Source of the DNA: a virus | Lineage: Duplodnaviria; Heunggongvirae; Uroviricota; Caudoviricetes | Virus record (IMG/VR): IMGVR_UViG_2609459797_000007 | Strand: one strand, 5' to 3' | Length of the DNA stretch: 33,237 nt | In this document: piece by piece, positions 1-33,237 of the stretch | How positions within the stretch are numbered: the stretch's first letter is position 1 | How the letters are laid out: the number at the start of each line of letters is the position of its first letter | Made by a program: the position numbers and the translations under genes | The notes under the pieces: model-generated | The model's database searches: none | What the model was told of the DNA's origin: nothing | Seen by the model: only the letters and a program-made list of their open reading frames with translations

Positions 1-981
1 TTAAAGCGATACGCCACCGGCAAGCGGATTTAGTGAGACAGCATTTTGCAGATAGTCTGGCGAAAGATGCGCGTAAACCATCGTTTGCTGAATGCTGGCA
101 TGCCCTAAAATCTGCTGTAACGCGATGATGTTTCCTCCGTTCATCATGAAATGACTTGCGAAGGTATGACGCAGAATATGAGTTGCCTGGTTCGGTGGTA
201 TGTCTGCTTTTACCGCCTTCAGAGTCAGACAAAATTTTTCATAGTCCACTTTAAACAGTTTCGCGCTTGCCTCCTTTTTGATGAGCTTTTCCAGTTCGGC
301 AGAAATTGGAACAGTACGCTTTTTCCCGTTTTTGGTCTTCAGGAACGTCACACGGCAATTGACGATCTGCGAGGGCTTTAATGTTGCCAGTTCAGACCAT
401 CGCGCGCCGGTGCTGACTCCCAGAAGGGCAATCAATCTTGCATCGCCGGTTAATGCATTTAGCAAACTGCTGATTTCTTCCTTTTCCAGAAATGTCATTT
501 CTGGGTTTTCTTCAGTCAGTGGTGGCAATCCATGCACTGGATGGGTGCCGAAAAACTCTTCCAACTGAATCAACTTGGTGAACATGCCTGAAAAACGGTA
601 CATATCACGGTTAATTGTTGATGCCTTGATACCGTCACGAAGTCGCATAGAACGGTAGTCCATCAGAAGCCGTTTGCTCACGCGGCTAACGGGTATGTCA
701 CCGATGCCGCCGATCGTCTTCGTGAGGTGGTTAAATTCCTTCTCACCGTGTTCATGGTTTTGACCGTGATACTTCCACCAGGCATCCAGTAATTCAGATA
801 GAGATCTGCGATCTGTTCTCTGGCCCGCCCATTCTTTCTGATTAGCGTTCGCTAATGTGTAGCGCTCAAAGGCAACTGCTTCAGCTTTTCTTTCAAATTT
901 CCGGCGGATGCGACGTCCTTCACGCCCGCGGGGTCTGATATCCACTTCATAACGCCCATCATCGAGTCTTTTGATAGTCAT
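1..981 (-). CDS. int: Phage integrase, tyrosine recombinase (P2 Int-like)
   Basis: 326-aa ORF with the tyrosine-recombinase pattern: ARWSEL (Arg), HILRHTFAS (H-x-x-R) and VYAHL (catalytic Tyr) in the C-terminal third. Leftmost prophage gene; its stop codon is at the window edge. Confidence 0.9.
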   Translation of the reverse strand: MTIKRLDDGRYEVDIRPRGREGRRIRRKFERKAEAVAFERYTLANANQKEWAGQRTDRRSLSELLDAWWKYHGQNHEHGEKEFNHLTKTIGGIGDIPVSRVSKRLLMDYRSMRLRDGIKASTINRDMYRFSGMFTKLIQLEEFFGTHPVHGLPPLTEENPEMTFLEKEEISSLLNALTGDARLIALLGVSTGARWSELATLKPSQIVNCRVTFLKTKNGKKRTVPISAELEKLIKKEASAKLFKVDYEKFCLTLKAVKADIPPNQATHILRHTFASHFMMNGGNIIALQQILGHASIQQTMVYAHLSPDYLQNAVSLNPLAGGVSL

Positions 982-1123
982 AAGACCCTCCGAATAGAGC
1001 TTTCAAACTTGCCCGGATTAGTAGTTACTGTCCGAGGTTTCTTACTAACTTCGTTGTAACGCCTGAAATTATATTTCCTTACAAGTAAACAACTTATGTA
1101 ATAAATATAGGCCCGGTTAATCG

Positions 1124-1417
1124 TCAGCCAGTTTTGCGGCCTGAGGGTGACGAGGTTGTTTCGTCTTGCCCAGAGTGTGCGACGACCGGGGATATTTGCC
1201 CGGCTTCTGGTGCTGTGTCGTCAGTCATAATCCAAAGTGTGTACTTCTTGAATTGTGGGGCGTTAACGATCTGCTTCACAATCTGAAGGCCTGGTTCTTT
1301 ATGTCCTCCTTCGTAGTTCTTGAGCGAACTTAGTGCCACTCCACTGATTTCACAGAATTTTGCCTGTGTTAGCCCTTCTGCCTTCCGTATTGCCCGGAGC
1401 TTTTCCGATGTTTTCAT
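1124..1417 (-). CDS. C: Immunity repressor C (P2 C-type, short HTH repressor)
   Basis: 97-aa ORF with an N-terminal HTH (LTQAKFCEISGVALSSLKNYE) and a C-terminal QFKKYTLWIMTDD...SGQDETTSSPSGRKTG tail as I recall for P2 C. Position directly upstream of int on the same strand matches P2. Confidence 0.8.
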   Translation of the reverse strand: MKTSEKLRAIRKAEGLTQAKFCEISGVALSSLKNYEGGHKEPGLQIVKQIVNAPQFKKYTLWIMTDDTAPEAGQISPVVAHSGQDETTSSPSGRKTG

Positions 1418-1448
1418 TTGACAAGGTTTCCCCTTGGAGACTATATTT
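1418..1448 (+). promoter_or_regulatory. Candidate sigma70 promoter abutting the C start codon: TTGACA (1418-1423), 17-nt spacer, CTATAT/TATATT
   Basis: Read directly: ttgaca-aggtttccccttggaga-ctatat. Rightward orientation fits an early lytic (Pe-like) promoter facing away from C, or a promoter for a non-coding transcript. Not experimentally defined. Confidence 0.4.
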
Positions 1449-1477
1449 GCCCCAAAAGGTACTCGAAAGGAAACCTT
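1423..1477. promoter_or_regulatory. Perfect 9-bp inverted repeat AAGGTTTCC (1423-1431) / GGAAACCTT (1469-1477) flanking the -10 region; candidate operator
   Basis: Read directly from the sequence. Position immediately upstream of the repressor gene and over a promoter-like element suggests a repressor or Cox binding site. Confidence 0.35.
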
Positions 1478-1713
1478 TTAGGGCGAGAGTCCAGCAGGTC
1501 AGGAACCCTCCTGAGCCGTTTTAAAGCCGCTGGATCTTACAAGGTTAGCATGTAACCAAGTGAGGATGAATGATGCAGGGATATGTTGTTTATGTTGATT
1601 CTGGGGTGGTAGGCGGGGCATTACGCAAGGTCTATTCAGAATGCGGGGTGTTCGTGGGGGTTGTGCGGTATGAGTGAGCCGGTGCAAAACCGGCTCATAT
1701 AGCAGTGGACGAT

Positions 1714-2193
1714 TTAGCGTGGAATACCGACCGTTAACAAAGCAATTAACTTTTCAGGAAAATTAAGATGCTCCCGACTTTCAATTCCCATAGAAATACA
1801 TGCCTTGTTTCGAGCGGGGTTATCCATGCACTCCATTACAATGCTATCGAATTCCTCAATCATAGAGAGACGTGCGGCAATCTCATCCGTACTCAGTTTG
1901 TTAATATCATCAATAAGAGCGGAGTAGCGTTTAGTCTGTTGTTTTGCTGCTTCCGCCCTTTCTCCGAAATGCCAGGCAATGCGGCACCCGCTAAGAATGG
2001 CGATGACTCCACCGAACAACCAACTGAAAGAGCTATTAGCAAACACGGATGCGCCAAGTATCAGCACAAGGGCGTTGAGTACGGTATCAATACGGCGGTT
2101 GAATATTTCGCCTATACGCTCAAGCCAATAGCTATTCCATATCCGAAAAATCAAAGCGGATCGCTTCTGATACTCAGTTGGTTGGGTGTTCAT
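1714..2193 (-). CDS. Hypothetical membrane protein with two predicted TM helices and a ~85-aa soluble C-terminal domain; accessory cargo in the immunity region
   Basis: 159-aa ORF. Two hydrophobic stretches (IDTVLNALVLILGASVFA and FSWLFGGVIAILSGCRIAW) followed by a charged, helical C-terminus. GAGGA Shine-Dalgarno 10 nt upstream of ATG. Sits between C and cox where P2 has no gene. Confidence 0.6.
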   Translation of the reverse strand: MNTQPTEYQKRSALIFRIWNSYWLERIGEIFNRRIDTVLNALVLILGASVFANSSFSWLFGGVIAILSGCRIAWHFGERAEAAKQQTKRYSALIDDINKLSTDEIAARLSMIEEFDSIVMECMDNPARNKACISMGIESREHLNFPEKLIALLTVGIPR

Positions 2194-2199
2194 ATTTAT

Positions 2200-2285
2200 T
2201 TAATCCTCATCATCTTCGCCGCCTTTGCTTTTTTCTGGAGAGGGGGCGGGTTTTCTAGGTACGTGAAATTTATCCGTATCGGACA
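2200..2285 (-). CDS. Hypothetical small acidic peptide (28 aa, MSDTDKFHVPRKPAPSPEKSKGGEDDED), immediately upstream of the 2-TM gene
   Basis: ATG at 2285 preceded by GGAG (GGAGtaaattcATG on the minus strand). Stop lies 6 nt before the 2-TM gene start. The 63-aa version in the ORF track needs a TTG start without a good RBS. Confidence 0.35.
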
Positions 2286-2406
2286 TGAATTTACTCCTTG
2301 TGGTGGTGATGGTTACGCCCGTTCCGGCAAGAACTGAGGGCGTAAAAAATATACCACAAAACCCTGAGCCGGGCAGGGCTTTACCCGGCAACTAACTGGA
2401 GGTTTT

Positions 2407-2679
2407 ATGGAAGCAAATGACTATGTAATTCAGTACCCGCTAGACGCGGTTCATCCTGATAAGTTCGCGGAATTGCTGGGTAAACCACGCACAGCCGTAC
2501 AAACCATGATTGAAAAAAATAAGCTGCCGGTTATTGAGTTTCGTGATCCGTCGAAGCCAAAAGCGCGCGCGGGTGAAAAGCTGGTTTTTGTTCCTGAGTT
2601 CAATCGAGGCGTACGTGAGGCGTTTTATAACCGCCCTGTAGAACAGCGCGATGCCTGGTTGCTCTGGATGGGCCTCTGA
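2407..2679 (+). CDS. cox: Cox-like excisionase and early-switch regulator (P2 Cox family)
   Basis: 90-aa ORF; the motifs KLPVIEF..DPSKPKARAGEKLVFVPEFN...RDAWLLWMGL agree with my memory of P2 Cox (KLPVID...RAGEYWVY...DGWLMWLGL). GGAGG RBS. First rightward early gene, as in P2. Confidence 0.8.
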   Translation: MEANDYVIQYPLDAVHPDKFAELLGKPRTAVQTMIEKNKLPVIEFRDPSKPKARAGEKLVFVPEFNRGVREAFYNRPVEQRDAWLLWMGL

Positions 2680-2699
2680 TAGCTCAAGCGAAGGGATTG

Positions 2700-2885
2700 A
2701 TGATGCTTATCCAAATCAACAGCAAGACAGCAATCTATCGCGGCTTCACCATCGTGAAGCTGCCACGCAAAAAACCATACTCGCGCCAGCGCTACCAAAT
2801 CACTAAAGGCGGGAATTATCTGGGGCTGGACTTCGGTTTGTCTCAGGCCCGCCAGACGATTGATCAGCTTCATCGGGGGAAATAA
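2700..2885 (+). CDS. Hypothetical early protein (61 aa, basic)
   Basis: ORF directly after cox with an AAGGGA RBS. Position corresponds to small early ORFs of P2-like phages. No recognisable motif. Confidence 0.45.
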   Translation: MMLIQINSKTAIYRGFTIVKLPRKKPYSRQRYQITKGGNYLGLDFGLSQARQTIDQLHRGK

Positions 2886-3166
2886 TGACTACTTCAACCG
2901 CAGCAATTCTGAATGCCCGCCAAAGCGTCAACGCTTCCCGGCAGGACGGAACCCGCACACCGTCCCGCAGTGGTTATAGCCCCAGTCATCAGCACAGCAA
3001 GTCGCGTAATGTTGTTCAGGGAATGGCACTGTCTGATATTGCGAGAAATGGTTTTGAGGTGCGATGTAAAGAGACGGGCATTCAATTTTCTATTCTTCCG
3101 GGCGGCTCTATTTGTGACGCCTTCAGTGTTGAATTAGAAAAATACTGGAATAGCGGTGCTCGCTAA
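2885..3166 (+). CDS. Hypothetical early protein (93 aa)
   Basis: ORF whose start overlaps the preceding stop (translational coupling) in the early operon. No recognisable motif. Confidence 0.45.
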   Translation: MTTSTAAILNARQSVNASRQDGTRTPSRSGYSPSHQHSKSRNVVQGMALSDIARNGFEVRCKETGIQFSILPGGSICDAFSVELEKYWNSGAR

Positions 3167-3246
3167 TTAAATAACTGCAATCTGAATCTGTTTATTTACG
3201 GCATTTCTGCCGGGGCTTCGCTTTATCTTTTTTCAGGAGGTTGATT

Positions 3247-3414
3247 ATGACAATTCAAACAAATGAACGCGCGCACCTGCTTGGGTTGTTACGTATCAAA
3301 TTGACCTTACTGAAAAAAGAAAAGCTGTCCACCAATGAAATTTATCGCAGCCTGGAAGACTGGATCTACAACAGAGAAAAGGCCGCAGAAATCAAGGAGC
3401 AAAAAAATGGTTAA
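3247..3414 (+). CDS. Hypothetical small protein (55 aa, MTIQTNERAHLLGLLRIKLTLLKKEKLSTNEIYRSLEDWIYNREKAAEIKEQKNG)
   Basis: Not in the supplied ORF track (below size cutoff). ATG at 3247 with an AGGAGG RBS 7 nt upstream. Its 3' end overlaps the methyltransferase start. Confidence 0.4.
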   Translation: MTIQTNERAHLLGLLRIKLTLLKKEKLSTNEIYRSLEDWIYNREKAAEIKEQKNG

Positions 3415-4390
3415 TTCCCCTCTGATCTGGGCGGGCGGCAAGTCTCGCGCGATGCCTCATGTACTGGAGGCTTTGCCAAAGGGTGAATGTCTCGTTGAGC
3501 CTTTTGTAGGTAGTGGTAGTGTCTTTCTGAACACTGACTATAAAACCTATATTCTGTGTGATAGCAACGCAGCGCTTATGAACTTCTATTCAATATTGAA
3601 GAGCAATACTAAATCGTTGCTAGATGTCGCTGCTACTCTATTTGATGGCGGTAATAATGAAGATGCATATTATAAACGCCGCAATGAATTTAATGATTTT
3701 AATCGTGGTTTTCCCCAGCATAATAAAAAAACTTCTGATGGAAAGGTTTATTATCAGAGTGAACTTGTAAAGTTTGCAGCATTATTCCTTTATCTAAACC
3801 GTCATTGCTATAACGGTTTATACCGAGTGAATGGGAAGAATGAATTTAACGTTCCATTTGGTCGTCGCCGCAAGCCAATTTTCCCTGTTGCAGAGATCCA
3901 GCACTTTGCAAAACGAGCATATGAGAAAGGTGCTCAGTTTCTTTGCGCTGATTTCCGTTACACCATCCCTGTTGCTAGTCGCATATTTGAGCGCACAGTA
4001 ATTTACTGTGATCCGCCTTACCTGCCAGCGAGTAAAACGGCTGATTTTACCGCGTACGGCAAACCCTTCACTGTCGATGATCACCGTGACCTGGTTGAGT
4101 CATTGATTACCGCTCATAACAACGAAGGATGCCTGTCTGTTTTTTCCGGTAGCGATACCCCGGAAACCCGCAAAATTTACTACCCGTTCACCCTTAATTC
4201 ATTCGAAATCCGCCGATCTGTAGGGGCCAAATCTCGCAACTTGGCTGGCGAGGTGATCGGCTCTCTACGCGTTTGTGGTTGTTGTGGGCGTACTGGCGGC
4301 GGTTGTCCTGATTGCGGTGCTGTGATGGGTGATGCGACCTATTCAGAAATGGTTGCCTCTGGTGCTTTTGATGATCAGGAGGTGTTCTGA
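3407..4390 (+). CDS. dam: DNA N6-adenine methyltransferase (Dam-like, alpha-class order FxGxG then DPPY) with a Cys-rich C-terminal tail
   Basis: Motif I (VEPFVGSGSVF) and motif IV (VIYCDPPYLPASK) in Dam order. Start taken at ATG 3407 (AAGGAG RBS); the track's upstream start at 3335 lacks an RBS. C-terminal CGCCGRTGGGCPDCG looks like a zinc ribbon. Confidence 0.8.
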   Translation: MVNSPLIWAGGKSRAMPHVLEALPKGECLVEPFVGSGSVFLNTDYKTYILCDSNAALMNFYSILKSNTKSLLDVAATLFDGGNNEDAYYKRRNEFNDFNRGFPQHNKKTSDGKVYYQSELVKFAALFLYLNRHCYNGLYRVNGKNEFNVPFGRRRKPIFPVAEIQHFAKRAYEKGAQFLCADFRYTIPVASRIFERTVIYCDPPYLPASKTADFTAYGKPFTVDDHRDLVESLITAHNNEGCLSVFSGSDTPETRKIYYPFTLNSFEIRRSVGAKSRNLAGEVIGSLRVCGCCGRTGGGCPDCGAVMGDATYSEMVASGAFDDQEVF

Positions 4391-4563
4391 TGAATCCCGT
4401 TGAGGTCGTTGTGACAAAGGTGCTGGATGTGCTCCCGCGCCGTAATTACTGGATAACTCGTGTTGAGGTTCTGGGCGAGGGGGGTTACAGCAATACAGAT
4501 CTGATCACCTATTCAGAACGTGACGCCAGAGCAATACAGCCAGGCGACACGGTTTCCATCTAA
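4390..4563 (+). CDS. Hypothetical small protein (57 aa), translationally coupled to the methyltransferase (TGATG overlap)
   Basis: Not in the ORF track. ATG overlaps the Dam stop codon. Lies between dam and the replication gene. Confidence 0.35.
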   Translation: MNPVEVVVTKVLDVLPRRNYWITRVEVLGEGGYSNTDLITYSERDARAIQPGDTVSI

Positions 4564-4572
4564 GGCGGATTG

Positions 4573-7011
4573 ATGACTTCAGTTCGCCGCGCCCATAGCA
4601 TGACCTCCATGCCGGGAGGCTCGGTTGAGCCAGCCCGGTATGCTTACGCCTGGAATGAGCCTAAACAGGCCATTTCCGTCGATAAGACTCCCGCTGTTGA
4701 CCTATATGAATTGGGTCAAGAGCAGGAGTTTTTCGCATGGGTAGAAGATACCCTCAAGCCGTTACCTTCTTTCATTCGCCGCCGCATTGCTTTTTACATA
4801 AATACCGTTCACGAAGATAAAGGGCGTCATATCGCAAAACTGAAGCTGCGCGATATCGTTAAGCGCGAGCTTCCACACGTCCGTAACGTCACGAATCAAT
4901 ACGCAGTACCAGAAGACAATGATTGGATTATTTTCTCTGAACTAAACCCACTATTTCACACGTTTGAAAATCTGCGTGAGCTAGCGCACCGCTTTAATAA
5001 TCTGGCTGATAGTACCGATGAAGATATTGATTTGTTGGCACAGGACATTGCTATTTATGCCAATGCCGTTTTGGCTGAAGTGAGTGAAGGCGCGAGCGTG
5101 TTTAGTGATGCTGAGTACGGCAAACGCATGGTGCGTGAAGGCTCTAGACTAATTGCGTATTTCAGGTTGGTGGCACCTTGGGCTAAGAAGCGCCGGATGG
5201 CGCCTGATGAAGCGGCGGCGGCAATACAAAAAACCATGCACGATCGCTTTTGGTCACGCCTTCTGCGCAAGTACGCCCGCCGCTGGCGTGAGCATTTGCA
5301 CATTGCTTATGGTGATGTGCGCCGCGATGTTTCACCGTATTGCAGTAAACACCACGTTACACAGTGGGATTCCCGCCGTAAGCGTAGTCGCGAAATTATG
5401 AGCCGTCTTGAACTTGAAGATCAGGTAACTGGCGAGCGCATTTCGCTGATAGAGCAGATTGATAAAAGTATTTCTAACCCTGAAAAGCGCCGCGTTGAGT
5501 TGATGACGCGCATTGGTGGCTTTGAGAAAGTGGCAACAGAAAGCGGTTTTGCCGGTAGTTTCTTCACGTTGACCGCACCGTCTAAATATCATGCTTTTAC
5601 AGCATTCGGGCATCGTAACCATAAATGGAACGGAGCAAGCCCACGCAAAACACAGAACTACCTTAATCACGTCTGGCAACTGATCCGCGCGGAGCTTGCG
5701 CGCCGTGAGATTCCTGTTTTTGGCCTTCGCGTTGCTGAATCTCACCATGATGCTACTCCGCATTGGCATGGCCTTCTGTTCACTGCCCCAGAACATACCG
5801 GCGAGTTGTTGGAAGTGATGGAAGACTACGCCACACGTGAGGATGCAGACGAGCTAACCGGCAAGACTGGCAAGCAACCGCGCTTTGAGCTTAAGCCAAT
5901 AGATCCGGCTTTGGGGAGTGCTACTGGCTATGTTGTTAAGTACATATCTAAAAATATTGATGGCTACGCGCTGGATGGTGAAAGCGACGACGAAAGCGGA
6001 CGTCCACTGAAGGAAACAGCAAAACACGCTACCGCCTGGGCTTCATGCTGGGGCATTCGTCAGTTTCAGTTTTTGGGTGGTGCGCCGGTGTCTGTCTGGC
6101 GCGAGTTGCGCCGCCTGAAGAATCAGGAAATGGCAGATCGTATCAGTCCGGTTTTCGGTGAGTTACATCGCGCCGCACATGCGGGGAACTGGCAGGACTA
6201 CATTACCTTGCAGGGTGGCCCGTTCGTGGCACGGAATAGGCTTGTGTTGCGCGCATGGTATCAGTACCGGGATGAGCCGAGCAGTTACGGCGAGTTTCAG
6301 AGAGTCATTAAAGGCGTAGTCATGCCAGCATCGACTATTCCTCCGGTTGAAACCCGTCTCCATTCTTATCGTATTGTCAAAATGAAGCCAAAAGCAGACG
6401 ACGACGCTGGTCGAGGTTTTGACCTTAAGGGCGCGCCCGCGCCCTCTTGGACTCGTGTCAATAACTGTACCGAGTACAAAAAACAAACAGATTCACCGCC
6501 TGTTTATCCGACAGATCTGACTGTGCCAGATACTGATGCACTCCCTGAACAATTTGAAATTGGTCAATTGAGCCGAGATCAGAGAAAACAAATTGCGGTG
6601 GACCTCAGAAATCACAAACCAAATCAGCGTGTTTCACCTGCTGATCAGTTTGAGGCGCTCGCTTTCAGCATCACTACCGGTGACTGTACCGACTATGACC
6701 GGGTTAGGGCAGAAAGTTATCTGAAAGCAGCACATGCAATCCGGCAGGAAGAAAGCACGGTGAGCGAGAATGTTGCTGCACTTGCTGAAAAGATAATGAG
6801 TTGGGCAAGGTTAAGAAAAATTAAGATTAACCCTGTGCAGGCGCTGAAACTAGCAAGGGGTGAGGAGGTTACAGCGCTCGATACGATTTACCGAGCCAAC
6901 CTAATCACTGGGGAACTTATTGTGACTGGCGTGGACATGCATTGGCGTAAAACTCTTGCAAGACATCAGACAGAGGATCTAACCCTCCGTTGGAGGAAAG
7001 CAATAGGTTAA
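4573..7011 (+). CDS. A: Replication initiation protein A (rolling-circle HUH endonuclease, P2 gpA family)
   Basis: About 812-aa ORF. HUH motif ATPHWHGLLFTAP and paired tyrosines in GYVVKYISKN (Y-x-x-x-Y). Size and position match P2 gene A. The ATG at 4573 is preferred over the TTG at 4570. Confidence 0.85.
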   Translation: MTSVRRAHSMTSMPGGSVEPARYAYAWNEPKQAISVDKTPAVDLYELGQEQEFFAWVEDTLKPLPSFIRRRIAFYINTVHEDKGRHIAKLKLRDIVKRELPHVRNVTNQYAVPEDNDWIIFSELNPLFHTFENLRELAHRFNNLADSTDEDIDLLAQDIAIYANAVLAEVSEGASVFSDAEYGKRMVREGSRLIAYFRLVAPWAKKRRMAPDEAAAAIQKTMHDRFWSRLLRKYARRWREHLHIAYGDVRRDVSPYCSKHHVTQWDSRRKRSREIMSRLELEDQVTGERISLIEQIDKSISNPEKRRVELMTRIGGFEKVATESGFAGSFFTLTAPSKYHAFTAFGHRNHKWNGASPRKTQNYLNHVWQLIRAELARREIPVFGLRVAESHHDATPHWHGLLFTAPEHTGELLEVMEDYATREDADELTGKTGKQPRFELKPIDPALGSATGYVVKYISKNIDGYALDGESDDESGRPLKETAKHATAWASCWGIRQFQFLGGAPVSVWRELRRLKNQEMADRISPVFGELHRAAHAGNWQDYITLQGGPFVARNRLVLRAWYQYRDEPSSYGEFQRVIKGVVMPASTIPPVETRLHSYRIVKMKPKADDDAGRGFDLKGAPAPSWTRVNNCTEYKKQTDSPPVYPTDLTVPDTDALPEQFEIGQLSRDQRKQIAVDLRNHKPNQRVSPADQFEALAFSITTGDCTDYDRVRAESYLKAAHAIRQEESTVSENVAALAEKIMSWARLRKIKINPVQALKLARGEEVTALDTIYRANLITGELIVTGVDMHWRKTLARHQTEDLTLRWRKAIG

Positions 7012-7300
7012 ACGTCAAATATCATTTTCGTCGTCTATGTTGCTATCATCACAAGCTAGATTGAGGTGAAATGATGGTAATTGAAGGCCAGCTTTATGGG
7101 GGTAGTCCAAGCCCAAGCAAAGGGGCATTTAGAAAGAAATGCTTATATTCTGTCAATTATTGTTTTTGATCTTGGAATATTAGTGGGCTTAATTTACAGT
7201 GGGAAAAATATCACTTAACCTTGAAGCAAATATTTTACAGGTTTGGGTTTTAAAAATTTTTCTTTCAAAATAGTTGAAAAATTGGACAGCAATGAAACAT

Positions 7301-7332
7301 GTTGGTAGAAATAAGCCGTTGATTTTACGGCT
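7301..7332. terminator. Hairpin AAATAAGCCGT-tgatttt-ACGGCTTATTT with flanking T/A runs; candidate bidirectional terminator between gene A and the accessory island
   Basis: Perfect 11-bp stem read directly, followed by TTTTG on the + strand. About 40 nt downstream of the island's last gene on the - strand. Confidence 0.45.
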
Positions 7333-7372
7333 TATTTTTGAACACAATCACTATAGAGAACTTATGTCAGAA

Positions 7373-8170
7373 TTAGTCATCTAATGCTCCATCAAAATAG
7401 ATCTTTAATGCATTAAATAATTCTTGATAATGATTGCTATTGAAATCACCAGCTTCCCAAAGTTTGTACTTATCCTTAATGGTGTTTTTTGCAAATCCCT
7501 CTTTAAGGGTTTTGTTTACCACGCCACTTTTATCAAGAGGCTTATGATAAACGTCAACATAGAAGCATCTTACATCAAAATTCGCCCCTGTTGGCTTTAT
7601 TACATTAATATCAGAATAGTAGCAATTGTCTTTAACATGTTGATACGATGAAATATTTAAATGACCTAAAAGAGGTAAGACATCTTTAATATTTCCTTGG
7701 GTCGTGCAATATGCTGTCCACTCTTGTTTATACAAATATTTCAGCCAGTTATTGAAAAGTGTATTAGATTTATCTTTTTGGTAATATATGATCAGGCCGC
7801 CACTATTATCTCTTTTTATATATCGTGTTAATAGTTGTAATAAACCTTCAAAAATTTTCTGGTATCCATAACCAATTTTAGCTTCTGCAATCCAAACAAA
7901 TTCACCACCATTAGTTTTAGTGGTGACAGTTATATCAACACTGCCATTCTTTTTTGTTTGTTCGGTAGCCCGATAACCAAAATGTCCCAGTGATGTTACT
8001 ATTGTATGGCTGAGTTTATCCTCATCATCACAATAGTATTTATCACTTGATGACTCCATGGTTTTTATTATTTCTTCGATATCTTTGAAAAGTTGATTAT
8101 GAAAATCACTTTCAGTTATAAAGTAATCACGACGAACGAGATTAGTAGCAAGTGAATTAGTGTTCATCAT
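7373..8170 (-). CDS. Hypothetical protein (265 aa) with a PD-(D/E)xK-like motif; third gene of the accessory island
   Basis: AT-rich ORF. GSVDITV followed 16 residues later by EFVWIAEAKIG (hydrophobic strand then E-x-K), the classic restriction-endonuclease-fold signature. Start overlaps the upstream gene's stop. Confidence 0.6.
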   Translation of the reverse strand: MMNTNSLATNLVRRDYFITESDFHNQLFKDIEEIIKTMESSSDKYYCDDEDKLSHTIVTSLGHFGYRATEQTKKNGSVDITVTTKTNGGEFVWIAEAKIGYGYQKIFEGLLQLLTRYIKRDNSGGLIIYYQKDKSNTLFNNWLKYLYKQEWTAYCTTQGNIKDVLPLLGHLNISSYQHVKDNCYYSDINVIKPTGANFDVRCFYVDVYHKPLDKSGVVNKTLKEGFAKNTIKDKYKLWEAGDFNSNHYQELFNALKIYFDGALDD

Positions 8171-8597
8171 AATTCACCAGGCAATAAAAACTGAGATATT
8201 TTGGGTCGAAATCTTCAATTTCAACACCATTGTCATTCACCGGAACTTCATTATTAGTCATGAAGTTATTGTACTCGTCCTGATGAATGTCAATTCGTTC
8301 ATTATCAACCATCTCATAACAATATTTGATCTCAAATAAATTAGAATTGCCACCACTAAAAAAGCGGACAATTTCCAATAAGTCGGATGTTTTTTTTGCT
8401 TGAGTAGCAATTTGTAAAGTATGAATAGTATAAATATCAAGCTCAATATTATCAGCAATATAATTTAGTAGGTTGTGATAGTTCTGCAATTTACTCGGTT
8501 TAAAAAAAACCGAGTTTTTGCATAGTTCATCAACCAACTCATGTTGCTTTAAAATAATGGGCAACATTTTTTTATACCGTTCTGCTAAGGATGTCAT
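8157..8597 (-). CDS. Hypothetical protein (146 aa, acidic); second gene of the accessory island
   Basis: ORF overlapping both neighbours (26 nt upstream, 14 nt downstream), consistent with a translationally coupled operon. GGGGTGA RBS 5 nt before the ATG. No recognisable motif. Confidence 0.55.
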   Translation of the reverse strand: MTSLAERYKKMLPIILKQHELVDELCKNSVFFKPSKLQNYHNLLNYIADNIELDIYTIHTLQIATQAKKTSDLLEIVRFFSGGNSNLFEIKYCYEMVDNERIDIHQDEYNNFMTNNEVPVNDNGVEIEDFDPKYLSFYCLVNYDEH

Positions 8598-9651
8598 TTA
8601 TCACCCCATAGTGTGAAACAGTGTCGGCCATTTTATTAAAATAAAAAGCACCACAGAATTGATTGTTTGCCCAGTCATTTTTATTAGGTTCAAATCCTAT
8701 TTCATTCGATAACGATTCTGAACCAATTTTATAATCAAAACGAGCAGAAACACCACATACCTTCAAATTGGATATAGTTGAAGTTGAAGTATTGCCTTTA
8801 TTCGTCTCAACCACTTTTCTGTTTCTGGCGTCATAACTAGGTTTCGTTCTACATTTAAGGCTAGCATCCTCATCACCAACAGGATCGACGAAATCTACCT
8901 GCACTAATCGGCCAAAGGAAGCATCGTTGTATATATTATTAATTGCTTTATAAAAATTGACAGTTTCTAAATTTAAAGAAACATTGTTTTCAGACAAAAA
9001 CTCTAAAAACTTAATTCTTAAATCAGTAATTGCTCGTTCGAAAACGCGACGACCAAGTTTACGATCAACCCTATATTCAACACGACTTAAGTCATTAGGA
9101 ATGAAAACTGTATTGAAAAATTGAACAGGGTATTGGTTTGAGCGTAATTTACTTCTCCCACTGATTTTCTTAATTAACACATAAGAAAAGATAATTGCTA
9201 CACCATCTCCCATGTTTTCGACAGAAGTAATGAAATGCCCTGGTGAAGCAGGTAGTCCACTATCTTCATCAAGCTTCATAGGGAATGCATCACGAAAACA
9301 TTTTTCATAATTAGAATAATTAGCAAACTGAGAAATAGCTTTAAGGTTTCCACCTCGAATAAAATCAATAGCATAGTAATGATTTACAGAGGTTATTATT
9401 TTTAGCAATAATAATTTGAGAGACGCCTCAGTTGCAAGCTTATGAGCCATTCCAGGATTAGAAAGCGTTCGTATGATACTGTCTTTAGTTCCTGCCCATC
9501 GGGTTCCGATCTGGAATCCATAAGGTGTTCCTACGCGACGAAAAAATCCTAATTCTTCAGTTTGCTCAAGAGAAGTAAGAATCTTTTCAACTTCTTTTTG
9601 GTTAAATGTAGGCGCAGATTGGGTGGCTCCAAGCGCAGTTTGAGTAGTCAT
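8572..9651 (-). CDS. Hypothetical protein (359 aa); first gene of the accessory island
   Basis: Long AT-rich ORF with no P-loop, no HUH and no TIR-like pattern that I can see. Sits between A and cos, where P2 carries tin/old. Confidence 0.6.
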   Translation of the reverse strand: MTTQTALGATQSAPTFNQKEVEKILTSLEQTEELGFFRRVGTPYGFQIGTRWAGTKDSIIRTLSNPGMAHKLATEASLKLLLLKIITSVNHYYAIDFIRGGNLKAISQFANYSNYEKCFRDAFPMKLDEDSGLPASPGHFITSVENMGDGVAIIFSYVLIKKISGRSKLRSNQYPVQFFNTVFIPNDLSRVEYRVDRKLGRRVFERAITDLRIKFLEFLSENNVSLNLETVNFYKAINNIYNDASFGRLVQVDFVDPVGDEDASLKCRTKPSYDARNRKVVETNKGNTSTSTISNLKVCGVSARFDYKIGSESLSNEIGFEPNKNDWANNQFCGAFYFNKMADTVSHYGVINDILSRTV

Positions 9652-9905
9652 TTATTCTTCATTCCATTGCTGAGGCAAGTTAAGTCTGTTTAGTTTACCC
9701 AAGCGTTGATTTTATACAACAAAACATGCAGCGTTTAAGCAAGAGATATTAGTGTTTTTTGACATTTTCTACATATTTTCAACTGCACAAGCGTGCACAA
9801 AAACGCACAATAAACAGGGTTTTATTTTTGATGGATCTCCGCAGGATCTGCGCTGGTTAGCAGCGGATCTGCAAGTGCACAAAAACAGGCGTGTTTGTTG
9901 CGCGC

Positions 9906-9924
9906 AGGTGACGGGGGGAAAGCC
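9906..9924. other. cos site, candidate cohesive-end sequence GGTGACGGGGGGAAAGCCC (P2/186 cos-like)
   Basis: G-rich 19-mer resembling the P2 cohesive end as I recall it (GGCGAGGCGGGGAAAGCAC). Lies immediately upstream of the Q-P packaging genes as in P2. Flanked by repeated GTGCACAAAAAC motifs near 9790 and 9872. Confidence 0.5.
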
Positions 9925-10110
9925 CGCGCGGCGGGGGGGGAAGGGGTATACCTCAAATATAGGGAAATTGGCGCAATTCTGGCGCGCTGCTGCGTTCTGT
10001 GTGTTGTGTGCGGGTAATGGCGTGTTTAGATTATGGGGCGCTTAGAATGGCGCTGGCGTGCCGTGTATTGATGTGATGCGGAGAGCGCCGCCGGGATGGC
10101 GGCGGGTTGG

Positions 10111-11172
10111 TTATTTCATGGTTTCCAGCAGGGCGTAAGGTTTAAAGCGGATCACTTCTTCCCCCAGCCAGTCGTTGACGTGCTTCAGCGCTTCCATTGC
10201 TGGCATTAGTTCGTTGATGGCAAACACGCGCGCGGCCTTCTCCACATCACCGAATGAGCCGTTGCCGTCCGGCATGGCCCCCATCAGTTGCGGTGGTACG
10301 CGGTGAGCCGCCAGAATGTCATCGCGTGTCGCTGATTTAATATTTAAAAACTCATCCTTTGCTGATATCTGGCTGAAGGGCATCAGTTGTACCCCGTCTT
10401 TACCGCCGCCTGGCGCGTGGATCACTACGTTCTTAAATGCCCCTTTGTTTCTGGCTCCCGCCAGTGTTTGCTGTATGACTTTTACGCCAGCGTCGTCCAC
10501 CTGTGATGTGCCGATATACAGAATGCATCCGGCATGAGATCCGTTTTCGTAATACATCTTGCGGAACATGTCCGCCGAGTGTGACAGGCTGGCTGACAAT
10601 AGCGCGCCCATGTACTCCGGCATCCCGTAGATCTCCTGATGAATGTCAGGGTTCAACACATGGCAGACAGAGCCGGTTTTAAAAGCTGATTCGTCTTTCC
10701 ACTGCCTGATAAACCAGTATGTATCCAGGTCAATGCCACGCCGGGTGTATTTCGCCGGGGAATGGCGGAGCGGTAGCAGCCCGCCTAGTCGGTTATTTCG
10801 TTCTTCCAGGTAGAAGTTGCCAAACACAAACCAGTCAAGCGCCAGGGCGGAGAACGTCTGGCGAGACAGTAGCGGGTGTGGGATGAAGAAACCCGCCAGC
10901 GCGTTGCGCTTGAAGTACAGCGCTGACTGGTGCCAGGACGCCTTGCCGAATGAGCGCGCAAGCCCGTACCAGTCCACCGGTGTTTCGTAATATCTGCCGT
11001 TATCGGCGCAATACATATTGTCGAGCAGGTCGTAAGCGTCAGCGACCTGGTATGGCCCATCAAAGGTGAAAGCGCTAAGGGCTGGATCGCGCTTCAGTGC
11101 TTCACCAATATCATGTTGCTGTGTACCGTCAGTAAGCATAGTCAGGCCGCTTTCGTGTGTTGTTGTGTTCAT
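10111..11172 (-). CDS. Q: Portal (capsid vertex) protein, P2 gpQ family
   Basis: About 353-aa ORF next to cos and downstream of the terminase ATPase; its ATG overlaps the P stop (TAATG). Size and synteny match P2 Q. The track's longer start at 11253 overlaps P and is unlikely. Confidence 0.8.
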   Translation of the reverse strand: MNTTTHESGLTMLTDGTQQHDIGEALKRDPALSAFTFDGPYQVADAYDLLDNMYCADNGRYYETPVDWYGLARSFGKASWHQSALYFKRNALAGFFIPHPLLSRQTFSALALDWFVFGNFYLEERNNRLGGLLPLRHSPAKYTRRGIDLDTYWFIRQWKDESAFKTGSVCHVLNPDIHQEIYGMPEYMGALLSASLSHSADMFRKMYYENGSHAGCILYIGTSQVDDAGVKVIQQTLAGARNKGAFKNVVIHAPGGGKDGVQLMPFSQISAKDEFLNIKSATRDDILAAHRVPPQLMGAMPDGNGSFGDVEKAARVFAINELMPAMEALKHVNDWLGEEVIRFKPYALLETMK

Positions 11173-12896
11173 TAAAACTCTCTTACGGAACCGCCGCCGC
11201 TGCCGTTCTCGCGTCCAAGTGGCTCGTTGATGATTGCCAGCATATTTGCCCAAGCTAAGTCGCCATGACTGACGCCGCGCGCGCGATCGGTGTCATAGGT
11301 AATTTGTCCACCGGCGGTGGTGATTTTCCTGACGGCGTTGAATGCTGACACTAACGCCTGTTCACTACGGTCATACTCCCAGCGGCCCGCGCGGATCACC
11401 TGCTGCATTTTGAGTACCAGAGTGCGCTTTGATGACAGCGACATGATGAAACAGACCGCCGCCGGGAAGAATTTCTTGACCAGTTGCCAGACCGCTTCAC
11501 CAATGCCGGTACCGTCAATTGCGATGTGCCGGACGTTGTATTTAATGGTCAGGTCTTCGATCACTTTGGCCTGTTCTTCAAACTCCATCCCGCGTAGCTG
11601 GCGCGTCTCTATCGTGCGGAACTTGCCGCCACTGACCAGGGGAGGGGTAACCACGGAAACAGCGCCGCTGTCACCGTTGCCACTGCCGCCGTTGGCGTCG
11701 TAGCCTATCCAGACTTCACGATCGCCAAGCGGGCGGGGGGCGTAGGGTTTCCAGTCCTGCCAGTCGTCGTAGCCGTCCGCGCCGCACGTCAGTAGCTGAT
11801 TAAGTGAGAAAACGGATTCGCCTTCTTTGACGAACTCACACATGTACAGGTTGGTGTATTCATCCGGGGTATTTTCGTCCTGAATTTCTTCCAGATCGGT
11901 GAACTCCCAGCCGTGGTCGATCACGTCCTTCAGGGTGACAATCTGCCGCCAGGTTTTGTCCGGGCACAACAGGCCGCTGTTGAGTGTCTTCCAGCTTGTG
12001 TCGAAGTCTACCCGGCTGGATTTGGCCCGCTTCTCATTCCAGCGCTTGCCCGTCCAGAACGGGTAGGCTTCATGGTTTTCGCTCGATGGCGTTGAAAAGT
12101 AAGTGCGCGTAAGCCCTTTCAGGGTTGCCATAGCTCCAGCTACTTTGCGAAGGTTTGCAAAGTTACCTACCCAGAAAAACTCATCAAAAAACAGGTTGCC
12201 GGTGTAGCTCTGCGCGGTAGCGGCAGACGTGCCGAGAAAATGCAATTCAGCGCCGTTCGACAATAGAATTTTGTCACCGCCTTTTAGTTCTACGTCTACC
12301 TCTTCGGCAATCTTCTGGATGAAGCCACGGAACTGGTGCGCCTGGCGACGCGACGCTGATAGAAAAATCTGGTTGCGCTGATATCCGTGCTTAATGTCAT
12401 CTCGCAGCGCCTGTAATAGTGCCTCGCGGGCAAAGTACCAGGTTGCGCCAATCTGGCGGCTTTTCAGGATCATGCGGTTTCGTTGCTGGCGCTGTTCAAA
12501 CCATCCCTGCTGATGCCAGGCCAGAGAGTCCTGAATCTTTTCCCGTAGCGCGGCGATCTGCGCTTCGGTGAAGTGGTTTTTCTTCTTGCTCGCGCGCGCC
12601 TTCTTGAAGGGTTGCGCCGGTTGCCCTTCTGCCAGTTTCTTCACCTGGCGCGTGAGCGCGTCGATTTCTTTCAGATCGCTGCCGGTCTTCGTTGGTTTCA
12701 TCGCGATTTGGCATAACCGGGCATCAATAGATTGCGTGACGCGCTGAATTGCGGGCGTTTCGTCCCATTCGTCGCGTTTCTTCCACGAATAAACCGTGTT
12801 TGAACTGATACCCATCAGGCGTGAAATCTCTGCTGGCGGGTAGCCCTGCCAGTAAAGCTGCTTTGCTCTCTGTCTTACAAATGCGTCCTGGATCAT
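11172..12896 (-). CDS. P: Terminase large (ATPase) subunit, P2 gpP family
   Basis: Roughly 575-600-aa ORF divergent from O. Start taken at the internal Met (12896) because the track's start at 12980 would run through the late-promoter dyad. Synteny with P2 P. Confidence 0.8.
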   Translation of the reverse strand: MIQDAFVRQRAKQLYWQGYPPAEISRLMGISSNTVYSWKKRDEWDETPAIQRVTQSIDARLCQIAMKPTKTGSDLKEIDALTRQVKKLAEGQPAQPFKKARASKKKNHFTEAQIAALREKIQDSLAWHQQGWFEQRQQRNRMILKSRQIGATWYFAREALLQALRDDIKHGYQRNQIFLSASRRQAHQFRGFIQKIAEEVDVELKGGDKILLSNGAELHFLGTSAATAQSYTGNLFFDEFFWVGNFANLRKVAGAMATLKGLTRTYFSTPSSENHEAYPFWTGKRWNEKRAKSSRVDFDTSWKTLNSGLLCPDKTWRQIVTLKDVIDHGWEFTDLEEIQDENTPDEYTNLYMCEFVKEGESVFSLNQLLTCGADGYDDWQDWKPYAPRPLGDREVWIGYDANGGSGNGDSGAVSVVTPPLVSGGKFRTIETRQLRGMEFEEQAKVIEDLTIKYNVRHIAIDGTGIGEAVWQLVKKFFPAAVCFIMSLSSKRTLVLKMQQVIRAGRWEYDRSEQALVSAFNAVRKITTAGGQITYDTDRARGVSHGDLAWANMLAIINEPLGRENGSGGGSVREF

Positions 12897-12961
12897 GCGG
12901 TGTCCTCTCGTTTCGATGGAGAGATTAACCCGCGCGCGTGGGCCGTTCCCGCTGTTTGGGT

Positions 12962-12988
12962 TGTGGGCTTTCTCTGACAACTAAAACG
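12962..12988. promoter_or_regulatory. Late promoter element: TGT-N12-ACA dyad (12962-12979) within the conserved 18-mer TCTCTGACAACTAAAACG (12971-12988), in the divergent P/O region
   Basis: TGT-N12-ACA is the established binding element for the Ogr family at P2 late promoters. The same 18-mer recurs at 30614-30631. Confidence 0.6.
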
Positions 12989-13052
12989 CGTTGAGACAAT
13001 GACTTACCAACTGACATCATGGAAAAACAGAAACCAACCGGCAGGAAAGAAC

Positions 13053-13892
13053 ATGAGTGAAACCAGCAAACCTACCCGGAAGAAATTCCGCGTTGCCGTC
13101 TCCGGTGCCACCGTTGACGGGCGCGAAATTCGACCAGATCACCTCCGTGATGCTGCCGCGAGCTATAGCCAGGACGTTTACGGCGCTCGCGTGAATGTTG
13201 AGCATTATCTCTCGCCTTATCCAGGCAGTGATTTTGGCGCGATGGGGGATGTTACGGCGCTTAGCGCTGAGGACATTACCGAAGGCCCGCTAGCGGGGCG
13301 CACTGCGTTATATGCGGAAATTGAACCTTCAGCGCAAATGAAGGCGCTGACAGATGCCGGTAAGAAAGTCTATTCCAGTATCGAATTGCACCCGCAATTT
13401 GCACTAAACGGTAAGGCCTACATTGTCGGCTTGGCGATGACTGATACCCCGGCAAGCTTGGGCACTGAGCGTCTGAAGTTTGCGGCCCAGCAGCGTCAGC
13501 AGGTACAGGCGTTCAATCAGCAGCAGGGCGAAAGCGCGATGTTCTCTGATGCCATTGAAGCTGAAACGATCGAACTGGCAGGGCAGCGAAGCGATGAAGG
13601 TAGCAAGTGGTTTAGCCGCATGAAGGAACTTCTGACCAAAAACCATAAAACAGATGGCGAGCAATTCAGCCAGGTGCGCGAAGTGGTTGAAGGTGTTGCC
13701 ACGTCTCAGGCGGGCCTTATCGATCAAGTTGCGGAACTGACAAGCCAGCGCGCTGACGACGCTAAGGAAATCCAGAAGCTGACCAGTGAGCTGACCGACC
13801 TGAAAACCACGCTGGCAAAGCAGGACGCCAACACCTTCAGCCGCCAGCCCGCACAGGGCGGTAACACCGGCGTCGAACAGGCCGATTACTAA
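13053..13892 (+). CDS. O: Capsid scaffolding protein, P2 gpO family
   Basis: About 279-aa ORF; N-terminus KKFRVAVSGATVDGREI agrees with my memory of P2 gpO (FRIGVEGDTCDGRVI). ATG 13053 with RBS chosen so the start lies downstream of the late promoter. Confidence 0.8.
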   Translation: MSETSKPTRKKFRVAVSGATVDGREIRPDHLRDAAASYSQDVYGARVNVEHYLSPYPGSDFGAMGDVTALSAEDITEGPLAGRTALYAEIEPSAQMKALTDAGKKVYSSIELHPQFALNGKAYIVGLAMTDTPASLGTERLKFAAQQRQQVQAFNQQQGESAMFSDAIEAETIELAGQRSDEGSKWFSRMKELLTKNHKTDGEQFSQVREVVEGVATSQAGLIDQVAELTSQRADDAKEIQKLTSELTDLKTTLAKQDANTFSRQPAQGGNTGVEQADY

Positions 13893-13915
13893 CCACGCAA
13901 GCGAGAACAAAACAC

Positions 13916-15001
13916 ATGGAAAACAGTACCCGCGTACTTTTTAACGGCTATATCGATCGCCAGGCCAATTTAAGTGGCGTTCGTTCAGATGATGTCGCCA
14001 AGTCCTTCAGCGTTGAGCCGTCTGTGCAACAGCGCATGGAAAAGGCATCAATGGAAAGTGATGATTTTCTGAAGAAAATTAACGTCTTTCCGGTAAAAGC
14101 CCAGGAAGGTCAGAAAATCCAGATCGGTAGCAAAGGCCCGATTGCGAGCACCAGTAACAGCAGCGACGGCAACTCCCGCCGCAATCCGGTAGACAATCAC
14201 TCTAAAGAGCCGAGCACCTACCGCTGCCGTAAGACCAACTACGACTCAGCCGTAAGCTATTCGCAGTTAGACGCCTGGTCTATGCAGCCTAATTTTCAGT
14301 CACTGATCAGCGAGGCAAACGCCCGACAGGTTGCGCTCGACCGTATCATGATCGGTTTCAACGGTACGTCATACGCTGAAAAATCTGATCGTGCCGCCAA
14401 CCCGATGTTACAGGATTGTGGCGTTGGCTGGCTTCAGAAAATCCGCAACGATGCCCCGCACCGCATTATCAGTAAGGTCACTCTGACTGCGCGTGATGAA
14501 GATAACAAAATTGTCGCCAAAGGCACCTATGGCAACCTCGACGCGGCTGTGTTCGACGCCAAAAACACGTTGATGGATAAATGGCAACGTAAAGCGCCGG
14601 ATCTGGTCGTGATTCTGTCGGCTGACCTGCTTACCAGTAGCTATTTCCCGAAACTGAACGCGCTGAGCCAGACCAATCCGAACAGCGAACTGATCGCGGC
14701 ACAGTTGATTGTGTCCAGTGAAAAAGTTGGCGGTCTGCCGGTGGTCTTCGCGCCGTATATGCCTGATGACTGCGTGCTGATCACGTCACTGAAAAACCTG
14801 TCTGTGTATTACCAGTTGGGTGCGCTTCGCCGAACCATCAAAGAAGAACCGGAATATGACCGCGTGGCTAACTACCAGTCCTCAAACGATGACTTCGTTG
14901 TAGAAGACTACGGCAAATGCGCATTCATTGACGGGATCACCTTCGCGGAGGCCGCCCCGGAAACGCAGTCCGCAGAACCTGAAGAGAACGCGGGCGCGTA
15001 A
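13916..15001 (+). CDS. N: Major capsid protein, P2 gpN family
   Basis: 361-aa ORF in the O-N-M-L block; size matches P2 N (357 aa). Confidence 0.85.
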   Translation: MENSTRVLFNGYIDRQANLSGVRSDDVAKSFSVEPSVQQRMEKASMESDDFLKKINVFPVKAQEGQKIQIGSKGPIASTSNSSDGNSRRNPVDNHSKEPSTYRCRKTNYDSAVSYSQLDAWSMQPNFQSLISEANARQVALDRIMIGFNGTSYAEKSDRAANPMLQDCGVGWLQKIRNDAPHRIISKVTLTARDEDNKIVAKGTYGNLDAAVFDAKNTLMDKWQRKAPDLVVILSADLLTSSYFPKLNALSQTNPNSELIAAQLIVSSEKVGGLPVVFAPYMPDDCVLITSLKNLSVYYQLGALRRTIKEEPEYDRVANYQSSNDDFVVEDYGKCAFIDGITFAEAAPETQSAEPEENAGA

Positions 15002-15044
15002 CTGAAATTGCGGGCGTATATGCGCCCGCCACCAGGAGACTCAA

Positions 15045-15866
15045 ATGTTAACCCCAGCGCAAAAACACTTTCAGAAAGTGATGGCTGATCGACGCGGAGA
15101 CAGCGCCGCACAGCATGGCGTTGTTCGCACCGCGCATGAGCAAATTTTGCATCGTCTACGCCTCGATCAGGCATCTCTTAAGGCGGTGCAATCTACTGAA
15201 ACAAAAGCTGTGATGAAGCGTGACATGTTGCCGAATTACCAGGGCTGGATTGATGGAACTCTGGAGGGCGACAGCGGGCGGCAGGACGAAGTGATTACCA
15301 CGATGATGCTGTGGGCGATCGACTGCCAGGACTACCCGCAAGCGCTGAAGATTGGGCGCTATGTGGTGAAGCATGACCTGTCTATGCGTGACGATTTCAA
15401 GCGTACCGCGCCGGTGATGCTGGCTGAAGAAATCAGCAACCAGGCGCTGAACGTCGCGACGACTGACGCTGAGGCGGATATGTCGGCTTATGTCACCGTG
15501 CTCGATGACCTGGCGGAGATTGTCGCCGGGGCTGATATGCCGGACGAAGTGCAATCCAAGCTTTGCAAGGCCCGCGCTTTCTCACGCCGTGGAACGGCTG
15601 ACAATGAGACAAAAGGCGAAGCGCTAAAACTGTTTCGACGTGCGACGGAACTGAACCCCGCAGCGGGTGTGAAACGTGAAATGCAGTCTATTTCACGCGA
15701 ACTGAAGAAGCTGGCGGCGCAACCGGAAGCGACAGCACAACCGGAGCCTGTGCCGGTTGTCGTAGAGAAGAAAACCGTACGTAAGTCGCGCGAGGCTAAA
15801 GCTGCGAAACCGGCAGCAAAAGCCCGCGCACCACGTAAAACGGCGAAAGTTAAAAAAGAATCTTAA
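15045..15866 (+). CDS. M: Terminase small (endonuclease) subunit, P2 gpM family
   Basis: 273-aa ORF after N with an AGGAG RBS. Basic Lys/Ala-rich C-terminal tail. Synteny. Confidence 0.8.
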   Translation: MLTPAQKHFQKVMADRRGDSAAQHGVVRTAHEQILHRLRLDQASLKAVQSTETKAVMKRDMLPNYQGWIDGTLEGDSGRQDEVITTMMLWAIDCQDYPQALKIGRYVVKHDLSMRDDFKRTAPVMLAEEISNQALNVATTDAEADMSAYVTVLDDLAEIVAGADMPDEVQSKLCKARAFSRRGTADNETKGEALKLFRRATELNPAAGVKREMQSISRELKKLAAQPEATAQPEPVPVVVEKKTVRKSREAKAAKPAAKARAPRKTAKVKKES

Positions 15867-15963
15867 CGACTTCGGCCCCGACCGACAGGAGGCACGCGCG
15901 GAGATCTGCCCGTAACTGGTCTTTTCACCGCGTGTCCACCTCCTGACTTTTTAAGGAGCGCTC

Positions 15964-16461
15964 ATGAGTAGCCTGATAGCGACAAAAACGCCGTTTCCGG
16001 CTGGCAGTGACGTAACTGATGTTGATGACGGAGATTCCACGGTAACGGCGGGAAGTTTCTGGCCTGTCATTAACCTGAAGGATTTACGCCTTGCCGCGCG
16101 TATTACCGGCGGCGTCACTACTTCGCGACTGATGCACGTCACTACCGAGGCTGTGGGACACGTCATCGAACAGCTTGAAGAGTGGCAGATCAATCAGCAG
16201 GGGCTGGGCTATGAGGCGCTGAAGAACGTGCCCGCCGTGGAGATAAACGGCGAGAGCGTGAAGGTGTATCGCTACCGTCGTGCGGTTTATTCCATTGCCC
16301 GCGCCCTGGTGATTGAAGGTTACCGGGACGTTGATACCACGCCAAAAGGCGACAAAGACGCCGCCGCGCTGGATTTGCAGCGTGAAGATCTCTGGCGTGA
16401 TGCTCGCTGGGGTATTGCAGACATCCAGCGCAAGCCGCGCGTTTATGCGGAGTTGTGCTGA
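15964..16461 (+). CDS. L: Head completion/stabilisation protein, P2 gpL family
   Basis: 165-aa ORF with an AAGGAG RBS. Size and position match P2 L (169 aa). Confidence 0.8.
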   Translation: MSSLIATKTPFPAGSDVTDVDDGDSTVTAGSFWPVINLKDLRLAARITGGVTTSRLMHVTTEAVGHVIEQLEEWQINQQGLGYEALKNVPAVEINGESVKVYRYRRAVYSIARALVIEGYRDVDTTPKGDKDAAALDLQREDLWRDARWGIADIQRKPRVYAELC

Positions 16462-16661
16462 TGAAGGTCACGGCGTTACAGGGCGATACGCTGGATCAGC
16501 TATGCCACCGGTACTACGGAAAAACCAAAGGCGTTACTGAAGAAGTGTTGACCGCCAATCCGGGGCTGAGTGGGCAAGTTTTTTTAAACGCAGGGCAGAT
16601 GGTTGAAATGCCGGACATTGATACCCAGCCCGCACAGGAAATGGTGCAGTTATGGAGTTGA
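16461..16661 (+). CDS. X: Tail protein X, P2 gpX family
   Basis: About 66-aa ORF; its ATG overlaps the L stop (TGATG). Size and position match P2 X (67 aa). Confidence 0.75.
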   Translation: MKVTALQGDTLDQLCHRYYGKTKGVTEEVLTANPGLSGQVFLNAGQMVEMPDIDTQPAQEMVQLWS

Positions 16662-16948
16662 ATTCGTTTCACCGGCTATGGGACTGGGTTACCTGGGTTT
16701 CTTCATCCATCAGCGTTGGTGTTGGTGTGATGACGTGGAATGAAAAGCTGGGGGTTGCCGGTCTGGTTTTGGGTGTCCTGTCTGGCTGGCGCGCCTGGGT
16801 GCATCGTGCGCGGGTGGAGAAGGCACAGGCCCGCCGAAACTCACTGATTGAGCAAATTCTTGATCAGGCCGAGCGCCGGGGGCTTACCGATTTTGAGCGG
16901 GTGAAGCTGGCGCAATTCCAGGCGGGTGACGATGAAGACGGTTATTAA
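16652..16948 (+). CDS. Y: Holin, P2 gpY family
   Basis: 98-aa ORF with hydrophobic segments (WVTWVSSSISVGVGVMTW, LGVAGLVLGVLSGW) and a charged C-terminus, directly upstream of the endolysin. Confidence 0.7.
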   Translation: MELNSFHRLWDWVTWVSSSISVGVGVMTWNEKLGVAGLVLGVLSGWRAWVHRARVEKAQARRNSLIEQILDQAERRGLTDFERVKLAQFQAGDDEDGY

Positions 16949-17474
16949 GCGTTGCTCTATCGCCGTGATTGTTGCCCTGGGCTTATCAATGTCGCCCGAT
17001 GCGCTGAGAACGTCGCCGGAAGCACAGCAAAAAATAGCCTCCTGGGAAGACTGCCGTAACACGCCTTATTACTGCACCGCCGGAGTGTTGACCGTGGGGA
17101 TCGGTTCCACCGGCAATGTGGAAAAACGCGAGTACAGCAACGCTGAAGTAGCGCGCCGGTGGGTTAGTGATATGCAGCATGCTGAACGCTGCGTAAATCA
17201 GAACTTCAACGGCGAAGCGATGCCGCAAAAGGTATTCGAAAGCATGGTTGATGGTGGGCTGAATGTGGGTTGTACGGGCCTGATGTGGTTTACCGATAAG
17301 CGGGGCCACAAACAGCGAACAACCATCTGGAAAAACGCCCAGGCGCATGACTGGCACGGCGTCTGTGATCGCTTAACTGACTTTGTGAACAGTGCCGGTA
17401 AACGCTCACAAGGGCTGGTCAATCGGCGCACTGACTTTCAGGCATGGTGCAGGATGGATGCGGGGGCGCAATGA
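16932..17474 (+). CDS. K: Endolysin, lysozyme-like muramidase (P2 gpK / lambda R family) with an N-terminal hydrophobic signal-anchor-like segment
   Basis: ASWEDCRNTPYYCTAGVLTVGIGSTG resembles the catalytic region of phage lysozymes. N-terminal KRCSIAVIVALGLSMSP is hydrophobic. ATG 16932 is preferred over the GTG at 16926. Confidence 0.8.
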   Translation: MKTVIKRCSIAVIVALGLSMSPDALRTSPEAQQKIASWEDCRNTPYYCTAGVLTVGIGSTGNVEKREYSNAEVARRWVSDMQHAERCVNQNFNGEAMPQKVFESMVDGGLNVGCTGLMWFTDKRGHKQRTTIWKNAQAHDWHGVCDRLTDFVNSAGKRSQGLVNRRTDFQAWCRMDAGAQ

Positions 17475-17845
17475 AATCAATTTTATGGGGCTTGGTGCTG
17501 GCTGTAGTGGCTCACGTATCAGGGTATTACCAGGGATATAAGAGCGGTGTAGCGGATGACAACGAACAAAAGTTACAGCGCATGTTTGATGAAAGCGAAG
17601 CCGTGATAGGTGAAATGCGCGATCTGTCTGCTGACGCGCGCGCGGTGCTGGCTGAGGCCAGGAAGACCGAACAGGCCCGCAATACTGAAGGCGAACAACG
17701 CCGCGAAAAGATAACAGAGGGGATGCGTGATGATTCGTGTGCCGGTGCTCTTGCTCCTGCTGCTGTCACTGATGGGCTGCTCCGAAAAAGTCAGAGTGCA
17801 AACGCGGCTGATTCACGAGCCGATACCGGAAAGCCTCACAAATGA
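17471..17845 (+). CDS. lysB: Rz-like inner-membrane spanin (LysB)
   Basis: N-terminal TM (ILWGLVLAVVAHV) followed by a charged coiled-coil region. Start overlaps the K stop. Position matches P2 lysB. Confidence 0.7.
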   Translation: MKSILWGLVLAVVAHVSGYYQGYKSGVADDNEQKLQRMFDESEAVIGEMRDLSADARAVLAEARKTEQARNTEGEQRREKITEGMRDDSCAGALAPAAVTDGLLRKSQSANAADSRADTGKPHK

Positions 17846-18017
17846 AACGCCCACGCCAGCACTGAAAACGCCGGTGACGTGGGGGGGTATTGCAATTTGG
17901 GCCGATCAGTTACATGACGCCCTTGATACCTGCAATGCGGATAAAAGTGATATCCGGGCGTTAAATCTTTTGCGCCTGGCGCGCCAGAAAGGAGTGAAAC
18001 CACATGCTGAAAATTAA
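17727..18017 (+). CDS. lysC: Rz1-like outer-membrane lipoprotein spanin (LysC), partly embedded in lysB in another frame
   Basis: Signal peptide with lipobox (LLLLLLSLMGC), Pro-rich mature region, overlaps the 3' part of lysB. Confidence 0.7.
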   Translation: MMIRVPVLLLLLLSLMGCSEKVRVQTRLIHEPIPESLTNETPTPALKTPVTWGGIAIWADQLHDALDTCNADKSDIRALNLLRLARQKGVKPHAEN

Positions 18018-18459
18018 CTCGTTACGTAAAGCGCTCACTGACTCTAATCAGTGGTGTCGTGCAAACCCTGAAGCCTTCAGCGTTTTTATTGAATCAGGGC
18101 ATGTTGAGACGACCGGCGAAACGGCTGATTTTGTTTACGCCTATACGCTGTGTCTCTTTGTGATGAATTTTGCCGGTGATCTGGATGATTTCACGTTACC
18201 GCTGATGGCCTGGTTGTGGCAGGAACAGCCACAACTGTTATTTAACCCGGATAAGAACAAAGAAATTAAGTTTACAACCGCAATCAATAACGACGACACC
18301 GCCGATTTGTTTTTTGAACTGCCCATCAGCGAGCGTGTGATCGTAATGCGCAATGACGATGGCACGTTAAAGGCAAATCACAAGCCAGAGCCTCGCCCAC
18401 GTATACCGCCGGAATGGAGTGGAATTATTGAGGACGTTACCTGGAGTGCGTCCCTATGA
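18004..18459 (+). CDS. R: Tail completion protein R
   Basis: 151-aa ORF; size and synteny match P2 R. Confidence 0.75.
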   Translation: MLKINSLRKALTDSNQWCRANPEAFSVFIESGHVETTGETADFVYAYTLCLFVMNFAGDLDDFTLPLMAWLWQEQPQLLFNPDKNKEIKFTTAINNDDTADLFFELPISERVIVMRNDDGTLKANHKPEPRPRIPPEWSGIIEDVTWSASL

Positions 18460-19094
18460 GTACCGAAGATATTCACGTACTGGATCAGTATTTCTCTGAC
18501 ATCCTGACGGGGGTATCACCTGCCGGGCGAGCCAGGACGGCGCGCGAAGTTGGGAAGATGCTGCGTATCAGCCAACAGCAGCGTATACGCGCACAGCGCA
18601 ATCCGGATGGAAGCCAGTACCCGTCGCGTCGCCGTAAAACGCTGCGTACCCAGCAAGGGATCGCTTTTATCTGGGAAGGGCAGTTAAGGCGGCTGAAGAA
18701 CTGGCACAGCGGGCGCGGCAAATACGGGCGAACCATTACCGGATTTGATGAAGACCGAAACGAGATCCGCACGTTCTACCGCGCCGATATTGAGCGTTAT
18801 ACGGAAATCAATACCCGCGCGGGCCAGCGTTCAAAAATGGTCAAGGCTCCGATGTTCGTGAAGCTGAGAACCGCCCGATTTATGAAAGTTAAGGCATCCA
18901 GTGAGGGGGCCGAGGTGGGTTACAGCGGCATGGCAGCCCGTATTGCGCGCATTCATCAGTACGGGTTGCGTGAACAGGTCGGGCCGGGGGCGTTTGCGAA
19001 GTATGCGCCGCGTGTCCTGCTGGGTATTTCTAAGGCCGATGAAGCGCTGATCCGTAGTGCGGTGATTAACAGCTTGGGGAGTGCTGGGGCATGA
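18456..19094 (+). CDS. S: Tail completion protein S
   Basis: 212-aa ORF overlapping the R stop; synteny with P2 S. Confidence 0.75.
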   Translation: MSTEDIHVLDQYFSDILTGVSPAGRARTAREVGKMLRISQQQRIRAQRNPDGSQYPSRRRKTLRTQQGIAFIWEGQLRRLKNWHSGRGKYGRTITGFDEDRNEIRTFYRADIERYTEINTRAGQRSKMVKAPMFVKLRTARFMKVKASSEGAEVGYSGMAARIARIHQYGLREQVGPGAFAKYAPRVLLGISKADEALIRSAVINSLGSAGA

Positions 19095-19672
19095 GTGCCG
19101 AATTGTTGCGCCTCCTGTCTAACATGCTCCGTGTGGGCGTGGTTTTTGCCATATCGGAAGACGGTAAGAGTGTACGGGTGCAGAGCGATGATTTGCAGAC
19201 AACCTGGCTTCGCTGGACGACGACGCGCGCCGGTGCTTTTAAATTCTGGTGCCCGCCATCGCTGGGCGAACAAGTTTTGTTGGGATGTATCGGCGGCAAT
19301 CCTGAAACAGCCGTTTTGCTGGGCAGCCTCTACAGCAGCGAAAACGACGCCCCCGCCAGTAGTCTGATGCAGATGATGATCACCGCACCTGATGGGGCTG
19401 AATTTAGCTATGACGCAAAGGCGGGCGCGCTGAGTGCTGGCGGCATGAAAACAGCCACTATTCAGGCAAAGACAAAAATCACACTGGATACGCCAGAGGT
19501 GGAATGCACCAACCATCTGAAGGCGAAAACCTTTGATTTCTCTGAGGGCGGCGCGCTGACCGGCAATGTAACTCACAGCGGCGGTGCACTTACGTCAAAC
19601 GGCGTCCAGGCTGACGACCATGATCATGGTGGTGTTCAGAGTGGTAATAGCAGGACTAAGGGGACGGCATGA
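19091..19672 (+). CDS. V: Baseplate spike/assembly protein V
   Basis: 193-aa ORF; synteny V-W-J-I and size match P2 gpV. Confidence 0.8.
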   Translation: MSAELLRLLSNMLRVGVVFAISEDGKSVRVQSDDLQTTWLRWTTTRAGAFKFWCPPSLGEQVLLGCIGGNPETAVLLGSLYSSENDAPASSLMQMMITAPDGAEFSYDAKAGALSAGGMKTATIQAKTKITLDTPEVECTNHLKAKTFDFSEGGALTGNVTHSGGALTSNGVQADDHDHGGVQSGNSRTKGTA

Positions 19673-20037
19673 CGGCGAAATATACGGGAATGAACCAGGG
19701 CGGTACAGGGACGGTTTCGGATAGCGATCACCTGTGGCAATCCATGAAAGATATCTTACTGACGCCGCTGGGGTCGCGCGTGATGCGCCGTACGTATGGC
19801 AGCCTGTTACCTGACTTGCTGGACGCCCCGAAAAACGAAACAACGCGCCTTCAGCTAATGAGCGCCACGGTGATTGCGCTGACGCAATGGGAACCACGGA
19901 TAGCACTTAACCAGGTCGATATTACGTATTCAGACGCCGGGGCCGTGACGGTTGAGTTAAGTGGATTGGTTACTTCAACGATGCAGCCGGTAAGAGGCGC
20001 GGTAAAAGTGAAGGAGTCAGGCAATGGCGACCGTTGA
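19669..20037 (+). CDS. W: Baseplate wedge protein W (gp25-like)
   Basis: 122-aa ORF; size and synteny match P2 W. Confidence 0.8.
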   Translation: MTAKYTGMNQGGTGTVSDSDHLWQSMKDILLTPLGSRVMRRTYGSLLPDLLDAPKNETTRLQLMSATVIALTQWEPRIALNQVDITYSDAGAVTVELSGLVTSTMQPVRGAVKVKESGNGDR

Positions 20038-20917
20038 TTTATCAGAACTCCCACCACCGGAGATTATCGCGACGCTGGATTATGAAACCATTCTGAGTGA
20101 AGTGAAAGTGGTGATCATTGCTGCGTACCCGGAAGACATGCAACCGGCAATAGCAGCGGCAATGGCGCTGGAGTCAGAGCCCCTGAATGTGATCGCTCAG
20201 GTGATTGCGTATCGTGAATTGATGTTGCGACAGGTCATTAATGATGGCGCTGCGGCTTGCATGTTAAGCCATGCCACAGGCAACGATCTGGATAACCTGG
20301 CGGCAAATAACGACACAGAGCGCCTGACCGTTATTGAAGAAACAGATACAACGGATGCGGTAATGGAAAGTGATGCCGCGCTACGTATGCGTGCGCAATC
20401 CGCATTTGAAGGGTTAAGCGTTGCCGGGCCAACCGGTGCTTACGAGTACTTCGCAAAAAGCGCGTCGGGAAAGGTTGCTGATGTTAAGGCATCAAGTCCG
20501 GCACCGGCTGAAGTTGTCGTTTCGGTGCTCTCTGCTGAGGGTGACGGAACGGCTTCAGACGAGCTGATCGCAACGGTCAACGCAAAGCTATCAGACGAGA
20601 GTGTCCGCCCCGTTGGTGACCGGCTGACAGTCCAGAGCGCTGAGATTATCAGTTATGACATCAATGTAACGCTGTATCTCTACCCAGGCCCAGAGTCAGA
20701 ACCCATTGTGAACGCTGCTGAGGCGTCATTGCAGAAGTGGCTCAAAAGCCAGTGGCGAATCGGGCTTGATGTTGCCAGGTCTGCAATTATGGCGGCGTTA
20801 CACGTGCAGGGTGTGCAGCGAGTGGAACTGGATCTACCTGAACGGCTGATTATCAGCGATACACAGGCGGCGCGGTGTGCTTCGGTCACCATCACGAGAG
20901 GTGGAACCGATGAATAA
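20024..20917 (+). CDS. J: Baseplate protein J
   Basis: 297-aa ORF; size matches P2 J (about 300 aa); synteny. Confidence 0.85.
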   Translation: MATVDLSELPPPEIIATLDYETILSEVKVVIIAAYPEDMQPAIAAAMALESEPLNVIAQVIAYRELMLRQVINDGAAACMLSHATGNDLDNLAANNDTERLTVIEETDTTDAVMESDAALRMRAQSAFEGLSVAGPTGAYEYFAKSASGKVADVKASSPAPAEVVVSVLSAEGDGTASDELIATVNAKLSDESVRPVGDRLTVQSAEIISYDINVTLYLYPGPESEPIVNAAEASLQKWLKSQWRIGLDVARSAIMAALHVQGVQRVELDLPERLIISDTQAARCASVTITRGGTDE

Positions 20918-21524
20918 CAGTCTGTTGCCACCTTCAGCCAGTGATTTTATGCGCGGTGCAGAGGCCGCAACATGGCGCGTGAGTGGTTTACCCGTAGGCC
21001 TGAAAACGTTGTGGAACCCTGATGAATGCCCGGTTGCTTTACTGCCTTATCTGGCTTGGGCGTTATCGGTTGATCGCTGGGATAAAGGCTGGTCAGAACA
21101 GACAAAGCGACAGGTGATTAAATCCGCCTGGCTGGTACACAGGCAAAAGGGAACTATCGCGGCGCTGCGCCGTGTCGTTGAGCCGTTCGGCTTCCTGATA
21201 AAGGTCGTTGAATGGTGGCAGAACGGAGGCGAGCGGGGAACATTTCAACTTGAAATTGGTGTTTCTGATTCAGGGATTACAGAAGAAACCTATCTCGAGC
21301 TTGAGCGTCTGATCGCTGATGCAAAACCATGCTCACGGCACCTGACCGGCCTTGCTATCAGTCTGCAGACTAAGGGGGCAGCATATGCGCATGCCGGATG
21401 TTATAGCGGCGACGTGATGACAATTTTTCCCTATATGCCTGAAGCCGTAGAAGTCAGTGGCGGGGATTTTTCAGGTGGCGCAATTCACATTATTGATACG
21501 TTAGAGGTAACAAATGGCGGCTAA
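20910..21524 (+). CDS. I: Baseplate/tail protein I
   Basis: About 204-aa ORF; its ATG at 20910 overlaps the J stop; synteny. Confidence 0.8.
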   Translation: MNNSLLPPSASDFMRGAEAATWRVSGLPVGLKTLWNPDECPVALLPYLAWALSVDRWDKGWSEQTKRQVIKSAWLVHRQKGTIAALRRVVEPFGFLIKVVEWWQNGGERGTFQLEIGVSDSGITEETYLELERLIADAKPCSRHLTGLAISLQTKGAAYAHAGCYSGDVMTIFPYMPEAVEVSGGDFSGGAIHIIDTLEVTNGG

Positions 21525-22824
21525 ATTCTTTGCCCTGCTGACTAATCAGGGGGCGGCAAAATTATCAAATATGGCTGCATTGGGTGAGAAGTTAGAAATC
21601 ACCTCGCTCGCAGTTGGTGATGGCGGCGGTACATCACCAACACCAAATCAGGCACAGACAAGGCTGGTTAATGAGGTACGCCGTGCCCAGATTAACTCAC
21701 TGTCAGTGGACGAAAAAAACGATAGTCAGATTATTGCTGAACAGATTATTCCTGAATCCGTTGGCGGGTGGTGGATTCGGGAGATCGGACTCTTTGACGC
21801 TGATGGCATCTTGATTGCTGTAGCCAACTGCCCGGAAACCTATAAAGCGACAACAGAGGAAGGGTCGGGGCGTACACAGGTTATCAGAATGATGCTGACG
21901 GTATCGAGTACAGACGCCGTTACCCTTAAAGTTGATCCTTCAATTGTGCTGGCAACCCGCCAGTATGTTGATAACGCTGTCATTGAAGTGAAGAACTACG
22001 CTGATGGACTCATGCGCAGCCACGAACAGTCGCGCAACCATCCTGATGCAACCACTACGGCTAAAGGTTTTACGCAGCTTAACAGCAGTGTGACGGATGA
22101 CCGCGATACACAATCGGCAACCCCGAAAGCCGTAAAAATTGCGATGGATAACGCGAATGCGCGGTTGGCTAAAGATCGCAATCTCGCCGATTTACCTAAC
22201 CCGGCACTGGCGCGCCAGAATATGCAATTAGGTGATAGCTCGACGAAAAACACCGGTACAACTGCCAATACTGTTGCAGCGGGTGATGATGCACGTATCA
22301 CCGGATCGATGCAGAAAAGCCAAAACGGTGCGGATATTCCAGACGTGGCGAAGTTTCTCCAAAACCTTCGTTTAGGAGCGGGCGCTCCGCCGATAGGAAT
22401 TCCGTTCTTCTGGCCGTCGACTGCAATGCCTAATACGGTTATGGATGAGTGGTCGGATATGGTCTTTTTGAAATGGAATGGCGCAACCTTCTCAGCGACT
22501 GAATACCCTAAACTGGCAAGGATTATTCCAGGACTGAAATTAAATGATGTGCGAGGCGAGTTCCTGCGTATTTGGGATGATGGAAGGGGCGTAGATAACG
22601 GAAGGGGGTTACTCAGCTTTCAGGCAGCAACATCTTTCACACAGTATGCTGGTAACTATGACGTAGGCTCCGGTCATGCAATAGGTAATCATGATGGTGT
22701 AGTCGATTACAGTCCTGGATTTTCCAGATTTCCTTATCCCGGCCCAGCTATTGGTGATGGTGTTAACCATGTAACCGTAAGACCACGTAACATCGCATTT
22801 AACTTTTTAGTAAGGGCTAAATAA
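21514..22824 (+). CDS. H: Tail fibre protein H: constant N-terminal part fused to the currently expressed variable C-terminus
   Basis: 436-aa ORF following I. A recombination site lies inside it (22348-22371), so the C-terminal ~150 aa are part of an invertible segment. Confidence 0.85.
   Translation: MAAKFFALLTNQGAAKLSNMAALGEKLEITSLAVGDGGGTSPTPNQAQTRLVNEVRRAQINSLSVDEKNDSQIIAEQIIPESVGGWWIREIGLFDADGILIAVANCPETYKATTEEGSGRTQVIRMMLTVSSTDAVTLKVDPSIVLATRQYVDNAVIEVKNYADGLMRSHEQSRNHPDATTTAKGFTQLNSSVTDDRDTQSATPKAVKIAMDNANARLAKDRNLADLPNPALARQNMQLGDSSTKNTGTTANTVAAGDDARITGSMQKSQNGADIPDVAKFLQNLRLGAGAPPIGIPFFWPSTAMPNTVMDEWSDMVFLKWNGATFSATEYPKLARIIPGLKLNDVRGEFLRIWDDGRGVDNGRGLLSFQAATSFTQYAGNYDVGSGHAIGNHDGVVDYSPGFSRFPYPGPAIGDGVNHVTVRPRNIAFNFLVRAK
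22348..22371. repeat. Left inversion crossover site (hix/gix-like): TTCTCCAAAACC-TT-CGTTTAGGAG
   Basis: Quasi-palindromic 24-26 bp site inside H; matches the right site at 24161-24185 with a complementary central dinucleotide. Confidence 0.65.
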
Positions 22825-23417
22825 TGACAGTCATTTTCGATAAAGACGGGCTGGCTGTTGAAGCCGGAAGTATTCGTGTTTATTACTTTCATCCTGTGAC
22901 AAAGGAATATGTAGGATGGTCTGACGAATTCATTAATATCGGAGTGAGTATGCCAGGTAACTCTACTAATATTGCTCCGGGGAATGAAGTGGCAGGAGAG
23001 GTTATGGTATTTACAGGAAAAGACTGGAAGCGACAAAAAGACCACCGGGGGGAGACTGTCTGGTCTACTGATGACGGTAGCGCCATCACCGTGAACTACA
23101 TTGGCTCTGTTCATGATGGATACACTAATATTGCGCCATCCACCCCCTACGATAAGTGGGACGGGGAAAAGTGGGTAACGGATACCAAAGCCCAGCACGC
23201 GGCAGATAAAGAAGTAGCAAAACAACAACAGCAATCTCTGATAGATTCAGCAATGGCATCAATCGGCATGATACAGCTTAAATTACAGGCAGGGCGTAAA
23301 TTAACCACTGCTGAAACTACGAGGCTAAATTCTGTTCTGGACTACATTGACGCGGTGGAGGCAACTGATACCAGCACCGCGCCAGATATTAAGTGGCCTC
23401 TTCCCCCGGAGTGGTAG
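22824..23417 (+). CDS. G: Tail fibre assembly (chaperone) protein G, active orientation
   Basis: 197-aa ORF immediately after H; its 3' end converges and overlaps with the alternative chaperone gene on the other strand, as in Mu-type G segments. Confidence 0.8.
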   Translation: MTVIFDKDGLAVEAGSIRVYYFHPVTKEYVGWSDEFINIGVSMPGNSTNIAPGNEVAGEVMVFTGKDWKRQKDHRGETVWSTDDGSAITVNYIGSVHDGYTNIAPSTPYDKWDGEKWVTDTKAQHAADKEVAKQQQQSLIDSAMASIGMIQLKLQAGRKLTTAETTRLNSVLDYIDAVEATDTSTAPDIKWPLPPEW

Positions 23418-23814
23418 GCCAAACGGGTTTTTCGGTATCGACTCGCATCAGTAATACCCTGTATTTTTTCCATTCTGACAAAGCGGCGGTTTCTTCTTCC
23501 GTCGCTACTCCTGCATCAACAGCATCCTGACGCCAGTTAATCTCTGAGTCAGCCCGCATACGTAAGTTGGCCTTTCTTAATTCAGCGACAGCGCTAAGTT
23601 CTTCCTGAGTTGGTGGTGGAATATCTACCCATGCTGGCATTCCTGCTATTACATTTCTGTATTTACCTTCGGGTGGCTCCTGCATGAATTCAGTTGCAAC
23701 AGAGTCTTCTATTTCTATTCCATCGTTTGGCCACTCTCCTGCCTTTTGATAGGACGACTTCAGCTCTACAGGAAAGAAAGCATTTTTCTTGGCACTGAAT
23801 ACATATTTTTGCAT
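23389..23814 (-). CDS. Alternative tail fibre assembly protein (G'), silent orientation within the invertible segment
   Basis: 141-aa ORF on the opposite strand; its start follows the stop of the alternative fibre C-terminus (23816). Confidence 0.7.
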   Translation of the reverse strand: MQKYVFSAKKNAFFPVELKSSYQKAGEWPNDGIEIEDSVATEFMQEPPEGKYRNVIAGMPAWVDIPPPTQEELSAVAELRKANLRMRADSEINWRQDAVDAGVATEEETAALSEWKKYRVLLMRVDTEKPVWPTTPGEEAT

Positions 23815-23815
23815 G

Positions 23816-24172
23816 TTAACGTCCTATAGAAATATAACTAAATCGGTATTGCTGAGAATTGTCACTCGTTGATACACGCCATGACGAATTGCTGATATGT
23901 TCAAAATTTACAGAAAGTACAGGCGTAATCGGTCCAGAAGGATTTGACTGGACGGCATCAGACATGACGCTGATAGAAATCAAGGGTTGAGTCGGAAACG
24001 GTATAGGGAAGTTACCGCTGATAAAACGAGTCGTGTTTCCTGAATATGTACCAAACTGCACAATGTGCCCGCTTGGTAATTTGAACCACCCTGTGCCAGA
24101 TGCAAAAGCGCCCATATCCGGTATCTGATTTGCACCTGTCCCCACCTCTCTTTTTGCTGCTTCTTTCAAACC
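23816..24172 (-). CDS. Alternative tail fibre C-terminal cassette (H'), promoterless and start-less, expressed only after inversion
   Basis: Open frame from the right recombination site down to a stop at 23816, encoding ...GANQIPDMGAFASGTGWFKLPSGHIVQFGTYSGNTTRF.... The junction sequence parallels the H junction (FLQN versus FLNV). Confidence 0.65.
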   Translation of the reverse strand, partial: GLKEAAKREVGTGANQIPDMGAFASGTGWFKLPSGHIVQFGTYSGNTTRFISGNFPIPFPTQPLISISVMSDAVQSNPSGPITPVLSVNFEHISNSSWRVSTSDNSQQYRFSYISIGR

Positions 24173-24185
24173 AACGTTTAAGAAA
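24161..24185. repeat. Right inversion crossover site (hix/gix-like): TTCTTTCAAACC-AA-CGTTTAAGAAA
   Basis: Resembles hixL (TTCTTGAAAACCAAGGTTTTTGATAA) as I recall it. Located about 55 bp upstream of the invertase start codon. Confidence 0.65.
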
Positions 24186-24240
24186 ATGCAGATTTGCACC
24201 CTGGCTGGCATCATTCCGGCTTTTGCATGAGGGAAAGCAA

Positions 24241-24810
24241 ATGCAGGTTGGCTATGTACGCGTATCAACAAATGACCAAAACACTGCATTACAGCGTGAC
24301 GCGCTGGAGCGCTCAGGATGTAAGCTGATATTTGAAGATAAAATAAGCGGCAAAACGTCAGATAGACCGGGGCTGAAGAAATTATTAAAAAGCCTGTCTC
24401 CAGGGGACACGCTTGTTGTTTGGAAGCTGGATCGGCTTGGACGAAGTATGCGGCACCTGGTTGTACTTGTGGAGGAGTTGCGCCAGCGATCGGTAAATTT
24501 CCAAAGCCTGACGGATAGTATTGATACATCAACTCCTATGGGGCGCTTTTTCTTTCATGTTATGGGGGCGCTAGCTGAAATGGAGCGTGAATTGATTGTT
24601 GAGAGGACGCGAGCGGGCCTGAAGACTGCCAGAGAGCAGGGGAGGATTGGCGGGCGTCGCCCAAAGCTATCTGATGATCAGTGGGCGCAAGCGGGGCGGT
24701 TGATTGCTGCCGGTGAGACTCGCCAGCGGGTTGCCTTGCTTTTTGATGTCGGGATATCGACGTTATACAAAAAATTCCCCGCCACGGTGAGGGTTGAGGC
24801 GGGGAAATGA
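24241..24810 (+). CDS. Serine DNA invertase (Hin/Gin/Cin/Pin family)
   Basis: N-terminal MQVGYVRVSTNDQN (catalytic Ser), GDTLVVWKLDRLGRS and a C-terminal HTH. Start taken at the internal ATG 24241; the track's 24100 start would run through the crossover site. Confidence 0.9.
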   Translation: MQVGYVRVSTNDQNTALQRDALERSGCKLIFEDKISGKTSDRPGLKKLLKSLSPGDTLVVWKLDRLGRSMRHLVVLVEELRQRSVNFQSLTDSIDTSTPMGRFFFHVMGALAEMERELIVERTRAGLKTAREQGRIGGRRPKLSDDQWAQAGRLIAAGETRQRVALLFDVGISTLYKKFPATVRVEAGK

Positions 24811-24829
24811 AAGCCAGTAATGCAGTTGT

Positions 24830-25318
24830 TTAGAACAGGCTTGATGCGGCAGCGCTGATATTATTCAGCGCTGAGTTGGCTGTGTTTTGTAGGTTGCCGA
24901 GTAGGTCACTCACTGATGAAGACTGGAGGCTTTCGCGCAGGTCTTCATCTTGCCTTTGAAACGTGATCGTAAACTCTATTTTCTTCGGCTCCCCATACTG
25001 GTCAAATTCAGTATCGGTGGTCTGAAGCTGTGTTATCGAATACATGCCATATATCCGCCCGGTGCCGCTGATAAGAGGCCAGGGGCGTCCGGTGTATGCC
25101 TGTGTATCGAGCACAGTTAGACTCACCTTACCGCCGGTCACTGATGGGTACAAAACGCCGGATAGTGTGATTTGATCGTCACCCGCGCCAATGTATTGCC
25201 ACTTTGCCGATCGGTTTATGCGTTCGTTCTTCACATGCCGCCAGGTCTTTGACTGCTGCAACTGTTGGTGGGGAACGGTTTTTAACTCAAAGACGAACAT
25301 TCCGTAAACCATCATCAT
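24830..25318 (-). CDS. U: Tail protein U
   Basis: 162-aa ORF; MMMVYGMFVFELKTVPHQ...GVLYPSVTGGK...WPLISGTGRIYGMY agrees closely with my memory of P2 gpU (MMLALGMFVF...GVLYPELTGGK...WPLLDGTGMIYGMY). Confidence 0.85.
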   Translation of the reverse strand: MMMVYGMFVFELKTVPHQQLQQSKTWRHVKNERINRSAKWQYIGAGDDQITLSGVLYPSVTGGKVSLTVLDTQAYTGRPWPLISGTGRIYGMYSITQLQTTDTEFDQYGEPKKIEFTITFQRQDEDLRESLQSSSVSDLLGNLQNTANSALNNISAAASSLF

Positions 25319-25330
25319 TGTTTTGCTCTC

Positions 25331-28300
25331 CTAATCTTTGTCTCTGAAACTGCTACCAGAGCGGGAACGTTTGTTTAGTTCCGCCCCAACTGCATCAGCC
25401 ACCATCCGTGCAATGTCGCGGGCGTCGTTGCTGAGATTGCCGTGCATATGAATGTGAATATGCATTTCATCAGGCGCGGTGTTTTGCGCCGGTTTGCTGG
25501 CTTGTTTACTGGATTGCCCGCCAATAGCCTGTACTTCAGCCGCCGGTTTAATCGGTGCTGATGCCGCTGCGATAACCGGGCGCGCGCTAAGTTGGGCCAG
25601 GTTAGCGCCTGGGGCGGATTGCGCTTCCTGCCATGCGCCGTGGACGGCTAATGCGCGGGGCAGATTTTTAAACACAATATCGCCGGGGCCGATCCGCTTT
25701 TTGGTTTCATCCAGCATCCCGCCGGTGTTGTCGGCAATTTTCTGTAACCGCCGTTGCGTTCCTGTATCAGCGGCAATTACTGGTGATGGTGGGGTGGAGG
25801 CGGCTGGTTTATCGTCACTTTTTGGTGACCAGTTCCATTCCTTTTTCACCATCTTTTTCTGTTTGTCGTCCCATTCCCACGCTACCGGCTCTTTTGTCAG
25901 TGCCTGAGCTTTTGCGTGTGCCGCGTCGATGCCGTCAGGGATGATGTCCAGCTTTTTCAGTATCCAGATGATCATGTTAGCCAGCCCGGTCAGAGGCAGC
26001 ATTAGTCCCTGAATTGCCAGGCCAAGCACTTTGCCGAACGTCTCCCCAGCGCTTGCGCATTTATCAAGCGTCTCTTTGCTGGTTGTCATTGGTGAAAGCA
26101 GGTTGCTGAACCACTGCCACAACTGAGAAACGGCATTTGAGATCACATCAAAGACGGGGGCCAGTCCGGCGAAGGCATCACGGAACGGCGTAAGCGCCTG
26201 CATTACACCGGCAAAGAAGCCCGCAAAGAAGGCTTTGATCGGCTCCCAGAATCGCCAGATAAGCAACCCTGTGGCAATGAAGGCCGCGCCAATCAGCCCG
26301 ATCGGGCTTAACAGCAATGACAGTGCACCGCCGAGCACTGAGAGGGCCGAGCTAGCGATCCCCATGATTGCAGGTATACCGGTCAGGCGGAGCAGGAGAC
26401 TAGAAAGCCCTTTTACAATTCCTCCCAAGGCGGCACCTGGCGAGATAAACGCGGCGGCAAGCAGCCCGCGCAATGGGGCAAGCGCGCCAGCCAGTTTTCC
26501 GGCGTTGCCGGTCATGCTACTGAAGACAATGCCCCAGCCACGGACGCCGCCAAGCGGCCCGGATATAACGCCAGACAGGCGGCTGAAAAGTGTCACCGCG
26601 CCACCCAGCCCGCTCCCGCTGGTTAGCAGGGCAAAGCCGAGTTGAAGTTTTGCCAGTGGCCCCAGAAGTAAGCCAATAGCCAGGGATGTTGCGCCAATCC
26701 CGGCGGTAAGGGCCAGCGCACTCCCGCCAACAGCCAGAAGGGTTTTTGATAGCTGCGGATTCTTATTTGCCCATTCAGTCATCACGCCGATCGTGCCGGT
26801 CAGTGCCTGGGTGAGTTTCCGAAGTGCGCCGTCCGCCAGTTCTTCAATCTGGATACGGAATGCTTCCCAGGCGCTATCGAGTTCTTTTAGATCTCCGCCC
26901 AGGTTGTCCGCCATTTTTTTTGCGACGGTAGCGGATTCACCGGCAGCGCCCTGAAGTTCTTTTGTGAGCTTTTGTAGCTCTCCCGAACCTGCCGCCTGTA
27001 CCAGTGTCTGAAGGCCCACAAAGGCCTCTTCACCGGCGATGTTTTTGAAGAAAGATACCTGATCAACCTGCCCGTATTTCTTCGTGGCTTTGAAAAGGTC
27101 TAACAGTACCGTTTCCATCGGGCGCATTTTCCCGTTGGCGTCGGCAACCGACACGCCTAGCTCTTTCAGAGCATCAGCTGCGGCTTTTGGTGGTGAAGCA
27201 AGGCGGGATAGGCTGGAACGTAATGCTGTACCCGCGTCACTGCCGCGCAGACCGTTATTGGCAAGCATACCCGCCATCGCTGAGGCCTGTTCAAGGCTAA
27301 TCCCCAGATTAGCCGCCACTGGCCCCGCGTATTTCATTGTGTCGCCCAGGGCGCGCAGGTCGGTATTGGTACGGGTAAAAGCGGCGGTTAACGTATCGCC
27401 AACCCTGTCCATCTGATCTGATGACAGCTTGAATTGGGTCAGGATGTTTGAACCGATATCAGCGGATTCACCCAGATCCATGCCACCGGCTAGCGCCATA
27501 TTCAGAACGCCAGGCAACGCGGCCTGAATTGACTGTGGTGTAAAGCCAGCCATTGCTAAGAAGGCTTGCCCGCTGGCGGCGTCTCGCGTGGTAAATGCGG
27601 TTTCAGCGCCAAGTTTTTTGGCCTGGGCGCGGAGGGCGGCAAATTGTTCATCGCCTTTGTCCAGGCGAGTCAGTGCGCCTACGCGCGACATTTCCTCATC
27701 AAAACCAACAGCAGGGGCCAGGAAGCGCCCGGCGGCGTAACCCGCCCCCGCGCTTGCGCCAACTGCCATTGCGCCGCCGGTGCGTAATTTGCCCGCTGTG
27801 GTGCTCAGTCGGTCGTAACGGGCGCGCGCATTGGTCACGGCGGCAAGTTGTCGCCGTTCTCTCTCAAGCGCCTGGTTGTATTGCTCAGTGCGTCTGATGG
27901 CGCTTTGAATTGTGCGATCACCGCCAGCCAGCGAGACGCCGTGCGCGCGCAGTGCCTGGGACGCTTGCTGGAGTTTTGCGGTTTCCTGTGACCGGCTGGC
28001 ATTCAGGCGATCAAGTTTTGCCGCCAGCGCTGTCATGCGCTCGCGCTGCGCGTCGGTCAGAACGGTGCCGGTCTTCTGGGCTTTATTCAGGCCATCAAAA
28101 GCGCGCTGTGTTGTGGTGAGTTGCTGGGCTGTCTTTTTAACGCGCTCATTCAGGCGGTTGAATGCCTGGGATTGCGTTTCCAGATCCTTGATAGAGGACT
28201 GTGTCTTTTTGAGGGATTCTGATAAGCCGCCCACTGAGTTACGAGCGGCATTTACCGGGCGGGTTAACTTATCAATCGCACTGAAGGCGACACGGATATT

Positions 28301-28348
28301 AAGGTCTTTCATCTTCACTGTTTCCGCTTCGGATAGCCGCCCGTTCAC
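25331..28348 (-). CDS. T: Tail tape measure protein T
   Basis: 1005-aa ORF, Ala/Gly-rich with coiled-coil N-terminus and hydrophobic glycine-rich central segments, located between E/E' and U. Longer than P2 T as I recall it (about 815 aa). Confidence 0.85.
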   Translation of the reverse strand: MNGRLSEAETVKMKDLNIRVAFSAIDKLTRPVNAARNSVGGLSESLKKTQSSIKDLETQSQAFNRLNERVKKTAQQLTTTQRAFDGLNKAQKTGTVLTDAQRERMTALAAKLDRLNASRSQETAKLQQASQALRAHGVSLAGGDRTIQSAIRRTEQYNQALERERRQLAAVTNARARYDRLSTTAGKLRTGGAMAVGASAGAGYAAGRFLAPAVGFDEEMSRVGALTRLDKGDEQFAALRAQAKKLGAETAFTTRDAASGQAFLAMAGFTPQSIQAALPGVLNMALAGGMDLGESADIGSNILTQFKLSSDQMDRVGDTLTAAFTRTNTDLRALGDTMKYAGPVAANLGISLEQASAMAGMLANNGLRGSDAGTALRSSLSRLASPPKAAADALKELGVSVADANGKMRPMETVLLDLFKATKKYGQVDQVSFFKNIAGEEAFVGLQTLVQAAGSGELQKLTKELQGAAGESATVAKKMADNLGGDLKELDSAWEAFRIQIEELADGALRKLTQALTGTIGVMTEWANKNPQLSKTLLAVGGSALALTAGIGATSLAIGLLLGPLAKLQLGFALLTSGSGLGGAVTLFSRLSGVISGPLGGVRGWGIVFSSMTGNAGKLAGALAPLRGLLAAAFISPGAALGGIVKGLSSLLLRLTGIPAIMGIASSALSVLGGALSLLLSPIGLIGAAFIATGLLIWRFWEPIKAFFAGFFAGVMQALTPFRDAFAGLAPVFDVISNAVSQLWQWFSNLLSPMTTSKETLDKCASAGETFGKVLGLAIQGLMLPLTGLANMIIWILKKLDIIPDGIDAAHAKAQALTKEPVAWEWDDKQKKMVKKEWNWSPKSDDKPAASTPPSPVIAADTGTQRRLQKIADNTGGMLDETKKRIGPGDIVFKNLPRALAVHGAWQEAQSAPGANLAQLSARPVIAAASAPIKPAAEVQAIGGQSSKQASKPAQNTAPDEMHIHIHMHGNLSNDARDIARMVADAVGAELNKRSRSGSSFRDKD

Positions 28349-28771
28349 GCCAGGCTATCACCTCACTCAGGGACATAGTGAAAACCTCTGAGGGCGGCCA
28401 GTTGAAAATAACTGCAATGTCAGCAACCAGATCATCGATCAGGTCAAAGTGGGGTGCGATTACTCGCTCTCCGTCTCCGTCTCGCTCTTCGTGCCAGGCT
28501 CCTTCGGTGCCAAAAAAGGCGTTAGCACCTCACAAAGTTCAACAAAGTCAGATGTTTCCATTTCGCTGATTTCTTTGAGCTTCAGGCGTGGGGAGGTGCA
28601 GCGGGTTAACAGGGTGCTGATGCTGTCCACGTCCATATTCATGACGTTCACCAGGCGAAGGCCGCGCAGGGTGCCAGCCTGTTTTACTTCGTCAGTAATC
28701 GTGACGGTTTTGATATCTTCGTCGCCACGGGAAATCCAGCGGGTCAGTGTTACGGTGTTTTCTTTGGTCAT
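28299..28771 (-). CDS. Tail assembly chaperone E+E' (programmed -1 frameshift product)
   Basis: E frame 28771..28460; slippery heptamer T TTT TTG on the minus strand at + coordinates 28517..28511, encoding Phe-Leu. The -1 frame stays open from there to a TAA at 28301..28299, overlapping the T start. Confidence 0.6.
28460..28771 (-). CDS. E: Tail assembly chaperone E
   Basis: 103-aa ORF between FII and T; acidic C-terminus; size and position match P2 gpE. Confidence 0.8.
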   Translation of the reverse strand: MTKENTVTLTRWISRGDEDIKTVTITDEVKQAGTLRGLRLVNVMNMDVDSISTLLTRCTSPRLKLKEISEMETSDFVELCEVLTPFLAPKEPGTKSETETESE

Positions 28772-28825
28772 TGTTTTAATCTCCGAGCGGCATCATCACG
28801 ACGCCGCACCTGTAGTGGTTGTTTG

Positions 28826-29338
28826 TTACCCCATGCCCAGCGCAGACATCACGCGGGAAGGGTAAATATTTTCGCCGTTGCGTTTGTAGACGAAGTTAAG
28901 CAAGTCGATTTCCCATAGGGGTTTATCGTCAATTGACAGCTTGTAGTACGTGTTTTTAATGGCGTAGGTCACGGATGTGTCTTCACCCTGTTTGCTTTCG
29001 CCGCCGTCGATTTCAGTGAACTTGCCGCGCATTTCCACATCAACGATCTGGCTCTCGCCAGACGTGTAATACTCCCCGGTAAAGCGGATTAGCGTACCGT
29101 CCAGATCGCCGCCGTACTCCAGAAGTAGAGCCTGAACCAGACCGCCAACAACCATCGTTGCATCAAGTGCGCCGCTATCCAGTCCGAGATCGACGGCAAC
29201 GGAACCAATCATGCCGCCGCCCTGGTAGTCTTCCGTTTTCCGGGTCAGTTTTGGCAGCGTCACAGATGTCACTTTGCCGATATTGTTTACGCTGTTCACG
29301 AAGCAGGTGAACAGCCGCAATTTTGCTGGAATCGCCAT
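28826..29338 (-). CDS. FII: Tail tube protein FII
   Basis: 170-aa ORF directly downstream of the sheath gene; size and synteny match P2 FII. Confidence 0.85.
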   Translation of the reverse strand: MAIPAKLRLFTCFVNSVNNIGKVTSVTLPKLTRKTEDYQGGGMIGSVAVDLGLDSGALDATMVVGGLVQALLLEYGGDLDGTLIRFTGEYYTSGESQIVDVEMRGKFTEIDGGESKQGEDTSVTYAIKNTYYKLSIDDKPLWEIDLLNFVYKRNGENIYPSRVMSALGMG

Positions 29339-30529
29339 TTAGTTACTCCCCAGAGACGAAAACGCGCCTTCAAAATATTCATCGGTGAACGTCTGGATCA
29401 GCGTTAAATCTTCCATCGGCGGTACTGGCGTATACTTGTAACGGATCGCCACTTTTCCCTGAATCAGGTTTGCGGTCGGGTTGTCCACAATGTCAAACCA
29501 CGCCTCCGCGCCAAGCAGCTTGCCAGCGGTCACAAGTGCGCTGAGTTTCTTGTTAATTGCACTCACCACGTCTTTCACGTTGGTTGGGGTAAGTGGCCCG
29601 TCAACGGTTTCAAACTGTGCCTCTGCGATGGTGTCCGCCAGGATTTGCGCCGTACGGGTGTACACCTCAAAAGTAAATTCATTGGTGTCAGTGGTGCGGT
29701 TGCCCCAGAAGCGGAAGCCGTTACGCTTGATGATGGTGGTGATTTCATCGTTGTTCAGCGTCTGGGCGTCGCTGTCTTCAGCCTGGAGCGCCCAGAAAAC
29801 GTCCTTCGACATGCCAAGCACGTTACTGACGGCGATGTTAGACAGAGAACGATGCCAGCCGTATTGGTTGTCAATAAACGCGCGCAGCCCTACCGCATAG
29901 GCTGGGGCGGGAAACTCTTCATTTGCCCCGGACACCTGGTTATAGGCAATGTAGTTAGGCCAGATCAGCATGAGTTCACGTGATGCGAAGGTTTCACGAT
30001 ATTGCCGGGCCTCTGCCAGTGTGTTGCAGCCGTTACAGCCAGCATAAACAAAGGCGCGAAGCTGTTTGGCGATCACGCAAAGCTGTGATGTTACTTCTTC
30101 GGTATCGTATTCCGGCACCGCCAGGACGCGCGGGCGATATCCCGTTTTTTGTTCGGCGGTCAGTAGCGCATACATGCCGGTGTAGTTACCGTCAGCATCA
30201 GAGCCACCAATAATCAACTGCGACTGTGTTTCCGCCGTTTTCCCTTCCTCCGGCGGTTTAGCCGTGGCAACACGAACAACAATGATTTTCGCGCTTGCCT
30301 GGTCTGAAATAGCTTTCAGTGTTTTGTACAACGTCCCTGTTTTCCCTGCCTTGCCGAGCATCGACTGAGGCCGCGTGATAAGCGTTGGGATGTTAAGTGG
30401 GAAAGCGTCTTCGTCTGCGTCATCAGCGACGACAATCACGCCAATGACGCTGGAGTCAATGTCGTTAATTACCCTCGTGATGTCGGTTTCTTCTTTGGTG
30501 CGAGCACCGTGAAAACGTGTCTCAGACAT
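29339..30529 (-). CDS. FI: Contractile tail sheath protein FI
   Basis: About 396-aa ORF; matches my memory of P2 FI along its length (FPLN.P.LIT, GTLY/GTLA, KLRAF, RELM.IWP, GWH.TLSN, GFRFWGNRT, NYTRTAQ..ADT.AEA, KY.YTPVPP.E.LTL). ATG 30529 preferred over 30541. Confidence 0.9.
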   Translation of the reverse strand: MSETRFHGARTKEETDITRVINDIDSSVIGVIVVADDADEDAFPLNIPTLITRPQSMLGKAGKTGTLYKTLKAISDQASAKIIVVRVATAKPPEEGKTAETQSQLIIGGSDADGNYTGMYALLTAEQKTGYRPRVLAVPEYDTEEVTSQLCVIAKQLRAFVYAGCNGCNTLAEARQYRETFASRELMLIWPNYIAYNQVSGANEEFPAPAYAVGLRAFIDNQYGWHRSLSNIAVSNVLGMSKDVFWALQAEDSDAQTLNNDEITTIIKRNGFRFWGNRTTDTNEFTFEVYTRTAQILADTIAEAQFETVDGPLTPTNVKDVVSAINKKLSALVTAGKLLGAEAWFDIVDNPTANLIQGKVAIRYKYTPVPPMEDLTLIQTFTDEYFEGAFSSLGSN

Positions 30530-30604
30530 GTTTGTCACCATTACGTTTTGTTGAGTTCGCCACCATGATTGCTGATTGATGTAACGGCTTCACGCCTTTC
30601 TGGT

Positions 30605-30631
30605 TGTGCTATCTCTCTGACAACTAAAACG
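30605..30631. promoter_or_regulatory. Late promoter element: TGT-N12-ACA dyad (30605-30622) with the same 18-mer TCTCTGACAACTAAAACG (30614-30631), in the divergent FI/D region
   Basis: Exact 18-bp identity with the P/O promoter element at 12971-12988, including the Ogr-type dyad. Confidence 0.6.
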
Positions 30632-30682
30632 AATTCTCCCACGCGCGCCCGCGTGGAATTATTCAGCAAAACGGGAGGGTAT

Positions 30683-31816
30683 ATGAGTGTTTCAGTGATC
30701 AGCAGTATGATTTCGGGCGCGGCTGGCGGTGTCGATGACATCCTGACGGAGGCGTTAAAAATACCAGCATTCAGCGTCCGGCAAGGCGGGAAGGTGTTAA
30801 CAGAATTATCAGATCGCGTGATATCCATCAGCCTGACGGACAACCGGGGTTTTGACGCCGATCAGCTGACATTAGAGCTGGATGACACTGATGGAAGCGT
30901 TGCTCTTCCGCCGCGTGGCGCTGAGTTGTCTTTCTGGCTGGGGTGGATGGGTGAAGCGCTGGTTTATAAGGGCATCTACACGGTTGATGAAGTGGCGCAC
31001 GACGGGCCGCCCGACCGTATCACCGTGACCGCCAGAAGTGCAGATTTCAGAGAGGAGTTTAACGTAAAGCGTGAAGTCTCCTGGCATGATGTGACTGTGG
31101 AGCGGGTTGTGTCTGCTATCGCAAAACGGTATGACCTGACGCCGCAAATCAGCGATCTGTTGATGGATGTGGAAATTGACCATGCCGATCAGACTCAGGA
31201 AAGCGATATGTCATTTCTGACCAGAATGGCGGAAATGTTAGGGGCCATCGCCACGGTAAAAAATGGAAGTCTGCTGTTTATCGTGCCGGGTGGTGGTTTC
31301 ACTGCATCAGGGAAGGCTATTCCGTCGATTGCCATCACGCGCAGCAGTGGAGACCGGCACCGCTTCCGGGTTGCTGATCGTGACGCTTATACCGGCGTCC
31401 GCGCGTACTGGCTTGATCTGAACTACGGGAAAAAGAAAAAGGTTAGCGTTCATCGCCGTGCCACAACGAAAAAAAAGGATAAGAGCAGCAGCAGGGAAGG
31501 TGACTACATTGAAGGCGCTGAAGGTAACGTTTTTATTATGCGTAAAACCTTCCAGAACGAAGAAGCCGCCAGGCGCGCAGCGGCGGCAAAGTGGCAGCAG
31601 TTACAGCGCGGCGCGGCGGAGTTTTCGATCACCCTGGCGCGCGGGCGTGCGGAGTTGTACCCGGAAATGCATTCGACGGTGACCGGTTTTAAGGCAGATA
31701 TTGACGCCCAGGACTGGATAATCAGCAAGGTACAGCATGACGTTGATAGCAACGGATTTACTACACAGCTTAACTTTGAAGCAAAAATATCTGACTGGAT
31801 CGCAGAAACTGAATAG
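30683..31816 (+). CDS. D: Tail protein D (late gene D)
   Basis: About 377-aa ORF preceding ogr. ATG 30683 with a GGGAGGG RBS. Size and position match P2 D. Confidence 0.8.
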   Translation: MSVSVISSMISGAAGGVDDILTEALKIPAFSVRQGGKVLTELSDRVISISLTDNRGFDADQLTLELDDTDGSVALPPRGAELSFWLGWMGEALVYKGIYTVDEVAHDGPPDRITVTARSADFREEFNVKREVSWHDVTVERVVSAIAKRYDLTPQISDLLMDVEIDHADQTQESDMSFLTRMAEMLGAIATVKNGSLLFIVPGGGFTASGKAIPSIAITRSSGDRHRFRVADRDAYTGVRAYWLDLNYGKKKKVSVHRRATTKKKDKSSSREGDYIEGAEGNVFIMRKTFQNEEAARRAAAAKWQQLQRGAAEFSITLARGRAELYPEMHSTVTGFKADIDAQDWIISKVQHDVDSNGFTTQLNFEAKISDWIAETE

Positions 31817-31854
31817 AATGGCGATGAGTTCAACTCCCCAGGGGAGTCACCATT

Positions 31855-32109
31855 ATGTTCAGATGCCCACATTGCGGCGCTACGGCCCGCACACGTACCA
31901 GTAAGCCACTAAACGAAGAGCAAACCATATACAGGCAGTATCACCAGTGCCAGAACATGGAATGCGGATTGTCATTCACCACGCTTAACAGCGTTGAAAA
32001 GATAGTCACTAAACGTGAGCGCCGCGAAGAGTTATCCCCTGATTTTATCCCTGCCGGTGTTTTTCCTGCCTCGCATTACGGACGCGATCAGCTAAATTTA
32101 GCGATATAA
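31855..32109 (+). CDS. ogr: Late transcription activator Ogr (zinc-finger)
   Basis: 84-aa ORF with CPHCG...CQNMECG (C-x2-C...C-x4-C); MFRCPHCGATARTRTSK is the typical Ogr/delta N-terminus. Last prophage gene before the host junction. Confidence 0.9.
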   Translation: MFRCPHCGATARTRTSKPLNEEQTIYRQYHQCQNMECGLSFTTLNSVEKIVTKRERREELSPDFIPAGVFPASHYGRDQLNLAI

Positions 32110-32113
32110 TGAA

Positions 32114-32139
32114 GGCCCCGCAGACGCGGGGCTTTTTTT
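32114..32139 (+). terminator. Rho-independent terminator after ogr (GCCCCGC-agac-GCGGGGC followed by T7)
   Basis: GC stem and 7-T run read directly, 5 nt after the ogr stop. Confidence 0.8.
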
Positions 32140-32225
32140 CGATGTGGACGATGTGTGGACATCATATGAAATAAATCCTTTTGTTTCATGAAGTTATGGC
32201 GATAAATAAATCACCATCCCTGTCT

Positions 32226-32254
32226 TCCCCCACATGATGTGGGGGGTTTTTTTA
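32226..32254 (+). terminator. Second hairpin plus T-run (CCCCCACAT-g-ATGTGGGGG followed by T7), probably host-side and upstream of the fieF promoter
   Basis: Palindrome and T-run read directly. Lies in the prophage/host junction interval. Confidence 0.55.
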
Positions 32255-32334
32255 TCCTCAATTTGCCTGCTGCTTAATGCATTGCAGATGATTTGCTTCC
32301 ATTATACTAGCGTCAGTTGATAGCGGGAGTATTT

Positions 32335-33237
32335 ATGAATCAATCTTATGGACGGCTGGTCAGTCGGGCGGCGATTGCTGCGACGGCGATGGCTTCGCTG
32401 CTATTGCTGATTAAAATTTTTGCATGGTGGTATACCGGGTCGGTGAGTATTCTCGCCGCGCTGGTGGATTCGCTGGTGGATATCGGCGCGTCGTTGACGA
32501 ATTTATTGGTGGTGCGATATTCCCTGCAACCTGCCGACGATAATCACTCGTTTGGTCACGGTAAAGCTGAGTCCCTCGCGGCGCTGGCGCAAAGTATGTT
32601 TATCTCCGGTTCGGCACTATTCCTGTTTTTGACGGGTATTCAACATCTGATATCTCCAACACCGATGACAGATCCAGGCGTCGGGGTTATCGTGACAATT
32701 GTGGCGCTAATTTGTACGATTATCCTTGTCTCGTTTCAGCGTTGGGTGGTGCGGCGGACGCAAAGCCAGGCGGTGCGGGCTGATATGCTACATTACCAGT
32801 CTGATGTTATGATGAACGGCGCAATTCTGCTGGCGCTGGGGTTGTCCTGGTACGGCTGGCATCGCGCCGATGCTCTGTTTGCATTGGGAATCGGCATCTA
32901 TATTTTATATAGCGCGTTACGCATGGGATATGAGGCGGTACAGTCATTACTGGATCGCGCATTGCCTGATGAGGAACGGCAAGAAATTATTGATATCGTG
33001 ACTTCCTGGCCGGGTGTTAGCGGCGCTCACGATCTTCGCACGCGGCAGTCAGGGCCGACCCGCTTTATTCAGATTCATTTGGAAATGGAAGACTCTCTGC
33101 CTTTGGTTCAGGCACATATGGTGGCGGATCAGGTAGAGCAGGCTATTTTACGGCGTTTTCCGGGATCGGATGTAATTATCCATCAGGACCCCTGTTCCGT
33201 CGTACCCAGGGAGGGTAAACGGTCTATGCTTTCATAA
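32335..33237 (+). CDS. fieF: Cation-efflux pump FieF/YiiP (cation diffusion facilitator family); host chromosomal gene
   Basis: About 300-aa ORF; the translation ([58 protein letters not shown]...) matches enterobacterial FieF as I recall it. Multiple TM helices and a C-terminal cytoplasmic domain. Start taken at ATG 32335. Confidence 0.9.

What the first reader, a model, noticed from the sequence alone, without database searches (positions are those of the whole stretch)
1418..1713. Atypical immunity switch: strong rightward promoter and 9-bp inverted repeat at the C start, about 1 kb from cox
A near-consensus promoter (TTGACA, 17 nt, CTATAT) points rightward from the C start codon, with a perfect inverted repeat AAGGTTTCC / GGAAACCTT flanking its -10. 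If this is Pe, its transcript must traverse about 950 nt antisense to the cassette before reaching cox, an unusual convergent arrangement that would couple lytic transcription to silencing of the cassette. Alternatively it drives a small RNA within the about 300-bp non-coding gap 1418-1713.
Basis: seen in the sequence. Interest (0 to 1): 0.55.

Follow-up and report, generated by a model that had tools for sequence, protein, structure and literature searches.

The report
Phage lytic promoter split from cox
The promoter and inverted repeat are the normal lytic promoter and repressor-binding sites of a P2/WPhi-type prophage switch, and they lie 1 kb from cox because a small mobile gene cassette, pointing against lytic transcription, has been inserted at a recurrent hotspot exactly at the cox start.

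Summary
TTGACA-18-TATATT (1418-1447, + strand, 11/12) and the perfect 9-bp inverted repeat (1423-1431 / 1469-1477) are both present.

The promoter aligns base for base with the experimentally mapped early promoter Pe of phage WPhi. It is conserved in more than 60 related switches.

The inverted repeat is the outer end of two 17-bp, immunity-type-specific boxes. They sit where WPhi's operators O1 and O2 lie. The boxes covary across 56 switches with no strand bias, so they behave as DNA operator sites rather than an RNA hairpin.

Only about 150 bp of the "300-bp gap" is the switch, and it includes a face-to-face extended -10 promoter, Pc. The rest holds a conserved small + strand ORF (1570-1677).

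The 1-kb distance to cox comes from an insert of about 830 bp (about 1567-2398). Relatives have 135-195 bp between C and cox. Fourteen of 80 have cassettes of 0.4-1.2 kb at the same junction.

The cassette carries a 28-aa acidic peptide and a 159-aa two-transmembrane protein on the - strand, with their own promoter module. This protein family lies antisense to the early operon in all 41 loci examined.

Pe must read 953 nt antisense through the cassette to reach cox. Silencing of the cassette by that transcription is plausible but untested.

Verdict: a new variant of known kinds.

The parts
1124..1417 (-). C immunity repressor gene (97 aa, HTH), upstream of int (1-981, - strand)
   Evidence: Pfam HTH_3 E=6e-8 and phrog_147 E=7e-38. 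66% identical to WPhi C.
1418..1447 (+). Early lytic promoter Pe: -35 TTGACA 1418-1423, 18-nt spacer, -10 TATATT 1442-1447. The predicted start is about 1454.
   Evidence: 11/12 match. Aligns with the mapped WPhi Pe. CATTTGACA...GACTATATT is conserved in more than 60 switches. The start site is inferred, not measured.
1425..1441 (.). Left operator box (O1 equivalent), GGTTTCCCCTTGGAGAC, abutting the -10.
   Evidence: Same position as WPhi O1. The box sequence is immunity-type specific and tracks C residues 19-48. It occurs once in the window at up to 3 mismatches.
1459..1475 (.). Right operator box (O2 equivalent), GTACTCGAAAGGAAACC, inverted relative to the left box.
   Evidence: Same position as WPhi O2, 33-34 bp centre to centre. 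Across 56 switches the 19 arm pairs are 73.4% complementary against 63.1% shuffled and at most 42% slid; 14 of 19 pairs show double changes. No strand bias in wobble pairs.
1449..1484 (.). Second palindrome centred on the right box: GCCCCAAAAGGT (1449-1460) and ACCTTTTAGGGC (1473-1484). Its role is unresolved.
   Evidence: I5. 83.3% paired against at most 62% slid. 49 distinct arm pairs, mean 9.3/12 against 5.9 in shuffles.
1542..1550 (-). Predicted lysogenic promoter Pc, extended -10 TGcTAACCT. The predicted start is about 1535, face to face with Pe, giving an overlap of about 80 nt.
   Evidence: One of only three - strand TGnTAnnnT sites in 1400-2420. Conserved in relatives. The position agrees with the WPhi data: transcripts overlap by 82 nt and O2 lies 60 nt from the Pc start. 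Inferred.
1570..1677 (+). Small ORF (35 aa, or 34 aa from the ATG at 1573), MMQGYVVYVDSGVVGGALRKVYSECGVFVGVVRYE. SD GAGGA at 1562-1566. It occupies the place of cox as first gene after Pe.
   Evidence: Conserved in L018 and L006-8 with third-position changes. Every cassette at this junction starts with a + strand ORF at this position.
1567..2398 (.). Inserted cassette of about 830 bp between the Pe/Pc switch and the cox ribosome-binding site. Junctions are approximate.
   Evidence: Relatives lacking it have cox directly after TAACCAA.TGAG. Same junctions in heteroimmune E. hormaechei prophages. C-cox spacing is 135-195 bp in 66 of 80 relatives.
1714..2193 (-). 159-aa two-transmembrane protein with SLATT-like topology; function unknown
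   Evidence: phrog_6315 E=5e-47. AF2 pLDDT 85.7. Weak SLATT signals only. 193 clusters among 1.84 billion proteins.
2200..2286 (-). 28-aa peptide MSDTDKFHVPRKPAPSPEKSKGGEDDED, 6 nt upstream of the 2TM gene
   Evidence: A peptide with motif D.FHV..(K/R)P.P and an acidic tail precedes the 2TM gene in most family loci.
2313..2345 (-). 5' stem-loop of the cassette mRNA (TTACGCCC ... GGGCGTAA with inner GTTC/GAAC), followed by SD AAGGAG (2299-2294)
   Evidence: The stem sequence differs between cassettes while pairing is kept.
2348..2356 (-). Predicted cassette promoter Pm, extended -10 TGgTATATT. The predicted start is about 2341.
   Evidence: TGnTAnnnT is conserved at this place in at least 9 different cassettes. 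Inferred.
2357..2389 (-). GC-rich hairpin (GCCGGG 2368-2373 / CCCGGC 2384-2389; CCCTG/CAGGG) followed by a T-run on the - strand. Terminator-like insulator or regulator site directly upstream of Pm.
   Evidence: Terminator-like hit on the - strand. One occurrence in the window. Conserved in all cassettes.
2407..2679 (+). cox
   Evidence: Pfam Phage_Cox E=1e-22 and phrog_272 E=2e-45.

Best explanation
1418-1569 is an ordinary WPhi-class P2-type immunity switch.

Pe (1418-1447) fires rightward. Two 17-bp boxes flank its -10: 1425-1441 and 1459-1475, inverted relative to each other. A weak extended -10 promoter, Pc (1550-1542, - strand), fires leftward into C and int.

cox is 953 nt away because a cassette of about 830 bp has been inserted exactly at the cox ribosome-binding site, a recurrent insertion point in this phage group.

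The cassette has two halves:
- A small + strand ORF (1570-1677) that becomes the first gene of the Pe operon.
- A - strand operon encoding a 28-aa acidic peptide and a 159-aa two-transmembrane protein. It has its own extended -10 promoter, an upstream terminator-like hairpin and a 5' stem-loop.

In the lysogen C shuts Pe. The - strand operon is then free to be expressed, and its transcript probably runs on over Pe into C.

On induction or infection the strong Pe reads through the whole cassette to reach cox, B and A. That transcription collides with transcription of the - strand operon and produces antisense RNA to it, turning it down. It also expresses the small ORF.

Basis of each step:
- Shown by sequence and comparison: the anatomy, the orthology, the insertion, the hotspot and the orientation bias.
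- Inferred: the start sites, C binding, read-through and silencing.
For: Pe:
- 11/12 match.
- Base-for-base alignment with the WPhi promoter/operator oligonucleotide TTGACAGTAACC[TATTGGTGAC]TTATATT...[TATTGGTGAC] of PMC1904263.
- C is 66% identical to WPhi C.

Operators:
- Boxes sit at fixed positions in 66 unique switches. Mean best inverted match is 12.2/17 against 8.8 +/- 1.0 in shuffles.
- On 56 switches, 73.4% of cells are complementary against 63.1% shuffled and at most 42% slid. 14 of 19 pairs have changes on both sides. The covariation score is 0.317 against 0.161.
- Box sequence follows C residues 19-48, Spearman 0.56.
- No strand asymmetry: 78 against 69 wobble-type cells. Folding energies are equal on the two strands, p = 0.40.

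Pc: conserved TGnTAAYCT, at the distance reported for WPhi.

Insertion:
-.
- Spacer is 135-195 bp in 66 relatives and 556-1341 bp in 14.
- All inserts have a + ORF at the cox-start position and convergent - strand genes.
- An annotated example exists in E. coli CUVET19-1426.

Route to cox: no + strand promoter of at least 9/12 in 2200-2410, and no + strand terminator in 1450-2400.

Orientation: the 2TM gene is antisense to cox/dam/A and co-oriented with C/int in 41 of 41 loci, at 12 or more different positions.

Cassette promoter module: conserved, with a covarying 5' hairpin.
Against: - There are no transcript or binding data. All start sites are predictions.
- In this phage the boxes match only 11/17 as an inverted repeat and 9/17 as a direct repeat, so the orientation C actually reads is not settled.
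- P2, P2 Hy dis and WPhi C are reported to bind direct repeats (PMC1904268).
- The sequences are related, so the shuffle controls overstate significance. The slid controls are the fairer ones.
- About 730 nt of untranslated Pe transcript before cox could be subject to Rho-dependent termination, which would argue for some other way of expressing cox.
- No - strand terminator was found after the 2TM gene. Read-through into C is assumed, not shown.
- The function of the cassette proteins is unknown. The SLATT resemblance is weak (E 0.01-0.1).
Confidence: 0.72

Rival explanations
1. The inverted repeat acts as an RNA hairpin in the leader of the C mRNA made from Pc. The arm next to the start codon contains the GGA of the C ribosome-binding site. 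The hairpin would therefore control C translation or mRNA stability rather than bind protein.
For: Both arms lie within the predicted Pc leader (1535 to 1418) and not within the Pe transcript. The minimum-energy fold of the - strand pairs these regions in many relatives. The arms covary.
Against: There is no excess of G-U over A-C type mismatches on the - strand: 78 against 69, with 212 other mismatches. There is no energy difference between strands. In WPhi, L048, L081 and L091 the two boxes at the same positions are direct repeats, which cannot pair. In WPhi these positions are experimentally shown operators. Box sequence tracks the repressor sequence.
Confidence: 0.12
2. The promoter drives a small regulatory RNA confined to the gap 1418-1713.
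For: A strong promoter followed by hairpins: 1449-1484, and a perfect 9-bp stem at 1675-1697.
Against: 1418 to about 1569 is homologous to the normal C-cox spacer, where the same promoter drives cox directly. No Rfam family reaches its threshold; the best hit is Twister-sister at 17 bits against a gathering score of 34, E = 2.3. 1570-1677 has an SD, an ATG and amino-acid-level conservation. The 1675-1697 hairpin has no T-run and is degenerate in L006-8.
Confidence: 0.05
3. After the insertion cox is no longer served by Pe. It is transcribed from an unrecognised promoter inside the cassette's right end, and Pe now expresses only the small ORF.
For: There are 730 nt of untranslated RNA between the small ORF and cox, a possible target for Rho. 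The conserved right-end module (2300-2400) could hold signals for both strands.
Against: The best + strand match in 2200-2410 is 8/12 and overlaps the cox ATG. The arrangement is kept in several heteroimmune prophages, and IMG/VR predicts them as complete viral genomes. No + strand terminator lies between Pe and cox.
Confidence: 0.08

Closest known systems
Transcriptional switch of coliphage WPhi (P2-like, immunity class III; Liu and Haggard-Ljungquist 1999; PMC1904263, PMC1904268)
   Same: - C is about 97 aa with int downstream.
- CAT of C abuts the TTGACA of Pe.
- Two repressor sites flank the -10, about 34 bp centre to centre.
- A conserved AAAAGGT...ACCTTTT lies after the start.
- Pc is weak and about 80 nt downstream, facing Pe.
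- C is 66% identical.
   Different: - The box sequences differ, so the phages are probably heteroimmune.
- The boxes are inverted here and direct in WPhi.
- cox does not follow the switch but lies 953 nt away, beyond an inserted cassette.
- The first ORF after Pe is a 35-aa cassette gene.
Convergent pR/pL of coliphage 186 and Pe/Pc of P2 (transcriptional interference between face-to-face promoters; PMC5001618 and references there)
   Same: A strong lytic promoter transcribes across a weaker, oppositely oriented promoter, so that lytic transcription lowers lysogenic transcription.
   Different: Here a second convergent pair exists. Pe faces the cassette promoter about 900 bp away, with a whole operon in the overlap. 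Interference and antisense effects would fall on an accessory operon, not only on the repressor gene.
Morons and defence hotspots of P2-like prophages (A-Q region with tin and old, G-FI region with Z/fun: PMC3573123, PMC9122126; 'between integrase and primase', 8% of systems: PMC13586616)
   Same: Variable accessory genes sit at a fixed point between conserved phage genes. They have their own promoter and are oriented against the neighbouring phage operon.
   Different: The site lies inside the immunity switch, between Pe/Pc and cox. It is not one of the two classical moron positions. The cassettes are small (0.4-1.2 kb) and always consist of a convergent pair, with the + strand member taking over the cox translation start. 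No member matches a known defence family.
SLATT-domain two-transmembrane effectors of conflict systems
   Same: Size and topology: an N-terminal helix, a two-TM hairpin and a helical C-terminal part. Foldseek hits in BFVD are mostly SLATT-annotated proteins. PADLOC RTasSLATT hit, E = 0.012.
   Different: No Pfam SLATT model is reached. There is no associated nucleotide-signal or reverse-transcriptase gene. The partner is a 28-aa acidic peptide.
Prophage exclusion genes with built-in self-immunity (P22/lambda sieB-esc; BstA with its aba element, bioRxiv 10.1101/2020.07.13.199331)
   Same: A membrane or abortive-infection gene is expressed from the prophage, and a device lets the phage's own lytic cycle escape it.
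   Different: The resemblance is purely by analogy. No homology was found, and no phenotype is known for this cassette.

Membership tests
P2-type (C/Cox) immunity switch, WPhi class | [quoted passage not shown] | tested here: met
   C at 1124-1417 (-) and int at 1-981 (-). Pfam HTH_3 and phrog_147. 66% identity to WPhi C.
P2-type (C/Cox) immunity switch, WPhi class | Strong early promoter Pe next to the C start, with two repressor half-sites flanking its -10 about three helical turns apart | tested here: met
   The promoter and both boxes align with the mapped WPhi Pe, O1 and O2. Binding itself was not tested.
P2-type (C/Cox) immunity switch, WPhi class | The operator half-sites are direct repeats | tested here: not met
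   In fixed register the boxes match 11/17 inverted and 9/17 direct. Most relatives are clearly inverted at 13-15/17. This is a difference in orientation, not in position.
P2-type (C/Cox) immunity switch, WPhi class | Pc faces Pe so that the transcripts overlap | tested here: inconclusive
   A conserved extended -10 at 1550-1542 (- strand) predicts an overlap of about 80 nt, as in WPhi. No start-site data exist.
P2-type (C/Cox) immunity switch, WPhi class | [quoted passage not shown] | tested here: not met
   cox starts at 2407. A 35-aa ORF (1570-1677) is first, and 830 bp of cassette intervene.
Moron / prophage accessory cassette at a hotspot | Present in some and absent from other closely related phages at the same junction, with varying content | tested here: met
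   14 of 80 related loci carry inserts of at least 6 different contents at the C/cox junction.
Moron / prophage accessory cassette at a hotspot | Own promoter and own terminator | tested here: inconclusive
   A conserved extended -10 with a covarying 5' hairpin is present. No intrinsic terminator lies after the 2TM gene on the - strand.
Anti-phage defence system (known families) | A significant match to a model of a known or candidate defence protein | tested here: not met
   The best PADLOC hit has E = 0.012 (RTasSLATT). Nothing was found for the peptide or for other cassettes' genes.
SLATT domain | A match to a Pfam SLATT model at or above its gathering score | tested here: not met
   Only 2 of 81 family members touch SLATT_fungal, at E = 0.077. 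Fold hits to SLATT-annotated viral proteins have E 0.03-0.1 and TM 0.45-0.59.
Type I toxin-antitoxin (antisense RNA) | A small hydrophobic toxin under 60 aa and a dedicated short antisense RNA | tested here: not met
   The membrane protein is 159 aa. The antisense transcript would be the long Pe mRNA. No small-RNA gene was found.
Known RNA family in 1418-1713 | An Rfam covariance model at its gathering score | tested here: not met
   The best hit is 17.2 bits against 34 (Twister-sister), E = 2.3.

The most novel reading that the evidence does not exclude
The C/cox junction of WPhi-class P2-like phages may be a dedicated dock for small two-state cassettes. Each would carry a lysogeny-expressed effector on the strand of C. 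Here the effector would be a SLATT-like membrane protein with an acidic peptide partner, acting in exclusion or abortive infection. Each would also carry a lytic-expressed antidote ORF that takes the first position of the Pe operon. The phage's own induction would then disarm the effector twice over: by convergent or antisense transcription from Pe, and by the small protein. The portable promoter/insulator module (hairpin, extended -10, 5' stem-loop) lets the same effectors sit antisense anywhere in the early operon. Transcription from the cassette promoter into C would also stabilise lysogeny.
Probability: 0.3. Interest if true: 0.75.

Novelty: new variant of a known kind. Interest (0 to 1): 0.55.

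Why it matters
The P2/WPhi switch is a textbook example of two face-to-face promoters controlled by two repressors. Three things here would interest people who study it.

1. The point between the switch and cox is a recurrent insertion site. About one in six of the closest relatives sampled carries an insert. This is not one of the classical moron positions of P2-like phages. The lytic promoter then has to read through foreign genes before it reaches its own first regulator.

2. The cargo always has the same layout: a small gene read from Pe, convergent with genes read from a portable promoter module. The two-transmembrane family is antisense to lytic transcription wherever it occurs. This gives a direct, testable case of accessory genes wired to be on in the lysogen and off in lytic growth.

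3. In most relatives the two repressor boxes are inverted, not direct. This bears on the long-standing description of P2-type C proteins as binders of direct repeats.

None of this changes the basic reading that the promoter and repeat are Pe and its operators.

Tried and rejected
- Rfam at a permissive threshold on 900-2800 gave only chance-level hits.
- Pfam, PHROGs and PADLOC on the cassette proteins and on genes of other cassettes gave no named family. phrog_6315 and phrog_14615 matched, but both are of unknown function.
- A profile search of PDB sequences found nothing.
- The AlphaFold-database Foldseek library was not available.
- The original WPhi switch paper (PMC113030) is not held. 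Pc and operator positions were therefore taken from PMC1904263 and PMC1904268.
- The scan of one genome per species found only 4 loci with the 2TM family. E. coli complete genomes hold the cassette's right-end module in only 6 of 5426.
- I considered an RNA hairpin masking the C ribosome-binding site. I rejected it as the main reading because there is no strand asymmetry and some relatives have direct repeats at the same positions.
- I considered the 9-bp stem at 1675-1697 as a bidirectional terminator. It has no T-run on either strand and is degenerate in L006-8.
- I considered the 189-aa + strand ORF at 1768-2337 as a gene. It lies in the codon-aligned antisense frame of the 2TM gene, where open frames arise by themselves, and it is not open in all relatives.
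Full report
**What the window is.** The window is a complete P2-like phage genome; one search identifies it as IMG/VR contig IMGVR_UViG_2609460356_000007. Its left end reads as follows:
- int, 1-981, - strand.
- The C repressor, 1124-1417, - strand, 97 aa, HTH.
- A 159-aa ORF, 1714-2193, - strand.
- A 28-aa ORF, 2200-2286, - strand.
- cox, 2407-2679, + strand.
- Further early genes, up to the replication gene A at 4570-7011.

**Check of the observation.**
- The promoter scan reports TTGACA (1418-1423), 18 nt and TATATT (1442-1447) on the + strand, 11 of 12 matches. The site directly abuts the CAT of the C start codon.
- The repeat finder reports AAGGTTTCC 1423-1431 and GGAAACCTT 1469-1477, perfectly complementary (I12).
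- It also reports a second palindrome, GCCCCAAAAGGT 1449-1460 and ACCTTTTAGGGC 1473-1484 (I5).
- An 11/12 promoter match is not rare in itself. The window has two against 0.52 expected from shuffles. The case for function therefore rests on comparison with relatives.

**The promoter is Pe.**
- In E. coli prophages and in Enterobacter phage ENT4, C and cox are only about 150-160 bp apart. That spacer aligns with window 1418 to about 1569. CATTTGACA and GACTATATT are invariant, and the cox ribosome-binding site and ATG follow at once.
- C here is 66% identical to C of coliphage WPhi.
- PMC1904263 gives the wild-type WPhi Pe promoter/operator as TTGACAGTAACC TATTGGTGAC TTATATTCCCGTCAAAAGGTTGTG TATTGGTGAC A. 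It states that O1 and O2 flank the -10 and lie 34 bp apart. It also states that the Pe and Pc transcripts overlap by 82 nt and that O2 is 60 nt from the Pc start.
- The window aligns to this sequence base for base. The -35 and -10 coincide. WPhi O1 falls on window 1432-1441 and O2 on 1465-1474.

**The inverted repeat belongs to the operators.**
- I collected 80 loci with related C genes from IMG/VR, plus loci from E. coli and Enterobacter genomes. This gave 66 unique switch sequences.
- All of them have two 17-bp boxes at fixed places. One abuts the -10 (window 1425-1441, GGTTTCCCCTTGGAGAC). The other lies about 33-34 bp downstream (window 1459-1475, GTACTCGAAAGGAAACC).
- The box sequence differs from one immunity type to the next. 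Within a phage the two boxes match each other.
  - In most types they match as inverted repeats, 13-15 of 17.
  - In WPhi, L048, L081 and L091 they match as direct repeats, 12-16 of 17.
  - The mean best inverted match is 12.2 against 8.8 +/- 1.0 in shuffles.
- On an alignment of 56 switches, the 19 pairs of the extended repeat give these figures:
  - 73.4% complementary, against 63.1% after shuffling and 29-42% when the partner is slid.
  - 14 of 19 pairs show changes on both sides.
  - The covariation score is 0.317 against 0.161.
- In this phage the inner parts match less well: 11/17 inverted and 9/17 direct in fixed register.
- Box sequence follows the sequence of C residues 19-48, Spearman 0.56. 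Shared ancestry contributes to that figure.

**DNA site or RNA hairpin?**
- Both arms lie in the predicted leader of the C mRNA. The arm next to the ATG contains the GGA of the ribosome-binding site. An RNA hairpin was therefore a serious rival.
- It fails two tests.
  - Mismatches that would be G-U on the - strand (78 cells) are no commoner than those that would be G-U on the + strand (69 cells). Both are outnumbered by other mismatches (212). Folding energies of the two strands do not differ either (26 of 66, Wilcoxon p = 0.40).
  - Direct repeats at the same positions in some relatives cannot pair.
- The repeat is best read as a symmetric arrangement of two protein-binding boxes.
- The second palindrome (1449-1484) is centred on the right box and also covaries, even between phages with nearly the same C. 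Examples are CCCCA/TAGGG here and CCTCG/CGAGG in L019. The counts are 83.3% paired against at most 62% slid. I cannot say what it does. Its inner 7 bp would form a stem at the very 5' end of the Pe transcript. All of it lies in the Pc leader.

**Pc.**
- Only three TGnTAnnnT sites lie on the - strand between 1400 and 2420.
- One, TGCTAACCT at 1550-1542, is conserved in relatives as TGnTAAYCT. It predicts a start near 1535. That is about 80 nt from the Pe start and about 60 nt from the right box, as reported for WPhi.
- The predicted transcript begins with a stem (CCAGC...GCTGG) that varies compensatorily between types; in WPhi it is CCAGTCCCT...AGGGACTGG.

**Why cox is 1 kb away.**
- Homology with uninterrupted relatives ends near 1567 and resumes near 2398, just before the cox ribosome-binding site.
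- Three Enterobacter hormaechei prophages carry the same insert at the same junctions. They have different C genes and boxes, so the insert and the immunity region have been reassorted.
- Among the 80 IMG/VR loci, the distance from the C start to the cox start is 135-195 bp in 66 and 556-1341 bp in 14.
- The 14 hold at least six different contents. An annotated example exists in E. coli CUVET19-1426.
- The literature I could read names two moron positions in P2-like phages, A-Q and G-FI (PMC3573123). It also gives a coarse 'between integrase and primase' class holding 8% of defence systems (PMC13586616). I found no description of the C/cox junction itself as a hotspot.

**Anatomy of the cassettes.** Every insert begins, where cox would start, with a + strand ORF behind a good ribosome-binding site.
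- Here it is 1570-1677, with SD GAGGA at 1562-1566.
- L018 has lost the first ATG, which points to 1573 as the start.
- The E. hormaechei copy differs mostly at third positions.

Every insert ends, next to cox, with the same module on the - strand:
- A GC-rich hairpin with a T-run (window 2389-2357; GCCGGG-N10-CCCGGC occurs once in the window).
- An extended -10 (TGGTATATT, 2356-2348).
- A stem-loop whose stem differs between cassettes while pairing is kept: ACGCCC/GGGCGT here, and elsewhere TGCCCG/CGGGCA, GTGCCC/GGGCAC, ACACCTC/GAGGTGT and others.
- A ribosome-binding site.

In the present cassette this module drives a 28-aa peptide (MSDTDKFHVPRKPAPSPEKSKGGEDDED) and, 6 nt later, the 159-aa protein.

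**The 159-aa protein.**
- It belongs to phrog_6315, of unknown function.
- The family is small: 193 clusters at 50% identity among 1.84 billion proteins, all about 150-180 aa.
- The AlphaFold model is confident (pLDDT 85.7). It shows two long helices forming the membrane hairpin, plus three short helices.
- The peptide with the motif D.FHV..(K/R)P.P and an acidic tail precedes the gene in most family members, including Fels-2.

**Orientation.**
- I examined 41 loci with the 2TM gene, in at least 12 different positions: between C and cox, after cox, between cox and dam, between dam and A, and in the 186-type phage Fels-2.
- In every one the gene lies on the strand of C and int and against cox, dam and A.
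- If the contexts are independent, this has a chance of about 2e-4 under even odds.

**Consequences for transcription (inference).**
- No + strand promoter of at least 9/12 lies in 2200-2410. The best is 8/12 and overlaps the cox ATG.
- No + strand terminator-like site lies between 1450 and 2400.
- Pe is therefore the only visible source of cox, B and A mRNA, and its transcript must run 953 nt through the cassette. The last 730 nt of that path are untranslated and antisense to the - strand operon.
- On the - strand no terminator follows the 2TM gene, so transcripts from the cassette promoter probably continue across Pe into C and int.
- In the lysogen this would add to repressor synthesis and interfere with Pe.
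- After derepression the much stronger Pe would interfere with the cassette promoter and make antisense RNA to its message. Interference of this kind is known for 186 pR/pL and P2 Pe/Pc.
It is not shown.
- A weak point is possible Rho-dependent termination in the untranslated stretch. The + strand there has modest C-over-G windows around 1720-1960.

**Verdict.**
- The first interpretation (Pe, C operator, convergent arrangement) is supported by comparison with a characterised relative and by many natural variants.
- The small-RNA alternative is not supported.
- The switch is ordinary. The insertion hotspot, the constant convergent layout of its cargo, the portable promoter module, and the inverted rather than direct operator boxes are the new elements.
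- I rate the finding a new variant of known kinds, with moderate interest.

Noticed in passing
window 1768-2337 (+): A 189-aa open frame lies antisense to the 2TM gene, with AGGA 9 nt before its ATG. It is in the codon-aligned antisense frame, where stops are rare by construction. It is open in L018, L006 and L069 but broken in L082 and L054, so it is probably not a gene. If it were translated, it would shield the Pe transcript from Rho.
   Followed up: partly
window 1485-1535 (both strands); alignments A1 and A3: Conserved nested stems lie between the right operator box and Pc: CCAGC...GCTGG enclosing TCAGGA-ACCC-TCCTGA. The outer stem changes compensatorily in WPhi (CCAGTCCCT...AGGGACTGG). 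It could be the 5' stem of the Pc transcript, or it could lie in the region bound by Cox.
   Followed up: partly
window 2368-2389, and the same place in L094-L112, L005, L009: The palindrome GCCGGG-N8-14-CCCGGC is invariant (no covariation) upstream of the cassette promoter, centred near -37. That is more typical of a protein-binding site than of a mere terminator stem. No candidate regulator was identified.
   Followed up: partly
L091, L081, L048, L013 (WPhi) against most other switches: Among closely related C repressors, the two operator boxes are direct repeats in some immunity types and inverted repeats in most. The relative orientation of the sites appears to flip during evolution of this repressor family.
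   Followed up: partly
L032, L082, L094 and window 1570-1677: The small + strand ORFs of different cassettes share a loose motif: Y/W-x-G-D-x-K-N-G-T-L-x-G-T in L032 and L082, F-K-N-G-S-Y-T-G in L094, and Y-V-D-S-G-V-V-G-G here. The same + strand gene type is paired with different - strand cargo. No family match was found.
   Followed up: partly
L004 (Yersinia phage vB_YenM_42.18, record 2965-3426) and L005 (Fels-2, record 30349-30798): In both deposited phage genomes the 2TM gene is not annotated. ORFs on the opposite strand are annotated over it instead (vBYenM4218_008; STM2733.1 and STM2735).
   Followed up: yes
window 28933-28960 (+): This is the only other 11/12 sigma-70 match in the window: TTGACA, 16 nt, TTTAAT. 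Its context was not examined.
   Followed up: no
window 3335-4390 (+): The Dam-type methylase ORF ends in a Cys-rich tail (CGCCGRTGGGCPDCG). If read from the upstream ATG at 3335, it overlaps the preceding small ORF (3241-3414). The true start is probably further downstream.
   Followed up: no

What the first reader, a model, noticed from the sequence alone, without database searches (positions are those of the whole stretch)
1714..2285. Two-gene cassette (acidic micro-peptide plus 2-TM membrane protein) inserted between repressor C and cox
In P2, C and cox are separated by roughly 100 bp holding the face-to-face Pc and Pe promoters. Here the spacer is about 1 kb and carries two leftward genes on the same strand as C and int: a 28-aa acidic peptide and a 159-aa protein with two TM helices and a soluble C-terminus. 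If Pc lies next to cox, the cassette would be co-transcribed with the repressor in lysogens, as lambda rexAB is with cI. A 2-TM membrane protein expressed from the lysogenic promoter is a plausible superinfection-exclusion or abortive-infection effector.
Basis: partly seen in the sequence, partly recalled or inferred. Interest (0 to 1): 0.8.

Follow-up and report, generated by a model that had tools for sequence, protein, structure and literature searches.

The report
Prophage membrane-effector cassette, readable both ways
A P2-type prophage carries, between its repressor and cox genes, a self-contained two-gene insert (a tiny proline-rich peptide plus a SLATT-like membrane protein, probably an anti-phage effector), and the opposite strand of that insert has been kept free of stop codons, apparently so the phage's own lytic operon can be read straight through it.

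Summary
An insert of about 830 bp (about 1569-2395) separates the C/Pe switch from cox. A related E. coli prophage has the same int-C-cox layout with only a 160-bp spacer. The insert holds a 28-aa micro-ORF (2200-2286, not 2285) and a 159-aa two-helix membrane protein (1714-2193). Both are conserved as a pair across a family of about 190 clusters.

The rexAB-like reading is not supported. The switch DNA stays next to C. The cassette has its own conserved extended -10 promoter module, and the same module drives other cargo genes in other P2-like early regions. The cassette also occurs at other positions.

The membrane protein is a distant SLATT-type 2TM effector. This rests on weak but repeated sequence hits and on SLATT proteins topping the viral fold search. 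A defence role is plausible but untested.

One unexpected result: wherever this gene lies backwards inside a lytic operon, its codons avoid TTA/CTA/TCA (3 of 480 against 36 of 93 elsewhere, p=3e-28). That keeps a 189-aa complementary ORF open although its protein sequence is unconstrained. I read this as a translate-through bridge for the early transcript.

The parts
1124..1417 (-). C immunity repressor (97 aa)
   Evidence: HTH_3 hit (E 6e-8) and phrog_147 hit (E 7e-38).
1418..1568 (.). Retained switch region. Pe-like promoter on the + strand: TTGACA at 1418-1423 and TATATT at 1442-1447. Pc is inferred to lie here too; a candidate -10, TAAGAT, sits at 1534-1539 on the - strand.
   Evidence: The promoter scan gives 11 of 12 matches. 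This is the stretch homologous to the whole 160-bp C-cox spacer of the insert-free ES1 prophage. Repeats that could be operators are listed.
1569..2395 (.). Inserted cassette, relative to the E. coli ES1 prophage (about 830 bp).
   Evidence: Alignments A1 and A5. The boundaries are uncertain by about 10 nt.
1569..1713 (-). 3' tail of the cassette transcript. It holds a 9-bp hairpin (1675-1697) and a C-rich, G-poor stretch, a candidate Rho-type terminator ahead of the switch.
   Evidence: Composition is 38% C and 14% G on the - strand. Hairpin: (repeat I4); fold z-score -3.4. A terminator role is inferred, not shown.
1714..2193 (-). 159-aa membrane protein: a helical hairpin (TM about 38-52 and 58-74) plus a cytoplasmic helical tail. 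SLATT-like.
   Evidence: Family: phrog_6315 (E 5e-47) and 193 representative clusters. Structure: AF2 model with pLDDT 82. Selection: Ka/Ks 0.07-0.17. SLATT signals.
2200..2286 (-). 28-aa proline-rich micro-ORF. Its last codons contain the GAGGA Shine-Dalgarno sequence (2204-2208) of the 159-aa gene, and its stop codon lies 6 nt before that gene's ATG.
   Evidence: Translation. Conserved upstream of homologues. Synonymous codon variation in the conserved core.
2294..2299 (-). Shine-Dalgarno sequence AAGGAG of the micro-ORF, 7 nt before its ATG.
   Evidence: Read from the sequence. Conserved across the leader alignment.
2313..2345 (.). Hairpin 2 (TTACGCCC...GGGCGTAA with an inner GTTC/GAAC stem). 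It would sit at the 5' end of the predicted cassette mRNA.
   Evidence: The stem changes in a compensatory way between loci; fold. Which strand it works on is unresolved.
2348..2356 (-). Extended -10 promoter TGGTATATT (TG at 2355-2356, hexamer at 2348-2353). Predicted transcription start at about 2341-2343.
   Evidence: TGnTAnnnT keeps T-12, A-11, T-7 and the TG in the 24 P2-type module sequences, while the middle bases vary freely. It is not recognisable in the two lambdoid ones, L017 and L177. Assigned by consensus only.
2362..2388 (.). Two interleaved helices: a (2383-2388) pairs with a' (2368-2373), and b (2374-2378) pairs with b' (2362-2366). They lie at the very edge of the insert.
   Evidence: In 26 sequences, 90.9% of cells are paired against 26-44% when partners are slid. 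Seven of 11 pairs change on both sides, and 0 of 500 shuffles reach the observed score. Only one copy exists in the window.
1768..2337 (+). 189-aa 'bridge' ORF on the early-operon strand, codon-aligned with the complement of the 159-aa gene. It is kept open, but its protein sequence is unconstrained.
   Evidence: Open in every embedded locus examined. TTA/CTA/TCA codons: 3 of 480 against 36 of 93, p=3e-28. Antisense Ka/Ks is about 1.
1570..1766 (+). Two short early-strand ORFs: 1570-1677 (35 aa, using the ancestral cox ribosome-binding position) and 1674-1766 (30 aa, GTGA overlap). They tile the gap up to the bridge ORF. Tentative.
   Evidence: ORF list and tiling analysis. They could be chance ORFs.
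2407..2679 (+). cox (90 aa), the first conserved early gene.
   Evidence: PF10743 hit (E 1e-22) and phrog_272 hit (E 2e-45).

Best explanation
The region is a self-contained accessory ('moron') cassette that landed in the leader between the early promoter Pe and cox. It points the same way as C and int.

Shown from sequence and comparison:
- A portable promoter module: an extended -10 (TGnTAnnnT), covarying helices, a stem-loop, then a strong ribosome-binding site.
- This module precedes a 28-aa proline-rich micro-ORF. The micro-ORF's final codons contain the ribosome-binding site of the next gene, and its stop codon lies 6 nt before that gene's start.
- The next gene encodes a 159-aa protein with a two-helix membrane hairpin and a helical tail, distantly related to SLATT 2TM effectors. 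From the charge distribution, both ends are predicted to be cytoplasmic.

Inferred:
- In lysogens Pe is off, and the cassette is transcribed from its own promoter, not from Pc.
- The membrane protein is a latent pore-forming or depolarising effector that aborts or excludes infecting phages.
- The micro-ORF gates its translation or acts as its small partner.
- Leftward transcripts are stopped before the switch by a hairpin and a C-rich Rho-type tail.

Shown: wherever this gene family sits backwards inside a lytic operon, the coding strand avoids exactly the three codons that would be stop codons on the other strand. A 189-aa complementary ORF therefore stays open, although the protein it would encode is under no constraint.

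Inferred: when Pe fires, ribosomes translate this bridge ORF. The early transcript then stays translated across about 830 nt, escapes Rho, reaches cox, and may at the same time silence the effector gene.
For: Insertion and autonomy:
- ES1 lacks the insert, while the switch DNA is retained next to C.
- The same gene pair sits at different early-region positions, always antisense to the operon.
- The leader architecture is conserved, with TGnTAnnnT invariant.
- The same module precedes unrelated cargo genes, including at the C|cox site of phage SEN5.
- Both helices of the module are supported by covariation.

Coding status:
- The sense gene has Ka/Ks of 0.07-0.17 with saturated synonymous change.
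- The family has 193 representative clusters.
- The AF2 model has pLDDT 82.

Micro-ORF: it is conserved with the gene down to about 26-32% identity.

SLATT likeness:
- PADLOC RTasSLATT and CBASS 2TM-effector models hit 18 of 120 members.
- NCBIfam SLATT_1 and SLATT_4 give co-linear hits at E 0.01.
- A family member that matches the family profile at E 1e-30 is named a SLATT protein by UniRef.
- Seven of the top 17 BFVD fold hits are SLATT proteins, with probability about 1 and TM-score 0.5-0.58.

Bridge ORF:
- The complementary frame is open in the 19 embedded loci examined, interrupted only in L035 and Fels-2. That includes the distant L091 and L178.
- It has 11-17 stops in the 3 loci that are not embedded.
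- Depletion is specific to TTA/CTA/TCA; other rare codons are used normally.
- L178 is closer to the non-embedded homologues than to the window, so context explains the pattern better than clade.
- The bridge ORFs have an ATG and GGAG-like sites, and early-strand ORFs tile the spacer.
Against: - There are no expression data of any kind.
- The promoter is assigned by consensus only. It overlaps covarying helices whose function and strand I could not resolve.
- A long-range GTGG/CCAC pairing would make sense only if the -10 region is itself transcribed.
- All SLATT sequence hits are below curated cut-offs, and searches of solved structures gave only generic helical hairpins.
- No SMODS, SLOG or RT partner is present, so there is no obvious activator.
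- The micro-ORF is missing in one subgroup (L046-L053, which has its own GGAGG site) and frameshifted in L036-38. It is therefore not essential to the membrane protein.
- Two other cargo genes of similar length with the same module are embedded antisense yet are not open on the complement, so translate-through is not a general requirement.
- The short tiling ORFs could be chance.
Confidence: 0.55

Rival explanations
1. Pc lies beside cox, and the two genes form the start of the lysogenic operon, co-transcribed with C as rexAB is with cI. A weaker variant: transcripts from the cassette's own promoter read through into C.
For: The cassette is on the same strand as C and int and lies directly upstream of C. 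No canonical intrinsic terminator follows the 159-aa gene, so some read-through into C is possible.
Against: The 150 bp next to C correspond to the entire switch spacer of the insert-free ES1 prophage. The cassette carries its own conserved promoter module, which it shares with unrelated cargo genes. The same cassette functions far from any repressor gene. A hairpin and a tail of 38% C and 14% G separate it from the switch.
Confidence: 0.1
2. The real gene is the + strand ORF (1768-2337, 189 aa), an early protein. Annotators chose this strand in Yersinia phage vB_YenM_42.18 (gp08) and Fels-2 (STM2733.1). On this view the 159-aa ORF is its shadow.
For: The + strand ORF is longer, lies in the direction of the early operon, is open in nearly all P2-type loci, and often has an ATG with a GGAG-like site.
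Against: Its Ka/Ks is about 1, while the minus-strand frame has Ka/Ks of 0.07-0.17. Profile searches recover the minus-strand protein down to about 20% identity, with conserved length and TM hairpin. Homologues outside lytic operons keep the minus-strand protein but have 11-17 stops on the complement. The + strand ORF hits no family.
Confidence: 0.03
3. The pair is not an anti-phage system. It could be a toxin/antidote-type addiction module (membrane toxin plus small antidote peptide), or a factor that tunes host membrane physiology or the prophage's own lysis and induction.
For: It combines a small membrane protein with a tightly coupled micro-ORF. There is no sensor domain and no match to any PADLOC system at significant E-values. 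One homologue sits just upstream of a terminase gene, on the same strand as its neighbours.
Against: SLATT-type domains are known from conflict systems. The position beside immunity regions, in antisense 'moron' orientation, is typical of lysogen-expressed exclusion genes. The micro-ORF is dispensable in one subgroup, which argues against an obligatory antidote.
Confidence: 0.2
4. The stop-free complementary frame is not there to carry ribosomes to cox. It may exist only so that a full-length antisense RNA silences the effector gene during the prophage's own lytic growth, or for a reason unrelated to translation.
For: Two other cargo genes with the same module are embedded antisense but are not open on the complement. 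This fits a need specific to a toxic cargo. The complement of the 2TM genes is richer in C (22-30%) than that of those AT-rich cargo genes (17-20%).
Against: Silencing by a full-length antisense transcript would still rest on translation protecting that transcript from Rho, so this is a variant of the main idea rather than a true alternative. The avoidance is specific to the three codons and depends on context, which rules out general codon bias.
Confidence: 0.25

Closest known systems
[quoted passage not shown]
   Same: A two-helix membrane hairpin flanked by cytoplasmic helices, about 150-180 aa. Weak co-linear hits come from several independent SLATT models, and SLATT proteins top the viral fold search. 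SLATT proteins are predicted pore-forming toxins of defence systems.
   Different: It is stand-alone. There is no nucleotide cyclase, SLOG or reverse-transcriptase partner and no ncRNA of the DRT10 type. All sequence hits fall below curated thresholds. Its constant companion is a proline-rich micro-ORF.
Lambda rexA-rexB (lysogen-expressed abortive-infection genes in the cI operon)
   Same: A prophage gene set beside the immunity repressor, on the repressor's strand, including a membrane protein thought to depolarise the cell (from my own knowledge of lambda).
   Different: rexAB lie downstream of cI and are transcribed from PRM/PRE together with cI. Here the cassette lies upstream of the repressor's promoter region, has its own promoter, and sits inside the leader of the lytic operon. 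RexB has four TM helices. No sequence match was found.
P22/lambda/Rac SieB (with its internal Esc product)
   Same: An inner-membrane protein of about 160-190 aa, expressed by prophages from its own promoter in the early region. It aborts superinfecting phages and comes with a small co-encoded modulator (from my own knowledge).
   Different: No match to the SieB Pfam family at E up to 1. Esc is an internal in-frame product, not an upstream proline-rich micro-ORF.
P2 accessory genes and hotspots (old, tin, Z/fun; Rousset et al. 2022, PMC9122126)
   Same: Variable cargo genes of P2-like prophages that protect the lysogen.
   Different: In the parts of that paper I searched, cox and 'early operon' are not mentioned and the hotspot is described elsewhere in the genome. 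This cargo sits inside the early operon region, antisense, behind a shared promoter/helix module.
Regulatory leader peptides (upstream ORFs coupled to a downstream gene, including proline-dependent and arrest peptides)
   Same: A very short ORF ends a few nucleotides before the regulated gene, whose ribosome-binding site lies inside it. The sequence is proline-rich, with PP or PPP runs in several homologues.
   Different: No known arrest motif is conserved. The window's own peptide has no PP. The distance from motif to stop codon varies from 17 to 26 residues. Extra copies of similar peptides lie downstream of the gene in lambdoid loci.

Membership tests
SLATT 2TM effector superfamily | Two adjacent TM helices forming a hairpin, with flanking cytoplasmic helices | tested here: met
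   AF2 helices 7-53 and 58-95 plus three C-terminal helices. Hydropathy shows two segments with an uncharged 5-residue loop and basic residues on both sides.
SLATT 2TM effector superfamily | Significant match to a curated SLATT profile (Pfam or NCBIfam gathering score) | tested here: inconclusive
   NCBIfam SLATT_1 scores 15.8 bits against a cut-off of 41, and SLATT_4 scores 15.4 against 55. Both are co-linear over residues 32-121. In PADLOC, 11 of 120 members hit the CBASS 2TM effector model (best E 7.6e-5) and 7 hit RTasSLATT. In Pfam, only 3 of 120 members give weak SLATT hits. UniRef names one family member a SLATT protein.
SLATT 2TM effector superfamily | Fold similarity to known SLATT proteins | tested here: inconclusive
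   In BFVD, ranks 1, 5, 7, 8, 9, 12 and 17 are SLATT proteins, with probability 0.84-1.00 and TM-score 0.39-0.58, but E-values of only 0.03-0.3. No solved SLATT structure was found for comparison.
SLATT 2TM effector superfamily | Genomic association with SMODS, SLOG, an RT or another sensor or signal-generating partner | tested here: not met
   The only neighbours are phage switch and early genes and the micro-ORF.
rexAB-type lysogenic-operon passenger (co-transcribed with the repressor) | Located within the repressor's transcription unit, driven by the repressor's maintenance promoter | tested here: not met
   The switch DNA, which holds Pe and by homology Pc, lies between the cassette and C. 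The cassette has its own promoter module and occurs away from repressor genes. Transcripts were not measured.
Phage moron (autonomous accessory cassette) | Present or absent between otherwise syntenic phages, and found at varying sites | tested here: met
   Absent in ES1. Found at five or more different early-region positions.
Phage moron (autonomous accessory cassette) | Own promoter and terminator, and expression in the lysogen | tested here: inconclusive
   The conserved TGnTAnnnT is shared with other cargo genes. The downstream hairpin and C-rich tail are not a canonical terminator. Expression cannot be tested with these tools.
SieB / RexB / T4 Imm / holin families | Match to the family profile | tested here: not met
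   No such family appears in Pfam, PHROGs, NCBIfam or PADLOC at E up to 1. The only lysis-related hit is an Rz-like spanin at E 0.93. The gene is not in the lysis cassette.
Antiparallel overlapping protein-coding gene pair | Both strands encode proteins under purifying selection | tested here: not met
   The sense gene has Ka/Ks of 0.07-0.17. The complement has Ka/Ks of about 1, while sense synonymous sites are saturated. Only freedom from stop codons is maintained.

The most novel reading that the evidence does not exclude
The cassette is a locus read in opposite directions in the two phage life styles. In the lysogen it is read leftward, producing a proline-rich micro-peptide and a stand-alone SLATT-like membrane effector.

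After the switch flips, the lytic transcript is translated rightward through a 'bridge' ORF that exists only to carry ribosomes. Its sequence is free to drift, but selection has removed every codon of the effector gene that would be a stop on the other strand. This lets a toxic, oppositely oriented gene sit inside an essential operon without causing Rho-dependent polarity, and probably shuts the effector off during the phage's own lytic growth.

A further possibility is that the proline-rich micro-ORF senses the state of translation and so gates the effector.
Probability: 0.4. Interest if true: 0.85.

Novelty: new variant of a known kind. Interest (0 to 1): 0.7.

Why it matters
First, it identifies an uncharacterised family of about 190 sequence clusters, found so far mainly in prophages beside their immunity regions. 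Each member is a stand-alone SLATT-like membrane protein, nearly always preceded by a proline-rich micro-ORF. How SLATT effectors are activated is an open question. A two-part system this small would be a very tractable model for it.

Second, it points to a cargo site inside the early region of P2-like phages, served by a shared promoter and structured module. Defence-hotspot surveys may have overlooked it, and annotators often call the wrong strand there.

Third, the context-dependent removal of antisense stop codons is a clean, testable signature. It suggests that phages can evolve an inserted gene to be 'transparent' to the operon it interrupts. If that is general, it offers a way to recognise embedded accessory genes computationally. 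It would also be a new example of selection on translation itself rather than on the protein produced.

Tried and rejected
- **Near-identical DNA in the phage collection:** none found.
- **Rfam:** only a chance Twister-sister hit at E 2.9.
- **AlphaFold database:** afdb50 was not available.
- **Micro-ORF family searches:** my first Pfam, PHROG and PADLOC scans of the micro-ORF used 2200-2285 and so read the wrong frame. Pfam and PHROGs repeated on 2203-2286 still found no family; PADLOC was not repeated.
- **Related loci from alignment A3:** The search for related loci failed because the sequences were too diverse. A2 worked.
- **Loose DNA pattern for the module:** it returned mostly chance matches, and only 16 of 122 passed the pairing filter.
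- **Which strand the helices work on:** comparing fold energies of both strands in 28 modules gave no bias (mean difference -0.5 kcal/mol; 16 against 12). The helices contain almost only Watson-Crick pairs, so wobble asymmetry is uninformative. Geometry favours an H-type pseudoknot on the early strand: L1 of 1 nt, L3 of 5-7 nt. On the cassette strand the two helices would be mutually exclusive hairpins.
- **General rare-codon avoidance as the cause of the open complement:** rejected, because AGA, AGG, ATA and CGA are used normally.
- **Clade-specific codon usage as the cause:** rejected.
- **'Every embedded cargo gene needs an open complement':** rejected.
- **Pc:** I could not locate it by consensus. 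It is placed by homology only.
- **Literature:** searches found no description of this cassette, module or antisense-stop avoidance.
Full report
**1. Layout**

The window is IMG/VR contig UViG_2609460356_000007. It is a P2-type prophage that, in related genomes, sits beside cpxP. The left end reads:
- int, 1-981(-)
- C repressor, 1124-1417(-) (HTH_3, phrog_147)
- a 989-bp spacer
- cox, 2407-2679(+) (PF10743)
- a DUF4761-like gene, a Dam methylase and gpA

The spacer contains the 159-aa ORF at 1714-2193(-). It also contains the 28-aa ORF MSDTDKFHVPRKPAPSPEKSKGGEDDED at 2200-2286(-).

**2. It is an insertion, and the switch stays next to C**

E. coli ES1 carries a prophage that is about 84% identical over the aligned parts, with the same cpxP-int-C-cox order. 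There the C-cox spacer is only 160 bp.
- Homology between ES1 and the window runs from C to about position 1568. It resumes at about 2396-2404, immediately before the cox ATG.
- The retained 150 bp include a near-consensus rightward promoter (TTGACA-18-TATATT, 1418-1447, 11 of 12 matches) that is conserved in ES1.
- That 150 bp corresponds to the whole ES1 spacer, which must hold both Pe and Pc. By homology, Pc therefore also lies in 1418-1568.
- The insert (about 1569-2395) thus sits in the Pe-to-cox leader, upstream of Pc, and not between Pc and C.

Published spacers in P2-like switches are about 88-125 nt for the 186 type and 'variable' for some C types (PMC3448106).

**3. Both ORFs are real and travel together**

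The 159-aa protein:
- matches phrog_6315 over its full length (E 5e-47)
- has 26 close clusters in Enterobacterales and 193 representative clusters in an exhaustive profile search, nearly all stand-alone proteins of 150-165 aa
- occurs with this exact sequence in Salmonella enterica, E. coli and Kluyvera

Its position varies, but where it lies within an early lytic operon it is antisense to that operon:
- between C and cox, here and in Pectobacterium
- one or two genes beyond cox, in Pantoea and Serratia
- deeper in the operon, in E. coli CP027323, Yersinia phage vB_YenM_42.18 and Fels-2
- in lambdoid prophages, beside and convergent with the S24 repressor
- between a cro-like and a ydaT-like gene
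- once next to a terminase gene, on the same strand as its neighbours

In the Yersinia phage and Fels-2 records, annotators called the opposite strand.

**4. The micro-ORF**

A short ORF ends 3-15 nt before the membrane-protein ATG in every homologue of at least 47% identity and in distant ones.

| Locus | Peptide |
|---|---|
| Pantoea | MSDMDKFHVPRKPAPSREKNQDEHDDEED |
| Fels-2 | MSDSDNFHVLPRPAPAPKPEPGQDKK |
| L017 | MERCVDKYEERHVPLRQKPPVPPKPPKEN |
| L177 | MSGNGYDHFDKHSPAYQRPAPKPEPKPKEENKG |
| L178 | MSETPNNKGNEPRRPIPPPKK |
| L091 | MSRSVGAHRPNKPAPPAPPKDGK |

- The shared core is [FY]-H-[VI]-[PL]-x-[KR]-P-x-P, or more loosely [KR]-P-x-P.
- Codons of the conserved residues vary synonymously, which indicates selection on the peptide.
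- The acidic tail is not universal. It partly reflects the GAGGA ribosome-binding site of the next gene, which is embedded in the peptide's last codons.
- The micro-ORF is absent in one subgroup that has its own GGAGG site (L046-L053), and it is frameshifted in L036-38. It is therefore accessory or regulatory rather than an obligatory partner.
- It matches no Pfam or PHROG family.

**5. The membrane protein**

- AlphaFold (25-sequence alignment, pLDDT 82, pTM 0.77) gives two long helices (7-53 and 58-95) forming a hairpin, followed by three short helices.
- Hydropathy places the membrane segments at about 38-52 and 58-74, joined by an uncharged NSSFS loop. Basic residues lie on both flanks, so both termini should be cytoplasmic.
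- No curated family reaches threshold, but several independent SLATT models hit weakly and co-linearly:
  - PADLOC RTasSLATT
  - 11 of 120 family members hit the CBASS '2TM effector' model and 7 hit RTasSLATT
  - NCBIfam SLATT_1 and SLATT_4 at E 0.01
  - a few Pfam SLATT hits
- A Snodgrassella member that matches the family profile at E 1e-30 is named a SLATT-domain protein by UniRef.
- In the viral structure library, 7 of the top 17 fold matches are SLATT proteins, with probability about 1 and TM-score 0.5-0.58 but E-values of 0.03-0.3.
- Searches of solved structures were uninformative.

I rate distant SLATT relationship at about 0.75. SLATT domains are predicted pore-forming effectors of defence systems, and how they are activated is unknown. 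This one has no sensor partner.

**6. The promoter module**

Upstream of the micro-ORF, all P2-type loci share the same order of elements:
- arm a (GCCGGG), a T-rich linker, arm b (CCATG-like), arm a' (CCCGGC), G, arm b'
- TTTT-GTGGTAnnnT
- a stem-loop
- an A/C-rich tract with AAGGAG
- the ATG

In the window these lie at 2294-2388.

The motif TGnTAnnnT keeps exactly the positions an extended -10 needs (TG, T-12, A-11, T-7), while the three middle bases vary freely. The predicted start (about 2341-2343) would place the stem-loop at the 5' end of the mRNA.

Both a:a' and b:b' are supported by covariation in 26 sequences:
- 90.9% of cells are paired, against 26-44% when partners are slid
- 7 of 11 pairs change on both sides
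- 0 of 500 shuffles reach the observed score

The two helices interleave.
- On the cassette strand they cannot coexist, because the connecting loop is 1 nt. They would be alternative hairpins there, and in most loci the 3' hairpin is followed by a T-run.
- On the early-operon strand the loop lengths fit a classical H-type pseudoknot.
- Fold energies of the two strands show no bias, so the functional strand is unresolved.

The module is generic. It precedes unrelated cargo genes in at least a dozen other P2-like early regions, always on the C/int strand between C and gpA. One such case is the C|cox site of Salmonella phages SEN4/SEN5. The cassette's arm a lies within about 8 nt of the insertion boundary, so the module marks the edge of the mobile unit.

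**7. The complementary strand is kept open**

The + strand ORF 1768-2337 (189 aa) is codon-aligned with the complement of the 159-aa gene. Its stop codons would therefore correspond to sense codons TTA, CTA and TCA.

| Measure | Result |
|---|---|
| 17 P2-type homologues, first 140 codons | 3 such codons in 2380 |
| Same genes, 3' tails beyond the ORF's start | 11 in 284 |
| Other genes of the window | 1-37 each (about 3% of codons) |
| Other rare or A-ending codons (AGA, AGG, ATA, CGA, GTA, ACA) | used normally |
| Sense frame Ka/Ks | 0.07-0.17, synonymous sites saturated (pS 0.7-0.9) |
| Complementary frame Ka/Ks | about 1 |

The frame is thus kept open while its protein drifts freely.

The pattern depends on context.
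- Two distant homologues that are also embedded antisense in lytic operons have no such codons: L091, and L178 between the cro-like and ydaT-like genes.
- Homologues lying outside such operons (L017, L177, L180) have 11-17.
- Overall the counts are 3 of 480 against 36 of 93 Leu+Ser codons, Fisher p = 3e-28.
- L178 is closer in sequence to the non-embedded homologues than to the window, so clade does not explain the pattern.

The bridge ORFs usually start with an ATG preceded by a GGAG-like site. In L010 the start lies a few nucleotides after the stop of the preceding early gene. In the C|cox loci, early-strand ORFs tile the spacer:
- window: 1570-1677, then 1674-1766 (GTGA overlap), then 1768-2337, then 69 structured nucleotides before cox
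- Pectobacterium type: a 196-199-aa ORF with a strong ribosome-binding site, followed by short overlapping ORFs that end at or near the cox ATG

**8. Interpretation of the open frame**

Untranslated RNA is the substrate for Rho-dependent termination. Polarity is a known issue in P2/P4 biology: the P4 protein Psu suppresses it (PMC11718236, seen).

I infer that the open frame lets ribosomes follow RNA polymerase across the backwards cassette when Pe fires. That would protect the early transcript until cox. It may also provide a full-length antisense RNA that silences the effector gene during the phage's own lytic growth.

One caveat: two other cargo genes of 155-159 aa with the same module are embedded antisense but are not open on the complement. 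They are much more AT-rich, with 17-20% C on the complement against 22-30% here. They may be poor Rho substrates, or non-toxic. The requirement is therefore specific to this family rather than general.

**9. What stops leftward transcription**

After the 159-aa stop codon come a 9-bp hairpin (1675-1697; fold z-score -3.4) without a U-run, and a 145-nt stretch with 38% C and 14% G on the cassette strand. This looks like a Rho-type terminator, but that is an inference. Some read-through into C cannot be excluded.

**10. Verdict**

- The rexAB-like co-transcription model is not supported.
- The effector idea is plausible and now has SLATT-like support, but it remains untested.
- The cassette is a new variant of a known kind: a prophage moron carrying a 2TM effector.
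- I found no description of three of its features in the literature held here: the proline-rich micro-ORF, the shared promoter and helix module of an early-region cargo site, and the context-dependent stop-free complementary frame.

Noticed in passing
L070, L072, L090, L091, L093, L095, L107 (SEN4/5), L117 (vB_YpM_115), L119-L121, L138; window 2294-2388: The same promoter and helix module precedes many unrelated small cargo genes (about 58-160 aa) between C and gpA of P2-like phages, always antisense to the early operon. This looks like a cargo hotspot in the early region with a shared 'plug'.
   Followed up: partly
L091 10734-10902: A second copy of the module, 885 bp upstream of the cassette copy, is followed only by a 21-aa ORF. 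It points into a 241-aa early-strand gene, so it may drive an antisense RNA rather than a protein.
   Followed up: no
L017 4496-4650; L177 2181-2330; window 1499-1698 (-): In lambdoid loci, further proline-rich micro-ORFs with the same motif lie downstream of the membrane gene: GHVPPKPKPPKPKK, MSRPIEPFHIPPRPRPPDPGPK and FHAPRTPRPPSPKPK...GHVPRSPRPKPVPAPAPKK. The window's C-rich tail also has Pro-rich ORFs (20 aa at 1636-1698; 62 aa at 1499-1687, containing PPRTPR). These could be remnants, or simply a by-product of C-richness.
   Followed up: partly
Yersinia phage vB_YenM_42.18 gp08 (L002 3312-3977); Fels-2 STM2733.1 (L003 3408-3812): Public annotations call the unconstrained complementary ORF as the gene and miss both the conserved membrane protein and the micro-ORF on the other strand.
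   Followed up: yes
L010 3167-4537; L043 and L046 4293-5423: In these loci the complementary open frame runs 370-456 codons, far beyond the cassette. It passes through the module and overlaps a called 73-aa early gene in another frame. This is unexplained.
   Followed up: no
window 1416-1428 and 1534-1546; 1449-1484: The switch holds a direct repeat, ATTTGACAAGGTT / ATCTTACAAGGTT, 118 bp apart; the first copy overlaps the Pe -35. A 12-bp inverted repeat (GCCCCAAAAGGT/ACCTTTTAGGGC) sits at the predicted Pe start. These are candidate operators for C or Cox. The second repeat copy contains a candidate Pc -10 (TAAGAT, - strand).
   Followed up: no
window 1512-1529 vs 1675-1692: One arm of the post-gene hairpin (TGAGCCGGTGCAAAACCG) resembles a stretch of the conserved switch (TGAGCCGTTTTAAAGCCG). 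This may be a trace of the recombination that placed the insert.
   Followed up: no
window 1600-1660 (+): Four G-runs (GGGG...GGGG...GGGG...GGGGG) lie on the early strand inside the 35-aa ORF. The strand is 38% G there, so a G-quadruplex is possible.
   Followed up: no
window 2300-2360 and other modules: The -10 region (UUUUGUGGU) is complementary to the ACCACAA tract just upstream of the Shine-Dalgarno sequence, with apparent compensatory changes in L035 (TTAGTGGT/ACCACTAA) and L030 (GTGTGTT/AACACAC). This pairing would exist only in transcripts that include the -10, that is, read-through or early-strand RNA.
   Followed up: partly
L036-L038, upstream of 4995: The micro-ORF appears split by a frameshift (…QKFHEPGYPALCAD* in one frame, …DDDEG* in another) while the membrane gene is intact.
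   Followed up: no
window 3335-4390: The longest ORF for the Dam-like methylase (351 aa) starts 24 codons upstream of the 327-aa gene called in related contigs. It ends in a Cys-rich tail (CGCCGRTGGGCPDCG). A 57-aa ORF (3241-3414) overlaps its start.
   Followed up: no

What the first reader, a model, noticed from the sequence alone, without database searches (positions are those of the whole stretch)
7012..9900. Sharp compositional shift marks the island as foreign cargo
The interval from the end of gene A to the cos-proximal region is markedly more AT-rich than the surrounding prophage, by inspection (long A/T runs, AT-rich codons). It is bracketed by a hairpin terminator (7301-7332) and by AT-rich promoter-like sequence upstream of the first island gene (around 9690-9760, for example TTGTAT-16-TAAACT on the minus strand).
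Basis: seen in the sequence. Interest (0 to 1): 0.45.

Follow-up and report, generated by a model that had tools for sequence, protein, structure and literature searches.

The report
AT-rich cargo in P2 prophage hotspot
The AT-rich stretch is real: it is the swappable cargo slot that P2-family prophages keep between replication gene A and the cos site, here holding a rare, uncharacterised three-gene operon (a DNA-clamp-like protein, a small acidic protein and a restriction-enzyme-like nuclease) that is probably an anti-phage defence system.

Summary
Window 7007-9783 has 33.6% GC against 52.1% elsewhere, and GC3 of 0.25-0.32 against 0.41-0.66.

The two closest E. coli prophages lose homology at the stop codon of gene A (7011). 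They regain it at about 9784-9824, roughly 100 bp before a cos-like 19-mer. They carry different genes in the same slot. This is the known P2 gpA-gpQ/cos hotspot (Rousset 2022), so "foreign cargo" is supported, but as a phenomenon it is ordinary.

The cargo is one minus-strand operon of three closely packed genes:
- g2 (146 aa) is an acidic orphan.

The trio stays in the same order in all 23 loci examined. These include P2-like prophages of five genera, a PM2-like Vibrio prophage, a site beside a filamentous prophage, and an island between Septu and a PD-T4-6-like kinase.

It is not the validated "3HP" system. An E. coli orthologue is listed, untested, as system #145 in Rousset's Table S5B. 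The most likely function is anti-phage defence, with g1 as DNA sensor and g3 as effector. That mechanism is inferred, not shown.

The parts
7007..9783 (.). Variable AT-rich cargo module of the gpA-cos/gpQ hotspot
   Evidence: GC 0.336 against 0.521 elsewhere. Homology to relatives L018 and L019 ends at about 6966-7008 and resumes at about 9784-9824.
8572..9651 (-). g1: 359-aa basic protein (pI 9.0) with a predicted RdgC-like fold; first gene of the operon
8157..8597 (-). g2: 146-aa acidic orphan protein (pI 4.7). An alternative start at 8567 gives 136 aa.
   Evidence: No Pfam or PDB hit. 13 clusters, many called from Met11. A homologue lies between g1 and g3 in every locus examined.
7373..8170 (-). 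g3: 265-aa PD-(D/E)xK nuclease with a restriction-endonuclease-like fold
7301..7332 (.). Hairpin with an 11-bp stem flanked by A and T tracts; probably a bidirectional intrinsic terminator for g3 and for convergent gene A
   Evidence: Fold energy -14.9 (minus strand) and -17.8 (plus strand) kcal/mol, z about -5.
7012..7300 (.). AT-rich non-coding spacer of the cargo
   Evidence: GC of 7012-7372 is 0.335. No ORF of 60 aa or more. No similarity to any fetched locus. No Rfam match.
9692..9719 (-). Weak sigma-70-like promoter TTGTAT-16-TAAACT, 41 nt upstream of the g1 ATG
   Evidence: Read from the sequence. Matches 7 of 12 consensus positions and is not reported by the scan. The hexamers are conserved in Enterobacter L007 with a diverged spacer.
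9784..9906 (.). Conserved cos-proximal backbone containing GTGCACAAAAAC direct repeats (9793-9804 and 9875-9886)
   Evidence: Aligns with L018 and L019. The repeat was found. A TGCAC-rich motif is also present in more distant P2-like prophages.
9907..9925 (.). cos-like 19-mer GGTGACGGGGGGAAAGCCC
   Evidence: Matches 15 of 19 positions of the P2/P4 cos core GGCGAGGCGGGGAAAGCAC, as printed in the cloned sequences of PMC9122126 Table S2. Identical in L018 and L019.
4570..7011 (+). Replication gene A (left flank of the hotspot)
   Evidence: Pfam Phage_GPA, E 2.8e-95.
10111..11253 (-). Portal gene Q (right flank of the hotspot)
   Evidence: Pfam Phage_portal, E 3e-14.

Best explanation
Window 7007-9783 is the exchangeable accessory ("moron") module that P2-family prophages carry between replication gene A and the cos site and portal gene Q.

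It is a self-contained minus-strand operon: a weak promoter next to cos, three closely packed genes, then an intrinsic terminator. It was acquired horizontally from a low-GC gene pool and swapped in by recombination within the conserved flanks.

The operon most likely encodes a three-component anti-phage defence system expressed from the lysogen. In this model:
- g1, a basic protein with the fold of the ring-forming DNA-binding protein RdgC (the fold also used by lambda RexA), binds invading or replicating phage DNA.
- g3, a BamHI-like PD-(D/E)xK nuclease, is the effector that cuts DNA.
- g2, a small acidic protein, couples or restrains the two.

Shown here: the compositional shift, the breakpoints, the hotspot identity, the conserved trio, the predicted folds and the invariant catalytic residues.

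Inferred: the defence function (about 0.65), the sensor/adaptor/effector roles (about 0.3), and expression from the proposed promoter.
For: Composition and codon usage.

Breakpoints against two close relatives that carry other cargo in the same slot.

The locus is the published P2 defence hotspot that holds old and tin in P2 (PMC9122126). An E. coli orthologue of the trio is listed there as hotspot system #145, labelled "DUF5939 | DpnII-MboI".

The trio keeps the order g1-g2-g3 in all 23 loci examined, and the three proteins diverge in parallel. The loci are:
- P2-like prophages of Escherichia, Enterobacter, Serratia and Rahnella.
- A PM2-like Vinavirales prophage of Vibrio.
- A small element with a gpA-like gene and an integrase in Shewanella.
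- A site beside a filamentous prophage in V. vulnificus.
- A site beside an integrase remnant in Pseudoalteromonas.
- A site directly between Septu (PtuA 1e-139, PtuB 4e-76) and a PD-T4-6-like kinase on an integrase-bearing island.

g1 has an RdgC-like predicted fold, and RexA is a documented RdgC structural relative (PMC11077077). g3 has a nuclease fold and invariant catalytic residues. The genes overlap or nearly abut, and none has a transmembrane segment.

The cassette has GC 0.33-0.38 in every host.

The family is rare and patchily distributed. It has 23, 13 and 30 clusters at 90% identity for g1, g2 and g3. This version is in 0 of 5426 complete E. coli genomes, and the P2-type version is in 2.
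Against: There is no experimental test of this trio, and none was found in the literature searched.

PADLOC v2 and Pfam do not recognise g1 or g2.

The RdgC resemblance rests on a predicted structure only. Sequence and profile comparisons with RdgC are negative (hhalign probability 0.2%).

The promoter is weak (7 of 12), and AT-rich DNA of this kind may be silenced in enterobacteria.

Not every hotspot cargo is defensive: Rousset et al. list partition systems and toxins there. The close relative L018 carries a methylase in this slot.
Confidence: 0.7

Rival explanations
1. Toxin-antitoxin or addiction module. The g3 nuclease is a toxin held in check by acidic g2 (with g1 as regulator or co-factor), and its main role is to stabilise the prophage or island rather than to exclude other phages.
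For: A small acidic protein is encoded immediately upstream of a nuclease, with coupled translation. The trio always sits on mobile elements next to integrases. The Vibrio element also carries a MazF-like toxin, so such modules are typical cargo.
Against: Three strictly co-inherited genes, including a 359-aa DNA-binding-fold protein, are more than a classic two-gene TA pair. g2 has no antitoxin-family or HTH hit. In L022-L024 the trio sits between Septu and a PD-T4-6-like kinase. TA and abortive-infection functions are also not mutually exclusive.
Confidence: 0.15
2. Phage recombination or replication accessory module. An RdgC-like modulator of RecA/DNA transactions plus a nuclease serve the carrier virus's own lytic growth or induction, as RdgC-like "recombination-associated" proteins do in other phages.
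For: The best viral structural matches of g1 are annotated "Exonuclease" and "Recombination-associated protein". RdgC itself acts on RecA and replication restart (PMC11077077). The cassette is adjacent to replication gene A.
Against: The closest backbones lack it and carry unrelated cargo in the same slot, so it is dispensable for the phage. It is carried by unrelated virus types (Caudoviricetes and Vinavirales) and by non-phage islands. It is transcribed convergently to gene A, with its own promoter and terminator.
Confidence: 0.08
3. Solitary restriction enzyme. g3 is a type II-like or modification-dependent (type IV) endonuclease, g1 and g2 are specificity or DNA-loading subunits, and the host is protected by the absence of the target modification or by the prophage's own Dam-like methylase (3335-4390).
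For: The top structural hits of g3 are type II restriction endonucleases, with McrC and MspJI/AspBHI-class enzymes further down the list. A D12-class adenine methylase is encoded 2.6 kb away in the backbone.
Against: No locus has a methyltransferase inside the cassette. The backbone methylase is also present in relatives that lack the trio. This reading would still be a defence function, so it is a sub-case of the best explanation rather than a true alternative.
Confidence: 0.07

Closest known systems
P2 gpA-gpQ/cos defence hotspot ("TO region" holding old and tin in phage P2; Rousset et al. 2022, PMC9122126)
   Same: Same position: between replication gene A and cos/portal Q. The cargo varies between close relatives. 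It is a short, self-contained accessory operon.
   Different: The cargo has no homology to old, tin or any system validated in that paper. It was not recognised by PADLOC v2.
Rousset 2022 Table S5B, P2-hotspot system #145, labelled "DUF5939 | DpnII-MboI" (14 occurrences in E. coli)
   Same: Orthologous trio with the same three proteins. The sequences printed there match those encoded in L001-L006 (P0013 and P0031) and are 45-58% identical to g1-g3.
   Different: It is a divergent version (56% identity for g1) on a very different P2 backbone (gpA 33% identical). It is only catalogued there: no note, and it is not among the systems tested.
3HP ("hp + hp + hp", E. coli E1114; validated against P1 in Rousset 2022)
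   Same: A three-gene operon of proteins with no clear predicted domain, in the same P2 hotspot.
   Different: No detectable homology. hhalign probabilities are below 1% for the three pairings tested: g1 against 3HP proteins 2 and 3, and g3 against 3HP protein 1. The protein lengths also differ (333, 359 and 227 aa).
Lambda RexAB exclusion system
RdgC (E. coli recombination-associated, nucleoid-associated protein; PDB 2owl; Pfam PF04381)
   Different: 7% identity. No Pfam RdgC hit at E up to 5. hhalign probability 0.2%. Encoded on mobile elements in an operon with a nuclease, rather than as a chromosomal housekeeping gene.
BamHI/BglII/BstYI-type restriction endonucleases and other PD-(D/E)xK defence nucleases (HamA of Hachiman, McrC)
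   Same: Core fold and an E...D...ExK catalytic constellation.
   Different: No cognate methyltransferase. An extra conserved C-terminal half (about residues 135-265) contains an invariant PxDxS loop. Obligatorily linked to g1 and g2.

Membership tests
P2-family gpA-gpQ/cos hotspot cargo | Lies between replication gene A and the cos site/portal gene Q of a P2-like prophage | tested here: met
   Phage_GPA at 4570-7011 and Phage_portal at 10111-11253. A cos-like 19-mer at 9907-9925. The layout of integrase, C-like repressor, Cox, capsid and tail genes fits a P2-like prophage.
P2-family gpA-gpQ/cos hotspot cargo | Content differs between closely related backbones while the flanks stay homologous | tested here: met
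   L018 and L019 carry different cargo. Homology stops at the gene A stop codon and resumes at about 9784-9824.
Anti-phage defence system (generic) | Reduces phage plating or burst when expressed | not testable with these tools
The only support is association: the hotspot location, and neighbouring Septu and a PD-T4-6-like kinase.
RdgC family (PF04381) | Sequence match to the family profile | tested here: not met
   No Pfam hit for g1 or any of its 23 homologues at E up to 5. hhalign against E. coli RdgC gives probability 0.2%.
RdgC family (PF04381) | RdgC three-domain fold | tested here: met
RdgC family (PF04381) | Ring-shaped dimer that binds DNA non-specifically | not testable with these tools
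   No multimer modelling or biochemistry was available. pI 9.0 and many invariant arginines are merely consistent with DNA binding.
PD-(D/E)xK nuclease superfamily | Restriction-endonuclease-like alpha/beta core | tested here: met
PD-(D/E)xK nuclease superfamily | Conserved acidic residues and lysine (D...(D/E)xK motif) | tested here: met
   E50, D79, E96, A97 and K98 are invariant in 29 homologues and in loci down to 30% identity.
Rst_3HP (Rousset "hp+hp+hp") | Homology to its three proteins | tested here: not met
   hhalign probabilities of 0.2-0.7% for the three pairings tested: g1 against 3HP proteins 2 and 3, and g3 against 3HP protein 1.
RexAB | RexB-type multi-pass membrane partner | tested here: not met
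   The maximum Kyte-Doolittle 19-residue mean is 1.25, 0.54 and 0.37 for g1, g2 and g3, so no transmembrane segment is predicted.
Type II restriction-modification system | Cognate methyltransferase in the same module | tested here: not met
   No methyltransferase gene lies inside the cassette in any locus.
PADLOC PDC-S54 (candidate single-gene system) | Full-length match to the 410-position profile | tested here: not met
   Only g3 residues 12-137 match profile positions 233-356, E 1.4e-7. This is a shared nuclease domain, not the same protein.

The most novel reading that the evidence does not exclude
The trio is a previously unvalidated three-component anti-phage system. An RdgC-fold, ring-type DNA-binding protein would act as the sensor of phage DNA or of replication/recombination intermediates. 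Through a small acidic partner, it would license a BamHI-like nuclease. This sensor-effector pairing is not described for any named defence system. The system is carried by unrelated viruses (P2-like myoviruses and PM2-like Vinavirales) and by defence islands.
Probability: 0.4. Interest if true: 0.65.

Novelty: new member of a known kind. Interest (0 to 1): 0.42.

Why it matters
The compositional island itself only re-identifies a published hotspot, so it is ordinary.

The value lies in the cargo: a very rare trio (27 representatives among 1.84 billion protein clusters) of strictly co-inherited genes with no annotation. Its predicted folds suggest an RdgC/RexA-type DNA sensor coupled to a restriction-like nuclease. 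If it is validated, three things follow:
- It would add a new defence system.
- It would give a second, nuclease-coupled example of the RdgC fold used for phage exclusion, which could help explain how RexA-type sensors recognise infection.
- It would show the same defence cassette moving between tailed, tailless (PM2-like) and possibly filamentous prophages.

It is directly testable by cloning about 2.6 kb.

Tried and rejected
- Known defence-system and family libraries. PADLOC, Pfam, NCBIfam and PHROGs give no informative hit for g1 or g2. g3 gets only a weak partial PDC-S54 hit, and unknown-function families phrog_9664 and phrog_12777 match g3 and g1.
- Profile searches of g1, g2 and g3 against PDB sequences found nothing significant.
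- Identity with Rousset's validated 3HP system is rejected.
- Sequence-level kinship of g1 with RdgC is rejected.
- Nucleotide matches of the island: none in complete E. coli genomes apart from 58 bp of the cos-proximal flank, and none in the phage collection.
- Insertion by a transposon or IS: no flanking direct or inverted repeats.
- Structured RNA in the island: no Rfam match at E up to 1.
- Homology of the 360-bp spacer 7012-7372 to anything fetched: none.
The terminator was rescued by direct folding and the promoter only by conservation in one orthologue.
The genome-contig scan returned only two species.
- The supplements of the 2026 NAR paper on P2/P4 hotspots are not held, so I could not check whether it lists this trio.
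- An invertible tail-fibre segment at 22.8-24.5 kb: no convincing inverted repeats.
Full report
**1. The observation**

The window is a P2-like prophage. It has an integrase (1-981, minus strand), a C-type repressor, Cox, a D12-class adenine methylase (3335-4390), replication gene A (4570-7011), portal Q (10111-11253), terminase P, and capsid and tail genes. A host cation-efflux gene follows at 32317.

A 500-bp sliding window drops from 0.47-0.54 GC inside gene A to 0.31-0.37 between 7001 and 9750. It jumps back to 0.54-0.58 from 9751 on. Using the homology breakpoints below, 7007-9783 has GC 0.336 against 0.521 for the rest (binomial z = -19.5). A/T runs of 6 or more are three times denser there. 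Of all 2689-bp windows, the lowest starts at 7126. Windows outside the island never fall below 0.459 (mean 0.524, sd 0.031).

GC3 is 0.25, 0.32 and 0.25 in the three island genes, against 0.41-0.66 in 17 other prophage genes. Preferences are inverted for Leu, Arg, Gln, Asn, Tyr and His codons.

**2. Boundaries and the "foreign cargo" interpretation**

No complete E. coli genome and no phage record contains the island DNA. Two complete E. coli genomes do carry closely related backbones.
- In strain ES1 (L018: gpA 89.5%, gpQ 93.7% aa identity) the slot holds a Dam-like methylase and a 71-aa ORF, at backbone-like GC (0.516).
- In strain AMSCJX04 (L019: gpA 85%, gpQ 90%) it holds an unrelated three-gene, AT-rich (0.38) cargo.

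Nucleotide homology to both relatives ends at the stop codon of gene A (window about 6966-7008; the stop is at 7009-7011). It resumes at 9784-9824. The right limit (9900) includes about 100 bp of conserved cos-proximal backbone.

That backbone contains two GTGCACAAAAAC repeats (9793 and 9875). It also contains, at 9907-9925, a 19-mer that matches the P2/P4 cos core at 15 of 19 positions.

No direct or inverted repeats bracket the island. Cargo exchange by recombination in the conserved flanks is therefore more likely than transposition. This is an inference.

This is exactly the locus that Rousset et al. described as a defence hotspot of P2-like phages. It lies between gpA and gpQ, next to cos, and holds old and tin in P2 itself. 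They found 1,650 gene arrangements in E. coli (PMC9122126).

**3. Anatomy of the cargo**

All coding capacity is on the minus strand: g1 at 9651-8572 (359 aa), g2 at 8597-8157 (146 aa) and g3 at 8170-7373 (265 aa). g2 overlaps g1 by 26 nt; many gene callers instead start it at Met11 (8567), 4 nt after the g1 stop. g3 overlaps g2 by 14 nt.

It has an 11-bp perfect stem flanked by an A-tract and a T-tract. It folds well on both strands (-14.9 and -17.8 kcal/mol, z about -5). It is plausibly a bidirectional terminator for g3 and for convergent gene A. It is inside the cargo, not at its edge, and the next 290 bp (7012-7300) are AT-rich non-coding DNA with no relatives.

It matches only 7 of 12 consensus positions and fell below the scan threshold. 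The region as a whole has fewer promoter-like hits than shuffled controls. However, the orthologous Enterobacter cassette has TTGAAT-16-TAAACT at the same place with a diverged spacer, which gives modest support. I treat the promoter as plausible but unproven.

**4. What the three proteins are**

*g1.* It has no Pfam, NCBIfam or PADLOC hit, for itself or any homologue, and no profile hit in the PDB. The family is tiny: 23 clusters at 90% identity in 5.8 billion, and 27 representatives at 50% identity in 1.84 billion. Nearly all are 340-365 aa.

*g2.* It is acidic (pI 4.7) and has no hit anywhere. It has a conserved C-terminal F-x6-FY motif.

None of the three proteins has a transmembrane segment.

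**5. The trio is a mobile unit**

Every locus found through any one of the three proteins contains all three, in the order g1-g2-g3, and their identities fall in parallel. The contexts are:
- True P2 prophages of E. coli, between Q and A (L001-L006).
- Enterobacter P2-like prophages (L007-L010).
- Serratia and Rahnella P2-like prophages (L011, L012).
- A small Shewanella element with a gpA-like gene and an integrase (L013).
- A site beside a filamentous (Zot/Rep_trans) prophage in Vibrio vulnificus (L014-L016).
- A site beside an integrase remnant in Pseudoalteromonas (L017).
- A metagenomic contig, beside an integrase (L021).
- The accessory end of a PM2-like (Vinavirales) temperate phage of Vibrio cyclitrophicus (PQ189315, L025).
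- Three metagenomic contigs, directly between a Septu system (PtuA 1e-139, PtuB 4e-76) and a PD-T4-6-like Ser/Thr kinase, on an island with an integrase and UmuDC (L022-L024).

The cassette has GC 0.33-0.38 in all of these hosts, whatever the local GC. Cargo and backbone relatedness are decoupled. The trio is absent from the two closest backbones. It is 65-70% identical in a prophage with 81% gpA, and 45-58% identical in P2 proper, where gpA is 33% identical.

It is rare. This version occurs in 0 of 5,426 complete E. coli genomes, and the P2-type version in 2.

**6. Most likely function and rivals**

Several features together are the standard signature of an anti-phage defence system. I rate that at about 0.65:
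- a validated defence hotspot;
- carriage by unrelated temperate viruses and integrase islands;
- a position between Septu and a PD-T4-6-like kinase;
- patchy, rare distribution and low GC;
- a strictly conserved nuclease active site;
- closely packed, overlapping genes consistent with co-expression.

The proposed mechanism is that g1 clamps or recognises phage DNA or replication/recombination intermediates, as proposed for RexA. This would release or recruit the g3 nuclease, with acidic g2 as adaptor or inhibitor. This rests on fold analogy only (about 0.3).

Rivals:
- A toxin-antitoxin or addiction module (0.15), which is not exclusive with abortive infection.
- A recombination or replication accessory for the carrier phage (0.08). 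This is weakened because the closest relatives lack the trio and unrelated viruses and non-phage islands carry it.
- A solitary or modification-dependent restriction enzyme (0.07). No methyltransferase is ever inside the cassette. This would still be a defence function.

**7. Relation to what is known**

The E. coli orthologue is printed in Rousset's Table S5B as system #145, "DUF5939 | DpnII-MboI", with 14 occurrences and no comment. It is absent from the tables of tested systems.

The three-gene system with no clear predicted domain that they did validate (against P1), now called 3HP, is unrelated: hhalign probability is below 1% in the three pairings tested.

Full-text searches for RdgC or RdgC-like proteins in phage defence returned only the RexA structure paper and unrelated work. 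The 2026 NAR survey of P2/P4 hotspots reports that many unannotated hotspot genes are defensive (6 of 8 randomly chosen P4 loci). Its supplements are not held, so I could not check for this trio.

**8. Verdict**

The finding is correct, but as stated it re-discovers a known hotspot: ordinary, and well explained. The cargo is a new, uncharacterised member of the class of hotspot-borne candidate defence operons. Its pairing of an RdgC-fold protein with a nuclease is unusual, and it has a notable cross-virus distribution. That merits a moderate score and a simple cloning test.

Noticed in passing
L019:3655-6758 (E. coli AMSCJX04, NZ_CP058308.1): The same hotspot slot in a close relative holds a different AT-rich (GC 0.38) three-gene minus-strand operon. 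It has a 469-aa protein with an ELLDNAERH motif reminiscent of a GHKL-ATPase N-box, a 114-aa protein and a 253-aa hydrophobic protein. None has a PADLOC hit, so this is another unannotated candidate system.
   Followed up: partly
L025 (PQ189315.1) 11223-13498; L014-L016; L013: The same g1-g2-g3 trio is carried by a PM2-like (Vinavirales) temperate phage of Vibrio cyclitrophicus. It also lies beside a filamentous prophage in V. vulnificus and on a small Shewanella element with a gpA-like gene and an integrase. The cassette therefore crosses virus classes.
   Followed up: partly
L022:5164-12591 (metagenomic contig ERR12652137_23986): A distant copy of the trio sits between a PD-T4-6-like Ser/Thr kinase and a complete Septu pair (PtuA/PtuB), near an integrase and UmuDC. 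An unannotated 158-aa gene lies immediately upstream of g1.
   Followed up: partly
window 3251-4000 (gene 3335-4390, + strand): There is a second, milder GC dip (0.39-0.41) over the 5' half of a D12-class DNA adenine methylase gene in the early region. Relatives carry one or two methylases here, and L018 carries an extra one in the hotspot. This may be a second variable spot.
   Followed up: partly
window 22500-24550: The tail-fibre region has lower GC (about 0.44). It contains, on the opposite strand, a second tail-fibre C-terminus (23816-24532, Gp53-like_C) and a second Caudo_TAP assembly gene (23389-23814), facing the forward fibre and its adjacent downstream ORF (21514-23417). This resembles an invertible or alternative fibre cassette, but only short, imperfect inverted repeats were found.
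   Followed up: partly
window 9784-9906: The conserved stretch between cargo and cos carries an exact 12-nt direct repeat, GTGCACAAAAAC (9793 and 9875). TGCAC-rich motifs recur upstream of the cargo in distant P2-like prophages. They may be packaging or host-factor recognition sites, or the recombination substrate for cargo swapping.
   Followed up: no
window 8567-8597: The start of g2 is ambiguous. ATG at 8597 gives 146 aa and overlaps g1 by 26 nt. ATG at 8567 gives 136 aa, starts 4 nt after the g1 stop, and is the start most database entries use.
   Followed up: partly
window 7584-7373 (g3 residues 197-265, invariant P211/D213/S215): The C-terminal half of g3 contains an invariant PxDxS loop that the structure model predicts with low confidence (pLDDT below 50 at residues 213-217). 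It is conserved down to 30% identity, so it may be a partner-binding or regulatory site.
   Followed up: no
window 32317-33237: A host cation-efflux (CDF-family) gene begins here, so the right prophage end lies at about 32.1-32.3 kb. The integrase ORF at the left reaches the first base of the window. The attachment sites were not located.
   Followed up: no

Follow-up and report, generated by a model that had tools for sequence, protein, structure and literature searches.

What does a compact cassette of three leftward genes contribute to the P2-like prophage that carries it between the replication gene and the cos region? The DNA analysed here (the window, 33,237 nt, IMG/VR virus record IMGVR_UViG_2609459797_000007) had been described from its letters alone as containing a candidate novel anti-phage operon. 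Having compared the 2.3-kb cassette with homologous loci, profile collections and catalogued systems, we consider it probable that it is a three-component anti-phage (or anti-mobile-element) system with gC, the product of its last gene, as the nuclease effector, where the anti-phage activity is something that we infer from context.

The cassette and its slot in the prophage

ORF calling reproduced the sizes of the three leftward frames and their overlaps of 26 nt (gA/gB) and 14 nt (gB/gC), as given in the preliminary description (Table 1). The 26-nt overlap is also present at nearly all enterobacterial homologous loci, and a GGGG Shine-Dalgarno-like element lies 6 nt 5' of the first ATG of gB. 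Many database entries start gB at Met11 (136 aa), and when it is read from there the genes abut with no overlap; the cassette genes are tightly coupled under either start. Since the three proteins are conserved across many genera, gA, gB and gC are genuine genes and no chance reading frames.

Table 1. Positions in the window of the cassette genes, neighbouring signals and flanking phage features.
Feature	Position	Strand	Description
Replication gene A (gpA)	4570-7011	plus	Left hotspot boundary, convergent with the cassette
Stem-loop	7309-7337	minus	11-bp stem, 7-nt loop, 3' of gC; likely cassette terminator
gC	7373-8170	minus	ORF, 265 aa, last cassette gene
gC catalytic-core codons (predicted)	7820-8023	minus	E50, D79 (VDITV), E96-A-K98 (WIAEAK), Q112...R116-Y117
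gB	8157-8597	minus	ORF, 146 aa; alternative 136 aa from Met11 at 8567
gA	8572-9651	minus	ORF, 359 aa, first cassette gene
gA upstream region	9652-9760	minus	AT-rich; weak sigma-70-like candidate promoter, tentative
cos-proximal conserved DNA	about 9824-10100		Beside portal gene Q
Portal gene Q	10111-11253	minus	Right hotspot boundary; PF04860 Phage_portal

The cassette is bounded by gpA and by cos and portal gene Q, so the location between replication gene A and cos that had been proposed for it stands. PF05840 (Phage_GPA) was matched on the identical gpA gene in loci L003-L006, the gene is labelled "replication endonuclease" in relatives, and on the other side positions 9824-10000 show 88-92% identity to E. 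coli P2-like prophages in the DNA search. The proposed placement in the tin/old hotspot agrees with the gpA-gpQ hotspot of Rousset et al. (2022, PMC9122126), for which several validated defence systems and 169 systems in total were catalogued; in the same study 8 additional candidates from this hotspot were cloned and 3 of the 8 were protective against the authors' phage panel, while the hotspot cargo also includes non-defence partition systems and toxins, among them cytolethal distending toxin.

The lower G+C content relative to the phage core was borne out as well, with 0.337 in the cassette versus 0.517 in the flanks (0.31-0.35 over 7001-9500 versus approximately 0.52), and a deficit of 7-19 points is present in all 16 homologous loci examined (16/16). 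The cassette is low-G+C accessory cargo. It had been suggested to check whether the slot alternates with known defence systems, and related backbones do carry one: Ietas occupies the same slot in a close E. coli backbone relative (IetA 7e-78, IetS 2e-50). Other cargo at this slot in the closest E. coli backbones comprises a type II-like methylase, a RelE toxin-antitoxin pair (in E. coli EC26) and further unknown cargo. The three-gene cargo of E. coli AMSCJX04, also in this slot (469/114/253 aa), was compared and is unrelated to the cassette.

Regarding transcription signals, the hairpin claimed for the operon end does exist (dG -14.9 kcal/mol, z = -5.76, none of 200 shuffles as stable in the RNA fold), at the position given in Table 1 and not at 7301-7332 as first reported. 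It begins 36 nt past the gC stop; because the U tract behind it is weak, it went uncalled in the simple terminator scan. Upstream of gA, the candidate promoter consists of a -35 element TTGTAT (9719-9714), a 16-nt spacer and a -10 element TAAACT (9697-9692), and a purine-rich ribosome-binding region precedes the gA ATG. The consensus scan of this region found no strong sigma-70 promoter; the layout (TTGAAT, 16 nt, TAAACT) recurs at L011 and L012, the closest two of the homologous loci, together with the segment CTTGCCTCA downstream of the candidate promoter.

A predicted nuclease and its two partners

The N-terminal domain of gC is predicted to be a PD-(D/E)xK nuclease. The signature (an upstream acidic residue, D, then (D/E)-x-K) is present in the order expected for the alpha-beta-beta-beta-alpha-beta core, and the residues E50, D79, E96-x-K98 and Q112...R116-Y117 are invariant in 29 sequences of the clade to which the window protein belongs (hereafter long-C). 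They are still invariant after the addition of proteins from a distant "short-C" clade (approximately 25% identity; 17 mixed-clade sequences). The C-terminal region holds a conserved P-x-D-K-S-G motif and then a helical tail. Additionally, gC matches phrog_9664 at 1e-60 and, over residues 12-137, the PADLOC candidate PDC-S54 (E=1.4e-7). The invariant motif and the latter match show that the earlier statement of no resemblance to any defence family was wrong for gC. None of the curated PD-(D/E)xK models reaches threshold on gC, and the window protein is without a Pfam match; within the family, weak matches under threshold were obtained to PDDEXK_9 in 7 of the 29 members (best E=0.013) and to Mrr_cat in 1 of the 29 (E=0.15), and one Acinetobacter homologue weakly matches HamA (DUF1837, E=0.012). 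PDB sequence searches with the single protein, the clade profile and the both-clade profile returned only noise.

For the partner proteins the same statement held, as profile searches of Pfam, NCBIfam and PADLOC gave nothing for gA or gB, and neither did the searches of the PDB. gA is basic (pI 9.0), arginine-rich and soluble, and it is the most divergent cassette protein between the clades; its homologues fall into 23 clusters, all annotated as "hypothetical" and with no Pfam domain. A weak colinear match connects it with phrog_12777 (E=4.3e-5), the family to which the first gene of the short-C clade belongs, and the first genes of the long and short clades align with each other at E=0.002 (hhalign). 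gB, with homologues in 13 clusters, is acidic (pI 4.7, and 4.4-5.1 in all clades) and shares homology with the middle genes of the Vibrio (E=4e-11) and Stx-phage (E=1e-4; HMM 21 bits) cassettes. No transmembrane segments were found in gA, gB or gC, and no domain common to the three, such as a degenerate nuclease in gA. Single-sequence structure models were unusable (pLDDT 33.8 for gA and 46.7 for gB).

We propose gA as the sensor or specificity subunit and gB as an adaptor or inhibitor. For both, this is guesswork based on the charge and size of the proteins and on the order of the genes, since neither protein has a recognisable domain, motif or structural homologue. The three genes make up a single accessory operon, which is cargo of the P2-like prophage at its gpA-cos hotspot. 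To hypothesize, gA would recognise a phage cue or nucleic acid, and gB may either bridge gA to gC or restrain gC like an antitoxin; upon infection gC would be released or activated and would cut DNA, with the consequence that the invading genome may be destroyed directly or that abortive infection may follow.

Spread of the cassette

The three genes are always found together, in the same order and diverging in step. The complete triple is present in 11/11 other IMG/VR loci and 3 genome loci, as well as in the Vibrio, Stx, Klebsiella, Acinetobacter and Moraxella loci, and when 120 pairs of loci are compared, the identity values of A, B and C are correlated with one another at 0.93-0.95; the trio is co-inherited, which supports the suggestion that gA-gB-gC form one unit. 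Several Enterobacterales carry the genes in the same A-B-C order in diverged P2-like prophages, always at the gpA-gpQ hotspot, and further A-B-C loci were found in a Vibrio tailless prophage and on a Shewanella chromosome. The short-C clade comprises Stx1a lambdoid phages, a Klebsiella P2-like element, Moraxella and Acinetobacter.

It can be seen from these loci that the cassette travels between mobile elements that are unrelated to one another, where it occupies variable accessory slots. The Stx1a phages have it inserted in moron-like fashion between Q and stx1A, on the opposite strand to both flanks, and the Vibrio copy adjoins the integrase of the tailless prophage, an element in which a MazF-like gene is also present. 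The accessory hotspot of this class of prophage is reported to be enriched for defence, and also for toxin-antitoxin genes. In Rahnella a PDC-S15/FRG gene adjoins the cassette, and the Shewanella copy lies approximately 5 kb from a JetD-like cluster. The cassette is almost restricted to phage-derived elements, with some chromosomal copies lacking phage genes nearby.

The conserved-peptide scan found the long-C clade in 3 of 100,044 species genomes, and among complete E. coli genomes the DNA search detected it in none of 5,426; such rarity fits sporadic, horizontally moved cargo. Among the P2-like loci the divergence of the cassette roughly parallels that of the backbone, and because of this the spread was perhaps partly vertical.

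Known systems and competing explanations

The claim of novelty was overstated, since a homologue with approximately 56% identity is already catalogued as system #145, "DUF5939 | DpnII-MboI", with 14 occurrences in the P2 hotspot (Rousset et al. 2022, PMC9122126, Table S5B). All three proteins have homologues in system #145, which likewise occupies the gpA-gpQ hotspot of P2-like prophages in E. coli; its gA and gC (clusters P0013 and P0031) share 56% and 57-58% identity with the window proteins, and it is a sequence variant of the cassette. Its motifs are not among the cloned and tested systems tabulated in that study. PF18742 DpnII-MboI is placed among the PD-(D/E)xK families in the HHpred table (PMC9122126), and we infer that the HHpred-based label "DpnII-MboI" refers to the gC homologue; the label "DUF5939" was not reproduced with HMMER, and a literature search gave no mention of it. 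The existing PHROG families for gC and for the distant-clade counterparts of gA and gB limit the novelty further. What is new in comparison with the 2022 catalogue entry is that a single co-evolving A-B-C superfamily extends over P2-like prophages, lambdoid Stx1a prophages, the tailless prophage type of Vibrio and chromosomal sites. In literature searches on PDC-S54, the PHROG identifiers and three-gene nuclease systems of the P2 hotspot we found no later characterisation, and no report of the cassette reducing phage infection.

gC and PDC-S54 share a nuclease-type domain: residues 12-137 of gC align with positions 233-356 of the 410-position profile, a region that is also weakly matched by the Stx and Vibrio homologues of gC. 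PDC-S54 is, however, a model of a single protein of approximately 410 aa, with no full-length match (only positions 233-356 are covered, and only by gC), and its N-terminal 230 positions are unmatched by gA, gB or gC. It is listed as a candidate only, and a literature search found nothing published on it. Hachiman HamA, nuclease-type Lamassu LmuA and Shedu resemble the cassette in combining a PD-(D/E)xK effector with non-catalytic or sensing partners; unlike in those systems, searches of Pfam, NCBIfam and PADLOC gave no sign here of a partner of the helicase, SMC or ATPase kind. Identity with the gop-beta-cII protein was rejected by hmmsearch and hhalign comparison, as was the idea that gA or gB represents the N-terminus of the P4-hotspot single protein "DUF5939/Mrr_cat", for which there is no similarity within the 399 N-terminal aa available.

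That the cassette is a diverged copy of a validated system from the same hotspot seems to us barely credible. Rst_3HP ("hp + hp + hp", pFR109, E. coli E1114), which protects against P1, likewise consists of three genes without recognisable domains at this hotspot, and P2 tin/old are leftward accessory genes of the same slot that exclude other phages (PMC9122126). However, the protein sizes of Rst_3HP differ, no nuclease motif is noted for it, and comparisons of the gA, gB and gC profiles with 3HP_1, 3HP_2 and 3HP_3, and also with P2 Tin (hmmsearch, hhalign), gave noise only, which is in line with the preliminary description as far as tin is concerned. Old was assessed via Pfam and PADLOC only, where gA and gB had no match and gC matched only PDC-S54. 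An unlikely alternative, though one with more in its favour, is that the cassette stabilises the prophage as an addiction or toxin-antitoxin-like module, with gC as toxin, gB as acidic antitoxin and gA as regulator, the main role being post-segregational killing or maintenance of the element and not phage protection. The small acidic gB is encoded directly upstream of the nuclease gene and overlaps it, antitoxin-then-toxin is the usual gene order in type II systems, and toxin-antitoxin cargo is frequent at the same hotspots (RelE in EC26, MazF-like in the Vibrio element). Nevertheless, three genes and not two are strictly conserved, profile searches detected no antitoxin-type DNA-binding domain and no known toxin or antitoxin family, and a third component of 359 aa is atypical of maintenance modules. 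This explanation overlaps with an anti-phage role, because many toxin-antitoxin-like modules of such hotspots act in phage defence.

The nuclease prediction also bears on an explanation that we regard as quite improbable, namely that the cassette serves the life cycle of the carrier phage or counter-defence (e.g., degradation of host or competitor DNA, a recombination module or anti-restriction activity), with the lysogen not protected. PD-(D/E)xK exonucleases with partner proteins are also found in phage recombination modules, the cassette is almost confined to phage-derived elements, and counter-defence genes are among the accessory cargo of prophages. Against this, the cassette is convergent with the early operon in the P2-like elements and opposite to Q and stx1 in the Stx1a phages, a moron-like position outside any replication or recombination module. 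Most relatives of each backbone lack the cassette, so it is dispensable for the life cycle; moreover, profile searches showed no resemblance to any known recombinase or annealing protein, and some chromosomal copies have no phage genes nearby.

If the anti-phage reading, which we prefer, is correct and the cassette is active, a compact, ATPase-free, three-protein nuclease system of 2.3 kb would join the bacterial immune repertoire, and since gA and gB have no known domain, their sensing and nuclease control could reveal a new mechanism of trigger recognition; if it is inactive, it would be one more unvalidated hotspot cargo among the catalogued systems. A stronger version, which we put forward only tentatively and hold to be rather doubtful, is that gA and gB have two new folds and form an undescribed sensing/control module that gates the PD-(D/E)xK nuclease with no ATPase, helicase, nucleotide-signal or protease component, so that the superfamily (phrog_12777, phrog_11490, phrog_9664 and the long-C relatives) would be a distinct defence system. 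If that were true, it would be an experimentally tractable system common to two viral realms, by which we mean tailed phages (P2-like and lambdoid) and the tailless Vibrio prophages, and in Shiga-toxin phages its place would be immediately upstream of stx1. Concrete catalytic residues of gC, as predicted, are now available for mutation. In addition, in Stx1a-converting phages the short-C clade has Q and stx1A as its direct neighbours on either side, a position that may bear on how such prophages compete.

Layout of the three-gene cassette

The three overlapping leftward genes (gA, gB and gC, in order of transcription) are present exactly as in the preliminary description, with ORF overlaps of 26 nt (gA/gB) and 14 nt (gB/gC), the former being repeated in nearly all enterobacterial homologues. 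A GGGG element precedes the first ATG of gB by 6 nt, and several databases place the start at Met11 instead; the three genes are coupled whichever gB start holds. The lower G+C noted earlier was also recovered (0.31-0.35 over 7001-9500 vs. about 0.52 on both flanks), and the terminal hairpin, previously put at 7301-7332, does exist, at a different position and with a weak U tract. In IMG/VR the window is contig UViG_2609460356_000007. The cassette was found in identical form on at least 24 contigs, E. coli draft assemblies among them, and at every site shown for it the gene order is that of P2 (int, C, cox, Dam-like methylase, gpA, cassette, portal Q, terminase P, scaffold O, capsid N). The stretch 9824-10000 beside Q is kept in other E. 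coli P2-like prophages, which is consistent with a cos region.

Features of the cassette, its surroundings and related loci
Feature	Source	Position	Strand	Description
gA	window	8572-9651	-	ORF, 359 aa
gB	window	8157-8597	-	ORF, 146 aa
gC	window	7373-8170	-	ORF, 265 aa
Hairpin	window	7309-7337	-	11-bp stem, dG -14.9 kcal/mol, z = -5.8
Accessory ORF	window	1714-2193	-	159 aa, no Pfam match
Dam-like adenine methylase	window	3335-4390	+	MethyltransfD12
Slot cargo	ES1			orphan adenine methylase
Slot cargo	AMSCJX04 (L026, NZ_CP058308.1)	8031-10510	leftward	three genes, 469/114/253 aa
Slot cargo	EC26 (L027, NZ_CP060880.1)	8026-12228		HTH gene, RelE-family toxin, 128-aa protein, 932-aa hypothetical protein
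Slot cargo	CFSAN051542			IetA and IetS, known Ietas system (PADLOC 7e-78 and 2e-50)
Short-C cassette	Stx1a phage L002 (LC567825)	3493-5600		
Hotspot gene	Rahnella ecdela prophage (L023)	6264-7331		355 aa, no Pfam/PADLOC match
Hotspot gene	Rahnella ecdela prophage (L023)	10941-11714		257-aa FRG-domain protein, PADLOC candidate PDC-S15, 5e-83
JetD_C cluster	Shewanella decolorationis (L024)	8499-12804	same for all	JetD_C/DUF7281/Toprim protein, then 407-, 220- and 506-aa ORFs
Toxin gene	Vibrio prophage PQ189315.1 (L001)	354-1399		MazF/PemK-like, beside LexA/S24-like repressor

In the 5' region (9652-9760), upstream of gene A, the window shares a segment GTAAACTA...ACTTnCCTTGCCTCA with its two nearest homologous loci (L011 and L012), even though protein identity is just ~66-71%; this segment may serve as a promoter, an operator or a 5'-UTR element. 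Elsewhere in the window, the 159-aa ORF has the Cox gene on one side and the C-type HTH repressor on the other, reads on the strand of the repressor and integrase, and might be another accessory gene expressed in the lysogen. The gene for the Dam-like methylase shortly precedes gpA in the early operon, and G+C dips locally to 0.39 at 3501-4000.

gC as a predicted nuclease, and its two partners

Neither Pfam nor NCBIfam gave a match to gA, gB or gC, and NCBIfam release 20 (June 2026) holds no model for them. The only PADLOC match of the trio is between gC residues 12-137 and PDC-S54, a candidate model 410 positions long of which 233-356 are aligned (E=1.4e-7), and in PHROGs gC belongs to phrog_9664 (1e-60, unknown function). 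In the gC alignment, E50, D79 (VDITV), E96-A-K98 (WIAEAK), Q112, R116 and Y117 are invariant, and stay unchanged when distant-clade proteins (~25% identity) are added; judged from this alignment, the residue set is a PD-(D/E)xK nuclease signature in canonical order. This reading is supported by weak matches to PDDEXK_9 (7/29 family members), Mrr_cat (1/29) and, for one distant homologue, Hachiman HamA. The C-terminal half carries a second conserved element, P211-x-D213-K-S215-G. Since gC is a predicted PD-(D/E)xK nuclease, the cassette is not domain-less, and the earlier statement that no defence protein family is recognisable has to be given up for gC and stands for gA and gB, which match nothing in Pfam, NCBIfam or PADLOC.

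The three families are small, entirely "hypothetical", without Pfam domains and mostly from Enterobacterales, with 23 (gA), 13 (gB) and 30 (gC) homologue clusters among 5.8 billion proteins, those of gC reaching Shewanella, Pseudoalteromonas and Vibrio. gA is basic (pI 9.0) and has a weak colinear match to phrog_12777 (E=4.3e-5); across all clades gB has an acidic pI (4.4-5.1). No transmembrane segment and no domain shared among the three was found, nor any PDB sequence homologue, whether the query was a single sequence or a profile of one or both clades, and the single-sequence structure models were too poor to use (pLDDT 33.8 for gA, 46.7 for gB).

Occurrence on other elements

Cassettes of the window type (long-C clade) keep the A-B-C order on 11 further IMG/VR contigs, all P2-like and each with its trio in the portal-gpA interval, on strongly diverged backbones (portal 48-77%, gpA 29-74% identity), and occupy the same slot in Serratia proteamaculans and Rahnella ecdela prophages. 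In the Rahnella hotspot, further cargo (the 355-aa and PDC-S15/FRG genes) flanks the cassette on both sides. The cassette also lies on the Shewanella decolorationis chromosome, ~5 kb from the JetD_C/DUF7281 cluster, which may be Wadjet-like, and beside the integrase of a 14.8-kb tailless (Vinavirales) prophage of Vibrio cyclitrophicus. The MazF/PemK-like gene at the opposite end gives this Vibrio element two accessory modules; for tailless Vibrio prophages as a class, enrichment of defence systems at an accessory locus is reported (PMC11630473). The family is rare: a conserved-peptide scan was positive for the long-C clade in 3 of 100,044 species-representative genomes, and a DNA search of 5,426 complete E. 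coli genomes did not detect the window variant. In a set of 16 loci, the pairwise identities of the three proteins go together (correlations of 0.93-0.95) and cassette G+C is 7-19 points under the flanks in every host; A-B-C is a unit that moves.

A distant group with a shorter third protein (short-C clade; 338-368, 130-153 and 210-221 aa) lies between Q and stx1A in Stx1a-converting lambdoid phages, again between gpA and portal in a Klebsiella P2-like element, in Moraxella phage Mcat13, and among housekeeping genes on an Acinetobacter contig. Seven Stx1a-converting phages carry it (L002 and L035-L037 among them), in opposite orientation to Q and stx1 and directly upstream of the Shiga toxin genes. 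By sequence comparison, the homology of its second and third proteins to gB and gC is clear. For the first gene, homology is probable, not proven, and is drawn from the match of gA to phrog_12777 (a family defined by short-clade first genes), an hhalign comparison of the two clades (E=0.002 over 150 colinear columns, with a probability of just 14%) and a joint alignment in which motifs match along the whole length.

Possible function and relation to described systems

The nuclease catalytic motif of gC is intact, the linkage of the three genes is obligatory and accompanied by co-divergence, and the cassette occupies accessory slots on unrelated mobile elements. We think it rather probable that the trio serves in defence and that gC is its effector. 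In such a three-component nuclease system, gA, basic and the most divergent component between the clades, might recognise an infection cue, and gB, a small acidic protein whose gene immediately precedes that of the nuclease, might couple gA to gC or keep gC inactive; gC would then cut DNA, either the invader's or indiscriminately, as in abortive infection. What gA and gB each do is far less secure than the overall reading of a defence system in which gC is the effector.

The slot itself, the gpA-gpQ hotspot (18,150 loci, 1,650 arrangements, 169 curated systems), was defined by Rousset et al. 2022, who found old-tin active, as were three of eight further cloned candidates (PMC9122126). The same hotspot also has non-defence cargo, for example partition systems and cytolethal distending toxin (PMC9122126). 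A toxin-antitoxin-like module that stabilises the prophage seems to us unlikely, and a function that serves the carrier phage itself quite unlikely. That the trio is a named system in diverged form is highly improbable.

The claim of novelty was too strong, since P2-hotspot system #145 in Table S5B of Rousset et al. 2022 ("DUF5939 | DpnII-MboI", 14 occurrences; PMC9122126) has three proteins homologous to gB, gA and gC, its gA and gC (clusters P0013 and P0031) being 56-58% identical to those of the window. With a homologue catalogued in 2022, the cassette is not unprecedented; as the table of cloned systems lacks every sequence motif of #145 (PMC9122126), the family was listed but not tested there. 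The DUF5939 label was not reproduced with HMMER, the P4-hotspot "DUF5939/Mrr_cat" protein showed no similarity to the trio over its first 399 residues, and a literature search returned no paper mentioning DUF5939, PDC-S54 or the three PHROG ids. Identity with Rst_3HP ("hp+hp+hp"), validated as active against P1 (Rousset et al. 2022, PMC9122126), was rejected because sizes differ and no protein pair has HMM/profile similarity; such comparison also rejected a relation to Tin and to the cII protein of gop-beta-cII.

The suggestion that related prophages carry other cargo here, known defence systems included, was borne out. Window-lineage gpA occurs in just 11 of the 5,426 complete E. coli genomes; slot cargo was compared in four of these relatives and differs in each, Ietas being among it. 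The orphan methylase of ES1 is the second adenine methylase of that prophage, and the 128- and 932-aa proteins of EC26 have no PADLOC match. The cassette is a real, coherent, uncharacterised candidate with better comparative support than the preliminary description could know, of the hotspot-borne multi-gene nuclease defence kind, with two partner proteins without known domain. Such candidates are numerous at the gpA-gpQ hotspot. The AMSCJX04 trio (G+C 0.36 vs. 0.50), which has no PADLOC match and resembles none of gA, gB and gC, is another uncharacterised candidate.

Follow-up and report, generated by a model that had tools for sequence, protein, structure and literature searches.

Gene C, a 265-aa reading frame in the low-GC island of a P2-type prophage, very likely encodes a protein with the fold and catalytic competence of an active Mg2+-dependent endonuclease, as judged from a predicted structure and its conserved residues, and this protein probably serves as the effector of a three-gene anti-phage cassette, A-B-C. 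The window, that is, the whole 33,237-nt stretch analysed (IMG/VR record IMGVR_UViG_2609459797_000007), is a P2-type prophage of E. coli/Enterobacteriaceae (Table 1). With an integrase at the left end and a host cation-efflux gene at the right, the prophage boundary falls at ~31.8-32.3 kb and the contig includes host flank. The island in which the original prediction placed the gene is borne out as a 2.7-kb segment of markedly lowered GC content. It lies in the GpA-GpQ defence hotspot of P2, the slot that is occupied in phage P2 itself by old and tin. Of the defence hotspots in P2-like phages, this interval is the main one (Rousset et al. 2022, PMC9122126; Moura de Sousa et al. 2026, PMC13586616). 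Because P2 hotspots also hold non-defence cargo, including partition systems and toxins (PMC9122126), the location is only suggestive as a pointer to a defence role of the cassette.

Two non-coding flanks frame the genes of the island. The flank on the gpA side (7012..7372, 361 nt) is AT-rich, its ORFs being limited to 25-52 codons, and the portal-side flank (9652..10110, 459 nt) carries G+C-rich runs at about 9900..9960. The outer part of the latter (9824..10100) is the only piece of the region that complete E. coli genomes match at ~91% on the DNA level and probably represents, on account of these matches, a conserved hotspot border used for cassette exchange. Elsewhere in the prophage, the tail-fibre region (22824..24810) shows a dip in GC content to 0.455 and, with its oppositely oriented fibre genes and a recombinase gene, looks like an invertible host-range switch of the Gin/Cin type.

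Table 1. Features of the window and of the A-B-C cassette
Feature	Position	Strand	Remarks
Integrase	1..981	-	Left end of contig
D12-class N6-adenine DNA methyltransferase (Dam-like)	3335..4390	+	Pfam E 3e-51
gpA replication gene	4570..7011	+	Pfam Phage_GPA
Low-GC cargo island between gpA and Q	7012..9750	.	GC 0.337 vs 0.52 in rest of window
Hairpin, 11-bp stem, 7-nt loop, then U-rich tail	7310..7336	-	37 nt past stop of gene C
Gene C, predicted PD-(D/E)xK nuclease, candidate effector, 265 aa	7373..8170	-	ORF
Second invariant motif of C, P211-L-D213-K-S215-G216	7523..7540	-	Outside canonical nuclease core
C catalytic-core motif span, E50 to Y117	7820..8023	-	Invariant in 29 orthologs
Gene B, 146 aa, small, acidic (pI 4.74; C-terminal half pI 4.05)	8157..8597	-	ORF
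Gene A, 359 aa, basic (pI 8.96), predicted RdgC-like fold	8572..9651	-	Candidate DNA-binding sensor or scaffold
Portal gene Q	10111..11253	-	Pfam Phage_portal
Terminase	11172..12980	-	Head, tail and baseplate genes come after
Tail-fibre assembly gene	22824..23417	+	
Gp53-like tail-fibre C-terminus	23816..24532	-	Strand opposite to assembly gene
Serine recombinase/invertase (Resolvase + HTH_7)	within 24100..24810	+	
Host cation-diffusion-facilitator (cation-efflux) gene, Cation_efflux + ZT_dimer	32317..33237	+	Right end of contig

The suspicion that C is a nuclease arose from two stretches of its translation, GSVDITV and EFVWIAEAKIG, which indeed correspond to residues 76-82 and 90-100 of the 265-aa ORF (NCBI also calls a 264-aa form, with the next ATG, at 8167, as its start). 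The 16-residue spacing originally reported separates D79 (codon 7936..7934) from E96 (7885..7883), and K98 follows at 7879..7877; the core extends from E50 (8023..8021) through Q112 (7837..7835) to R116-Y117 at the end of the span. A loose pattern of this kind, D-x(10-30)-[DE]xK, appears in 94% of shuffled versions of C and in 21 of the 38 long ORFs of the window, and is therefore worthless as evidence. Its strand-flanked form, hDh-x(8-25)-hh[DE]xK, is found in 9.8% of the shuffles and, among the same 38 ORFs, in gene C alone; with an upstream E and a downstream Q added, the share of shuffles falls to 2.5%. Taken alone, the motif in the sequence is thus only suggestive, and it becomes convincing because of its conservation across homologs.

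This conservation holds at two depths. Across 29 orthologs of C, down to 27% identity, residues E50, D79, E96, A97, K98, Q112, R116 and Y117 show no variation. An exhaustive profile search of 1.84 billion representatives delineated a superfamily of 662 representatives clustered at 50% identity, of which 447 have E ≤ 1e-10; in the 146 domains that were aligned from the 148 best of the 662 representatives, E50, G76, D79, E96, K98 and Q112 are each present in 146/146, R116 in 143/146 and Y117 in 144/146. Outside the canonical core, a second motif, P-x-D-x-S(-G), is invariant in the 29-sequence ortholog alignment and, where the region aligns across the superfamily, P211 is kept in 96/96, D213 in 93/93 and S215 in 85/85 sequences. 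P211-x-D213-x-S215 lies in the sole internal low-confidence loop of the structural model (pLDDT < 50 at residues 213-217) and could be an additional active-site or ligand loop, a loop for docking of a partner, or an element that one subunit of an oligomer supplies to another in trans. Neither this second motif nor the breadth of the family was part of the original prediction.

The AlphaFold2 model of C, built on the 29-sequence alignment (pLDDT 84.6, pTM 0.75), contains the alpha-beta-beta-beta-alpha-beta core of restriction endonucleases, composed of helix 50-63, strands 67-72, 78-86 and 89-99, helix 103-117 and strand 123-130, to which a C-terminal helical hairpin is added in this clade. E50 opens the first helix, D79 starts the second strand, E96-x-K98 ends the third, and Q112, R116 and Y117 are placed on the second helix. 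Structure prediction, the check proposed along with the PD-(D/E)xK-like signature, therefore leaves the nuclease interpretation standing at the computational level, the predicted core and the conserved catalytic residues agreeing with each other. The best structural matches of the model are the type II enzymes BamHI, OkrAI, BstYI, BglII, SwaI and EcoRI, the group of BamHI, OkrAI, BstYI and BglII being the nearest within PD-(D/E)xK enzymes, and the modification-dependent AspBHI, MspJI and McrC are among the matches as well. Given a fold resembling type II enzymes and a partner predicted to bind DNA, DNA is favoured over RNA as the putative substrate.

At the sequence level, the same protein stands apart from what is catalogued. 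It is a "hypothetical protein" in all databases and differs from the solved PD-(D/E)xK members in having no detectable sequence similarity to them and in its extra conserved P-x-D-x-S loop. Neither Pfam nor NCBIfam gave a match to C at E ≤ 1, DpnII-MboI and Mrr_cat included; ten distant relatives compared with Pfam produced one sub-threshold PDDEXK_9 match (E 0.036, 14.5 bits vs a cut-off of 25.5), and sequence and profile searches of the PDB yielded no meaningful link of C to solved structures. Foldseek, insufficiently sensitive here, returned no match of the model at E ≤ 1e-3, its weak matches including Cap4, PaqCI, Kpn2I, AspBHI and MspJI. The absence of a significant link to known nucleases in the Foldseek and sequence searches, together with the occurrence of the strand-flanked motif in about 10% of shuffles, could be taken to mean that the motif is fortuitous or that C is a catalytically dead scaffold and not a nuclease; in view of the superfamily-wide conservation we regard this as very improbable. 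By its predicted fold and catalytic residues, C is a member of the PD-(D/E)xK superfamily that belongs to no curated family.

An effector role is indicated by the company this domain keeps elsewhere. The C-type domain forms the C-terminal module of nine large proteins of 712-1226 aa (P0084, P0090, P0094, P0108, P0111, P0112, P0159, P0181 and P0080), six of which possess an N-terminal NACHT domain above the Pfam threshold together with HEAT repeats. P0111 has HEAT repeats and P-loop/NACHT matches at sub-threshold level only, and the two remaining fusions carry NB-ARC with TPR in one case and HEAT repeats only in the other. One solitary fusion gene (locus L035, 5001..7931) is found in a cyanobacterial genome beside a DUF433/PIN toxin-antitoxin pair. 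In bacterial immune receptors of the NLR/Avs type, terminal nuclease domains are effectors switched on by oligomerisation. The placement of the C domain at the C-terminus of NACHT or NB-ARC proteins with HEAT or TPR repeats therefore provides independent evidence for a role as output module, supports the earlier proposal that the 265-aa protein is the likely effector, and suggests that the domain is controlled by induced proximity on a scaffold.

In the window, a compact operon on the minus strand ends with C; within it, A and B overlap by 26 nt and B and C by 14 nt. The hairpin downstream of C is a probable operon terminator: the RNA of 7300..7372 on the minus strand folds with -17.5 kcal/mol (z = -4.43), and 0/200 shuffles were as stable. 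A consensus sigma-70 site was not found in a promoter scan of the minus strand upstream of A. Protein A is predicted to adopt an RdgC-like, RexA-related fold, which supports the idea that the 359-aa protein is a sensor or regulator. Sequence comparison gives no echo of this relationship: Pfam, RdgC included, produced no RdgC match in 25 members of the A family, only scattered chance matches; hhalign of the A-family profile gave a probability of 0.2% against E. coli RdgC and no signal against lambda RexA; and sequence and profile searches of the PDB found nothing meaningful for A. The assignment of A is consequently one of fold only, and its putative binding of DNA is deduced from the model.

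Gene B has an alternative start, the ATG at 8567, which lies 4 nt past the stop of A, yields 136 aa and is used by most gene callers; homologs of 144-145 aa also exist. Since the additional codons coincide, in a different reading frame, with those for the conserved C-terminus of A, conservation cannot settle the choice between 8597 and 8567. The family of B comprises 13 homolog clusters; its alignment shows aromatic positions that never vary and a conserved EIEDF-PKYLSFYC motif at the C-terminus. Searches of Pfam and the PDB found no match for B, and Pfam scans of the individual family members gave scattered chance matches. Scans of all three proteins with Pfam, NCBIfam and PADLOC returned only a domain-level match of C to PDC-S54, along with PHROGs of unknown function.

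The three genes travel together. In 23 of 24 loci with a C ortholog, collected from E. coli, Serratia, Rahnella, Shewanella, Vibrio vulnificus and IMG/VR contigs, A, B and C lie side by side with order and strand preserved, and the 24th locus ends at a contig edge. The Enterobacterales loci always place the cassette between Q and gpA; the Shewanella cassette is carried by a small element bearing gpA and an integrase, and that of V. vulnificus adjoins a filamentous prophage. Genes of 132-164 and 353-373 aa likewise precede distant stand-alone relatives of C (208-216 aa) in 5/5 contexts with enough sequence, forming cassettes of 373/136/209, 353/143/213, 367/132/208 and 373/164/209 aa, and homology to A and/or B was detected by HMM in four of the distant loci (L025/L026, L028 and L029). 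Among neighbours at other loci are a methylase with GmrSD, an nSTAND NTPase, SocA_Panacea, toxin-antitoxin genes and integrases. The variant of the window was found in 0/5,426 complete E. coli genomes and its sister variant in 2/5,426. The linkage across loci and distant relatives indicates that the three-gene module is ancient, widespread and mobile, though rare in E. coli.

One metagenomic contig resembling a defence island (L027, 1705..6642) merits separate mention. It contains the distant C relative of the 353/143/213-aa cassette and, directly upstream, a second set of genes of similar sizes in another order (211, 147 and 351 aa), as well as genes for an nSTAND3 NTPase, Endonuclease_NS and SocA_Panacea. 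The second set may be a rearranged copy of the module; narrow HMMs revealed no homology.

Such a distribution bears on the possibility that the cassette serves the DNA metabolism of its own phage, with prophage replication, recombination or induction aided by a structure-specific nuclease and by an RdgC-like protein that modulates RecA or recombination. RdgC regulates RecA and replication restart, RexA, independently of its part in exclusion, also shifts the lysis-lysogeny switch of lambda (PMC11077077), and the cassette adjoins the replication gene gpA, all of which would fit. However, the slot is a non-essential, hypervariable cargo space, the island has a composition foreign to the phage, P2-type phages very rarely carry the cassette, which also occurs outside them, beside a filamentous prophage and in contexts resembling defence islands, and the C domain is fused to NLR-type NTPases; such a housekeeping function is therefore rather improbable.

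Carriage by many kinds of mobile elements would also be expected of an addiction module, with C as toxin, B as its antitoxin, encoded directly upstream and translationally coupled in the manner of many type II toxin-antitoxin pairs, and A as a DNA-binding regulator or third component, whose main role would be the stabilisation of the prophage or mobile element and for which phage exclusion would be a by-product of abortive infection. The small size and acidity of B, its overlap with C, the toxin-antitoxin genes, such as PhdYeFM and PIN, that adjoin related loci, and the lack of an NTPase or obvious sensor enzyme in the cassette are consistent with this. Nevertheless, B matches no antitoxin family and has no recognisable DNA-binding domain, the 350-370-aa protein A is conserved as strictly as B and C although a simple toxin-antitoxin pair would have no need of it, and the NLR fusions indicate an immune-effector role for the C domain. 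We consider an addiction module unlikely as the primary function, while noting that it overlaps with a defence role and that the two are not mutually exclusive.

The cassette has a precedent in a line of a published table. Entry #145 in Table S5B of Rousset et al. 2022 (PMC9122126), labelled "DUF5939" and "DpnII-MboI", is recorded with 14 occurrences in the P2 hotspot. All three proteins of the cassette recur in this entry (144/354/280 aa), with a nuclease 58% identical to C, and it constitutes a sister clade; the variant of the window forms a lineage of its own, DNA identity being ~68% across half the length. Entry #145 is absent from the lists of tested systems in that work (PMC9122126), and Pfam hmmscan did not reproduce either label. 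The nuclease idea for the cassette accordingly goes no further in that work than the table label of #145. A non-exhaustive search of the literature found no description of the A-B-C system and, apart from RexA, no paper on an RdgC-like defence protein.

Among catalogued candidates, PDC-S54, a phage-defence candidate of PADLOC, shares the nuclease core, a match that also favours an effector role of C: residues 12-137 of C align with positions 233-356 of the 410 in its profile (E = 1.4e-7), and other members of the C superfamily match it too. PDC-S54 is, however, a single-gene candidate of ~410 aa, of which only the C-terminal third matches C, the N-terminal part being absent there; A and B have no PADLOC match. 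Rst_3HP, which we take to be the DefenseFinder name of the "hp + hp + hp" system, was rejected as the identity of the cassette, as BLASTP of A, B and C against its three published proteins gave a best E of 0.7; the sizes differ as well (about 345/355/225 vs 359/146/265 aa). This validated system also comes from the P2 hotspot and protects against P1 (plasmid pFR109; Rousset 2022, PMC9122126). Identity with Tin was likewise rejected (BLASTP, best E 1.6), and the OLD ATPase-TOPRIM proteins are set apart by architecture, A, B and C having no ATPase or TOPRIM domain in Pfam and no Walker A motif. Hachiman (HamA), McrBC (McrC) and Avs/NLR systems use nuclease effectors too, but the cassette has no helicase, ATPase or GTPase; with no P-loop NTPase or helicase detected in A, B or C by Pfam, assignment to the NTPase-nuclease systems (Hachiman, Gabija, Lamassu, McrBC, Avs/NLR) was discarded, an NTPase being present only in the distant fused relatives of C. 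It follows that activation cannot be NTP-driven. RexA of lambda RexAB is an RdgC-like DNA-binding sensor, of which A is a candidate relative by predicted fold. A polytopic membrane effector like RexB is not part of the cassette, since the maximal 19-residue Kyte-Doolittle hydropathy is 1.25 for A, 0.54 for B and 0.37 for C, all below the range of membrane segments.

The "DpnII-MboI" label on the sister clade, the type II and modification-dependent enzymes among the structural matches of C and the D12-class methyltransferase in the window might together point to a solitary restriction endonuclease, either of type II and protected by the Dam-like methyltransferase or of type IV and modification-dependent, with A and B as specificity or accessory subunits. 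Yet this methyltransferase is present, among the 24 cassette loci, in the window and the two closest phage relatives (L014 and L015) only; it is missing from the other P2-type, Shewanella and Vibrio loci, and the gene lists of the other cassette loci contain no methyltransferase near the cassette. Pairing of the two as a type II restriction-modification system was rejected on these grounds, and C differs from PD-(D/E)xK restriction enzymes in having no cognate methyltransferase linked to it. Because methyltransferase and cassette do not co-occur, and as C has no Pfam restriction-enzyme match at E ≤ 1 and no recognisable domain for DNA recognition or the reading of modifications, a solitary or Dam-paired restriction enzyme appears quite improbable. 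The methyltransferase gene itself, in the early region just upstream of gpA and with a slightly lowered GC content (0.42-0.45), is by its restriction to these close relatives a gene of the phage backbone, unlinked to the cassette, and may function in anti-restriction or self-protection.

As a whole, the observations are best explained by C being an active nuclease effector of an anti-phage A-B-C cassette, a reading that we hold to be probable, if far from certain. The defence role of the cassette would follow by association, from the hotspot, its carriage as mobile cargo, the defence-gene neighbours and the NLR fusions. C would be a metal-dependent PD-(D/E)xK endonuclease of a large family that domain databases do not describe, and A-B-C an NTPase-free cassette carried as cargo by P2-type prophages and other mobile elements, most likely for the restriction of competing phages. 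It is tempting to speculate on how the parts might cooperate. A, as an RdgC-like protein, may bind DNA as a ring- or horseshoe-shaped dimer and recognise DNA typical of infection, be it free ends, intermediates of replication or recombination, or unprotected incoming DNA. The acidic B would link A with C, serving as an adaptor or else holding C inactive like a brake, and C, brought together or released on the bound DNA, would then cut it. These specifics, with A sensing DNA as a dimer, B coupling and C cutting the bound DNA, are offered as a tentative and rather doubtful scheme, in which we infer the nuclease activity, the DNA substrate, the physical A-B-C complex, the trigger and the anti-phage phenotype.

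Prophage defence hotspots are already known to contain nuclease effectors, and the assignment of C as a nuclease is by itself unremarkable. What is unusual is the combination of a predicted RdgC-like partner, the absence of an NTPase and an effector family held in common with NLR-like proteins. The family of C is large, is represented in no Pfam, NCBIfam or PDB entry and has a second invariant motif; a defined effector family of this kind helps to annotate many "hypothetical" genes. The common nuclease domain links a small prophage cassette to STAND immunity. On a broader and more speculative view, which we see as possible though not as the favoured outcome, A-B-C would be a widespread unnamed NTPase-free immune system, in which an RdgC-like clamp senses infection-specific DNA and licenses a nuclease family also used by NLR-type receptors as a death or restriction effector.

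For the RdgC-like fold in phage exclusion, lambda RexA is the only precedent, and its trigger is the subject of a decades-long debate. Three soluble proteins with nuclease activity as the read-out would be much easier to dissect than RexAB. If the proposed reading is true, the RdgC/RexA fold would be a recurrent sensor of phage DNA, and the cassette would provide a tractable soluble model for what RexA-type proteins sense. If validated, it would also become a new named system for DefenseFinder and PADLOC, and one more occupant of the P2 hotspot would be explained.

Follow-up and report, generated by a model that had tools for sequence, protein, structure and literature searches.

The protein encoded first in a three-gene island of the window (the whole stretch of 33,237 nucleotides of viral DNA analysed here) is non-enzymatic by every available test. 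The chances appear about even that it binds DNA as the non-catalytic subunit of an anti-phage (superinfection-exclusion) cassette that has three components, acts through a nuclease and lies in the gpA-gpQ defence hotspot of P2-like phages. The window is a P2-like prophage, and the island has a GC content of 33.7%, while its flanks have 50% (gpA) and 55% (gpQ/gpP). The features were as follows:

1-981, integrase at the start of the window, after which a C-type repressor gene follows
3335-4390, plus strand, D12-class (Dam-like) N6-adenine DNA methyltransferase (Pfam 3e-51), an orphan upstream of gpA
4570-7011, plus strand, replication protein gpA
7309-7337, minus strand, terminator-like hairpin
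7373-8170, minus strand, g3, 265 aa, predicted PD-(D/E)xK restriction-endonuclease fold, putative effector nuclease
8157-8597, minus strand, g2, 146 aa, small and very acidic
8572-9651, minus strand, g1, 359 aa, basic, predicted RdgC/RexA fold
9652-10110, minus strand, non-coding leader between gpQ and g1
10111-11253, minus strand, portal gpQ, with terminase gpP and then capsid, tail and tail-fibre genes beyond the island
21514-22824, plus strand, tail-fibre gene H
22824-23417, plus strand, tail-fibre assembly gene
23389-23814, minus strand, second Caudo_TAP gene, in the opposite orientation
23816-24532, minus strand, tail-fibre C-terminal fragment
far end of the window, host cation-efflux gene

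The initial annotation had described g1 as the first and largest gene of an operon, and this was confirmed: it begins with an ATG and is followed on the same strand by g2 and g3, with all three genes overlapping. The g1/g2 overlap is 26 nt and the g2/g3 overlap 14 nt. The longest open reading frame of g2 begins at 8597, and an alternative ATG at 8567, just past the g1 stop codon, gives a protein of 136 aa and no overlap with g1; most database homologues of g2 are called from the equivalent of this second ATG. The hairpin lies 36 nt 3' of the g3 stop codon and has an 11-bp stem and a 7-nt loop. Its predicted RNA fold has a free energy of -15 kcal/mol (z = -5.07), and none of 200 shuffled sequences was equally stable. 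The operon promoter is expected in the leader at 9652-10110, where a consensus scan reported no minus-strand promoter; the best candidate by eye would be TTAAAC-16 nt-TATAAA at approximately 9738-9711. A GC-rich tract lies between gpQ and the island at 9860-9990 (e.g. GGCGGGGGGGGAAGGGG on the plus strand), in the region where P2-like phages carry cos. The tail-fibre region at 21514-24532 has a lower GC content of 46% and looks like an alternative or invertible host-range cassette.

Homologues of g1 formed 23 clusters, from Enterobacterales, in a database of 5.8 billion proteins, and 27 representatives were recovered by an exhaustive profile search of 1.84 billion proteins. Comparison of g1 with its homologues gave pS values of 0.68-0.80, which are saturated, and pN values of 0.20-0.37, with a dN/dS of approximately 0.08-0.29 where this could be computed, so that non-synonymous change is strongly suppressed. 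The homologue clusters and the low pN against a saturated pS indicate that g1 is a real gene. The observation, originally made by eye, that g1 contains no recognisable enzymatic motif was borne out by the profile searches. The protein had no match to Pfam, NCBIfam or PADLOC at E<=1, no Walker A motif or P-loop and no sequence match in the PDB, and none of the 23 family members had a Pfam match above noise at E<=10; weak matches to FF, Clathrin-link and similar families were rejected as noise. The sole weak match of g1 was to phrog_12777 (4e-5), to which no function is assigned. The protein is basic, with a pI of approximately 8.8-9.0. No transmembrane segment was detected in g1, g2 or g3, for which the maximum 19-residue hydropathy was 1.25, 0.54 and 0.37 respectively.

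The predicted structure of g1 consists of an N-terminal four-helix extension (approximately residues 18-88) followed by two alpha/beta domains at approximately 91-221 and 226-359. In the fold search this structure matched the RdgC/RexA/Iml3-Chl4 group, with RdgC the strongest match, and the model suggests that g1 has the two-domain centre and base fold of RdgC. A fold search of BFVD returned only matches of low TM score, some of them labelled RdgC-like. Characterised members of the RdgC/RexA/Iml3-Chl4 group bind DNA. The fold also serves protein-protein contacts, as in adaptin appendages and Mediator. The likeness to RdgC and RexA is at the level of the fold only: the family profile aligned to E. 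coli RdgC with an hhalign probability of 0.2%, PF04381 (RdgC) was unmatched by g1 at E<=1 and by the 23 family members at E<=10, and hhalign detected no sequence similarity to RexA. Homology to a phage replication or morphogenesis protein, which according to the initial annotation would have refuted a sensing role, is absent by sequence, and what stands is a weak fold-level likeness to a recombination-associated protein.

RdgC (E. coli and P. aeruginosa; PDB 2OWL and 2OWY; PF04381) is a recombination- and nucleoid-associated protein from which g1 differs in several respects. An additional helical domain of approximately 90 residues lies at the N-terminus of the g1 model, which lacks any obvious long tip or finger domain. 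RdgC forms a homodimeric ring, whose basic pore of approximately 30 A binds dsDNA non-specifically. RdgC is acidic overall with a basic pore (PMC1885664), whereas g1 is basic overall. RdgC is encoded by a stand-alone chromosomal gene, which in E. coli is monocistronic and located between ykiD and mak, whereas g1 opens a mobile three-gene cassette that includes a nuclease. RexA of the lambda RexAB system (PDB 8TWQ) is, like g1 as modelled, an RdgC-fold protein of a temperate phage. It acts as the sensor in lambda Rex exclusion, and PMC11077077 reports that its DNA binding is not strictly required for exclusion. Its partner RexB is a polytopic inner-membrane protein, while in the island g1 is accompanied by the small acidic g2 and the predicted PD-(D/E)xK nuclease g3; because no transmembrane segment occurs in any of the three island proteins, the trio contains no RexB-like partner.

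The acidity of g2 (pI 4.6-4.7, net charge approximately -11 to -12) is concentrated in its C-terminal third, and the C-terminus carries the invariant motif G-x-EIEDF-x-P-x-YL-x-FYCL. There was no Pfam or PDB match to g2, no relative detectable outside the cassette and no report from PADLOC (2023 release). Structural comparison of g3 gave the type II restriction endonucleases BamHI, OkrAI, BstYI and BglII as the top fold matches, and McrC was also matched. Residues E50, D79, E96-A-K98, Q112 and R116 were invariant across 28 homologues, and g3 is predicted to be a PD-(D/E)xK nuclease in which the catalytic D...E-x-K motif is intact. Matches to PDC-S54, a PADLOC candidate, and to phrog_9664 were obtained for g3 itself, and several of its homologues gave sub-threshold matches to PDDEXK_9, with Mrr_cat also below threshold. 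The nearest structural relatives of g3 recognise sites with a GATC core. The D12 methyltransferase at 3335-4390 could matter if the g3 nuclease were methylation-sensitive.

Homologues of the three genes were adjacent, tightly packed and in the same order at every locus examined (approximately 30), and none of these loci carried g1 without g2 and g3. The trio occupied all 18 of the distinct P2-like gpQ/gpA hotspots that were fetched, which came from Escherichia, Serratia, Rahnella and viral contigs. The gpA-gpQ site is the main defence hotspot of P2-like phages (Rousset et al., 2022; Moura de Sousa et al., 2026). Outside these phages the trio was found adjoining the integrase of a Vinavirales (PM2-like) prophage of Vibrio cyclitrophicus, in an integrative element of Shewanella that carries an integrase and a GPA-like replicase, in a Pseudoalteromonas islet beside a degraded integrase, and after the tail-fibre genes of a Pantoea megaplasmid prophage, where a RelE/ParE toxin-antitoxin pair adjoins it. 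One trio-bearing contig carries ParAB. At V. vulnificus and other Vibrio loci the trio directly follows an inovirus (Rep_trans ... Zot), being immediately 3' of the filamentous prophage in V. vulnificus and relatives (L022 and L034/L035; 104-5531, then 6001-8846), and may be carried or mobilised with it. The middle gene was uncalled in the source annotation of these inovirus-adjacent loci and was nevertheless present (HMM E 1e-12). Among metagenomic islands its immediate neighbours are Septu (PtuA 1e-139, PtuB 4e-76) with a PD-T4-6-like kinase, a type I HsdR with a Schlafen-like gene, or a resolvase. The metagenomic integrative element L028 (3164-4603 and 8482-10591) is a compact defence island, in which a PD-T4-6/mad6-like Ser/Thr kinase flanks the distant trio on one side and a complete Septu pair (PtuA/PtuB) on the other; umuDC-like genes and an integrase adjoin it.

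At remote loci g3 retained 32-39% identity to the protein of the window, while the identity of g1 fell to 22-33% over a shrinking alignable span. This faster divergence of g1 is as expected for a recognition subunit. Within P2-like loci the similarity of the cassette can exceed that of the core genes on either side, as at L002, where g1 was 56% identical and gpA 33%. Together with the mobility of the trio this pattern is that of accessory defence cargo that undergoes horizontal exchange. A near-identical DNA search found the island DNA in none of 5,426 complete E. coli genomes. Among E. coli drafts there are proteins with 99-100% identity to g1 and g3. The reading of the trio as a defence system in general rests on context, namely the P2 gpA-gpQ hotspot, the Septu and type I restriction-modification neighbours and the mobility across element types.

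A divergent version of the trio was identified in Stx1a-converting lambdoid phages, where it lies between antiterminator Q and stx1AB, antisense to both. In phage Stx1_499 the genes occupy 13614-15721 of LC567825.1 (L036 2493-4600) and encode proteins of 350, 130 and 221 aa. The HMM E values for g1, g2 and g3 were 2e-10, 3e-8 and 1e-35, and the hhalign probabilities 92, 76 and 99.6%. This 2.1 kb trio was present at an identity of at least 99% in 23 of the 5,426 complete E. coli genomes, with several O145 STEC strains among the examples listed, and all copies are annotated as hypothetical proteins.

Comparison with catalogued systems showed that the trio and system #145 of 169 in Table S5B of Rousset et al. 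(2022), labelled 'DUF5939 | DpnII-MboI' and recorded at 14 of 18,150 E. coli P2 loci, belong to one family and share the locus. That system consists of homologues of g2, g1 and g3 of the E. coli P0013 type, with 56, 45 and 58% identity to the proteins of the window. Their sequences appear only in that hotspot catalogue and are absent from the tables of tested systems in the same study. The two labels, assigned through HHpred, were not reproduced when all members of the three families were searched by hmmscan at E<=10. The literature search found no paper containing 'DUF5939' or 'PDC-S54' and none describing an RdgC-like or RexA-like protein coupled to a nuclease, and all copies of the trio in RefSeq are annotated as hypothetical proteins. 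The validated system Rst_3HP ('hp+hp+hp' in Rousset et al., 2022) resembles the trio in its P2 hotspot, its prophage origin and its three genes without annotated domains. Identity between the two was ruled out, since the protein sizes differ (337/356/227 aa in Rst_3HP, 359/146/265 aa in the trio) and the hhalign probability was below 1% in all nine pairings. PADLOC returned nothing for g1 or g2 and only PDC-S54 for g3, with no Rst_3HP call. Residues 69-78 of the Rst_3HP protein Hp3 (ERIEYRTT) resemble residues 188-197 of g1 (SRVEYRVD), its most conserved strand; with an hhalign probability of only 0.6% this resemblance is probably due to chance.

Lamassu combines the LmuA nuclease with LmuC and the SMC-like LmuB, and Hachiman the HamA nuclease with the HamB helicase. 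In contrast, the trio has no ATPase, SMC or helicase component (no P-loop and no ATPase or helicase family match was found) and its proposed sensor has an RdgC fold instead. With type II restriction-modification systems the trio shares the predicted PD-(D/E)xK endonuclease and its intact motif, and it differs in the absence of an adjacent cognate methyltransferase from all trio loci examined. In the window gpA lies between the D12 methyltransferase and the trio, with which this enzyme is not conserved; classical restriction-modification using it was rejected because the methyltransferase is unlinked to the trio elsewhere. The trio is a member of no named defence family, and is best described, as far as the structural models allow, as a sensor-plus-nuclease type with a Rex-like sensor fold.

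The initial annotation proposed g1 as a possible sensor component. The non-enzymatic nature of the protein, its predicted RdgC/RexA fold, its constant co-inheritance with the nuclease and its faster divergence all stand in favour of this; against it, the fold is shared with modules of protein-protein contact, RexA reportedly has no strict need of its DNA binding for exclusion, and the sensing step itself is only inferred. Through its likeness to a DNA binder associated with recombination, the predicted fold gives the sensor idea a concrete structural footing. In the proposed mechanism g1, which is basic and predicted to combine the two-domain RdgC/RexA fold with the N-terminal helical domain, would dimerise, like RdgC and RexA, into a ring or horseshoe and hold DNA of any sequence against its basic inner face; the DNA recognised would be that of an incoming phage or an intermediate of phage replication or recombination. 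The predicted PD-(D/E)xK nuclease g3, with its intact D...E-x-K motif, would be the effector. The protein g2 might act as an adaptor or inhibitor, possibly as a DNA mimic occupying g1 or g3, and would hold the nuclease inactive for as long as g1 has not bound its DNA ligand. Once released or recruited, the nuclease would cut DNA and halt the infection, either directly or by killing the cell. This logic would resemble that of lambda RexAB, likewise a temperate-phage system whose sensor has the RdgC fold, the output being a soluble nuclease and not a membrane channel. The fullest version of the proposal, which we hold only tentatively, is that the trio is a new and widely mobile anti-phage system in which an RdgC/RexA-fold protein detects an intermediate of phage DNA replication or recombination, long suspected to be what triggers lambda Rex, and signals through a small acidic adaptor to a restriction-fold nuclease.

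The trio could instead form a restriction-like complex that is constitutively active, with g1 as the DNA clamp or target-recognition subunit by which g3 is loaded on foreign DNA (e.g. modified or unmethylated), acting in the manner of Type IV/McrBC enzymes without an NTPase and not as an infection-triggered sensor. The structural matches of g3 to the BamHI/BstYI/BglII group and to McrC favour this arrangement, as do the 'DpnII-MboI' part of the Rousset label and the lack of a methyltransferase in most contexts, as for modification-dependent enzymes. The window does contain the orphan Dam-class D12 methyltransferase at 3335-4390. We regard this arrangement as unlikely. It is still more doubtful that g1 acts as RdgC does, coating DNA and blocking RecA or phage recombinases, so that it would inhibit recombination-dependent replication directly or modulate prophage induction and be neither a sensor nor a nuclease partner. 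RdgC being the strongest fold match, the RdgC-like proteins encoded by phages themselves (BFVD matches) and the ability of RexA to bias the lambda switch independently through DNA binding are consistent with such a role. It is disfavoured by the strict linkage of g1 to g2 and g3 at the approximately 30 loci, and by the absence of sequence similarity to RdgC. The gene also lies in an accessory hotspot and is missing from most P2-like phages, as illustrated by the 14 of 18,150 E. coli P2 loci, and near-identical DNA searches with two P2-borne variants found them in 0-2 of 5,426 complete E. coli genomes.

Slightly less probable again is an addiction module of the toxin-antitoxin type, with g3 as the toxin, g2 as the antitoxin and g1 as a DNA-binding autoregulator or chaperone, which would serve mainly to retain mobile elements in the cell. 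The pairing of a nuclease with a small acidic protein, encoded by translationally coupled genes, would suit such a module, as would the occurrence of the trio on many unrelated mobile elements, including the ParAB contig and the megaplasmid prophage beside a RelE/ParE pair. The gene order, with the large gene first and the nuclease last, and the strict conservation of three genes are atypical of toxin-antitoxin pairs, no toxin-antitoxin family was matched in Pfam, PADLOC or NCBIfam, and the sites are classic phage moron or defence sites, though toxin-antitoxin and defence roles are not mutually exclusive.

If confirmed, the sensor-plus-nuclease reading would establish a defence family in which an ATP-independent, RdgC-fold DNA binder is coupled to a nuclease. 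It would also provide a second, soluble and biochemically tractable system for examining what RdgC/RexA-fold proteins recognise during infection, the target of Rex recognition having been a standing question for decades. The cassette is carried by P2-like phages, lambdoid Stx1 phages, Vinavirales, inovirus-adjacent elements and islands, and its spread over such different mobile elements illustrates cleanly how a module can shuttle from one type of element to another. The three 'hypothetical' genes beside stx1 in the phages of O145:H28 STEC would, on confirmation, be likely functional cargo, and if the trio is indeed a novel defence system the version adjacent to stx1AB would be a defence module riding with the toxin locus.

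What the first reader, a model, noticed from the sequence alone, without database searches (positions are those of the whole stretch)
12962..12988. Exact 18-bp repeat TCTCTGACAACTAAAACG at two divergent late promoters, each containing a TGT-N12-ACA dyad
The same 18-mer occurs at 12971-12988 (between P and O) and 30614-30631 (between FI and D), in the same + strand orientation, each overlapping a TGT-N12-ACA dyad of the kind bound by Ogr-family activators. Identity beyond the dyad suggests duplication of a promoter module. This fits D having acquired an O-type promoter when it was separated from the F operon.
Basis: partly seen in the sequence, partly recalled or inferred. Interest (0 to 1): 0.45.

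Follow-up and report, generated by a model that had tools for sequence, protein, structure and literature searches.

The report
Shared late-activator sites in P2-like prophage
The repeated 18 bases are half of the docking site for the phage's own late-gene activator, found once in each of two back-to-back promoter regions of a P2-like E. coli prophage; this is an ordinary, already understood kind of phage switch, here in a less-studied gene arrangement.

Summary
TCTCTGACAACTAAAACG occurs exactly twice, at 12971-12988 and 30614-30631 on the + strand. Each copy overlaps a TGT-N12-ACA dyad. The flanking genes are terminase P / scaffold O and sheath FI / tail protein D. The window is an E. coli P2-like prophage that encodes an Ogr/Delta zinc-finger activator.

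I read the 18-mer as the O- and D-proximal half of a roughly 32-43 bp activator site. Each dyad has a -10-like hexamer 46-47 bp away on both sides. P2 has the same geometry at its mapped pP/pO starts. The P2 and 186 records annotate one activator site for two divergent promoters. So two sites probably drive four late units: P-Q, O-to-G, FI-to-U and D-ogr. There is no separate V promoter.

The "duplicated O-type promoter for D" idea is only partly supported. The site faces D as it faces O. But the FI/D layout is shared by at least six ICTV-classified Peduoviridae genera. The ACAAC(A/T)AAA flank is conserved in all of them. The left arm covaries between the two sites of a genome (TGT or TCT). 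The D core promoter resembles P's, not O's. Selection on a protein-binding site explains most of the identity. This is a new member of a known kind, of low to moderate interest.

The parts
12962..12979 (.). TGT-N12-ACA dyad of the P/O control region (centre 12970.5)
   Evidence: Homologous in position to the P2 'activator binding site; pO, pP promoters' and to the 186 B site for pV and p12.
12946..12988 (+). Extended repeat copy 1 (43 nt). It contains the 18-mer at 12971-12988, which is the right half-site plus the 9-nt flank ACTAAAACG.
30605..30622 (.). TGT-N12-ACA dyad of the FI/D control region (centre 30613.5)
30589..30631 (+). Extended repeat copy 2 (43 nt, 79% identical to copy 1). It contains the 18-mer at 30614-30631.
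12922..12927 (-). Predicted -10 hexamer TAATCT of the P promoter, centred 46 bp from the dyad centre
   Evidence: TAATCT lies at 45-47 bp in all six related genomes. P2 has TAGCCT at the same distance from its mapped pP start.
12991..13020 (+). Predicted O promoter: TTGAGA, 18-nt spacer, (TG)CATCAT. The -10 is centred 47 bp from the dyad centre.
30565..30570 (-). Predicted -10 hexamer AATCAT of the FI promoter, centred 46 bp from the dyad centre and followed by the conserved GAACTCA
30657..30662 (+). Predicted -10 hexamer AATTAT of the D promoter, centred 46 bp from the dyad centre
12929..12944 (.). GC-rich CGCGCGCG block in the spacer of the P core promoter
30638..30656 (.). GC-rich palindrome CCACGCG-CGCC-CGCGTGG in the spacer of the D core promoter; it resembles the P-side block
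11172..12896 (-). gpP, terminase large subunit
13053..13892 (+). gpO, capsid scaffold/protease
29339..30529 (-). gpFI, tail sheath; first gene of the inverted FI-FII-E-T-U block
30683..31816 (+). gpD, tail/baseplate hub protein
31855..32109 (+). Ogr/Delta-family zinc-finger activator (CX2CX24CX4C), the presumed ligand of both sites
32115..32139 (+). Intrinsic terminator after ogr, the likely end of the D-ogr unit

Best explanation
The two 18-mers are the same half of two copies of one cis-element. That element is the binding site of the prophage's Ogr-family late activator (gene at 31855-32109).

Each site is a quasi-palindrome, GGTTGTG-N11-ACAAC, with flanks. It sits midway between two divergent late genes. 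On each side a weak core promoter has its -10 hexamer 46-47 bp from the dyad centre, so the dyad is centred near -55/-56 for all four promoters.

The activator, bound as a symmetric oligomer, would recruit RNA polymerase to either side through the alpha C-terminal domain, as established genetically for P2 Ogr. Two sites would then switch on the whole late regulon: P-Q, O through G, FI through U, and D-ogr. The last unit would give positive feedback on ogr.

The 18-mer covers the right half-site (positions about -55 to -47 of pO and pD) and 9 flanking bases (about -46 to -38). It is identical in the two regions because these bases are contacted by the same protein(s) and are under purifying selection. 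There may be some extra homogenisation in this lineage.

Shown here: the sequence, the gene context, the conservation, the covariation and the geometry. Inferred: binding, transcription start sites, activator dependence and bidirectional use.
For: 1. Exact repeat and extended 43-nt similarity, the longest direct repeat in the window.
2. The only two TTGT-N12-ACAA dyads lie in the only two divergent late intergenic regions.
3. An Ogr_Delta zinc finger is encoded: 58.7 bits against a cut-off of 26.3, with four Cys conserved alongside P2 Ogr.
4. The P2 record annotates one activator site for pO and pP. Mapped starts 3016(-) and 3127(+) are symmetric about 3071.5, which is exactly the centre of the homologous TGT-N12 frame.
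5. The 186 record annotates one B-protein site for 'activation of pV and p12 promoters'. Smp131 is reported with PP' and PO' on the same dyad (PMC3931495).
6. In the window and six related phages, NANNNT hexamers lie 45-47 bp from the dyad centre on both sides of both dyads. P2's hexamers sit at the same distance and end 7 nt before the mapped starts.
7. In relatives with gpD 84-100% identical (window clade, 11 FI/D loci, 10 P/O loci), TCTGACAACTAAAA is invariant at both sites while the spacer and outer flank vary.
8. Across six lineages the two sites of one genome are more alike than sites of different genomes: 128 against a mean of 117.8, with 15 of 720 permutations reaching that. The left arm gives 39 against 31.5, with 14 of 720. 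It switches between TGT and TCT at both sites together.
9. ogr mutations suppress rpoA109 (L290H, alpha-CTD) (PMC11434276).
Against: - No transcription start, binding or expression data exist for this phage. The -10 hexamers are weak (3-4 of 6) and NANNNT is common by chance, so only their conserved position counts.
- The related phages share ancestry, so the 26 conserved sides are not independent observations.
- The permutation test rests on six lineages (p about 0.02).
- The flank beyond the dyad is A-rich here but is CCGGGAC in P2. Its role (activator contact or alpha-CTD contact) is therefore unclear.
- The window's two sites are more alike (26/32) than those of other lineages (15-25/32). 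Selection alone does not fully explain this.
Confidence: 0.8

Rival explanations
1. The FI/D site is a copy of the pO promoter module, gained by duplication or gene conversion when D was cut off from the F operon. The exact 18-mer is a remnant of that copying event, not a product of selection.
For: - The site polarity is O-like towards D in 5 of 6 inverted-block phages, whereas in P2 and 186 it faces FI/J.
- The window pair has the highest within-genome identity (26/32). Its FI/D spacer is pyrimidine-rich like P/O spacers, unlike the GC-rich FI/D spacers of other lineages.
Against: - The layout is shared by at least six ICTV-classified genera, so any copying event is ancient. Yet the 18-mer region is still identical, or nearly so, in relatives whose gpD is only 84-87% identical. 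That requires selection.
- Similarity stops about 47 bp in.
- The D core promoter resembles P's, not O's.
- P2's pO and pF show the same kind of identity beyond the dyad without any separation of D.
- Spacers show no within-genome concordance in general: 26 against 26.7.
Confidence: 0.2
2. Each dyad serves only the promoter on its ACAAC-AAAA side (O and D). P and FI would be driven by other, unrecognised elements or by activator-independent promoters.
For: - The sites are asymmetric in flank, and in some lineages in arm (GGTCTGG against GACAAC).
- The P- and FI-side hexamers are weak, and the consensus scan found no sigma-70-type promoter there.
Against: - P2 and 186 are annotated with one site for both divergent promoters, with mapped P2 starts symmetric about it.
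- There is no second dyad in either region. With starts about 110 bp apart there is no room for one.
- TAATCT on the P side, and GATTAT/GAATAT/AATCAT plus GAACTCA on the FI side, are conserved at 45-47 bp in all relatives.
Confidence: 0.1
3. The repeat is not a transcription element. It would be a chance repeat, a recombination or invertase crossover site, or the site of a host protein.
For: - A DNA invertase is encoded at 24100-24810.
- The bare TGT-N12-ACA pattern is not enriched in the window.
Against: - The chance expectation is 0.01.
- The copies are direct, not inverted. They are 17.6 kb apart and are conserved at the same two places in phiT5282H, whose annotated record lists no invertase.
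- No Rfam family matches.
- The position is homologous to annotated activator sites of P2 and 186.
Confidence: 0.03

Closest known systems
P2 pP/pO activator-binding site (GenBank NC_001895, 3057-3087) and the 186 B-protein site for pV and p12 (NC_001317, 3798-3817)
   Same: - It lies in the same position between the terminase (P) and scaffold (O) genes.
- One quasi-palindromic site is centred about 55 bp from two divergent starts.
- It has the same TTGTG left arm and the same arm spacing.
- The cognate activator is an Ogr/B zinc finger.
   Different: - The right arm here is a perfect ACAAC followed by an A-rich flank. P2 and 186 have CCA(A/T)C / TCCA and non-A-rich flanks.
- The activator is only 36% identical to P2 Ogr and has CX2CX24CX4C spacing.
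P2 pF and 186 pJ, the late promoters of the tail sheath operon
   Same: - An activator site lies upstream of the sheath gene at about -55.
- It resembles the pO site of the same genome beyond the dyad: P2 21/32, window 26/32.
   Different: - In P2 and 186 the promoter is unidirectional and drives FI through D.
- Here FI-U is inverted, the site lies between FI and D, it probably fires both ways, and its O-like side faces D instead of FI.
Late control regions of sequenced inverted-block Peduoviridae: phiT5282H/Novemvirus, ST16-OXA48phi5.4/Reipivirus, 500465-2/Gemsvirus, 3LV2017/Reginaelenavirus, 520873/Xuanwuvirus, Chuche and KSP20
   Same: - They share the gene layout and the two sites.
- They share the ACAAC(A/T)AAA right arm and flank.
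- They share the 45-47 bp geometry on all four sides.
   Different: - Several carry TCT instead of TGT in the left arm at both sites.
- Their spacers differ.
- In the library I searched I found no paper describing promoters of these phages.
Stenotrophomonas phage Smp131, putative late promoters (PMC3931495)
   Same: TGT-N12-ACA-like dyads were predicted from sequence, with PP' and PO' assigned to the same 18 bp read on the two strands. An Ogr-like CX2CX22CX4C protein is present.
   Different: It has a different rearrangement of tail operons and four predicted promoters at three dyad sites. The window has two sites.

Membership tests
Ogr/B/Delta-dependent late promoter control site of P2-like phages | Partial dyad TGT-N12-ACA | tested here: met
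   Perfect dyads lie at 12962-12979 and 30605-30622, extending to TTGT-N12-ACAA. The consensus is as cited in PMC3931495.
Ogr/B/Delta-dependent late promoter control site of P2-like phages | Located upstream of late morphogenetic operons (P-Q, O..., F...) | tested here: met
   The sites lie between terminase P and scaffold O, and between sheath FI and gpD.
Ogr/B/Delta-dependent late promoter control site of P2-like phages | A cognate Ogr/Delta-family C4 zinc-finger activator is encoded by the phage | tested here: met
   PF04606 scores 58.7 bits against a cut-off of 26.3. C4, C7, C32 and C37 align with the P2 Ogr cysteines.
Ogr/B/Delta-dependent late promoter control site of P2-like phages | Core promoter geometry as at mapped P2 promoters: a -10-like hexamer about 46 bp from the dyad centre, placing the dyad near -55 | tested here: met
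   Hexamers TAATCT, CATCAT, AATCAT and AATTAT lie 46-47 bp from the centres and are conserved in six relatives. In P2, GAAACT and TAGCCT lie at 46 bp and end 7 nt before the mapped starts. This is predicted only.
Ogr/B/Delta-dependent late promoter control site of P2-like phages | Transcription starts about 55 bp from the dyad and depends on the activator and on RNA polymerase alpha-CTD | not testable with these tools
   It needs 5'-end mapping, reporter assays and an rpoA109 host. Only the P2 genetics are available from the literature.
Ogr/B/Delta-dependent late promoter control site of P2-like phages | Direct binding of the activator to the dyad | not testable with these tools
   The only indirect support is covariation of the left arm between the two sites of a genome.
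Bidirectional activator site (P2 pP/pO, 186 p12/pV type) | A single site midway between two divergent late promoters whose starts are about 110 bp apart | tested here: met
   There is one dyad per region. The intergenic regions are 156 and 153 bp. Predicted -10 hexamers are symmetric at 46-47 bp. The precedents are annotated. Use of both sides has not been shown experimentally.
Recent segmental duplication of a promoter module | Similarity extends through neutral flanks and core promoter, and is absent or different in relatives that diverged before the event | tested here: not met
   Similarity is limited to about 43-47 bp. The pD core is unlike the pO core. The same two sites are present in at least six ICTV-classified genera.

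The most novel reading that the evidence does not exclude
In this large branch of P2-like phages the whole late regulon runs from just two activator sites, each firing in both directions. The FI/D region would be a second, independently evolved bidirectional Ogr-type promoter. It would have arisen when the FI-U block flipped to the other side of a quasi-palindromic site. The two sites and the activator would then co-evolve in specificity, with the left arm switching between TGT and TCT at both sites together. That gives a natural series for studying how a small zinc-finger activator reads DNA and activates two polymerases from one site.
Probability: 0.5. Interest if true: 0.4.

Novelty: new member of a known kind. 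Interest (0 to 1): 0.25.

Why it matters
It assigns the late-gene switch of an uncharacterised E. coli prophage. It shows that two short sites, 17.6 kb apart, probably control all virion and lysis genes.

The comparative result goes beyond annotation. The arm covaries between the two sites of a genome, and the site polarity is reversed relative to FI. This offers a simple test of activator specificity in the Ogr/Delta family, whose DNA recognition is still poorly defined.

It also warns that the textbook TGT-N12-ACA pattern misses the sites in several genera, which use TCT-N12-ACA.

It does not reveal a new mechanism.

Tried and rejected
- **Genome-contig scan.** I scanned with the 14-mer TCTGACAACTAAAA. 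The pattern was too short for 596 Gb. The 18-mer should have been used.
- **Rfam.** A search of the whole window found nothing.
- **Julien & Calendar 1995 (PMC177091).** The paper is not held, so the footprinting data could not be read. The TGT-N12-ACA consensus is cited second-hand from PMC3931495.
- **Searches for a third site.** I looked for a V-type site using the right arm with up to 2 mismatches and the dyad with up to 1 mismatch. There were no intergenic candidates, and R, S and V overlap, so I dropped the idea of a separate V promoter.
- **Terminator reading of the GC palindrome 30637-30658.** I rejected it. There is no upstream gene on that strand, and the same GC block occurs in P-type core promoters.
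- **UP-element reading of the A-rich flank.** I kept it only as a possibility, because the equivalent flank in P2 is CCGGGAC.
- **Not run.** Protein homology searches, structure prediction and the metagenome scan were not needed for this question.

Full report
**Observation**

- The 18-mer TCTCTGACAACTAAAACG occurs exactly twice, at 12971-12988 and 30614-30631 on the + strand. No other match appears even with three mismatches. Chance expectation is 0.01.
- Each copy overlaps a perfect TGT-N12-ACA dyad, at 12962-12979 and 30605-30622.
- The bare dyad pattern is not enriched: 5 found against 7.5 expected. The other three lie inside genes. The extended TTGT-N12-ACAA is found without mismatch only at these two places.
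- The similarity is longer than reported. The longest direct repeat of the window is 43 nt, 12946-12988 against 30589-30631, at 79%.
- Outside about 47 columns the two intergenic regions do not align.

**Context**

- The window is IMG/VR contig UViG_2609460356_000007. It is a P2-like prophage lying next to an fieF gene that is 100% identical to that of E. coli.
- Gene identities:
  - terminase P, 11172-12896(-)
  - scaffold O, 13053-13892(+)
  - sheath FI, 29339-30529(-)
  - gpD, 30683-31816(+)
  - an Ogr_Delta zinc-finger protein, 31855-32109(+)
- The Ogr homologue scores 58.7 bits against a cut-off of 26.3. It has four cysteines spaced CX2CX24CX4C and is 36% identical to P2 Ogr.
- Relative to P2 and 186 the FI-FII-E-T-U block is inverted, so FI and D diverge from a 153-bp region.
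- R, S and V overlap (18004-19672), which leaves no room for a separate V promoter. No further site was found.
- The layout is not peculiar to this prophage. It is present in these phages:
  - phiT5282H (Novemvirus)
  - ST16-OXA48phi5.4 (Reipivirus)
  - 500465-2 (Gemsvirus)
  - 3LV2017 (Reginaelenavirus)
  - 520873 (Xuanwuvirus)
  - Chuche
  - KSP20

**What the element is**

- The P2 record annotates a single 'activator binding site; pO, pP promoters' between mapped starts at 3016(-) and 3127(+).
- The homologous TGT-N12 frame of P2 (3063-3080) is centred at 3071.5, which is exactly the midpoint of those starts.
- The 186 record annotates one B-protein site for 'activation of pV and p12 promoters'.
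- The Smp131 paper cites TGT-N12-ACA as the consensus of the four P2 late promoters. It places its PP' and PO' on one dyad (PMC3931495).
- In the window both dyads have a NANNNT hexamer centred 46-47 bp away on both sides:
  - P side: TAATCT
  - O side: CATCAT, with TTGAGA as a -35-like hexamer and a TG extension
  - FI side: AATCAT
  - D side: AATTAT
- The same holds for both regions in the related phages examined, where the hexamers lie at 45-47 bp.
- In P2 the hexamers at 46 bp (GAAACT, TAGCCT) end 7 nt before the mapped starts.
- The dyads are therefore predicted to lie at about -55/-56 of four promoters. This is the classical geometry.
- ogr mutations suppress the alpha-CTD mutation rpoA109 (PMC11434276). 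That result is the basis for the recruitment mechanism I infer.

**Why the 18-mer is identical**

- I scanned IMG/VR with gpD and gpO and obtained 33 contigs that carry both regions.
- In the window's own clade gpD is 84-100% identical. There TCTGACAACTAAAA and the GGTTGTG arm are kept at both sites, while spacer and outer flank vary.
- In the phiT5282H-like clade both sites read GGTCTGG...CGACAACAAAA.
- In the Chuche-like phages both left arms carry TTCT.
- In 3LV2017 both sites have GGTTGTG, as does the FI/D site of KSP20, the only one of its sites sequenced.
- The right arm plus flank, ACAAC(A/T)AAA, is conserved everywhere.
- The left arm switches between TGT and TCT, and does so at both sites of a genome together.
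- I ran a permutation test over six lineage representatives:

| Region | Observed within-genome identity | Mean of permutations | Permutations reaching observed |
|---|---|---|---|
| Whole 32-nt frame | 128 | 117.8 | 15 of 720 |
| Left arm | 39 | 31.5 | 14 of 720 |
| Spacer | 26 | 26.7 | 482 of 720 (no signal) |

- This is the pattern expected of two sites read by one co-evolving protein. It is not the pattern of a recent duplication.
- P2's pO and pF likewise share 21 of 32 positions. These include a 17-nt stretch with two mismatches beyond the left arm, although the F operon of P2 is intact.
- The window's pair is the most alike (26/32), and its FI/D spacer is unusually P/O-like. Some lineage-specific homogenisation cannot be excluded.

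- Site polarity gives it partial support. In 5 of 6 inverted-block phages the P/O and FI/D sites match better in direct than in inverted orientation (window: 32/42 against 20/42). The O-like side therefore faces D.
- In P2 and 186 the O-like side faces FI/J.
- A simple inversion that carried pF along with FI would have reversed the polarity. So either the polarity was re-set or the site was replaced.
- The D core promoter is not O-like. It resembles the P core, with a local score of 24 against 12.5 +/- 2.2 (z 5.3). The shared feature is a CCCACGCGCG block in the spacer. The pO-pD similarity is only the 9-nt flank.
- The event predates the split of at least six ICTV-classified genera. The exact 18-mer in this phage is therefore maintained, not left over.

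**Rivals and limits**

- A non-transcriptional role is very unlikely:
  - The copies are direct repeats.
  - They are conserved in phiT5282H, whose annotated record lists no invertase.
  - They are homologous in position to annotated activator sites.
  - There is no Rfam match.
- Unidirectional use of each site cannot be excluded without start-site mapping.
- All functional statements (binding, start sites, dependence on the activator) are inferences.
- The relatives share ancestry, so the conserved geometry counts as conservation. It does not count as independent replication.
- My genome-contig scan was wasted on too short a pattern.

**Verdict**

- It is an ordinary, already understood kind of element: the Ogr-type late activator site, including its bidirectional form.
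- It occurs here in a gene arrangement whose promoters have not, as far as I could find, been described.
- I rate it a new member of a known kind, with interest 0.25.

Noticed in passing
window 24830-30529 (- strand) against 30683-32109 (+ strand): The FI-FII-E-T-U tail block is inverted relative to P2 and 186, leaving D-ogr as a separate rightward unit. The same layout is found in Novemvirus, Reipivirus, Gemsvirus, Reginaelenavirus, Xuanwuvirus, Chuche and KSP20.
   Followed up: partly
window 12929-12944 and 30638-30656: An alternating GC block (CGCGCGCG) fills the -35/-10 spacer of both the P and the D core promoters. It is conserved in the related phages and in P2 pP. The D copy is a palindrome with a 7-bp stem. 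Its function is unknown.
   Followed up: partly
window 18004-19672: R, S-like and V genes overlap, so there is no intergenic space or dyad for a separate V promoter. O through G (13053-23417) looks like one 10.4-kb late unit.
   Followed up: yes
L014 22354-22371 and 6652-6669; L017, L018, L019 and L301 equivalents: In several genera the left arm is TCT, not TGT, at both sites. A TGT-N12-ACA scan therefore misses their late promoters. The arm covaries between the two sites of a genome.
   Followed up: yes
window 23389-24810: A serine DNA invertase (Resolvase + HTH_7) sits next to tail-fibre and assembly ORFs on the opposite strand. This suggests an invertible host-range segment. The crossover sites were not located.
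   Followed up: no
window 7373-9651 (- strand): Three ORFs of 265, 146 and 359 aa lie between the replication gene and the portal gene, the position of old/tin in P2. They have no Pfam hit. The only PADLOC match is a weak PDC-S54 hit (E 1.4e-7) for the 265-aa protein. They may be defence cargo.
   Followed up: partly
window 31791-31819 and 32115-32139: A sigma-70-like promoter (CTGACT, 17-nt spacer, TAGAAT) overlaps the D stop codon upstream of ogr, like the P2 ogr promoter. An intrinsic terminator follows ogr, and a second strong hairpin terminator lies at 32226-32255.
   Followed up: partly
window 32317-33237: The window ends in the host gene fieF, which is 100% identical to that of E. coli. 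This prophage type is rare in complete E. coli genomes: the FI/D region matches in 6 of 5426 and the P/O region in 18.
   Followed up: yes
window 31855-32109: The Ogr homologue has CX2CX24CX4C spacing, with a two-residue insertion relative to the CX2CX22CX4C of P2 Ogr.
   Followed up: no
L018 6700-6745 (Chuche) and L301 34815-34850: On the FI side of the Chuche-type FI/D region, the + strand carries CACGCGCG-TAATCT. This is the P-type core motif, and it points towards the dyad. It is unexplained.
   Followed up: no
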